Below are positions 1-32,000 of a stretch of DNA of 32,000 bases, in pieces. The stretch is from Sinorhizobium meliloti (lineage in GTDB: Bacteria; Pseudomonadota; Alphaproteobacteria; Rhizobiales; Rhizobiaceae): the NCBI RefSeq assembly GCF_017876815.1, contig NZ_JAGIOS010000001.1, forward strand, positions 120,001 to 152,000. The letters are read 5' to 3'. A program made the translations under genes and the position numbers. The notes under the pieces were generated by a model. It was given only the letters and a program-made list of their open reading frames with translations, was not told the origin of the DNA and made no database searches. Numbering within the stretch: position 1 is the stretch's first letter; each line of letters opens with the position of its first letter.

Positions 1-3000
1 GTCGGCTTTACGCTCGCGATCGGAGCAGGCGCCGTGAGCCCGGCCCATGCGATAAACGAATGCGGCCCGGCCATTGGCGGAGTTGTGACCTGCAACACGT
101 CCACTTACCCGAAGGGGCCCGGAACCCATATCGAATATCGTATTGATACCGGACTGAGGGCGACGATCGACAGCGTGGCGGTCAGATGGGCGGACGATGC
201 GGGCAGCGATCGGCCTGCGATCGACATCCGTTCGGACAAGGTCACGAGCGAAGGCGATCTCATCGTGACGATCGAGGGCTCGACGGTGACGACCGGCGAG
301 CCGGACAGAATTGGAACACGCTCCGACAGAGAGGTAGGCGAGTACGCCGATGGATTGAGAGTGACGCAGCGCGGTGCGGGGCTCGTTTCAGCGACGATGC
401 TGAGCGGCAGCATCATCACATATGGATACAACGCAGCGGGAATTTACGCCTGGCAGCCCGGGGCCAACGAAAACAACAAGAGTGATGTGATCGCCGATTT
501 CTCGGGAGAAGATTCCACGATCGAGACCTTCGGATCCTACTCTCAAGGTATCTATGGCCGCACAGAAACCGGCATAGGCAATGTCGCGGTGACGGCGAAG
601 GACGGAACGATCGTCACCCATGGCCTGTCGTCGATAGGCGTTCGCGGACTGAAGCATAGCGCGTCCCTGGGAGACGGCGACGTGACCGTTGCCGGCGACA
701 ACATCACGGTAACGACCGGCGGAAATCTAAGTATCGGTATGGAGGCGAGAGTCGAGGACAGCAAGTCCGGCAGGGGCAACGCTTCGGTTTTCGTCCGCAA
801 CGAGGCGGCGATCGAGACCTCGGGCACAAGGGCACATGGCGCTCAAGCCTTCAATCTGGACCCGGGTGACAGCACGGTCGTTCTGGAAAAGAGCAAAATC
901 ACGACGCGCGGCGAGGGTGCTATAGGGATTCGGGCCGAGGCAGGAGACGGCAATGCCGTTACCGAAGTCACCAAAGGAAGCATTGCCACGGCTGGAGCAT
1001 CGGCGATCGGGCTCGCGGCCATCAGCCAGGGAAACATGGGCGAGGCGCGCGTCTCGCTGGACGGCGGAGACGTCTCGACCGGCGGGGATAACGCGGAAGG
1101 CCTGATCGCGACCGCGAAGGGCGCCGGCGGAACGGCCACCGCCCGCTTGGTGGACGGGAACGTGAAGACGGCCGGTCGCGATGCAGAGGGCCTGATCGCT
1201 CACGCCGGCGATGAAAGTATCCCGACGAGCATCAATGCCGATGCCAGCGTGATCATGCAAGCCGGCAGCATAACGACCACCGGCGACGGCGCGGGTGGAA
1301 TGATCGCAGAGACCGACATCGGCCCGACGCCCTCGACAGGAAAAGCAACTGCCGTGCAGCGGGCAGGCACGATCATGACCAGCGGCGGCGAGATTGGCGG
1401 CAATGAGGGCAGCTACGCAATCGCGGCGCTCTCCTTCGGGTCCGGCCTGGCTTCCATCGAGCAGGCGGGCGGCAGCGCTACGACTGCGGGGGCGCAGAGC
1501 CACGCCTTGTATGCTCTCTCGATCTTCGGCAACACCATGGTCACCCAGGCAGCCGGCAGCAGCGCGGTCGCGACCGGCGCGAAGGCGAGCGGTCTGCGGG
1601 CCCTGGCGGGCCCGGGCGGCGGCAATGAAGTAACGCTGGACGGCAAGGTTACCGCTGGCTCTGCTCCCGCCGTTCACACCATCTGCTCCGCAGGCAGCAA
1701 GATCACCATCGGCTCCGCTGCGGAGATCGACGGTTCTGCTTCGGGCACCGCCATTCGCGACGGCGACTCCGATCTGGATGCGGCGGACGAAACGGGAGGG
1801 AATTCCACCGCCACGCTTGCCGGCAAGGTCACCGGCGATGTCGTCATGGGGCTCGGCAATGATATCATCAATCTCACCGGCGGCGTGCTCGACGGCGATG
1901 TCTATGGCGACGACAGGTTAGCCACCGCCGCTGACGGCGACGACAGCTTCACCTGGAGCGGCGGCACCTGGCTTTCCAGTTTCTTCGGCGGCAACGGCTC
2001 CGACACCGCCACCGTCTCCGCGCAGAGTTACGACGGGACGCATCACTATCTCGATGGCGGCGACGACGTCTCGACTGCCGATGGCTGGACCGACCGACTG
2101 AACTTGAGCGGCGTCACCGCGAGCGCCAACGGCGCCAACATCGTCAATTGGGAAATCGTCACCCTGGACGCTGCCGATGTCACCATTCTCGACGGCGCAC
2201 TTGAAGCCGGCTCGGAGCCCGAAACGGGCCTGTTCCTGACGAACGGCTCCGTTCTTAACGGATCGGATGCCTTCGCGCTGGCCGGCAACATGGCGATCGA
2301 CGGTACTTCGCAATTCATCGCCTTCGGCGAGGATATCGCCAACGGCGTCTATTCGATCTCCGGCAATTTAGTCAATGCCGGCACGGTCGACATGCAGGAT
2401 GGAGGAACCGGCGACGTTCTGTCCGTCGGCGGCAACTACACCGGCGCGGAGAATAGCACGGTCTATATCGATACCTATCTCGGTGACGACGCGTCTCCAA
2501 CCGACCACATCACCGTCGGCGGCGATACGGCTGGCAGCACAGCGATCAGCATAGGCAATGCCGGCGGACCCAGCGCTCAAACGGTGGCCGGCATTCGTGT
2601 GGTCGGTGTGGCAGGCGCGTCCTCCGGCACCTTCGTCCTCGCCAACGCGAACTCCGAAATCAAGGAAACCGGAGAGGCCGCGATTACCCGGGGCGCCTAT
2701 GCCTATGCGCTGCGGCAGGTCGATAACGACGACTGGTTCCTTCAGTCGACGTTAGCCGAAGACGATACCGGCCCGGACACCGGAGGCGAGCAGGCTGTCG
2801 ATCCAGAGACCGAAGGCGGTGAGACCGTCGACCCGGGAACCGGAGGCGGCGAAACCGTCGACCCGGGGACAGGAGGCGGCGAAACCGTCGACCCGGGGAC
2901 CGGAGGCGGCGAAACCGTCGACCCCGGGACCGGAGGCGGCGAAACCGTCGACCCGGGGACCGGAGGCGGTGAGACTGTCGACCCGGGGACCGGAGGCGGC

Positions 3001-4176
3001 GAAACCGTCGACCCCGGGACCGGAGGCGGCGAAACCGTCGACCCGGAGACTGGAGGCGGCGAAACCGTCGACCCGGGGACCGGAGGCGGCGAAACCGTCG
3101 ACCCCGGAACCGGAGGCGGCGAAACCGTCGACCCCGGGACCGGAGGCGGCGAAACGGTAATCCCGAGCTACAATCAGGGCGTGCCCGTCTACGAAACCTA
3201 TGCCCGGAACCTCCTCGGCTTCATACAACTCCCGACATTGCGCCGGCGTGCCTCCGGCGAGAGAGTTCCTGCCTTGCGCTCCTGTGGGAGCGTACCACTG
3301 AATGTCGAGGGCAATCAGACCGCCGCCTGCGCCGAGGATAATACCGTCTGGGCTCGAATCGACGGCACCCGTGCCCATGTGGAGCCCGAGGAGAGTGGCG
3401 CCCGCGTTTCGGAATACGACTCTCGTTCCTGGTTGCTGCAGGCCGGCATCGACGCACTTCTGCATAGCAGCGGCAAGGGCGAGCTGATCGGCGGCCTGAC
3501 TGCCCACTATGGCGGCATCAACACCGATGTATCTTCCTTCTATGGTGACGGCTCCATCGACACCCGCGGCTACGGCCTCGGCGCTACCCTGACCTGGTAT
3601 GGCCAGAACGGCTTCTATCTGGACGGTCAGGGCCAGCTAACCCGGTTCGACAGCGATCTCGACTCGGACATTCTTGGCCGGCTTGCCGACGGGAATGACG
3701 GGCTGGGTTATGCGGTCAGCATCGAGGCGGGCCATCGTATCGGCCTCGGCGACACGTGGGCCCTGACGCCGCAGGCGCAACTCGTTAATACCTCGGTGAA
3801 CTTCGATGACTTCGTGGACCCATACGGGGCGCGGGTTTCACTCGATGACGGAAATAGCCTGCGCGGCCGCATCGGTCTCGCACTCGATCGCGAGCAGCAA
3901 TGGCAAGGCGCCGAAGGCGACGGTCGCAGCTCGCGCCTCTACGGCACCATCGATCTATACCGTGAGTTCCTGGGCGATACCCGCGCGGATGTGTCCGGCG
4001 TCTCGTTTGGCATCGAGGCCGATGACTGGATTGGCGAAATCGGCATTGGCGGCAGCTACAACTGGGGAGACGACAAGTATTCGCTCTATGGCGAAGCCCG
4101 CGCATCCACCGGTCTATCCGATTTCGGCGGCAGCTACGCGGTACGTGCATCCGTCGGACTGAAGATGAAGTTCTGA
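1..4176 (+). CDS. Autotransporter outer-membrane protein (repetitive passenger plus C-terminal beta-barrel translocator). The 5' end is cut by the window edge.
   Basis: ORF track gives 34..4176. Frame 1 has no stop in nt 1-33 and reads VGFTLAIGAGAVSPAHA|INE, the tail of a signal peptide with an AxA cleavage site, so the true start lies upstream of the window. The passenger is G/T/A/S-rich with many degenerate beta-helix-type repeats. The last ~280 aa (WARIDG...GYGLGATLTWY...SVGLKMKF*) end in Phe, as in classical autotransporter barrels. Confidence 0.9.
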   Translation, partial: VGFTLAIGAGAVSPAHAINECGPAIGGVVTCNTSTYPKGPGTHIEYRIDTGLRATIDSVAVRWADDAGSDRPAIDIRSDKVTSEGDLIVTIEGSTVTTGEPDRIGTRSDREVGEYADGLRVTQRGAGLVSATMLSGSIITYGYNAAGIYAWQPGANENNKSDVIADFSGEDSTIETFGSYSQGIYGRTETGIGNVAVTAKDGTIVTHGLSSIGVRGLKHSASLGDGDVTVAGDNITVTTGGNLSIGMEARVEDSKSGRGNASVFVRNEAAIETSGTRAHGAQAFNLDPGDSTVVLEKSKITTRGEGAIGIRAEAGDGNAVTEVTKGSIATAGASAIGLAAISQGNMGEARVSLDGGDVSTGGDNAEGLIATAKGAGGTATARLVDGNVKTAGRDAEGLIAHAGDESIPTSINADASVIMQAGSITTTGDGAGGMIAETDIGPTPSTGKATAVQRAGTIMTSGGEIGGNEGSYAIAALSFGSGLASIEQAGGSATTAGAQSHALYALSIFGNTMVTQAAGSSAVATGAKASGLRALAGPGGGNEVTLDGKVTAGSAPAVHTICSAGSKITIGSAAEIDGSASGTAIRDGDSDLDAADETGGNSTATLAGKVTGDVVMGLGNDIINLTGGVLDGDVYGDDRLATAADGDDSFTWSGGTWLSSFFGGNGSDTATVSAQSYDGTHHYLDGGDDVSTADGWTDRLNLSGVTASANGANIVNWEIVTLDAADVTILDGALEAGSEPETGLFLTNGSVLNGSDAFALAGNMAIDGTSQFIAFGEDIANGVYSISGNLVNAGTVDMQDGGTGDVLSVGGNYTGAENSTVYIDTYLGDDASPTDHITVGGDTAGSTAISIGNAGGPSAQTVAGIRVVGVAGASSGTFVLANANSEIKETGEAAITRGAYAYALRQVDNDDWFLQSTLAEDDTGPDTGGEQAVDPETEGGETVDPGTGGGETVDPGTGGGETVDPGTGGGETVDPGTGGGETVDPGTGGGETVDPGTGGGETVDPGTGGGETVDPETGGGETVDPGTGGGETVDPGTGGGETVDPGTGGGETVIPSYNQGVPVYETYARNLLGFIQLPTLRRRASGERVPALRSCGSVPLNVEGNQTAACAEDNTVWARIDGTRAHVEPEESGARVSEYDSRSWLLQAGIDALLHSSGKGELIGGLTAHYGGINTDVSSFYGDGSIDTRGYGLGATLTWYGQNGFYLDGQGQLTRFDSDLDSDILGRLADGNDGLGYAVSIEAGHRIGLGDTWALTPQAQLVNTSVNFDDFVDPYGARVSLDDGNSLRGRIGLALDREQQWQGAEGDGRSSRLYGTIDLYREFLGDTRADVSGVSFGIEADDWIGEIGIGGSYNWGDDKYSLYGEARASTGLSDFGGSYAVRASVGLKMKF
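2791..3159 (+). repeat. In-frame 30-bp tandem array: 11 near-identical units, one degenerate leading unit and a partial last unit. It encodes (ETVDPGTGGG)n in the passenger-barrel linker.
   Basis: Units start at 2821, 2851 ... 3121 (GAAACCGTCGACCCGGGGACCGGAGGCGGC). They differ only by a few mostly synonymous substitutions (CCG GGG vs CCC GGG). Unit 8 carries G->E (GGAGAC TGG...). The unit at 2791 is degenerate (QAVDPETEGG). Confidence 0.95.
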
Positions 4177-4181
4177 GACCC

Positions 4182-4441
4182 GTTGAGATTCGGGCTACCG
4201 GGGGGCTTGTTTGATTACCTCATCCCTGTGCTCGTCCAGGGATCCAGCCAGACCAAGTCCTTGGGCTGAAAGAGCGCTTCCCGCGCCGCAGACGCGGCGC
4301 TGCTCTCATGACTAGGACAGAGATGAGGCAAGAGGAGAGATTGCAGTCCTCCGATACCGGCGCGGTTTTCCGCCCGCATCCCGCTCTAATCCTTTGGAAT
4401 CGATCACGTTCGTGATGTTAGGCCGACCCGAACCATCGTGA
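4182..4441. repeat. Intergenic mosaic element copy 1 (RIME-like, palindromic)
   Basis: Aligns over its whole length with 4452..4715 (most positions identical by eye, a few small indels). Contains an imperfect copy of the long palindrome CCTCATCCCTGTGCTCGTC(A)CAGGGATCCAGC ... and the hairpin GCGCCGC-AGAC-GCGGCGC. Confidence 0.8.
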
Positions 4442-4451
4442 ACCAAGGCCT

Positions 4452-4715
4452 GTTGAATTTGGGCTACCCGCCGCGGTTTGTTTGATTTCCTCATCCCTGT
4501 GCTCGTCACAGGGATCCAGCCAGACCAAGTCCTTGGGCTGAATGAACTCCTCCCGCGCCGCAGACGCGGCGCTGCTGGATCTCTGTGACAAGCACAGAAA
4601 TGAGGAAGGGATGCAGGTCCTCCGATACGGGCGCGGTTTTCCGCCCGCATCCCGCTCCAACCTTTTGGAATCGAGCACTTTCATGGTTTAGGCCGACCGA
4701 CCTGATCCATCGTGA
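4452..4715. repeat. Intergenic mosaic element copy 2 (RIME-like, palindromic)
   Basis: Better-preserved copy. The 32-nt arms 4489..4520 (CCTCATCCCTGTGCTCGTCACAGGGATCCAGC) and 4574..4605 (GCTGGATCTCTGTGACAAGCACAGAAATGAGG) are near reverse complements. Each arm contains its own small hairpin. The central GCGCCGCAGACGCGGCGC hairpin lies between them. Confidence 0.8.
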
Positions 4716-4763
4716 TCTCGTCTGCCGGATGAAGAGCAATATACCCCAACGATCGACGAGGAC

Positions 4764-5243
4764 TCAGCCGCGCTCCTTGAGGAGCCTGTTCTTTTGCCGG
4801 TTCCAATCGCGTTCCTTGGAGGTCTCTCGTTTGTCGTGCAGCTTCTTGCCCTTGCCGAGCGCCAGTTCCAGCTTCACCCTGCCTCGCTCATTGAAGTATA
4901 TCCGGAGCGGTATCAGCGACATCCCCTCGCGGTTGACCGCACCCTGCAGACGGTTCACTTCCCTTTTCGACAGGAGCAATTTGCGGCGGCGGCGCGTCTC
5001 GTGATTGAAGCGGTTGGCCTGCAGATATTCGGGCAGGTAGGAATTGATGAGCCAGATCTCGCCGCCTTCGTCGGTCGCGTATGATTCCGCGATATTGGCC
5101 TTCCCCTCGCGCAACGACTTGACCTCCGTGCCGGTCAGGACCAGACCGGCCTCGTAGGTGTCGACGATCTCGTAGTTGAAGCGGGCCTTGCGATTTTCCG
5201 CGACAACCTTCTTGACCGTGCGTTCGCTGCCTTTCGGTGCCAT
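4764..5243 (-). CDS. smpB: SsrA-binding protein SmpB
   Basis: 159 aa. The N-terminus ...[38 protein letters not shown]... and the basic C-terminal tail are diagnostic of SmpB. Its ATG overlaps the dapA stop by 1 nt (TGATG). Confidence 0.95.
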
Positions 5244-6127
5244 CAGTTCATCAGCCCTGCATGCCTGAGCGCCGCGTCGATAGCCGAGGCCGTGGCCGGC
5301 TCGAGCGCCGACAACAACGGCGAACGAACGGTAAAGCTCATTCGCCCGAGGCGGTTCAACGCATATTTGGCGCCGCAGACGCCCGGCTCAAGGAAGATGG
5401 CCTTGTGAAGCGGCATCAATTTGTCCTGAAGCTCCAAGGCCTTGGCATAATTGCCGGCAAGGGTGGCCTCCTGGAACTCGGCGCACAGGCGCGGCGCGAC
5501 ATTGGCGGTGACGGAAATGCAGCCGACGCCGCCATGGGCATTGAAGCCGAGCGCGGTCGCATCCTCACCCGAAAGCTGCACGAAGGCCTTGCCGCAGGCC
5601 ATGCGCTGCTCGGAAACCCTCTCGATCCTGCCGGTCGCATCCTTCACGCCGACGATCGTCGGATGGGCCTTCGCCAGCGCCGCCATGGTCTCGACGCTCA
5701 TGTCGACGACGGAACGGCCGGGAATGTTATAGATCACGATCGGCAGCTTCACGCTTTCGGCGATCGCCGCGAAGTGGGCGAAAAGACCCTTCTGCGTCGG
5801 TTTGTTGTAATAGGGCGTGACGACGAGGATCGCGTCCGCACCGGCCTTCTCCGCATGCTGCGCAAGCTCGATCGCTTCGATCGTATTATTGGACCCGGCA
5901 CCGGCGATGACCGGTACGCGCCGCGCCGACGCCTCGACGCACAGTTCCACGACCTTCTTATGCTCGTCGTGGGAAAGCGTCGGAGATTCACCCGTGGTGC
6001 CCACCGGCACAAGGCCGTGGCTGCCCTCTTTTATCTGCCACTCCACATGCGCGACGAAACTATCCGCATCAACCGAGCCGGCGGCGGTGAACGGCGTTAC
6101 GAGTGCGGGAATGGAACCCTTGAACAT
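5243..6127 (-). CDS. dapA: 4-hydroxy-tetrahydrodipicolinate synthase
   Basis: [13 protein letters not shown]...[17 protein letters not shown]...VVTPYYNKP...[10 protein letters not shown]...GVKDATG are DapA family motifs. I place the start at the internal ATG 6127, preceded by AGGAG, rather than at the track start 6166. Confidence 0.95.
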
Positions 6128-6426
6128 GCACAACTCCTGACGACCGAGGGCGCAGAATACGCTCACGCTTTGGCCGCAATCGACGGTTAAAAAACTGCCG
6201 CACCATAATCATGTGACGTGTCTGCGGCAAGCGCTGAGAGGATGCATTTCGCTTTCGTTTCCGCGCAATCGACGCCCTCGAGCGAGACCGCAATGGGCGC
6301 CGGGTTTCGGGGAACGCGCACGCGCCGGCCGGCAAGCAAGCTGACAAATGTGCTAGGTTTTCGCCGGCCGATCGGCTGTAATGGAGCGGCAATGAAGTCG
6401 AGGGATGGGGGACCACGGGGCTCTTG

Positions 6427-8469
6427 ATGCGGGGAACAGTCTTTCTGCCGGTCGCCGCCATGATCGGTGCGGGGATGCTGGCGTTTTCGGCCGACGCAGC
6501 CGAGGGTCGGATTCCTGTACCGACGAGCAAGCCGGATGCCCGCAAGATCGGCAGCCTCGAAACCGGCGAACTCTCAACTATCCTCGGCGCCGATCTGAAA
6601 AGCGGTCTCGATGCCCTCTCCGATCGGCAACCGGAAAAGGCGATCGCCGTTCGCGACCGCATGCCGGCAGGAACGCTCGACCGCCATATCCTAGCCTGGG
6701 CGATCGCGGTGTCCGGACAGAAGGGCATTCCCTCCTATGACATTGCCGCGGCGCAGCGGGAACTCCAGGGCTGGCCGGGCCTGAAATCGCTGCGCTCCCA
6801 TTCGGAACGGGCGCTTTACCGCGAGAACGCTCCGGCCGCCGATGTGATCGCCGCCTTCGGCACCACCCGTCCAGAGACGGCTGAAGGGGCGATCATCCTT
6901 GCACGCGCACTTGCAGCGCAGGGGCAGAGCTCGGCGGCCGCCACGCACCTGCGCGCATTCTGGCTGAGCGAAGCCCTGGACAAGGACACTGAAACGAAGA
7001 TCCTTTCCGAGTTTTCCGATCTGTTGACGACGGAAGACCACAGGCAGCGGATGGAAATGCTTCTCTACCGCACCCGCATAGACCAGGCCGAGCGGTTCAG
7101 CGATCTCGGCAAGGCGCAATCACTGTTCCGCGCCTGGGCCGCAGTGACCCGCGGCAGCAGCAACGCGGCCTCGCTCATCGAAGCGGTCGATGCTTCCTGG
7201 CGCAGCAAGCCTTCCTACCTCTTCATTCGCATCGAGCATTTACGCAAGCAGCAGAAATACGCCGAGGCAGCCCGGCTTCTCGACCAGATGCCGAAGGACG
7301 ACGGCGCCCTCGTCAATCCCGGAGAATGGTGGGTCGAGCAACGTATCGTCAGCCGCGGTCTGCTTGACGCCGGCGACTTCCGCGGCGCCTACCGCATCGC
7401 CGCCAACCATGCGGCAAAGCGCGCTACGGACCTCGTGGACGCGGAATTCCACGCGGGCTGGTATGCGCTTCGCGGCCTCGAGGAACCCGAGACGGCGGCG
7501 CTTCACTTTCGCAGGATTCTCGAGGCATCGAGCCGGCCGATCTCCGCCTCGCGCGCCTGGTATTGGCTGGGCCGCGCGGCCGAAGCGGGCGGCCCAGGCG
7601 ACGCGCGCGAATATTTCACCAACGCGGCGCGCTATCCGGCGACCTTCTATGGACAACTCGCCGCCGCACGCCTCGGCCAGGCGAAGCTCGACATGAGCTA
7701 CCCCTCACCCACCCAGGAAGACCGCATCCGGCTGGAAGGTCGCGAAGCCGTCAAGGCGATCGGCCGGCTCGAAGCCGCCGGCCATGGCTGGCGCGCCGAA
7801 AGTCTTTATCGTGCGCTTGCCGAGGAACTGACCAGCCCCGGGGAGCTTGCGATCCTGGCGGAGCGGGCCGAGAAGTCGGGCAATCACCAACTCTCGCTGC
7901 AGATCGGCAAGATCGCCTTCGGCCGCGGCATTGAGGTGGCTGCCCTCGCCTTTCCGATCGGAGTCATTCCGCCGAGCGCGGATATCGACGGCGCCGGCAA
8001 GGCGCTCGCCTATGCCATCGCCCGCCAGGAAAGTGCTTTCAATCCGGCCGCCATTTCGGTGGCGAATGCCCGGGGGCTCCTGCAACTCCTTCCCGGCACA
8101 GCCAAGGGCGTCGCCAGCCGCTATGGCCTCGCCTACTCGAAGGACCGTCTGACGAGCGACGCCGGCTATAATGCGACGCTTGGAGCCCATTACCTCGGCG
8201 AGCAGATCGACAGCTTCGGCGGTTCCTACATTCTCACCTTCATCGCCTATAATGCCGGCCCGCGTCGCGTTCCTGACTGGCTCGCCCGCTATGGCGATCC
8301 ACGCGGAAAGCCCATCGACGAGGTCGTGGACTGGATCGAGCGCATCCCCTTCGAGGAGACGCGCAACTATGTCCAGCGGGTGATGGAGAACTATCAGGTT
8401 TATAAGTCGCGGCTGGGACAAGATACGGATATCGTTGCGGATTTGAGGTTGGGACGCGCTTTGCCTTGA
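6427..8469 (+). CDS. Soluble lytic murein transglycosylase (Slt70-like: superhelical N-domain plus C-terminal SLT domain)
   Basis: N-terminal signal peptide MRGTVFLPVAAMIGAGMLAFSADA. C-terminal catalytic block AIARQESAFNPAAISVANARGLLQLLPGTA...YNAGP matches the SLT E-S / GLMQ / YNAG motifs. ATG at 6427, immediately after the TTG at 6424. Confidence 0.85.
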   Translation: MRGTVFLPVAAMIGAGMLAFSADAAEGRIPVPTSKPDARKIGSLETGELSTILGADLKSGLDALSDRQPEKAIAVRDRMPAGTLDRHILAWAIAVSGQKGIPSYDIAAAQRELQGWPGLKSLRSHSERALYRENAPAADVIAAFGTTRPETAEGAIILARALAAQGQSSAAATHLRAFWLSEALDKDTETKILSEFSDLLTTEDHRQRMEMLLYRTRIDQAERFSDLGKAQSLFRAWAAVTRGSSNAASLIEAVDASWRSKPSYLFIRIEHLRKQQKYAEAARLLDQMPKDDGALVNPGEWWVEQRIVSRGLLDAGDFRGAYRIAANHAAKRATDLVDAEFHAGWYALRGLEEPETAALHFRRILEASSRPISASRAWYWLGRAAEAGGPGDAREYFTNAARYPATFYGQLAAARLGQAKLDMSYPSPTQEDRIRLEGREAVKAIGRLEAAGHGWRAESLYRALAEELTSPGELAILAERAEKSGNHQLSLQIGKIAFGRGIEVAALAFPIGVIPPSADIDGAGKALAYAIARQESAFNPAAISVANARGLLQLLPGTAKGVASRYGLAYSKDRLTSDAGYNATLGAHYLGEQIDSFGGSYILTFIAYNAGPRRVPDWLARYGDPRGKPIDEVVDWIERIPFEETRNYVQRVMENYQVYKSRLGQDTDIVADLRLGRALP

Positions 8470-8636
8470 GCCCGGGCTGCGGGTGCGAACCGGACGGTCG
8501 CGCCTGACTCCAACGTTTCCCCGCGACAGCTCTGCCGAGAGAGGATCACATCATCGTGATCGTTTGGCCGCGTCCGGCACAAAATACGATTTCGGCCATT
8601 TTCCCCTGGAAGGGATTTACTTTCTCCTGAGAGGAA

Positions 8637-9125
8637 ATGGTGAGGCCAATGAAGACCTTAGCAATTGTTGCCCTGTCGCTGGCCACGGTCATCAGCAGCG
8701 TTCCGCCCGCAGAGGCATTTCCGATCGTTCCGGCTCCGAAGCCGCAGGCCGCCGACGTGCAGTTGGCGCAGTTTCCCGACAGGGCGCGTTGCCCGGGTGT
8801 TGGCTGCCCGCGTATGGGGCGGGAACGCTGGCGTGGCAATAGGCATAACTATCGTGGAAATCGCTATTACGGGAACCGGTACCACCACCGCCGCTATTAT
8901 CGCGATGACGACGACGATCTCGGCGCATTCTTTGGCGGCCTGGCAGCCGGCGCGATCGTCGGCGGCGTGCTGAGCCAGCCGAGATATGCGGCTCCGCGGT
9001 ATTCCGGCGGCGGCAACGCACATGTCGAATGGTGCTACTCGCGCTATCGCTCGTACCGGGCCTGGGACAATACGTTCCAGCCCTATAACGGCCCGAGGCG
9101 CCAGTGCTATTCGCCCTATAGCTGA
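8637..9125 (+). CDS. BA14K-family secreted protein
   Basis: Signal peptide [24 protein letters not shown]-terminal [33 protein letters not shown] is the BA14K motif. The middle is a basic/aromatic low-complexity run ([29 protein letters not shown]). The start could instead be ATG 8649. Confidence 0.8.
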
Positions 9126-9320
9126 TGAGTTTCGCACCTAAGACGTGAGTCTGAAGGGAGGAGCCGGCGCGCCTCCCTCGCCCGCATGCTCGGGCCGTCA
9201 TTCTTGCGCGGCACCGACAGTTCATCACCGAATCCCCTGCCATTTACCGCCTGATTCATCCGCGGCATGTAAGCCCGTGGCCTTGTATCTCCTATCCAGT
9301 CATAGGAATTATTTCTCACG

Positions 9321-9337
9321 TCTGACTGGAGGTCAGA
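9321..9337 (+). promoter_or_regulatory. 5'-UTR hairpin that displays the Shine-Dalgarno sequence of the porin gene
   Basis: TCTGAC-TGGAG-GTCAGA: 6-bp stem, GGAG in the loop, ATG one nt downstream. The same structure lies upstream of the second porin copy (12645..12661, minus strand) with a U.G compensation. Confidence 0.5.
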
Positions 9338-9338
9338 A

Positions 9339-10388
9339 ATGAATATCAAGAGCCTTCTTCTTGGCTCGGCTGCTGCTATGGCGGCAGTCTCCGGCGCGCA
9401 TGCTGCCGACGCTATCGTCGCTGCAGAGCCGGAGCCTATGGAATACGTCCGCGTTTGCGATGCTTTCGGCACGGGCTACTTCTACATCCCGGGCACGGAA
9501 ACCTGCCTCAAGATCGGCGGCTATATCCGCGTTCAGGGCGACTTCGGCCGTGACAATGTCAATCATCTGACCAGCTTCGATGATGACGGCACGTCCGATT
9601 GGGACATGTTCTCCCGCGCTTACATCTCGTTCGACGCGAAGAGCGATACCGAGTACGGCACGCTCACGGGCTTCTTCGCTTCCGAGTTCAATTCCGATAC
9701 GGATTCGGCCTCGGACGGCGGCGGCGACAGCCACATCGACGTCGACGAAGCCTACATCGAGCTCGGCGGCTTCCGGGCCGGCTTCTTCTACAGCTGGTGG
9801 GACAAGGGCCTGAACGGCGAAACCGACTCCATCGGCGAGAACACCGAGTTCAACTCGGTCCGCTATACCTATGACGGCGGCACTTTCCAGGTCGGCGTTG
9901 CTGTCGACGAACTCGAGGGTACTTCGACCAAGCCGAACGGCGTCGGGGTCGAAGGCATCGTATCGGCTTCGCTCGGCGGCGTGACTTTCGACCTGCTCGG
10001 CAGCTACGACACGGAATGGGAAGAAGGCGCGATCCGTGCCCTGCTCTCCGCGGATGCCGGTCCGGGCACCTTCCAGGTCGCCGGTATCTGGGCATCCGGC
10101 TCGAACGCATACTGGCATGACTCGGAGTGGGCCGTTGCTGCCTCCTACCGCTTCAATGTGAGCGACAAGCTTGCGATCACGCCCGGCGCTCAATACTGGG
10201 GCGGCCTGAACGAAAGCGACAAGCTCGGCGGCCGCTTCGACAACGATGCGGACCAGTGGCGTGTCGGCCTTACCGCCGACTACGACATCACCGAAGGTCT
10301 CGCGACCCGCTTCGCGATCAACTACACAGACCCGAGCAATGCTCCGGATTCCGTCAGCGGTTTCCTTCGCCTGCAGCGGGACTTCTAA
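9339..10388 (+). CDS. ropA: RopA/Omp2b-type outer-membrane porin (Porin_2 family), copy A
   Basis: Signal peptide MNIKSLLLGSAAAMAAVSGAHA, then ADAIVAAEPEPMEYVRVCDAFGTGYFYIPGTETCLKIGGYIRVQ, the conserved N-terminus of rhizobial RopA / Brucella Omp2 porins. C-terminal ...GFLRLQRDF ends in Phe. Confidence 0.9.
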   Translation: MNIKSLLLGSAAAMAAVSGAHAADAIVAAEPEPMEYVRVCDAFGTGYFYIPGTETCLKIGGYIRVQGDFGRDNVNHLTSFDDDGTSDWDMFSRAYISFDAKSDTEYGTLTGFFASEFNSDTDSASDGGGDSHIDVDEAYIELGGFRAGFFYSWWDKGLNGETDSIGENTEFNSVRYTYDGGTFQVGVAVDELEGTSTKPNGVGVEGIVSASLGGVTFDLLGSYDTEWEEGAIRALLSADAGPGTFQVAGIWASGSNAYWHDSEWAVAASYRFNVSDKLAITPGAQYWGGLNESDKLGGRFDNDADQWRVGLTADYDITEGLATRFAINYTDPSNAPDSVSGFLRLQRDF

Positions 10389-10411
10389 TCTGACCTAGTC
10401 AGGTAAAAGAA

Positions 10412-10442
10412 AGCCCGCAGCTCACAAGTTGGGTTGCGGGCT
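10412..10442 (+). terminator. Stem-loop downstream of porin copy A
   Basis: AGCCCGCA (10412..10419) pairs with TGCGGGCT (10435..10442). It is followed by GTTGCTGT, a weak U-tract. Confidence 0.5.
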
Positions 10443-10563
10443 GTTGCTGTACTGCAACGCAAAGTGCGCCGCCAAGGCGTTGAGATTGTTTGACTATAAG
10501 CACTGGTTTCATTGCCAGTGGTTTCTTGGCTCGTTCACGGAGAATGGGAAGGAAACGGCAAAC

Positions 10564-11496
10564 GTGACGTCGGACGCTGAAAAACAGGTAGGTGATCTCG
10601 GTTTCCCGGATATGGGTTCGGGGTATGAGGTCAACTATACCTTCGGCCGGCAAGGGCCGATCGGCGTGGTCAAGGAGACCACGCTTGCCGAATTGCTTCA
10701 GCGCTATGCCGACATCCTGTGGGACGAAGGCAGGCACAAATACAATGTGAAGGCCTTCATCGGAGAGCTCGACGAGATCTTGCTCGGTGCCCGTTTCTCC
10801 GCCTTCTCGCAGGAATTGCTCGACGGCCTCATAGGTGCGCTACGCAAGCGCGGTAACAGCAACGCGACCATCAACAGGAAGATGGCGGCGCTGGGGAAGT
10901 TGCTGCGGAAAGCGTACAAGATGGGGGACATCCACAATCTGCCGGAATTCAAACGCCAAAAGGAGAAAGCGGGGCGCCTGCGCTTCCTGGAGGCCGACGA
11001 AGAAGAGGTGCTGTTCCGCGAAATCGCCAGCCGATCGGAACTCTATCTGTACCTCTCGATATTTCTGGTGGATACCGGTGCTCGCCTGGGCGAGGCCATC
11101 GCCCTCAAATGGAACGATATTCACGAGGGCCGGGCGACATTCTGGGTGACGAAATCGGGCCGCAGCCGCACAGTCCCGCTTACGGTGAGAGCAAAAGACG
11201 CATTGAAGCGCGTCGCGGACAGGTCCCCGGGTCCATTTTCGAGAATCGACCAGCAAAAATACCGTGCTGTCTGGAACGCAGCGAAAGTGGATGCGGGCCT
11301 CGGCAACGAAGACGATCTCGTTCCCCACATTCTCCGCCATACCTGCGCCTCGCGCCTGGTCAGAGGCGGGATCGATCTCAGGCGGGTTCAGATGTGGCTA
11401 GGCCACCAGACCCTCGAGATGACGATGCGCTACGCGCATCTGGCCTCCCATGACCTCGATATGTGCGTGCCCGTACTCGAGCGTCATCTCAAGTAA
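10564..11496 (+). CDS. Site-specific tyrosine recombinase (phage-integrase family)
   Basis: Catalytic signature is intact: ...VDTGARLGEA... (Arg), HILRHTCAS (HxxR), WLGHQT (His), MRYAHL (Tyr). A SAM-like N-domain is present (ATINRKMAALGKLLRKAY). The start is uncertain: GTG 10564 (GGAAGGA upstream) or ATG 10612. The track start TTG 10429 lies inside the porin terminator hairpin and is unlikely. Confidence 0.8.
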   Translation: MTSDAEKQVGDLGFPDMGSGYEVNYTFGRQGPIGVVKETTLAELLQRYADILWDEGRHKYNVKAFIGELDEILLGARFSAFSQELLDGLIGALRKRGNSNATINRKMAALGKLLRKAYKMGDIHNLPEFKRQKEKAGRLRFLEADEEEVLFREIASRSELYLYLSIFLVDTGARLGEAIALKWNDIHEGRATFWVTKSGRSRTVPLTVRAKDALKRVADRSPGPFSRIDQQKYRAVWNAAKVDAGLGNEDDLVPHILRHTCASRLVRGGIDLRRVQMWLGHQTLEMTMRYAHLASHDLDMCVPVLERHLK

Positions 11497-11544
11497 TCGC
11501 GCATGAGCGCCGGCAGCAGCGCGCCGTCCCCGTAGCCATACTCC

Positions 11545-11577
11545 AGAAAAGAGAAAGCCCGGCTTAAAGCCGGGCTT
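11545..11577 (-). terminator. Rho-independent terminator of porin copy B
   Basis: On the minus strand, AGCCCGGC-TTTAA-GCCGGGCT is followed by TTCTCTTTTCT. Confidence 0.75.
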
Positions 11578-11605
11578 CCCTTCCACTGACCGAGGTCAGG
11601 TCAGA

Positions 11606-12643
11606 TTAGAAGTCACGCCGCAGGCGGAGGAAGCCGCTGACGTACTCGTCACCATCATCCGGATCGGTGTAGTTGATCGTGAAGCGGGTAGCGAGACCTT
11701 CCGTGATGTCGTAGTCGGTCGTGATACCAACGCGCCACTGATCGTCGTTACCGAAGCTGGTGTTCGAGTCTTGCAGGCTACCCCAGTACTGAGCAGCCGG
11801 GGTGATCGCGAACTTGTCGGAAGCGTTGAAGCGGTAAGACGCAGCAACGGTCCACTCGGAGTCAGCCCAGTAAGCGTTCGGGTTGGACGCCCAGATGCCG
11901 GCGACCTGAAGGGTGCCCGGGCCGAGGTCTGCCGAGAGCAAGCCGCGGACAGCGCCTTCTTCCCACTCGGTGTCGTAGCTGCCGAGCAAGTCGAAAGCAA
12001 CGCCGCCGAGCGTCGCGGAGACGATACCGGTAACGCCAACGCCGTTGGCCTTGGTGCTCGTGCCTTCGAGTTCGTCAACCGAGATACCGGCCTGGAAGGT
12101 GCCGCCGTCGTAGATGTAGGCGAGCGAGTTGAACTCGGTGACGTTGCCGAGCGAGTCGGTTTCGCCGTTCAGGCCCTTATCCCACCAGCTGTAGAAGAAG
12201 CCGGCCTTGAAGCCGCCGAGCTGGATGTAGGCTTCATCGACGTCGATCAGGCTGTCGCCTTCGTCGGTGTCGTTGTCGGCGTTGAACTCAGCAGCGAAGA
12301 AGCCGGTGAGCGTGCCGTATTCGGTGTCGCTCTTCGCGTCGATCGAGATGTAGGCGCGGGAGAACATGTCCCAGTCCGACGTGGACTGACCACCGAAGTC
12401 TTCCTGGTTCCAGCGATCGTCAGCTTCGTCACGACCGAATTCACCCTGGATACGGATGAAGCCGCCGATCTTGAGGCAGGTTTCCGTGCCCGGAATGTAG
12501 AAGTAGCCCGTGCCGAAAGCGTCGCAGACGCGAACGTATTCCATGGGCTCCGGCTCGGCAGCGACGATCGCGTCGGCAGCCTGGGCGCCGGAGACTGCTG
12601 CGAGAGCAGCAGCGGAGCCGAGAAGAAGGCTCTTGATGTTCAT
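11606..12643 (-). CDS. ropA: RopA/Omp2b-type outer-membrane porin, copy B
   Basis: MNIKSLLLGSAAALAAVSGAQAADAIVAAEPEPMEYVRVCDAFGTGYFYIPGTETCLKIGGFIRIQ...GFLRLRRDF. Start placed at ATG 12643, because the sequence GACTGGAGGTCAGAAATG is identical to that upstream of copy A. The 26 extra codons in the track ORF are rejected. Confidence 0.9.
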   Translation of the reverse strand: MNIKSLLLGSAAALAAVSGAQAADAIVAAEPEPMEYVRVCDAFGTGYFYIPGTETCLKIGGFIRIQGEFGRDEADDRWNQEDFGGQSTSDWDMFSRAYISIDAKSDTEYGTLTGFFAAEFNADNDTDEGDSLIDVDEAYIQLGGFKAGFFYSWWDKGLNGETDSLGNVTEFNSLAYIYDGGTFQAGISVDELEGTSTKANGVGVTGIVSATLGGVAFDLLGSYDTEWEEGAVRGLLSADLGPGTLQVAGIWASNPNAYWADSEWTVAASYRFNASDKFAITPAAQYWGSLQDSNTSFGNDDQWRVGITTDYDITEGLATRFTINYTDPDDGDEYVSGFLRLRRDF

Positions 12644-13099
12644 TTCTGACCTCCAGTCAAAAGTTTCAAACGGGTCTGGGTTTTTTTTGCTGAAGGACAG
12701 CGTTCCCTGCCCCATCCCCAACGTTCAAGAAGTCGGACGATCAACCGCCCTTGCTTCCGGAGTTGAAAATACAAAACCGGGTGGGGCGCGCAACGACCAA
12801 CTTACCAGATCGACTCCTTTGCCCTGCCCTTCCCTGATCCCTGTTGCTGAAACGACACAAAATCGCCCCAGACGGCCCGAGGGAATTAACAAAGCGTTAA
12901 GAAAATCCTTTAGCGACGGGGGTTTAGCGCGAGGTCACTCCCGGCCATCTGTTCCGGAAAGGGGCAAAAAATGGCCAGAAAGGGGGATAAAACCGGGCAA
13001 GAGCGCTCCGCGAGACCGGTCCTTGCGGAAGCCATGGGCACGCCGATCGTCGGTTCGCGCGGATGGTCGAGGTGCTTCCTGGCCGATTCCCGGCAGAAT

Positions 13100-13270
13100 C
13101 AGTGCGCAGGGATTCGCGAGTCGGCAGGCACCTCGACACAGTGCGCGCTCGCCGAGGCAATGGGTTCAGCCAAGCATGTCATCAAGCAGCAAACTCAGGA
13201 ACGTGACGGCGGTGGCGGGAATGGGAATCCGTTCGATGAACTGTTCGGACCCGGCGGCAGAGCCATTTGC
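13100..13270 (+). pseudogene. Degenerate higA-like (XRE HTH antitoxin) remnant
   Basis: 13139..13164 (CAGTGCGCGCTCGCCGAGGCAATGGG) matches higA 13712..13737 at 24/26 nt. 13196..13212 (CAGGAACGTGACGGCGG) matches higA 13777..13793 at 17/17 nt. The spacing between the two blocks is 57 nt here against 65 nt in higA, so the frame is broken. Confidence 0.35.
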
Positions 13271-13323
13271 CATTGAAATTTGAGTTATAGAGTGGTACAT
13301 ATGCCCATCGTTGGAGTGAACCT

Positions 13324-13620
13324 GTGATCGTAGGCTTTCGGGACGACTGGCTTCGGACCTTCTTTGTGGATGATGTCCGTTCCCGTAACATCCCGTACGA
13401 TCTTGAAGCTCGGTTGTTCCGCAAGCTCCAGATGATTGACGATGCCGCAACCGACCAAGACTTGCGCGTGCCGCCCAGCAATCACTTCGAGAAGCTGCGC
13501 GGCAATCTGGCGGGGCTGCATTCGATCCGCGTCAACCAGCAATGGCGGCTGATCTTCCGCTGGGATGGGACGCGCGGAGAGGCCGACGGGATTTATCTGG
13601 ACGATCACAGCTACCGATGA
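13324..13620 (+). CDS. higB: HigB-type toxin (RelE/ParE superfamily, 'plasmid maintenance system killer')
   Basis: 98 aa. MIVGFRDDWLRTFF...PPSNHFEKLRGNLAGLHSIRVNQQWRLIFRW... is the typical HigB-2/killer-protein pattern. GTG start with GGAG upstream. Toxin-first gene order, with the antitoxin 13 nt downstream. Confidence 0.8.
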   Translation: MIVGFRDDWLRTFFVDDVRSRNIPYDLEARLFRKLQMIDDAATDQDLRVPPSNHFEKLRGNLAGLHSIRVNQQWRLIFRWDGTRGEADGIYLDDHSYR

Positions 13621-13633
13621 GAGCGAGGCGAAC

Positions 13634-13942
13634 ATGCTGACCACCAAGCGCAAGCCGGCGACTGTCGGCGAGATACTGACTGAAGAGTTCATGCGGCCGA
13701 TGGGATTGACGCAGGGCGCGCTCGCCGAGGCGATGGGCGTCCAGCGCAAGCACGTCAACGAATTATGCGGCAACCGCAGGAACGTGACGGCGGCGACGGC
13801 GCTGATCCTCGCCCGCGTGTTCGGCAACAGCCCGGACTTCTGGCTCAATGTGCAGAGGCGCAACGATCTTTGGCTGGTGATGAATACGCCAAAGGAACGT
13901 GAGCGGATCGAGCGCGCGCGTCCGTTGGAGAATGCAGCCTGA
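13634..13942 (+). CDS. higA: HigA-family antitoxin (XRE-type HTH, VapI-like)
   Basis: MLTTKRKPATVGEILTEEFMRPMGLTQGALAEAMGVQRKHVNELCGNRRNVTAATALILARVFGNSPDFWLNVQ is the canonical HigA layout. Start taken at the internal ATG 13634. Confidence 0.85.
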   Translation: MLTTKRKPATVGEILTEEFMRPMGLTQGALAEAMGVQRKHVNELCGNRRNVTAATALILARVFGNSPDFWLNVQRRNDLWLVMNTPKERERIERARPLENAA

Positions 13943-13988
13943 GCACCGTCATGTGGACGAAATTGCGGGCGTCTCTGCATCTAGCAAG

Positions 13989-14222
13989 GAGATCAACATC
14001 TGCACCGTGCTGGCCGGGCAGAAGCTTGGAATCAAAGCAGTCGACGGAGCCTGCCCCGGACTTGATCCGGGGTATTGGCTCGTCAGCTTCATGCACGATG
14101 ATCTGGGGTATATCGACCTGGAGCAGAGGACTTTGCAAACCATCGACAACCCGTTCGGCACGAGGTTGTCACCCATGTCTTAAGGACGAAGTGTTACCCA
14201 TGTGTCCGGGTCGGACAGAATG
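13989..14222 (+). mobile_element. IS remnant: C-terminal ~65 codons of a DDE/integrase-core transposase plus the probable terminal repeat region
   Basis: ...INICTVLAGQKLGIKAVDG[ACPGLDPG]YWLVSFMHDDLGYIDLEQRTLQTIDNPFGTRLSPMS* resembles, from memory, the conserved C-terminus of an IS family common in Rhizobiales. No N-terminal or catalytic part is present. The word GT(C/T)ACCCATGT occurs twice at the end (14169.., 14193..), as at IS termini. Confidence 0.5.
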
Positions 14223-14235
14223 GGCCGAAATAAAA

Positions 14236-14325
14236 TGGCGGAGAAGAAGGGATTCGAACCCTCGATACCGTTTCCGGTATACTCCCTTAGCAGGGGAGCG
14301 CCTTCGACCACTCGGCCACCTCTCC
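14236..14325 (-). tRNA. tRNA-Ser (anticodon GCU), 90 nt, encoded CCA
   Basis: Reverse complement: GGAGAGGTGGCCGAGTGGTCGAAGGCGCTCCCCTGCTAAGGGAGTATACCGGAAACGGTATCGAGGGTTCGAATCCCTTCTTCTCCGCCA. The 7-bp acceptor stem has one G.U pair. Anticodon arm is CTCCC-CTGCTAA-GGGAG. It has the long variable arm typical of tRNA-Ser and a GGTTCGAATCC T-loop. Confidence 0.95.
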
Positions 14326-14335
14326 GTTAGCGCCT

Positions 14336-14364
14336 GACTAGTGTCACGGCGTTTCCAATGCAAG
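14336..14364 (-). promoter_or_regulatory. Candidate sigma70-type promoter of tRNA-Ser
   Basis: Minus strand reads CTTGCA-N17-CTAGTC (rhizobial consensus CTTGAC-N17-CTATAT). The -10 element ends 10 nt upstream of the mature tRNA 5' end. Confidence 0.4.
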
Positions 14365-14611
14365 ATTTTTTTGTCGAATTTCAGGAAATCATCCGATTTT
14401 CATCCGCTTCGGGCCGCGGCGCCCCCCGAGTCATATGAGAACTAGGACCGCATCGGGCAATCGGGAAAGGTCTTGTCCGTCGCGCATGAAACGTCACAAC
14501 GCCAAGTGCACTGACTTCTTCCGGGGGAATTCTTTCTCTGCGTCGATTCCGATTCCCATCCTTATGCGATAAGTTCCGCGGGCATTTCCGAACGGAGTAC
14601 GGTTTTTCAAG

Positions 14612-15733
14612 ATGTCCGCATTCTCACGCTTCACGCCACTCATCCAATCCCTGCCGGCCAGCGTTCCCTTTGTCGGCCCGGAAGCCCTCGAGCGTCAGCA
14701 CGGCCGCAAGATTGCGGCACGCATCGGCGCCAATGAGAGCGGCTTCGGCCCGGCACCATCCGTGTTGCTCGCCATCCGCCAGGCGGCCGGCGACACCTGG
14801 AAATATGCCGATCCCGAAAACCACGACCTGAAGCAGGCGCTCGCCCGCCATCTCGGCACCTCTCCCGCCAATATCGCCATCGGAGAGGGTATCGACGGCC
14901 TCCTCGGGCAGATCGTGCGGCTCGTCGTGGAAGCCGGCGCGCCGGTGGTGACTTCTCTCGGAGGCTATCCGACCTTCAACTATCATGTCGCGGGCCATGG
15001 CGGGCGGCTGGTCACGGTACCCTATGCCGACGACCGGGAAGATCTCGAAGGACTGCTCGCCGCCGTGGGCCGTGAGAATGCACCGCTCGTCTATCTGGCC
15101 AATCCCGACAATCCGATGGGAAGCTGGTGGCCCGCCGAGCGCGTCGTCGCCTTCGCGCAGGCCCTGCCGGAAACGACGCTCCTCGTACTCGACGAAGCCT
15201 ATTGCGAAACGGCGCCGCGGGATGCGCTCCCGCCGATCGAAAGCCTTATCGACAAACCCAACGTCATTCGCGCGCGCACCTTTTCGAAGGCCTACGGCCT
15301 CGCAGGCGCGCGCATCGGCTATACGCTGTCGACGCCGGGGACCGCCCAGGCCTTCGACAAGATCCGCAATCATTTCGGTATGAGCCGCATCGGCGTGGCA
15401 GCAGCAATCGCCGCTTTGGCCGATCAGGACTATTTGAAGGAAGTCACGCTCAAAATCGCGAACTCACGGCAAAGGATCGGCCGCATAGCTGCCGATAGCG
15501 GACTCGCCCCCCTGCCCTCAGCCACGAATTTCGTGGCTGTCGATTGTGGAAAGGATGCAAGCTATGCACGGGCGATCGTCGATCGGCTGATGAGCGATCA
15601 CGGGATCTTCATCCGCATGCCCGGCGTCGCGCCGCTCAACCGCTGCATCCGTATCAGCACCGCGCCCGATGCGGAAATGGATCTTCTTGCGGCCGCGCTT
15701 CCGGAGGTGATCAGGAGTTTGGCCGCCACCTGA
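14612..15733 (+). CDS. hisC: Histidinol-phosphate aminotransferase family (class II PLP aminotransferase)
   Basis: 373 aa. ...ARIGANESGFGP..., ...LANPDNPMG..., ...LVLDEAYCE..., and the PLP-lysine block RTFSKAYGLAGARIGY. Confidence 0.8.
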   Translation: MSAFSRFTPLIQSLPASVPFVGPEALERQHGRKIAARIGANESGFGPAPSVLLAIRQAAGDTWKYADPENHDLKQALARHLGTSPANIAIGEGIDGLLGQIVRLVVEAGAPVVTSLGGYPTFNYHVAGHGGRLVTVPYADDREDLEGLLAAVGRENAPLVYLANPDNPMGSWWPAERVVAFAQALPETTLLVLDEAYCETAPRDALPPIESLIDKPNVIRARTFSKAYGLAGARIGYTLSTPGTAQAFDKIRNHFGMSRIGVAAAIAALADQDYLKEVTLKIANSRQRIGRIAADSGLAPLPSATNFVAVDCGKDASYARAIVDRLMSDHGIFIRMPGVAPLNRCIRISTAPDAEMDLLAAALPEVIRSLAAT

Positions 15734-15754
15734 ACCGGCGGCAACCGCCACGCA

Positions 15755-16021
15755 TCAGTGCATCGTCATCCATTCGCGTGCTGCGCGCAGCGCAGCGGCG
15801 AGATCCGACTTGCTCATCGTCGCCGCAAGGTCGGCCCGCAGGTCGGCCGCGCGGTCCGAGCCCCTGATCGCGGCGATGTTCAGCCACTTGTGCGCGGCTA
15901 CCAGATCGACGGGCCTGCCGCGGCCCGTCGCATAGGCGAGGCCCATCTCGCACAGAACGTCGGCACGGTTGCCGCCGCCGATGGCGTCATCCGAAACGAT
16001 CTCAATGTTAAAGAGTGCCAT
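15755..16021 (-). CDS. Small Sel1-repeat protein
   Basis: 88 aa. ...LCEMGLAYATGRGRPVDLVAAHKWLNIAAIRGS... fits the Sel1/SLR consensus. High GC3. Confidence 0.7.
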   Translation of the reverse strand: MALFNIEIVSDDAIGGGNRADVLCEMGLAYATGRGRPVDLVAAHKWLNIAAIRGSDRAADLRADLAATMSKSDLAAALRAAREWMTMH

Positions 16022-16605
16022 TTTTCTTGTCCCTGTCTTTTCTTCGTTAGAGCGAGCGGCCCGCCCGTCTGGGGCGAGCCCTGCTTCAGCTAGTATCCTG
16101 GTCCCTGTTTCATCGAGCCTCTTGGCGGGCTTTCCGGGAAATCGCCCCGTCTTCTGCGGTGTCGCTTTCCGGTTGGTCGGCGGCTTGTTTCGCCGCTCGT
16201 CTTATGGATGTGAATATGCCCGACCGCCTTCAATGGCCGCTTAAAATCCATGCTTAATTTGACGCAAACAAAGTCCAAACGCTTGGTAAACTTGGGTTTT
16301 CGTTAAGCATTGCAGGCCCTGCAAAGGCACGCATTCGCCTCGAATTTTACGAAAATTTCACGTCCGGATTTCAACTAAACGCTAACCATGAGAACAGCTG
16401 CTCTTTTCAAGGACGGTGCCGCCGCGCGCAACATGCCCTGCAAGGCAACGCGCGGATATTTACCTTTACGTACGCGTAATATACTGTCTGCGCCGGAGTG
16501 ATCTTCGTTCGCCCGTTAACCCGTGCGGCGCTGCAGGAGATCGCGCTCCACAGGGAACCAGCACGCGGCAGGACCGAAGGGCCTGCCGACTTCGGAGGAG
16601 ATCGC

Positions 16606-16947
16606 ATGATTCGCACATTGCTCGTCGCAGCAGCGCTTGGCTTTGCCGCAGCCGCCCCGGTCCACGCCGCCGAACCGATCCTCGGCAAGTGGAAGACGGC
16701 GAGCGGCTCCACCGCGGAAATCGCCCCCTGCGGCGCGGCCTTCTGCGTCACGCTGAAGACGGGCAAGCACGCGGGCAAGCGTGTCGGTTCGCTGTCGGGA
16801 ACCGGCGGCAGCTATAGCGGCGTGGTCACCGATCCCGAAAGCGACAAAACCTATAGCGGCACAGGGTCGGTGGACGGCAATCTGCTCAAGATGCGGGGCT
16901 GCGTGCTGAAGGTGCTTTGCAAGTCGCAAACCTGGACGCGTCTTTAA
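16606..16947 (+). CDS. DUF2147-family periplasmic protein
   Basis: Signal peptide MIRTLLVAAALGFAAAAPVHA, then EPILGKWKTASGSTAEIAPCG...DPESDKTYSG...LKMRGCV. Start ATG 16606, preceded by GGAGGAG. The track start 16498 is rejected. Confidence 0.75.
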   Translation: MIRTLLVAAALGFAAAAPVHAAEPILGKWKTASGSTAEIAPCGAAFCVTLKTGKHAGKRVGSLSGTGGSYSGVVTDPESDKTYSGTGSVDGNLLKMRGCVLKVLCKSQTWTRL

Positions 16948-17095
16948 GCCTCGACAGCTAAAACATGGGCGGCGTTGCACCAGCCGCGACCTCTAGGGAG
17001 CCGTTGCACGGAGAGAGACCGGCTGGCTCTCGCTTCCAGTTATGCGGTCTGCCGACGGCATCGCTTGGGATAGGTGAAGGTCAAGCCGCTTGTCG

Positions 17096-17116
17096 TCTCC
17101 CCCACAAGGGGGGAGA
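17096..17116. terminator. GC hairpin between the convergent DUF2147 and GST genes
   Basis: TCTCCCCC-ACAA-GGGGGGAGA. No clear U-tract. Confidence 0.4.
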
Positions 17117-17170
17117 ATATATGCGGCAGGCCCTCGTTTCCTGCTTCTCCGTTCTGTCCGTGGCATCGTC

Positions 17171-17872
17171 TCAGCGGGCGCGTTGGCCGAACAGAACCTT
17201 CTGCGCCTCTTCGTCCTCGGCGAGGCTCTTCTGGCGGGCCCGCTCCTCCTTGCCCACCTCGATGGCCTTCTTCACCGCCGGTCGCGCAAGCACGGCGTCG
17301 AACCAGCGCTTCAGATTCGGGAATTCGTTGAGGTCCTGGCCCTGATTCTCGTGCGGAATCACCCAGCCGATCGCGGCCATGTCTGCGATCGAGTAATCGC
17401 CAGCGAGGAACGGTCGGTCGGCGAGCCTCTTGTTCATCACGCCGTAGAGGCGGTTCACTTCATTGGTATAGCGGTCGATGCCGTAGGCGATCCTTTCCGG
17501 GGCATATTGGCGGAAGTGGTGTGCCTGCCCCGCCATCGGCCCCAGTCCGCCCACCTGCCAGAAGAGCCATTGCTCGACGTCGACACGGGCGCGCTCGTCG
17601 GACGGATAGAACTTGCCGTATTTGCGGCCGAGATACTGCAGGATCGCTCCTGATTCGAATACGGAGATGGACTCGCCACCCGGACCGTCCGGATCGACGA
17701 TCGCCGGCATCCGGTTGTTCGGCGAGATCTTCAGGAAGTCCGGCTGGAACTGATCGCCCCGGCCGATATTTATGTACTTGACGACGTAGGGAACGCCGAG
17801 CTCCTCCAGCATTATGGTGATCTTCCAGCCGTTCGGCGTGGGCCAATAATAAAGCTCGATCGGAGCGGTCAT
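17171..17872 (-). CDS. Glutathione S-transferase, Nu class (YfcG/YghU-like)
   Basis: MTAPIELYYWPTPNGWKITIMLEE...FLKISPNNRMPAIVD...SVFESGAILQYL...QWLFWQVGGLGPMAGQAHHF is closely collinear with E. coli YfcG as I recall it. Start ATG 17872, preceded by AGGAGA. Confidence 0.85.
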   Translation of the reverse strand: MTAPIELYYWPTPNGWKITIMLEELGVPYVVKYINIGRGDQFQPDFLKISPNNRMPAIVDPDGPGGESISVFESGAILQYLGRKYGKFYPSDERARVDVEQWLFWQVGGLGPMAGQAHHFRQYAPERIAYGIDRYTNEVNRLYGVMNKRLADRPFLAGDYSIADMAAIGWVIPHENQGQDLNEFPNLKRWFDAVLARPAVKKAIEVGKEERARQKSLAEDEEAQKVLFGQRAR

Positions 17873-18107
17873 CGCGTCTCTCCTGATTTGTCGGAAGGAC
17901 AGACTTAGGAACACGACGGCTCAACGGCAAGGCCGCAGTCCGACGCGCATTTGTTTAAGTGCATGATCGTTCTCCCTAAACCGCTGCACATCTTCGGCGC
18001 TGCTTAGATGAACGCCAGATGAACGGACGTCTCAGCCAGAGTTCAGTTTGGTTGTGCGAAAAGACAATCAATCGATTTGAACGTGTCTCGCTTCAACGGA
18101 CGGAACC

Positions 18108-18281
18108 ATGGACATTCTCGCTCGCCGCCTCACCATTATCAGCCTGCTCATGGTCGTCTTCGCGATGACGCTTGCCGCCGCAGTCGGCGCCGACACGGAA
18201 CGCCGCCGCCAGAACACCTATATCGGCTCGCTCACGGATTGCACCGCTCACACGGCGCAATACTGCCAAGCCAAACTCTGA
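18108..18281 (+). CDS. Small predicted secreted or membrane-anchored peptide (57 aa), not in the ORF track
   Basis: MDILARRLTIISLLMVVFAMTLAAAVGADTERRRQNTYIGSLTDCTAHTAQYCQAKL*. It has a signal-like N-terminus and two Cys residues in the tail. Third-position G/C is strongly enriched, as in neighbouring genes. The SD is weak. Confidence 0.4.
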   Translation: MDILARRLTIISLLMVVFAMTLAAAVGADTERRRQNTYIGSLTDCTAHTAQYCQAKL

Positions 18282-18294
18282 AGGAAGCTGTGGA

Positions 18295-18468
18295 ATGGCC
18301 GCTCTCGTCTCCTCTGCCATTCTTTCGCTCAGGCTCCTGATACTCGCGGGCCTGCTCATCGCACCCATCGGAGCGGTCGCTTACAGCAAAGTCGCCGGCT
18401 ACGGCATCGGCAAGAACGGTGCCGGCTTCGTTCTTTTCGTCACCCTTCAGCGCCAGGCGATGAGCTGA
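18295..18468 (+). CDS. Small hydrophobic protein (57 aa)
   Basis: MAALVSSAILSLRLLILAGLLIAPIGAVAYSKVAGYGIGKNGAGFVLFVTLQRQAMS*. AAGGAAG lies 7 nt upstream of the ATG. This is the internal start of track ORF 18172..18468. Confidence 0.4.
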   Translation: MAALVSSAILSLRLLILAGLLIAPIGAVAYSKVAGYGIGKNGAGFVLFVTLQRQAMS

Positions 18469-18542
18469 TTTCGAGACCCGCTTTCTATCCTTGCATGTCG
18501 GTTGAAAGTCCGTTTCTCTCTTGATCGGGAGGACCTGAAACC

Positions 18543-18863
18543 GTGCCCGCATACGCTATCTATTTTCTCGCTGCTCTTGCCGAAATCACCGGATGCTTTG
18601 CCTTCTGGTCCTGGCTGAGACTTGGCAAATCCGCCTTATGGCTCATTCCCGGCATGGCTTCGCTCGCGCTTTTCGCCTGGCTGCTGACGATGGTGGACGC
18701 GGCAGCGGCGGGCCGCACCTATGCCGCCTATGGCGGCGTCTACATCGTCGCGTCGCTCTCTTGGCTCTGGCTTGCCGAAGGCGTCCGGCCGGATCACTGG
18801 GACATGACGGGCGCCGCCGTGGCGCTCGCCGGCAGTGCGATCATTCTCGCGGGGCCTCGCTGA
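18543..18863 (+). CDS. ynfA: YnfA-family (UPF0060) small inner-membrane protein
   Basis: 106 aa. ...[22 protein letters not shown]...[15 protein letters not shown]...RPDHWD..GA is the YnfA pattern. GTG start with GGGAGGA upstream. Confidence 0.85.
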
Positions 18864-18909
18864 AGTACAACGTGCGGCGCTGTAGAACAAAAAACAACAC
18901 TCTTGTCGT

Positions 18910-18937
18910 TTGCTTGTCGAAAGGTGCAGCATATAAT
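18910..18937 (+). promoter_or_regulatory. Candidate sigma70-type promoter of amn, placed so that the transcript would be leaderless
   Basis: TTGCTT (18910..18915), a 16-nt spacer, then TATAAT (18932..18937). The amn ATG starts at 18943, only 5 nt after the -10 element. Confidence 0.4.
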
Positions 18938-18942
18938 GCGAC

Positions 18943-20445
18943 ATGAACAAGCGAATCTCTTCAAACTCCGTCCTCTCCGTCGCCACCCCTGAACCCTTTG
19001 AGCCGCAGCTCTTCGACGATCCGACCGAGGCCGTCGATTGTCTGGAGGCGCTCTACGAGCGCAACACCCGCTTCCTCTGCGAAGGTTTCGAAGGGCTCGG
19101 AAAAAGCGGCAGGCCGCTCACCCGTTTCCGCGCCTGCTATCCGCAGGTCAGCATCGAGACGAGCAGCTTCGGACATGTCGATTCCAGGCTCTCCTTCGGC
19201 TATGTCAGCGCGCCCGGCGTCTACACGACGACCATCACCCGGCCCAAACTGTTCCGGCACTATTTGAAAGAACAGCTCGGCCACCTCATGCGCAACCACG
19301 GCGTCGGCGTCACGGTGTCGGAATCCTCGACACCTATCCCCCTCCATTTCGCCTTTGGCGAAGGGGCGCATGTCGAAGCGTCTGCGGCCGAAAGCATCGA
19401 CATTCCGTTGCGCGACCTTTTCGACGCGCCGGATCTTACGACCACCGACGACGAGATCGCCAACGGCTCCTACGAGCCGGGACCGGGAGAACCGTCGCCG
19501 CTCGCGCCCTTCACGGCGCAGCGCATCGACTATTCGCTGGCGCGCCTCAGCCACTATACTGCGACCAGCGCCAGGCACTTCCAGAACTTCGTGCTTTTCA
19601 CGAACTATCAGTTCTATGTCGACGAGTTCTGCGCCTGGGCGCGCCAGCAGATGGCGGAGGGCGGCAACGGTTACACCGCCTTCATCGAGCCCGGCAACAT
19701 CACCACACCGGCGGGTGCCGACCGGCCGGATGCCGACTATTCGCTCGCCCGTCTGCCGCAGATGCCCGCCTATCATCTGAAGAAGAAGGGGCACGGCGGC
19801 ATCACCCTCGTCAATATCGGCGTCGGGCCATCCAATGCCAAGACGATCACCGACCATATCGCCGTGTTGAGGCCGCATGTCTGGCTGATGCTCGGCCATT
19901 GCGCGGGGCTGCGCAACAGCCAGCGGCTCGGCGATTACGTGCTGGCGCATGCCTATATGCGCGAGGATCACGTGCTCGATGACGACCTGCCGGTCTGGAT
20001 TCCCCTGCCCGCACTGGCCGAGGTGCAGGTTGCCTTGCAGGATGCCGTCGCCGAAGTGACGGGCTACAAGGGCTACGACCTCAAACAGATCATGCGCACG
20101 GGCACGGTCGCGACGATCGACAACCGCAACTGGGAACTGCGCGACCAGCGCGGGCCGGTCAAACGACTCTCGCAGGCCCGGGCCATCGCGCTCGACATGG
20201 AATCGGCGACCATCGCCGCCAACGGGTTCCGCTTCCGCGTCCCCTACGGGACGTTGCTCTGCGTGTCCGACAAGCCCCTGCACGGCGAACTGAAGCTGCC
20301 CGGCATGGCAAGCGCCTTTTACCGGACCCAGGTGAGCCAGCATCTGAAGATCGGTATCCTCGCCCTGCAGAAACTGGCGGCAATGCCTCCCGAGAAGCTG
20401 CATTCACGCAAGCTCAGAAGCTTCTACGAGACCTCGTTCCAGTAG
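18943..20445 (+). CDS. amn: AMP nucleosidase
   Basis: 500 aa, collinear with E. coli Amn as I recall it: ...YTTTITRPKLFRHYL..., ...RIDYSLARLSHYT..., ...ITLVNIGVGPSNAKTITDHIAVLRPHVWLMLGHCAGL..., ...AIALDMESATIAANGFRFRVPYGTLLCVSDKPLHGE... Confidence 0.95.
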   Translation: MNKRISSNSVLSVATPEPFEPQLFDDPTEAVDCLEALYERNTRFLCEGFEGLGKSGRPLTRFRACYPQVSIETSSFGHVDSRLSFGYVSAPGVYTTTITRPKLFRHYLKEQLGHLMRNHGVGVTVSESSTPIPLHFAFGEGAHVEASAAESIDIPLRDLFDAPDLTTTDDEIANGSYEPGPGEPSPLAPFTAQRIDYSLARLSHYTATSARHFQNFVLFTNYQFYVDEFCAWARQQMAEGGNGYTAFIEPGNITTPAGADRPDADYSLARLPQMPAYHLKKKGHGGITLVNIGVGPSNAKTITDHIAVLRPHVWLMLGHCAGLRNSQRLGDYVLAHAYMREDHVLDDDLPVWIPLPALAEVQVALQDAVAEVTGYKGYDLKQIMRTGTVATIDNRNWELRDQRGPVKRLSQARAIALDMESATIAANGFRFRVPYGTLLCVSDKPLHGELKLPGMASAFYRTQVSQHLKIGILALQKLAAMPPEKLHSRKLRSFYETSFQ

Positions 20446-20473
20446 AGCCAGCATCTTATCGCGCAGAAGCGTT

Positions 20474-21430
20474 TCACGCTTTCGGCCGCAGGAGGAGCGA
20501 CAGCATCGTCCCGGCCACCGCCGACACGATGACCATGAGGTGGGCATTGACACTGGCGCGGCCGAGCGTCTCGAGCGTCGCCTGATCCGCCGACGCTCCG
20601 AAGGAAACCGCGCCGGCGACGATCGCCGCTGCGTAGGTTCCCACACCCGCCGGCGCGTGCACCGGCAGCACGGAAGACAATTCGCCACCGAGCGCCCCGC
20701 CGAAGGAGGCGGCGAGTGGCGCGACCCCCATGATCGCGAGCACCCAGGCGAGAACGACGACCTTTACCGCCCAGTTCAGCATCGTCATCGCCCAGGCCCG
20801 CAGGAAAGCGGGAATGCCGATCGGCAGACCTGCCTCCGCCTCGTCCAGGAGCGGACCGGCCTTCGCCGGCGCGACACGGCGCATCACGGTGAGAGCTTTC
20901 TCCTTCATGAGAAAGAAGGCAAGAGGCGACAGAAAAGCGATCAGCCAGAGAACCCAGCCGATCGCCCCTTGGCCCCGCCCGGCCACCAGGCCCACCGCAG
21001 CGACGGTGAGCAGGGCGTGCAGATCCAGAAGTCGCATGACGAAGAGCGCCGCGGTGCCACGCACCAGCGGCACGCCGAATTCGCTGCGCATGAGCAAGGG
21101 AAAGCTCGTTTCGCCGGCTCTGAACGGCAGCATGATGTTGAGCAGATTGTGAACCTGGGTCACCCGGAAGAGAGACAGAAAACGGCCCCTGGTTTCACCC
21201 GGGAAGTAGTCGTGGATCCGATAGCAGCGGATGAAATAGGTGGCGACGAGAAGCGCTAGCGCCGAGAGGACCGGCCCGACGCCGATCTCGGCCCATTGCC
21301 GCAGCAGTACCGGCCAGCCCCAGACCCACTCTACGAAGATGGCATAAGCCGCGATTGCCGCCGCGGAAATCAGTGCCAGACGGTTGCGGGCGAGCCACGA
21401 CCGCCGGCTGCGCTCCCAGTTCGTATTCAT
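20474..21430 (-). CDS. UPF0104 / LPG-synthase-TM (MprF flippase-domain-like) integral membrane protein
   Basis: 318 aa, polytopic, with the family motif ...NIMLPFRAGETSF.... It is divergent from the GT2 gene across a 95-bp spacer. Confidence 0.8.
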   Translation of the reverse strand: MNTNWERSRRSWLARNRLALISAAAIAAYAIFVEWVWGWPVLLRQWAEIGVGPVLSALALLVATYFIRCYRIHDYFPGETRGRFLSLFRVTQVHNLLNIMLPFRAGETSFPLLMRSEFGVPLVRGTAALFVMRLLDLHALLTVAAVGLVAGRGQGAIGWVLWLIAFLSPLAFFLMKEKALTVMRRVAPAKAGPLLDEAEAGLPIGIPAFLRAWAMTMLNWAVKVVVLAWVLAIMGVAPLAASFGGALGGELSSVLPVHAPAGVGTYAAAIVAGAVSFGASADQATLETLGRASVNAHLMVIVSAVAGTMLSLLLRPKA

Positions 21431-21525
21431 CGAGACTGTTTTCCTGTATCAGCAATGCGATTCGACATTGGTTATAACCTCATAAGTATGCAAGAAAACC
21501 TGCAAGCCCACCGGAGACTGCCCCC

Positions 21526-22545
21526 TTGAATCGCATCGAAGAACCCGTGAAGCCGATGACCGAAGTCCTGGAGGGCGTCGAGCTCTCCATAGTCGTGCCG
21601 GTGTTCAACGAGGAGGAGAGCGTCGGGCCGCTCGTCACGCGCATCCGGGCGGCCATGGCCGGGTTCCTGAAGTCATGGGAGCTCATCCTCGTCGACGACG
21701 GCAGCACGGACCGGACCCTGCCGAATGCGCGCAAGGAGCTTTCAAACCCCGACCTGCAACTGAAGATCATCGAGCTCCAGAAGAATTTCGGTCAGACAGC
21801 CGCAATGCAGGCGGGAATCGACGCGGCCTCCGGCCGGCTGATCGCGACGCTCGACGGCGACCTCCAGAACGATCCGGCGGACATTCCCAACATGGTCGCG
21901 GCGATAGAAGAGCGCGGGCTCGACCTCCTTGTCGGCTGGAGGCAAAACCGACGCGATGCGCTGATTCTGAGGAAGATCCCTTCCTGGTGCGCCAACGTTC
22001 TGATCGGCAAGATCACCGGCGTGAGACTGCACGATTATGGCTGCAGCCTGAAGATCTACCGCGGTTCCATCATCAAGCAGGTGAAGCTGATGGGGGAAAT
22101 GCACCGCTTCATTCCCGCCTGGGTGGCGGGTGTCGTGCCGAGCAGCCGGATCGGGGAGATGCCGGTGACCCATCATGCGCGGCATTACGGCACCTCGAAA
22201 TACGGTATCTCGCGCACGTTCCGGGTTATCCTCGATCTGCTCGCGGTCTTGTTCTTCATGCGCTACAAGGCGCGGCCCGGGCACTTTTTCGGCTCCATTG
22301 GCCTGGCCGCCGGCGGCCTCAGTGTGCTGATCCTTCTCTATCTTGCGATAGACAAGTTCATCCTCGGCAACGACATCGGCACCCGTCCGATGCTGATCGT
22401 CGGCGTGATGCTGTTCCTCTCGTCGATCCAGCTGATCACCACCGGCATTCTCTCGGAGATGATGGCGCGCGCCTATTTCCGCGACGATGAAGTGACGAGT
22501 TACATCGTGCGCCAGACTTTCGAGCGGGAGCAGCCGCATGCTTGA
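21526..22545 (+). CDS. GT2 polyprenyl-phosphate glycosyltransferase (GtrB/ArnC/DPM1-like) with two C-terminal TM helices
   Basis: LSIVVPVFNEEESV...ELILVDDGSTDRT...FGQTAAMQAGI...ATLDGDLQNDP (DxD)...KIYR..., then two hydrophobic helices. The start is uncertain (TTG 21526 or ATG 21556). Confidence 0.85.
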   Translation: MNRIEEPVKPMTEVLEGVELSIVVPVFNEEESVGPLVTRIRAAMAGFLKSWELILVDDGSTDRTLPNARKELSNPDLQLKIIELQKNFGQTAAMQAGIDAASGRLIATLDGDLQNDPADIPNMVAAIEERGLDLLVGWRQNRRDALILRKIPSWCANVLIGKITGVRLHDYGCSLKIYRGSIIKQVKLMGEMHRFIPAWVAGVVPSSRIGEMPVTHHARHYGTSKYGISRTFRVILDLLAVLFFMRYKARPGHFFGSIGLAAGGLSVLILLYLAIDKFILGNDIGTRPMLIVGVMLFLSSIQLITTGILSEMMARAYFRDDEVTSYIVRQTFEREQPHA

Positions 22546-24025
22546 AGCGGTCAATCGGCGGCCTGGAGCGGCCGTCCTGGCGGTTGCCGGCTATTTCCTG
22601 CTGTGCATCATCCTGCGGGTCTCCGTCTCGAGCTCACTGGAGATCGACGAGGCGGAACAGGCATTTCTGTCTCAGTTCCTCGCCCTCGGATACGGACCGC
22701 AGCCGCCCTTCTACAATTGGCTGCAATATGGACTGGCAGAGCTCATCGGACCTTCGCTGGCGACGATGACCATCCTCAAGAACGGGCTCCTTTTTCTCTG
22801 TTGCCTGTTCTACGGTCTTGCGGCACGGCTCGTGCTGGCCGACCGGCGTCTGCCCCCGATCGCGATGCTCGGCGTTCTCACGCTACCCCCAGTCTTTCTA
22901 CTCGCACAGCGCGACCTTTCGCACACGATTGCAGCACTCTTCGCCGTCTCGTTGTTTCTGTACGGCTTTCTGAGGACGCTCAAGCGGCCCAGCCTCTTTT
23001 CCTATCTCCTCACCGGGGTCGCGGTGGGTATCGGCCTGATGGCGAAGTACAATTTCGTCCTGGTGCCGGTCGCGGCGATTGTCGCCGTTTTGCCGGAACG
23101 GGAGCTGCGGGCGCGGATACTCGACTGGCGCATTCTGCCGGCGATTGCGATAGCAACTCTCATCGTTCTGCCCCACGCCTACTGGATGCTGCAGAATTTC
23201 GGTTTCGCCTCGGGTGGGACCTTGAACGAGATGAGGGAGCGCGAGGCGGAGGGACTTCTGCTTCAGGCCTTTTACGGCGTCTATTCGCTCGGCTCAGCCA
23301 TCATCGGCGGCAGCCTGGGGCCGCTGCTCGTATTCGGCCTCGTCTTCCGCGGCAAGCTCCGCGCGATCTGGCAGGCGGAAAGCCAGTGGAGCAGGATCAT
23401 AGGGCGGATGCTCGCCCTTTGCCTGATTGCGGTCCTGCTGGTCGTACTCGGCGTGGCCGCCACCCATGTACGGGAAAAATGGCTGGTCCTCTTCCTCGTT
23501 CTCATTCCGCTTTATCTCTGCCTGAAGATCGAGGCGGCGAATATCGACCTCACAGACAGCCTCAGGCGCTTCTTCCTGCTGGTCTGCGTCATCGCGCTGG
23601 GTGCACTCGTGATGGTATCGGCGCGAGCCGTCGTGCGGCCGTGGTTCGGCGACTATTCGAGGCTGAATATACCCTACGCCGCATTTGCCGAAGCGGTGGC
23701 GCAGGCGGAAGGCGGCCAGCCGGCGCTTATCCTCGCCAATGACAAGCAGATTGCGGGAAATCTCCGAACGCAGTTCAGCCGGGCACAGGTCACGATGCCG
23801 AGGCCCTCGAATGCCCTTCCGGTCGATATGTCGAGAAGACCCCTTCTCCTGGTCTGGCACGATGACGCACAGCCGGAAGCGCCCGTTCCCGACCTGCTGC
23901 GGAACGCTCTATCCGAACTTGGTGTCCCGGGGGCGGCAGCGGCACCGCGCCACCTCGCCCTTCCCTATCTCTACGGGACCGGCTCGGATCGCTATGGCTT
24001 CAGCTATATCTGGGTCGCGGAATAG
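22538..24025 (+). CDS. GT-C fold glycosyltransferase (ArnT/PMT_2, GT39/83-like)
   Basis: 495 aa with about 10+ TM segments. The first loop has the acidic motif SLEIDEAEQAF. ...GIGLMAKYNF... is also present, and the C-terminal ~130 aa form a soluble domain. Its ATG overlaps the GT2 stop by 8 nt (ATGCTTGA). Confidence 0.8.
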   Translation: MLEAVNRRPGAAVLAVAGYFLLCIILRVSVSSSLEIDEAEQAFLSQFLALGYGPQPPFYNWLQYGLAELIGPSLATMTILKNGLLFLCCLFYGLAARLVLADRRLPPIAMLGVLTLPPVFLLAQRDLSHTIAALFAVSLFLYGFLRTLKRPSLFSYLLTGVAVGIGLMAKYNFVLVPVAAIVAVLPERELRARILDWRILPAIAIATLIVLPHAYWMLQNFGFASGGTLNEMREREAEGLLLQAFYGVYSLGSAIIGGSLGPLLVFGLVFRGKLRAIWQAESQWSRIIGRMLALCLIAVLLVVLGVAATHVREKWLVLFLVLIPLYLCLKIEAANIDLTDSLRRFFLLVCVIALGALVMVSARAVVRPWFGDYSRLNIPYAAFAEAVAQAEGGQPALILANDKQIAGNLRTQFSRAQVTMPRPSNALPVDMSRRPLLLVWHDDAQPEAPVPDLLRNALSELGVPGAAAAPRHLALPYLYGTGSDRYGFSYIWVAE

Positions 24026-24040
24026 CGCGCGGGAAAACCG

Positions 24041-24967
24041 TTACACGGTTTTCCCGGCATTGCTCTCCTGCGAGCCGACCAGCAGCTTCAGTTCGCCGGG
24101 GTGAACGCGCAACGCGACCCGACCGCTTCTGATCGGAACGAGTTCGCCATCGATGACGCAGTTGATCTTCCGGTCCATCTTTGGAAAGTGCAGGTCGACC
24201 GTCAGAGCGCTCATCTCGGTGATCAGCGTGCTGCTCCTGAATTTTCCGCGCAGGATGTCGAAAGAGAGCTTCGCCACGCCGGCGGGGCTCAGCGGCGGCG
24301 CCGTGTAGAAGCCGAGGTGGCCGCTCGTCAGGTCTTCGGCATACATAAGCGTGTCGTGGCCGAAATGGTTGTTCGAAACCGAAATCGCCGAAACATGCCT
24401 TCGCTCGCGGTGCCCGTCCGCGTCGAATTCGATCTCGAAATCCGGTGGATTGAAGATGACACCGATGGCGGCGCGTGTGCTGGCGCTGATCTTCCCGAGT
24501 CGGGATGCGAACCGATAGGATTGACGATAGCGTACCATGCGGGCGTGAAGGCCCATCGAGAACTGGTGCACGAATGCACGGCCGTCGGCGCTGCCTATAT
24601 CGGCATCGATGATACGGCCATTGGCCAGCACCTCCGGGACCTTCCAGATATCGAGCGGCAGCTTCAGGGAGCGCGCGACGAGATTCATCGTGCCGGCGGG
24701 AACGATGCCCAGCGGCATGCCGGTTTTCCAGGCGACGCCTGCCGCCGCCGAAATCGTGCCGTCGCCGCCGCCGGCGACTATCGCATCGAGATCGCCCCGC
24801 CCGCAGGCGGTCTCCAGAGTATCCCGCATCTCGTCCGCTCCGACCACGGCGATTTCAATCTCGTGGCCGGCAGCCCGAAAGTCCTCCTCGACTTTCCTGC
24901 TGTAGGCGTCCATGTCCGTCGTTCGAAAAGTCCCCCCATCTCGATTGAAGATGGCCTTGACTTTCAA
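24041..24967 (-). CDS. Diacylglycerol-kinase-family lipid kinase (YegS/BmrU-like)
   Basis: MKVKAIFNRDGG...IVAGGGDGTISAAAG...PLGIVPAGTMNLVARSL is the DAGK catalytic-domain signature. It appears to start at TTG, with GGAGG 9 nt upstream. Confidence 0.8.
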   Translation of the reverse strand: MKVKAIFNRDGGTFRTTDMDAYSRKVEEDFRAAGHEIEIAVVGADEMRDTLETACGRGDLDAIVAGGGDGTISAAAGVAWKTGMPLGIVPAGTMNLVARSLKLPLDIWKVPEVLANGRIIDADIGSADGRAFVHQFSMGLHARMVRYRQSYRFASRLGKISASTRAAIGVIFNPPDFEIEFDADGHRERRHVSAISVSNNHFGHDTLMYAEDLTSGHLGFYTAPPLSPAGVAKLSFDILRGKFRSSTLITEMSALTVDLHFPKMDRKINCVIDGELVPIRSGRVALRVHPGELKLLVGSQESNAGKTV

Positions 24968-25105
24968 TGGCTGCTGCCTCCGTCGTGCGAGTGCGTTCAG
25001 CTTCTCAGATAAGAGCGGCCGCGGGGGTTTCCATAGCCGGGCGACGAAAATTCCGGGCAGCCATATCGCCGGCCGCTTCGGCGTGGAGAGGTTCCGACGA
25101 AGCGA

Positions 25106-25507
25106 TCAAGCGCGCTTGAGTTCGGGCCGCGAGCGGGATTCGAGCGGCTTCAATGTCATGCTGTCGCCGTCGCAGAGGACATTCTCGTCGCCCCAGGCTT
25201 TCAGGGCCATGATCACCGGTTTCAGGCTTTCTCCCCTCGCCGTCAAGGCGTAGTCGACACGCGGCGGAACGACCGGAAAGACCGTACGCGACAGGAGCGC
25301 CGCCTCCTCCAGCTCACGCAACTGCCTGGTCAGCATACGCGGCGTCAAGCTCGGCAGCCTCCTGCGCAGTTCGTTGAAGCGCAGTACGCCTTCGCTCATC
25401 AAGTGATAGAGGATGACGCCCTTCCATTTGCCATCGATGAAGCTCAAGGCCGACTCCACCGGGCAGCCCGGAAATGTGTTCGTCAGTTTCGCGCGCGGCC
25501 GGGACAT
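25106..25507 (-). CDS. HxlR-family transcriptional regulator
   Basis: ...CPVESALSFIDGKWKGVILYHL..GVLRFNELRRRLPSLTPRMLTRQLRELEEAALLSRTVFPVVPPRVDYALT.RG is the canonical HxlR wHTH. It is divergent from the oxidoreductase gene. Confidence 0.9.
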   Translation of the reverse strand: MSRPRAKLTNTFPGCPVESALSFIDGKWKGVILYHLMSEGVLRFNELRRRLPSLTPRMLTRQLRELEEAALLSRTVFPVVPPRVDYALTARGESLKPVIMALKAWGDENVLCDGDSMTLKPLESRSRPELKRA

Positions 25508-25607
25508 ACGGTATCCTTTTCGACACTATAGGCCAAATTTGTGCATTCTTGTGCCTTTTGAGCATAGGGCCCATGTAGCTCCTGTTCAATTTCAAAAGGA
25601 GCATTCC

Positions 25608-26620
25608 ATGCGTGCCGTCGCCTACAAGACACCGCAACCCATCGCCAACGAGACCGCGCTGATCGACGTGGACCTGCCCGTGCCGACGCCGGGGGAGCGC
25701 GATCTCCTGGTGGAAGTCAGGGCGGTTTCCGTCAACCCGGTCGACACCAAGGTGCGCGCCGGCGTTCAGCCGGAGCCGGAGCAGCTGAAGGTTCTTGGCT
25801 GGGATGCCGCCGGCGTGGTCAAGGCGGTCGGCCCGAAGGTTACCCTCTTCAAACCCGGCGACGAAGTGTTCTACGCAGGCGCCATGACCGGCCCGGGACG
25901 AATGCGGAGCTTCACCTCGTGGACGAACGGATCGTCGGGCGGAAACCGCAGTCGCTCGATTTCGCAGCCGCCAGCGCCTTGCCGCTTACGGCGATCACCG
26001 CCTGGGAGACGATTTTCGATCGCCTCAGGGTCAATGATCCCGTGCCGGGTGCAGCGAATGCGGTGCTGATCATCGGGGGTGCCGGCGGCGTCGGCTCGAT
26101 CGCCATCCAGTTGCTGCGCGCTTTGACCAATGTCACCGTCATCGCCACCGCTTCACGCGCCGAAACGCGCGAGTGGGCCTTGAAGCTCGGTGCCCATCAT
26201 GTGCTCGACCACAGCCGCCCGCTTGCGGCGGAGATAGAGCAGCTCGCCCTCGGCGCGCCGGCCTTCGTGTTTTCAACGACCAACACCGACAAGCATGTCG
26301 ACGAGATCGTCAAGCTGATCGCGCCGCAGGGACGCTTCGCGCTGATCGACGACCTGGCTGTCCTCGACGTCACGCCGTTCAAACGCAAATCCGTCTCGAT
26401 CCACTGGGAGATGATGTTTGCGCGTCCGCTGTTCGGAACCCCGGACATGATCGAGCAGCACAATCTCTTGAACAGGGTCGCGGAACTGGTGGATGGCGGC
26501 AAGATCCGCACGACCTTGACGGAGACGCTCGGCCCCATCGACGCGGCAACGCTCAGGAAGGCGCATCAGATGATCGAAACCGGCCGTACGCGCGGCAAGC
26601 TGGTGCTCGCCGGCTTCTGA
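25608..26620 (+). pseudogene. Zinc-type alcohol dehydrogenase / quinone oxidoreductase family (MDR), interrupted by a -1 frameshift
   Basis: Two track ORFs form one collinear MDR protein: MRAVAYK...GDEVFYAGAMTGPG (25413 frame) and TNAELHLVDERIVGRKP...GGAGGVGSIAIQL...GKLVLAGF* (25919 frame). The frames switch within GACCGGCCCGGGACG (about 25887..25900). 25608..26620 is 1013 nt, which is 3n+2, consistent with a 1-nt loss. Confidence 0.65.
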
Positions 26621-26648
26621 TCCGGCGCGATGTGGGCCGTCTGCAAGG

Positions 26649-26693
26649 CCCCTCCCCAACCCCTCCCCACAAGTGGGAGGGGTTGGGAAGGGG
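26649..26693. terminator. Long GC hairpin between the convergent oxidoreductase and permease genes
   Basis: CCCCTCCCCAACCCCTCCCCAC-AA-GTGGGAGGGGTTGGGAAGGGG: a stem of about 21 bp with 1-2 bulges. Confidence 0.55.
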
Positions 26694-26709
26694 AAGTTCT
26701 TTGGAGCTT

Positions 26710-27597
26710 CTATCCGTGAATGATTTCACGGTGACGCTGGAGCCGGCGCCCGTAAGCCTGGCTCACCCGGTCGAAGATGATCGCGATCCCGACGATGGCG
26801 AGGCCGTTGAAGATGCCGAGCGTGAAATACTGGTTGGCGATCGCCTTCAAGACCGGCTGACCCAGGCCCTGAACGCCGATCATCGAGGCGATGACGACCA
26901 TGGCAAGCGCCATCATGATGGTCTGGTTGATCCCGGCCATGATCGTCGGCAGCGCCAGCGGCATCTGCACGTTCTTCAGTTTCTGCCAGTTCGACGAGCC
27001 GAAGGCGTCCGCCGCCTCCAGCACATCCTTGTCGACCAGCCGGATGCCGAGATTGGTCAGGCGGATCATCGGGGGGATCGCATAGATGACGACGGCGATA
27101 AGCCCCGGAACCTTGCCGATGCCGAGAAGCATCACGACGGGAATGAGATAGACGAAGCTCGGCATCGTCTGCATCACGTCGAGCACCGGATTGACGATGT
27201 TCTGGAAACGATCGGAACGTGACATGATGATGCCCATCGGTATGCCGATCGCTATCGACAGGACCGTACAGACGAAGATCATCGAGATCGTCTTCATCGT
27301 GTCGTCCCACATGTCGAGATAGCCGATGAGGAGCAGGGTACCGATGGCACCGGCGACGATCTTCCAGTTGCGGCTGGCGAACCAGGCGATCACGGCGATC
27401 AGTATGAGAATGATCGGCCAGGGCGTTCGCGTCATGAAACGTTCGGCGTGGATCAGGAAGAACTGGAGCGGGTCGAAGAACGATTCGATCGCGTCGCCAT
27501 AGGCGCGTGTGAAGCTACGAAACCCTTCGTCGATGATCTTCTTCAACTGTCGAAGCCGATCGTCGTCCATGTGCGGAAATTTGGTCAGCCATTCCAT
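26710..27597 (-). CDS. ABC transporter permease, glycine betaine/proline/choline type (ProW/OpuAB-like)
   Basis: 295 aa. The N-terminal cytoplasmic region ...FRSFTRAYGDAIESFFDPLQ... and the EAA-type loop ...LVDKDVLEAADAFGSSNWQKLKNVQMPLALPTIMAG... are typical of ProW-family permeases. Confidence 0.85.
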   Translation of the reverse strand: MEWLTKFPHMDDDRLRQLKKIIDEGFRSFTRAYGDAIESFFDPLQFFLIHAERFMTRTPWPIILILIAVIAWFASRNWKIVAGAIGTLLLIGYLDMWDDTMKTISMIFVCTVLSIAIGIPMGIIMSRSDRFQNIVNPVLDVMQTMPSFVYLIPVVMLLGIGKVPGLIAVVIYAIPPMIRLTNLGIRLVDKDVLEAADAFGSSNWQKLKNVQMPLALPTIMAGINQTIMMALAMVVIASMIGVQGLGQPVLKAIANQYFTLGIFNGLAIVGIAIIFDRVSQAYGRRLQRHREIIHG

Positions 27598-27764
27598 GTG
27601 TCGATTCCCCTTCGCACTCTTTTGGGCGGCTTATGGTTGTTATTGCTTTGCCGCCTGCCTTTTAACGCTAACGCGCGGTGTAAACGATGAAGCTGCGCAA
27701 TCTTATTCTCAAACCGACATGCGGTGAACGAAATCTTGCGCCATCCTTCGAAAACTACGCACTC

Positions 27765-27800
27765 CAAAACAAAAAACGGCGCGCTTTTACGCGCGCCGTT
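27765..27800 (-). terminator. Rho-independent terminator between the binding-protein and permease genes
   Basis: Minus strand reads AACGGCGCGC-GTAAAA-GCGCGCCGTT followed by TTTTGTTTTGG. Confidence 0.85.
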
Positions 27801-27817
27801 CATTCGAAGAGAGTCGA

Positions 27818-28816
27818 TCAGAGGGCAGCCTTGATCTTCTCGGCAACTTCGGGGGAAACCCACTTGGTCCAGAGGTCCGGGTTTTCCTCGAGGAAGTGCT
27901 TCGCGCCTTCCTCGCCGCTCGCCTGGTTGTCGGTCATCCAGGCCATGAGCTTGTTGACCGTGTCGTTCGTCCATGCGCGGGTGTTGAGGTATTCCATGGC
28001 CGGGCCGGCGCGGTCGGCGAATTCCTTGGTCACCAGCGTCTGGACCTTGTCCTTCGGCCAATCGTTCTTCTTCGGATCCGGGCAATCCGCGACCGTGTTG
28101 CAGCGCTTCCATTCGGCCATGTCGTTCGGAACGCCGTGCTCGAGCTTGACCATCTCGTACTTGCCGAGCAGCGCCGTCGGGGCCCAGTAGTAGCCGGCCC
28201 AGCCCTGCTTGCGCTCATAGGCCTTGGCAATCGAGCCGTCGAGGCCGGCTGCCGAGCCGGTGTCGACCAGCGTGAAGCCCGCCGCCTCGGCGCCATAGGC
28301 CTTGTAAAGCTGGGTCGTCACGACCGTGCCGCCCCACCCTTGAGGACCGTTGAAAATAGCGCCCTTGCTCGGATCCTCCGGATCGGGGAAGAGTTCCTTA
28401 TGCTTCAGGACGTCGTCGATCGTCTTGATGTCGGGATTGGCATCGACGATGTATTTCGGCACCCACCATCCCTGGACGGCGCCATCCGAAAGCGCGACTG
28501 CGGCGCCGACGAGCTTTCCTTCCTGGAGACCGCGGTTCACCACGTCCGGCAGCAGGTCGACCCAGCCCTCCGGCGCGATGTCCGGCTCGCCCTTCTCGAT
28601 CATCGACGTGATGGTCGGCACCGTGTCCCCGACGACCAGCTCTGCACTGCAGCCGTAGCCTTCGGTCAAAATGAACTTGTCCACACTCGCCAGGACTTCG
28701 GCGCTCTGCCAGTTCATGTTGGCAATCGTCACATCGCCGCATTCCGCCGCCGATGCCGCGCTGCCGAGTCCCAAAAGACCGGCGGCCAGGCATGTCGTTG
28801 CAAGAAGTTTCTTCAT
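27818..28816 (-). CDS. Periplasmic substrate-binding protein, betaine/choline (OpuAC/ProX-like) family
   Basis: Signal peptide MKKLLATTCLAAGLLGLGSAASA, then AECGDVTIANMNWQSAEVL...GWWVP...YYWAPT..., aromatic-rich motifs typical of quaternary-amine binding proteins. Start ATG 28816 (GGGAG upstream). The 52 extra track codons are rejected. Confidence 0.75.
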   Translation of the reverse strand: MKKLLATTCLAAGLLGLGSAASAAECGDVTIANMNWQSAEVLASVDKFILTEGYGCSAELVVGDTVPTITSMIEKGEPDIAPEGWVDLLPDVVNRGLQEGKLVGAAVALSDGAVQGWWVPKYIVDANPDIKTIDDVLKHKELFPDPEDPSKGAIFNGPQGWGGTVVTTQLYKAYGAEAAGFTLVDTGSAAGLDGSIAKAYERKQGWAGYYWAPTALLGKYEMVKLEHGVPNDMAEWKRCNTVADCPDPKKNDWPKDKVQTLVTKEFADRAGPAMEYLNTRAWTNDTVNKLMAWMTDNQASGEEGAKHFLEENPDLWTKWVSPEVAEKIKAAL

Positions 28817-29143
28817 TTCGGCTCCCTCTGTTTTGGCGGTGTCTCTATGGCGGACTGCCAGCCTCACCGCAGCTGCTGACAGTGAATGGTACAAGCACCC
28901 GCCCCGGTCCGATGCCGGGGCGCGACAACTCGCGGGCCAACCGATACCTGTTCGGACCGGTGCCGCCCACATTGCTACCGTGTCTTTCCGGCAAACACTT
29001 TCCCATTTGCGTCAGCGGCTGACATTCCTGCCGTTTGTCAAACTACACAAATAATTGATGGGTTTAACCCCCTTTTTTAAATTCATTTACCGGCAACCCC
29101 CACCATCCACGTCGGAAGCTGGACGACTGACAAGGACATGCGA

Positions 29144-29173
29144 AAAGGCCGGCGATCGCTCGCCGGCCTTTTC
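29144..29173. terminator. Bidirectional rho-independent terminator
   Basis: AAAAGGCCGGCGA-TCGC-TCGCCGGCCTTTT: a perfect 13-bp stem that includes the A/T tracts on both sides. It lies downstream of the ETF-QO gene and its repeats. Confidence 0.8.
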
Positions 29174-29211
29174 GGGAAGTGCAATTGCGTGTTCGGACAG
29201 GGGGCGTTCGA

Positions 29212-29415
29212 CCTGCCTCTCCGAACATTCACATGTTCGGATAAACCGGCCCTTCGCCCGTTTTCTCCTGGCGGGAGTCCGTACGGGCCTGCCTCTCCGG
29301 ACATTCACATGTTCGGATAGACCGGCCCTTCGCCCCCTTTCTCCCGGCGGGAGTCCGTACGGGCCTGCCTCTCCGAACATTCACATGTTCGGATAGACCG
29401 GCCCTTCGCCCCCTT
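29212..29415. repeat. 76-bp tandem repeat, 2.7 copies, made of the last 35 nt of the ETF-QO CDS plus 41 nt of 3' flank
   Basis: Copies start at 29212, 29288 and 29364 (CCTGCCTCTCCGAACATTCACATGTTCGGATAGACCGGCCCTTCGCCC...). The copy at 29364 is the real gene end. Copy B differs from it at 1 of 52 aligned nt. Confidence 0.9.
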
Positions 29416-31045
29416 GTGGCGGCACCCAGTTGATGTTCTGGTTCGGGTCCTTGATGTCGCAGGTCTTGCAGTGGACGCAGTTCTGGGCGTTGATGACGAA
29501 GGTCTGCTGGCCGTCCTTCTCCACCCATTCATAGACGCCGGCCGGACAGTAGCGCGAAGATGGGCCGGCATAGACCTCGTATTCCGAGCGCTTCTGCAGG
29601 TCCCAGTCCTTCACCTGCAGATGCACCGGCTGGTCCTCCTCGTGATTGGTGTTCGACAGGAACACCGAGGAGAGCCGGTCGAAGGTCAGCACCCCGTCCG
29701 GTTTCGGATAGTCGATCCTCTCGTGCTTGGCGGCCGGCTCGAGCGATTGCGCATCGGTCTTGCCGTGCTTCAGCGTCCCGAAGAAGGAAAAGCCGAAGAG
29801 CTGGTTGGTCCACATGTCGAGACCGCCGAGCGCCACCCCAACGGCGGTGCCGAATTTCGACCACAGCGGCTTGACGTTCCGGACCCGCTTCAGGTCCTGG
29901 CCGATAGCGCTCTCGCGCCAGCCGCGCTCGATCTCGATCGGCTCGTCATTGGCGCGGCCGTCGGCGATCGCCGCCGCAAGCTTCTCCGCGGCGAGAATGC
30001 CGGACAGCACCGCATTGTGGCTGCCCTTGATGCGCGGCACGTTGACGAAGCCGGCCGAGCAGCCGATCAGCGCCCCGCCGGGGAAAGACAGCTTCGGCAC
30101 CGACTGGTAGCCGCCTTCGGTGATGGCGCGGGCGCCGTAGGAGAGCCTTTTTCCACCCTCGAAAGTGCCGCGGATCGCCGGATGCGTCTTGAAGCGCTGG
30201 AATTCCTCGAACGGATAGAGATACGGGTTCTTGTAGTTGAGGTGGACGACGAAACCGACGGCCACCAGATTGTCCTCAAGGTGATAGAGGAAGGAGCCGC
30301 CGCCGGTCTTCATGCCGAGCGGCCAGCCGAAGGAATGCTGCACGAGGCCCGGCTTATGATTTTCCGGTTTCACCTCCCAGAGCTCCTTCAGGCCGATGCC
30401 GAATTTCGGCACGTCGCAGCCCGCGTCGAGCTTGTATTTGGCAATCAGCTGCTTGGCGAGCGAGCCACGCACGCCCTCGCCGATGAGGGTGTACTTGCCG
30501 AGCAGCTCCATGCCGCGGGCGAAGTTCGGCCCCGGCTCGCCGTTCCGCTCGATGCCCATGTCGCCGGTGGCAACGCCGATCACCGCGCCCTCGTCATTGT
30601 AGAGCACTTCCGTTGCGGCAAAACCCGGATAGATCTCGACGCCGAGCGCTTCCGCCTGGGTGGCGAGCCAGCGACAGACATTGCCCAGCGATACCACGTA
30701 GTTGCCGTGATTGTTCATCAGCGGCGGCATCAGGAAATTGGGAAGGCGGACAGAGCCTGCGGGGCCGAGAAAGAGGAACTGATCGTCGGTGACTTCCGTC
30801 TTGAACGGGTGGTCCGGTTCGTCGCGCCAGCCCGGCAAGAGCCGGTCGATGCCGATCGGGTCGACCACGGCGCCGGAGAGGATATGTGCGCCCACTTCGG
30901 CGCCCTTCTCCAGCACCACGACCGAGAGTTCCGGACTGACCTGCTTCAGCCGGATCGCCGCGGCAAGCCCCGCCGGTCCCGCCCCGACGATCACGACGTC
31001 GAATTCCATGCTCTCGCGTTCGGGGAGTTCTTGTTGCTCGGTCAT
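29381..31045 (-). CDS. Electron-transfer flavoprotein:ubiquinone oxidoreductase (ETF-QO)
   Basis: 554 aa. FAD fold FDVVIVGAGPAGLAAA. C-terminal 4Fe-4S ferredoxin-like block ...CPAGVYEW...NAQNCVHCKTCDIKDP.QNI.W..P.GG.GP.Y..M*. Start ATG 31045, preceded by GGAGAG. Confidence 0.95.
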   Translation of the reverse strand: MTEQQELPERESMEFDVVIVGAGPAGLAAAIRLKQVSPELSVVVLEKGAEVGAHILSGAVVDPIGIDRLLPGWRDEPDHPFKTEVTDDQFLFLGPAGSVRLPNFLMPPLMNNHGNYVVSLGNVCRWLATQAEALGVEIYPGFAATEVLYNDEGAVIGVATGDMGIERNGEPGPNFARGMELLGKYTLIGEGVRGSLAKQLIAKYKLDAGCDVPKFGIGLKELWEVKPENHKPGLVQHSFGWPLGMKTGGGSFLYHLEDNLVAVGFVVHLNYKNPYLYPFEEFQRFKTHPAIRGTFEGGKRLSYGARAITEGGYQSVPKLSFPGGALIGCSAGFVNVPRIKGSHNAVLSGILAAEKLAAAIADGRANDEPIEIERGWRESAIGQDLKRVRNVKPLWSKFGTAVGVALGGLDMWTNQLFGFSFFGTLKHGKTDAQSLEPAAKHERIDYPKPDGVLTFDRLSSVFLSNTNHEEDQPVHLQVKDWDLQKRSEYEVYAGPSSRYCPAGVYEWVEKDGQQTFVINAQNCVHCKTCDIKDPNQNINWVPPQGGEGPVYPNM

Positions 31046-31314
31046 TACACTCTCCAGTTTTGCCGGTCTTCTGCCGGCTCCGTTCCCGGCCAAATCATCC
31101 CGTCATGACAAATGCCGTAAACCTTGTCGAGCCGGGATGCGACAGACTGTCTCTGCATTTGCGCATGAGTTCATGAGTTTCCTATGTTACCTGAACGTAA
31201 ACGTAAACCGATTTGGCCGGATCTGGACGGCCGGCAGCTTGCTTTTGCAGCGCTCGCATGCGACGAGGCCCGCCCCACCCCGCAAGCCGCATCACCGACA
31301 AGACGGAGACGATC

Positions 31315-32000
31315 ATGGCATCCGCCCTAGGCCTCGACTTCGGCACCACCAATTCCGTACTGGCGCAGACCGAAGGCGCATCGACGCGCTCCATCGTCGT
31401 GGAAAGCCCGACCGGAAGATCGGACACGACGCGGACGGCCCTGTCTTTCCTGAAGGATGCGGGTCCCTCGCCGCTGAAAGTGGAAGCAGGACAGGCGGCA
31501 ATCCGCGAGTTCATCGACAATCCGGGCGAATGCCGCTTCCTTCAATCGATCAAAACCTTTGCTGCGAGTGCGCTCTTCCAGGGCACGCTGATCTTCGGCA
31601 AACGCTACGAGTTCGAGGATCTGATGCAGCGCTTCCTGACGCGGCTCAGGGACTATGCCGGAAATAACTGGGAGGCCACCTTCAGGCGTGTCGTCATCGG
31701 CCGTCCCGTGCATTTCGCGGGCGCCAATCCGGACGAGAAACTGGCCCTCGAACGCTACAATCGCGCGCTTACCCGCATGGGCTTTCCCGAAGTCCATTAC
31801 GTGTACGAGCCGGTCGCGGCCGCCTTCTATTTCGCGCGCAATCTCGATCGGGACGCGACGGTGCTCGTCGCCGACTTCGGCGGCGGCACTACCGACTACT
31901 CGATCATCCGATTCGAGAGCCAGGCCGGTCGGCTGACGGCAACGCCGATCGGACATTCCGGCGTCGGCATCGCGGGAGACCATTTCGACTTCCGGATCAT
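31315..32000 (+). CDS. Hsp70-family ATPase (YegD-like putative chaperone). The 3' end is cut by the window edge.
   Basis: Not in the ORF track because it has no stop in the window. My translation from ATG 31315: MASALGLDFGTTNSVLAQ...RVVIGRPVHFAG...HYVYEPVAAAFYF...VLVADFGGGTTDYSII...GIAGDHFDFRI. It contains the actin/Hsp70 phosphate-1 (DFGTTNS) and phosphate-2 (DFGGGTTD) motifs, has no stop through nt 32000, and has high GC3. Confidence 0.85.
   Translation, partial: MASALGLDFGTTNSVLAQTEGASTRSIVVESPTGRSDTTRTALSFLKDAGPSPLKVEAGQAAIREFIDNPGECRFLQSIKTFAASALFQGTLIFGKRYEFEDLMQRFLTRLRDYAGNNWEATFRRVVIGRPVHFAGANPDEKLALERYNRALTRMGFPEVHYVYEPVAAAFYFARNLDRDATVLVADFGGGTTDYSIIRFESQAGRLTATPIGHSGVGIAGDHFDFRI

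Follow-up and report, generated by a model that had tools for sequence, protein, structure and literature searches.

The window, a 32,000-nucleotide stretch of Sinorhizobium meliloti DNA, contains two convergent porin genes with an intact P2/HP1-like tyrosine integrase between them (Table 1). Both porins match Porin_2, and the spacer between them (10397..11597) holds a single recombinase gene and two terminator-like hairpins, in agreement with the initial annotation of this DNA. We infer that porin A is ropA2 and that porin B is ropA1/SMc02396 (PMC3410850). The start of int1 is most likely the GTG at 10564, which is preceded by GGAAGGAAA and gives the same length as the 310-aa homologues; the TTG at 10429, which would give the longest ORF, is a less likely start and lies inside the porin A terminator.

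Table 1. Features of the porin-integrase locus and its flanks in the window
Feature	Position	Strand	Evidence
SLT-domain lytic transglycosylase; conserved left flank across Rhizobiales	6424..8469	+	Pfam SLT, tblastn synteny
BA14K-like protein; left neighbour in Sinorhizobium	8637..9125	+	Pfam BA14K
E-type flank upstream of porin A (..CCAGTCATAGGAATTATTTCTCACG)	9285..9320	+	
Core A: palindrome TCTGAC-TGGAG-GTCAGA over porin A Shine-Dalgarno; putative end of invertible segment	9321..9337	+	L114 junction in TCTGACTGGAGGTCAGAAATGAA
Porin A, RopA/Omp2-type, 349 aa	9339..10388	+	Pfam Porin_2 (E 2e-116), alignments, AlphaFold2
Porin A 3' UTR: small palindrome TCTGACCTAGTCAGG and terminator-like hairpin (10407..10445, by eye)	10389..10445	+	sequence, alignment
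int1, P2/HP1-like tyrosine integrase, 310 aa	10564..11496	+	Pfam PF00589 (E 4e-28), structure match, homologues
Terminator-like hairpin of porin B; one also follows the S. terangae orthologue	11552..11580	-	
Porin B, 345 aa, 1038 bp	11606..12643	-	Pfam Porin_2 (E 8e-109), alignments
Core B: TTTGAC-TGGAG-GTCAGA (sense strand); putative other end of invertible segment	12645..12661	-	
P leader (GGGGATGGGGCAGGGAACGCTGTCCTTCAGC..CCCAGACCC..GAAAC)	12662..12740	-	
orf101 (related to part of HigA), higB (13324..13620), higA (about 13634..13942)	12971..13942	+	Pfam
tRNA-Ser(GCT); constant in all genera	14236..14325	-	
hisC-like aminotransferase; conserved right flank	14612..15733	+	

Divergence of the two porins

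The porins share 78% amino acid identity with 10 gapped columns, and the inverted repeat that they form runs from 9318/12664 to 10396/11598. The sequences GACTGGAGGTCAGAAATG and GACTTCTAATCTGACCT occur unchanged in each copy, at the coordinates first reported. The 3' end of the repeat had been read as the end of a duplication that bounds the spacer exactly, but it belongs to the porins' own 3' UTR and is no element junction. Recounting gave the same 5 differences in the first 72 residues and, in the first 66 nt, the same 5 differences in synonymous codons, out of a total of 8 instead of 7. The longest identical runs (34, 27, 26, and 26 nt) fall in the range of about 25 to 35 nt noted before, and the next is 21 nt.

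The four variable segments that had been proposed as surface loops do map to predicted loops, L1 (71-87), L2 (120-131), L7 (292-299), and L8 (333-337), in an AlphaFold2 model with 16 strands (pLDDT 84, pTM 0.77) whose best fold matches are trimeric porins. The differences between the porins are concentrated in these predicted loops, which are 36% identical and contain 9 of the 10 indel columns, compared with 84% identity in the barrel.

One suggestion of the initial annotation was that a crossover in the bodies of the porin genes would invert the integrase segment and exchange their 3' halves, giving mosaic loop sets. The inverted-repeat geometry permits such a flip and the loop differences are large, but windows of 120 nt revealed no exchange or conversion tract between porins A and B, and both their dS of 0.63 and the even divergence of porin A (75 to 82% nucleotide identity to every relative) argue against exchange. 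The inverted isomer was absent among about 35 S. meliloti assemblies, all with one orientation, and no assembly contained A/B chimeras or a flip restricted to the integrase. As the sole isomer found, described below, moves both genes whole, with its crossover at the 5' palindromes, we regard crossover in the porin bodies as highly improbable. At the level of the porin family, the wider notion of a surface-loop repertoire that recombines is borne out, with paralogues 88 to 96% alike in other species and gene conversion between the Brucella omp2a and omp2b copies (PMC7050475). The exact porin A protein is common in S. meliloti; the exact porin B allele is rare, and porin B has 95% nucleotide identity to its S. 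medicae orthologue.

Conservation of the locus and of the integrase

Synteny by tblastn is kept in the Rhizobiaceae, Phyllobacteriaceae, and Brucellaceae, where the locus lies between the SLT gene and the hisC-like gene and always includes tRNA-Ser, at least two porins, and an integrase directly downstream of a porin. The integrase is 65 to 97% identical across 440 matched stretches and, in the 80 loci fetched, follows a same-strand Porin_2 gene at a distance of 200 to 350 bp. In the window it is linked to the upstream porin A, on its own strand, rather than to copy B. One arrangement, in Neorhizobium, is a tandem array of the form porin-porin-integrase-porin-porin.

The catalytic R, K, H-x-x-R, H, and Y of int1 align with the phage P2 integrase 5c6k, and the recombinase is intact as first described. 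Stop codons are absent from all 81 integrase copies, which all retain K, H-x-x-R-H, LGH, and Y, with box I matched in 71. The dN/dS of 0.04 to 0.10 (at dS 0.56 to 1.8) shows that the gene is under strong purifying selection. A second early proposal was that the recombinase is the remnant of an element that delivered or duplicated copy B. An element that carries a porin is supported by the discrete modules described below, but a dead remnant does not fit a gene that is selected, intact, and syntenic in three families, and the porin linked to the integrase is porin A, not copy B. At the level of single copies, int1 is frameshifted by 1 nt in 4 of 15 strains, and the canonical right end of the modules (GATTYTGAC) is absent downstream of int1 both in the window and in Type I loci; the copy in the window looks immobilised.

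Integrases of the P2/HP1 type often use tRNA genes, and the integrase could be a relic, from a genomic island whose target was tRNA-Ser, with higBA beside the tRNA as a leftover and the porin link accidental. The tRNA is constant in the locus, the DNA next to it is variable (orf101, higB, and higA are variable cargo in the porin B-tRNA interval, and some strains have a DNA ligase gene there), and IMG/VR predictions take in this region. We found, however, no direct repeat of the tRNA-Ser 3' end within 8400..14140, porin B stands between integrase and tRNA, and the position and orientation of the tRNA vary whereas the porin-integrase adjacency never does. Together with the strong selection on the integrase, this makes an island relic quite improbable. 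In one metagenome contig, phage structural genes over 14 kb separate the integrase from the next porin core; phage genes are absent from the surroundings of most integrase copies.

Insertion and inversion at the core palindrome

The sequence TGACTGGAGGTCA, at the Shine-Dalgarno sequence, is invariant 5' of all porins of the locus and missing from extra porins unlinked to it. The arms of this palindrome co-vary among genera (TCTGAC/GTCAGA, TTTGAC/GTCAAA, ATTGAC/GTCAAT). The element-borne (E-type) site is a perfect palindrome and the expressed (P-type) site an imperfect one. The P leader is nearly invariant and precedes one porin per locus in all genera, and porin B is at this conserved expression site. 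By eye, the E-type flank of porin A looks like the right end (..CAGTCAGATGAGGAAAAACTTTCCGAT) of mobile porin-integrase modules, a weak homology.

Porin-plus-integrase modules are, by comparison of their sequences, discrete units with precise ends at the palindrome. Strain L081 matches the window at 99.85% identity and has 2316 bp extra, a porin and int2, at core B; core B is an empty attachment site here, filled by a 2316-bp module in other S. meliloti strains, at the porin B site. Modules at unrelated plasmid and chromosomal sites share the same ends: TTTTGTC|TGGAGG.. and ..GATTCTGAC|TAGCAGTCA on the S. meliloti and S. medicae megaplasmids, and likewise in E. adhaerens p1 (with different flanks), in Neorhizobium L013 and L017, and on a P. 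flavum plasmid. At least five independent insertions terminate at the same dinucleotide, and those in unrelated DNA have no flanking homology. No empty megaplasmid site was found.

Inversion is seen in one short metagenome contig, L114, in which 9321..12659 of the window is inverted with 3 mismatches in 3339 bp, so that whole porin genes change place, not halves. Both junctions fall within TCTGACTGGAGGTCAGAAATGAA, a 23-nt block with the palindrome. In Type I genera the leader is on either porin, with the tRNA flipped along, and the two isomers occur in 17 and 14 species with 2 exceptions, which on the integrase tree implies that the segment with the promoter and the tRNA, between divergent porins, has flipped at least nine times. 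Exchange of the upstream regions extends to position -2 from the core in the closest inverted species pair. Ten strains of one Brucella/Ochrobactrum species share a single orientation; with one orientation in each of the two species sampled and one inverted contig, events appear rare and no fast switch is indicated.

A role of the palindrome in translation or as an RNA element is just as conceivable: it overlaps the Shine-Dalgarno sequence, and RNAalifold predicts a hairpin with GGAG in the loop. That it serves solely as an mRNA element (a Shine-Dalgarno hairpin or regulator-binding site), with the junctions a coincidence and the single short contig possibly misassembled, is nevertheless very improbable: the shared dinucleotide end of the insertions would go unexplained, as would the perfect palindrome at the element-borne site and the imperfect one at the expressed site. 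In L114 the shared inverted identity extends over just 23 nt, far under read length, and the contig's own 10-nt deletion means that it is no chimera of known strains.

A stronger competitor is ordinary homologous recombination or gene conversion between inverted porin paralogues, the integrase being a passenger and the palindrome only the conserved ribosome-binding region where homology begins. Paralogues are more alike than orthologues in several genomes (96% in L003, 91% in L005, and 90% in L004), Brucella gene conversion is documented (PMC7050475), and a phage-resistant Agrobacterium mutant arose through ropA1/ropA2 recombination (PMC10132094). In the closest inverted pair, about 200 nt of 5' coding sequence are identical in all four porins and the crossover is inseparable from them, so homologous recombination is possible there. 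Against this, crossovers fall within 23 bp in L114 and within 52 bp in L081 (-4..+48 of the core, inside 1092 bp of 95% homology) despite longer identity blocks elsewhere, and under a homology model the L114 block would be expected to take only 5 to 8% of crossovers. Insertions in unrelated DNA share their ends without flanking homology, copies A and B of the window have no conversion tract, and neither the invariant porin-integrase adjacency nor the purifying selection on the integrase suits a passenger. We therefore consider this explanation unlikely, though worth keeping in mind.

Comparison with known systems and proposed mechanism

The best solved-structure matches of the integrase are 5c6k of P2 (E 4.5e-20) and 1aih of HP1 (1.2e-14), and it matches phrog_1; all the catalytic residues align with the phage enzymes, but the nearest are only about 34% identical. 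XerC and XerD share the catalytic domain, and some homologues are labelled XerC or XerD by source, but the scores (81 to 82 bits) are far under the equivalog cutoffs of 330 to 335 and the neighbourhood is that of a porin gene and not of a dif site. Integrons (IntI, attI, attC) also combine promoterless cassettes, a tyrosine recombinase, a resident promoter, dyad-symmetric sites, and tandem arrays. Here, in contrast, each cassette has its own integrase, the cargo is porins only, insertion targets the ribosome-binding site of a paralogue, and the integrase scores 56.8 bits on the integron-integrase model (cutoff 265).

In pneumococcal hsdS/CreX, fim FimB/FimE, and the R64 shufflon Rci, inverted repeats likewise bound a segment that adjoins or surrounds a recombinase gene, and in these systems and sap inversion sets which surface or specificity allele sits behind the promoter. 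The sap locus of Campylobacter fetus, with a promoter segment flanked by homologues in opposite orientation whose 5' ends are conserved, resembles the Type I layout; its inversion is RecA-dependent. In contrast to these systems, each of the two species sampled here has a fixed orientation, and enzymes of the same family also insert modules elsewhere. Brucella omp2a/omp2b, like the window, consists of two linked Porin_2 genes in opposite orientation with surface-loop variation and sequence exchange (PMC7050475); the papers cited do not mention the integrase, tRNA, or core palindrome. The Ochrobactrum-type Brucella loci fetched are syntenic with the window (porin, tRNA-Ser, porin, integrase, hisC), but Brucella-group porins diverge around tRNA-Ser with the integrase outside the pair, whereas those of the window converge on it.

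Taken together, the comparisons make it fairly probable that 9321..12661 belongs, as a single unit, to a porin-exchange locus found throughout the Rhizobiales, in which a P2-like integrase mediates integration and inversion at the core site. Support comes from the anatomy, the order-wide conservation, the module ends, one inverted isomer, repeated inversion elsewhere, and selection on the integrase. The 17-bp palindrome over the porin Shine-Dalgarno (TYTGAC-TGGAG-GTCARA) would be the crossover site, and the integrase the probable catalyst. Porin A and int1 would form a module fixed in Sinorhizobium beside the 3' end of porin B, which would occupy the expression site behind the P leader. A promoterless module that entered a resident core would place its porin behind the resident leader and displace the former porin downstream, and inversion between oppositely oriented cores would swap which porin lies behind which upstream region; such events may alter porin expression.

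Porins of this type are the main outer-membrane pore of this root-nodule bacterium, and phages use such a surface protein as a receptor. Judging from about 100 related genomes, whole porin genes appear to be inserted and flipped by the integrase at a 17-base site that overlaps their ribosome-binding signal. A cell could in this way change the surface protein used as a phage receptor, which may be the benefit of the system.

Porin pair and integrase

The inverted pair of porin genes around an intact recombinase, which the initial annotation had described, was confirmed. Porins A and B match the Porin_2 family (PF02530; 389.8 and 364.7 bits, cutoff 22), share 78% identity in protein and 81% in coding DNA, and both end in RDF, i.e., with a terminal Phe. 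The inverted repeat extends from 21 nt 5' of each ATG to 8 nt beyond each stop codon, and the spacer between the porins holds two terminator-like hairpins and a single PF00589 gene, int1. The AlphaFold2 model of porin A (16 strands, pLDDT 84) has long external loops, and its fold matches are trimeric porins of the OmpC/OmpF/PorB type. The four variable segments that had been taken for surface loops do fall in loops L1, L2, L7, and L8 of this model. With loops placed in this way, the predicted L1, L2, L7, and L8 are 36% identical between A and B and contain 9 of the 10 indel columns, with 84% identity in the barrel, and dN is 0.57 in loops and 0.09 in the barrel. The number of differences in the first 66 nt is 8 rather than the 7 first counted.

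Coordinates of the features of the porin locus in the window
Feature	Position	Strand	Remarks
Inverted repeat, left copy	9318..10396		
Core A	9321..9337	+	17-bp palindrome
Porin A	9339..10388	+	349 aa
int1	from 10564	+	probable GTG start; P2/HP1-like tyrosine integrase
Inverted repeat, right copy	11598..12664		
S. medicae-like tract	11534..13117		L002 7105..8687 in S. medicae
Porin B	11606..12643	-	345 aa, 1038 bp
Core B	12645..12661	-	17-bp palindrome
P leader	12662..12740	-	upstream of porin B
orf101 and higB/higA pair	12971..13942		toxin-antitoxin pair with preceding orf101
Repeat of part of higA in orf101	13135..13218 and 13708..13799		82-90% identical
tRNA-Ser(GCT)	14236..14325	-	L002 9946..10035 in S. 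medicae

One of the two explanations originally offered for this arrangement was crossing-over within the porin bodies, giving alleles that are mosaic in their 3' part. As stated, it is unsupported, with no gene conversion or mosaic tracts between the two copies of the window; a conversion signal was seen in other species. The counterpart of this inverted pair of loop-variable Porin_2 genes is Brucella omp2a/omp2b, whose variation is accepted to arise by gene conversion (PMC7050475), and, unlike such a gene-converting pair, the window copies carry no conversion tracts. The palindrome at the 3' end of the repeat (TAATCTGACCT..) was considered as an element junction and rejected, because the same 3' untranslated region and terminator follow the S. 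terangae orthologue, where no integrase is present.

The length of porin B, together with its 95% identity to the S. medicae orthologue against 82-84% in the flanks, fits SMc02396 (ropA1)/Smed_0668, the sole chromosomal gene for which a transfer between S. meliloti and S. medicae has been reported (PMC3410850), and we infer that porin B is ropA1 and porin A is ropA2. The identity to S. medicae (92-95%, neighboring DNA 82-84%) covers porin B and about 450 bp upstream. Since the tract runs beyond the core, this interspecies transfer looks like a homologous replacement rather than a cassette insertion. The exact porin A protein is found in 115 index blocks of public assemblies and the exact porin B protein in 2 contigs only; strains differ far more in the porin at the expression site than in porin A.

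The integrase int1 scores 98.8 bits against PF00589 (cutoff 27.1) and aligns over its full length with the phage P2 integrase (5c6k, E 4.5e-20), with R, K, H-x-x-R, H, and Y all present. It is below the NCBIfam equivalog cutoffs for XerC/XerD (82.2 versus 335 and 80.9 versus 330) and below those for integron integrases (TIGR02249, 56.8 versus 265; PRK15417, 34.4 versus 435), and its nearest phage relatives have only 34% identity. Homologues of about 310 aa point to GTG 10564 as the start codon, which replaces the one first annotated. A scan of the genome collection gave 440 matching stretches, of which we examined 80 loci, and wherever the flank sufficed the integrase follows a same-strand Porin_2 gene at a distance of 200 to 350 bp. 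All 81 relatives keep K, H-x-x-R-H, LGH, and Y, the box I pattern is matched in 71, and none of the 81 copies has an internal stop. Identity across families is 65-70%, the same level as that of the flanking housekeeping genes, and dN/dS within Sinorhizobium is 0.04-0.10 at a dS of 0.56-1.8. The other explanation first proposed was that the recombinase is what remains of an element that had delivered or duplicated the second porin. Given this housekeeping-level conservation, the absence of stops and the low dN/dS, the integrase is under selection and is not a decaying remnant; delivery by an element is supported in corrected form, as the discrete mobile porin-integrase modules described below. 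In one strain, a DDE_3 transposase lies between porin A and int1 (L124 7749..8719).

Conservation and layout of the locus in Rhizobiales

The locus is flanked by the same SLT and hisC-like genes, always with tRNA-Ser(GCT) inside, in Sinorhizobium/Ensifer, Rhizobium, Agrobacterium, Neorhizobium, Ciceribacter, Aminobacter, Mesorhizobium, Phyllobacterium, Nitratireductor, and Ochrobactrum-type Brucella. From these comparisons, the porin-integrase locus is ancient, with the integrase as part of it. In a protein search for the integrase in classical Brucella, the matches listed were from Ochrobactrum-type Brucella only, and none of the clusters could be clearly assigned to B. melitensis or B. abortus. 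Four layouts were found.

Layouts of the porin-integrase locus, all written with the SLT gene on the left
Type	Found in	Layout
I	most genera	SLT> <porin tRNA porin> int> hisC>
II	S. terangae, S. chiapasense, Neorhizobium, Pararhizobium	<porin <int <porin <tRNA, all opposite to the SLT strand; one porin upstream and the other downstream of the integrase
III	the window and five further Sinorhizobium/Ensifer species	porin> int> <porin tRNA
IV	two Mesorhizobium species	entire block inverted

An island targeting tRNA-Ser with att repeats was also considered and rejected, as 8400..14140 contains no repeat of the tRNA-Ser region of at least 12 nt, direct or inverted, and thus none of the tRNA 3' end. 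Several smaller differences were seen around this tRNA. Between porin B and tRNA-Ser there is a higB/higA pair, and orf101, located before it, duplicates a part of higA; in Ensifer sp. USDA 6670 (L001) only a fragment of higA is present. Five S. meliloti loci (L091, L093, L097, L116, and L125) code for a DNA ligase (DNA_ligase_A_M/A_C) on the hisC side of tRNA-Ser, where the others have the hisC-like gene directly, which suggests a further variable insertion at the tRNA-Ser boundary. In S. medicae, tRNA-Ser and 68 bp upstream of it are inverted at an equal distance from hisC, and that side has no porin core. Very many public contigs with the integrase or BA14K are of 1 to 5 kb only, so short-read assemblies seem to break at the repeated porins and the locus is systematically fragmented in drafts.

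Core palindromes and mobile porin-integrase modules

In every genus, each porin of the locus has TGACTGGAGGTCA directly 5' of its ATG, within a 17-bp palindromic core (TYTGAC-TGGAG-GTCARA) that overlaps the Shine-Dalgarno sequence; the motif is absent from extra porins elsewhere in the examined loci. The outer bases of the arms covary (TCTGAC/GTCAGA, TTTGAC/GTCAAA, and ATTGAC/GTCAAT). Only two kinds of flank are found upstream of the palindrome, the P leader (GGGGATGGGG..CCCAGACCC..GAAAC), which is nearly invariant across the order and precedes porin B in the window, and the E flank, which commonly ends in CGATTCTGAC and before porin A of the window takes the form CTCACGTCTGAC. The P leader, of about 80 nt (GGGGATGGGGCAGGGAACGCTGTCCTTCAGC..CCCAGACCC..GAAAC), precedes one porin per genome in loci L001-L080, from three families. 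No Rfam match was obtained at the core or the P leader; RNAalifold pairs GGGG..GGGG with CCC..CCC in the latter, where covariation is uninformative because the sequence is invariant.

The window region is 99.85% identical to chromosomes whose proteins are named as S. meliloti by NCBI. Compared with it, L081, L082, L085, L087, and further S. meliloti strains have 2316 bp extra at core B, coding for a third porin (porC) and a second integrase (int2), with the structure ..GAAACTTTTGAC^TGGAGGTCAGAAATG-porC..int2..CCGATTCTGAC^TGGAGGTCAGAAATG-porB (^ marks the junction). Core B thus occurs in an empty state in the window and in a filled state in these strains. The crossover took place within -4..+48 of the core, because the left copy is wholly porC-like and the right copy wholly porB-like; this interval sits inside 1092 bp of 95% homology. 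A 99.8%-identical module is present in the same genomes on a replicon of 1.2 to 1.4 Mb, and 11 S. meliloti and S. medicae megaplasmids in PLSDB also have it, with the junctions TTTTGTC^TGGAGG.. and ..GATTCTGAC^TAGCAGTCAATG. The reconstructed megaplasmid target, GATTTTGTC-TAGCA-GTCAAT, is core-like; no empty megaplasmid site was found in PLSDB. The int2 protein of S. meliloti is 100% identical to the integrase of S. medicae pSymA, and the plasmids bearing modules are typed as conjugative.

Further modules were found on plasmid p1 of E. adhaerens (82% identical, with other flanks and the same pseudo-core), at second sites in Neorhizobium (3482 bp, porin-porin-integrase, and 2277 bp, porin-integrase), and on a P. 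flavum plasmid (one further copy), those of Neorhizobium and P. flavum ending in GAC^TGGAGG.. and ..GATTTTGAC^TGATGRTCAGAAT. The ends GAC^TGGAGG.. and ..GATTYTGAC^ are common to the chromosomal core, the megaplasmids, E. adhaerens p1, the two Neorhizobium sites, and the P. flavum plasmid, and all targets are core-like. In at least five independent cases, modules have inserted into non-homologous DNA with identical ends and no target duplication, which is the pattern expected of a tyrosine recombinase. The integrase is the sole recombinase gene in the module, and we infer that it catalyzes module insertion. Porin A and int1 of the window look fixed in place, because the right-end motif is absent downstream of int1, the same order is found throughout the genus, and 4 of 15 S. 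meliloti strains have a frameshifted int1 (the same 1-nt deletion in assemblies L095, L096, L098, and L100, either a true frameshift or a sequencing error).

The second-site targets (right flanks of L010, L013, L017, L019, and L103) are long perfect palindromes with arms of 20 to 45 bp and site-specific outer sequence, each centered on two head-to-head core-like sites (TTTGAC TGATG GTCAGAAT). A viral contig (L128, IMGVR_UViG_3300022687_000004, 1..14587) begins in the 3' end of an integrase of this family and finishes at an E flank, core, and porin start, with 14 kb of phage genes in between (portal, protease-capsid, large terminase, tail-completion, and minor-tail). This contig may represent a relative of the module with the size of a phage, and its layout hints that the module could be phage derived.

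Inversion, proposed mechanism, and significance

The two inverted cores bound a segment that contains int1, and the model proposed below predicts that they would recombine with each other. An exact-match scan for a hybrid junction, in which the flank of porin A is followed by the start of porin B, gave a single metagenome contig (L114, Ga0209281_1004145, 4436 bp). Its positions 1-977 correspond to window 8346-9322 (976 of 977 bases), 978-4316 match window 9321-12659 in reverse complement (3 mismatches over 3339 bp), and the remainder is the E flank of the 2316-bp module (cassette 2) with a private 10-nt deletion, so that this contig is the inverted isomer of 9321..12659. Both junctions lie inside TCTGACTGGAGGTCAGAAATGAA, a 23-nt crossover block. 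Its limits are set at one end by a base specific to the flank and at the other by a polymorphism in codon 2 (AAT/AAC). If homology drove the crossovers, this block of identity should account for only 5-8% of them, since blocks of 34, 27, 26, and 26 nt occur deeper in the repeat. The complementary junction, of P leader and porin A start, had no metagenome match, which fits a strain with cassette 2 as the source of L114. The standard orientation was the only one seen in about 35 assemblies of S. meliloti isolates, with same-protein places collapsed.

Recurrent inversion is also observed in other genera. In those with the type I layout, the stretch that separates the two divergent porins (P leader, tRNA-Ser, and E flank) occurs in two isomers, with the P leader facing the porin not linked to the integrase in 17 species and the integrase-linked one in 14, and the tRNA flips together with the P leader in all but 2 cases. 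At least 9 flips are required on the integrase tree of 37 species. In the closest inverted pair, from Aminobacter (L025/L036), the upstream regions are swapped up to -2 from the core; the core and an identical 5' block of about 200 nt are inseparable here, as the next informative site is more than 200 nt into the gene. Within one Brucella/Ochrobactrum species, 10 of 10 strains were alike in orientation, and the assemblies of both species sampled for frequent within-clone switching show a single orientation. The inversions have taken place over evolutionary time and do not amount to demonstrated phase variation.

The arrangement first described is genuine, and of greater interest than either of the two explanations first offered would suggest. 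In the best-supported reading of these sequences, porin cassettes are inserted and inverted by a site-specific system, the core of which overlaps the Shine-Dalgarno sequence. The integrase would bind the arms of the dyad and exchange strands in or beside TGGAG. Integration would set the promoterless incoming porin behind the P leader and push the resident porin to the position after the integrase, while inversion between cores would swap which porin stands behind the P leader. The pay-off would be an altered surface that phages use as a receptor. Extended to the order, and with rather less than even confidence, it is possible that the Rhizobiales, including the Brucella-group omp2 locus, have a dedicated integrase-driven porin exchange. 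Self-contained promoterless cassettes of porin and integrase, found on conjugative megaplasmids and in at least one case with phage structural genes, would enter at the Shine-Dalgarno palindrome of the resident major porin, replacing the expressed phage receptor and archiving the old one, which inversion between cores could re-express.

On this reading, the porin locus is a variant of known recombination systems. Its cassette logic is like that of integrons, and insertion is observed here at a core directly downstream of the conserved P leader; its inversion logic is like that of tyrosine-recombinase switches. The enzyme itself is not IntI and not Xer. We found no mention of an integrase, tRNA, or recombination site at these porins in the papers searched, PMC7050475 included. 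According to Crook et al. 2013, as cited in PMC6992544 and PMC10132094, S. meliloti has RopA1 as its essential major porin, and many phages use it as their receptor; in Brucella, the essential porin is Omp2b, which also serves as a typing and antigen marker (PMC7050475), and recombination between ropA1 and ropA2 led to phage resistance in an Agrobacterium strain (PMC10132094).

If true, whole-porin insertion, stacking, and inversion by site-specific recombination at the ribosome-binding site would account for these porins varying more than any other surface protein, for ropA1 being the only chromosomal gene with a reported exchange between S. meliloti and S. medicae (PMC3410850), and for the breaks of short-read assemblies at the locus. 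The system would add a case of a recombination site embedded in a translation signal, and the integrase with its 17-bp site would offer a directly testable way into the phage resistance of inoculant rhizobia and the variation of omp2.
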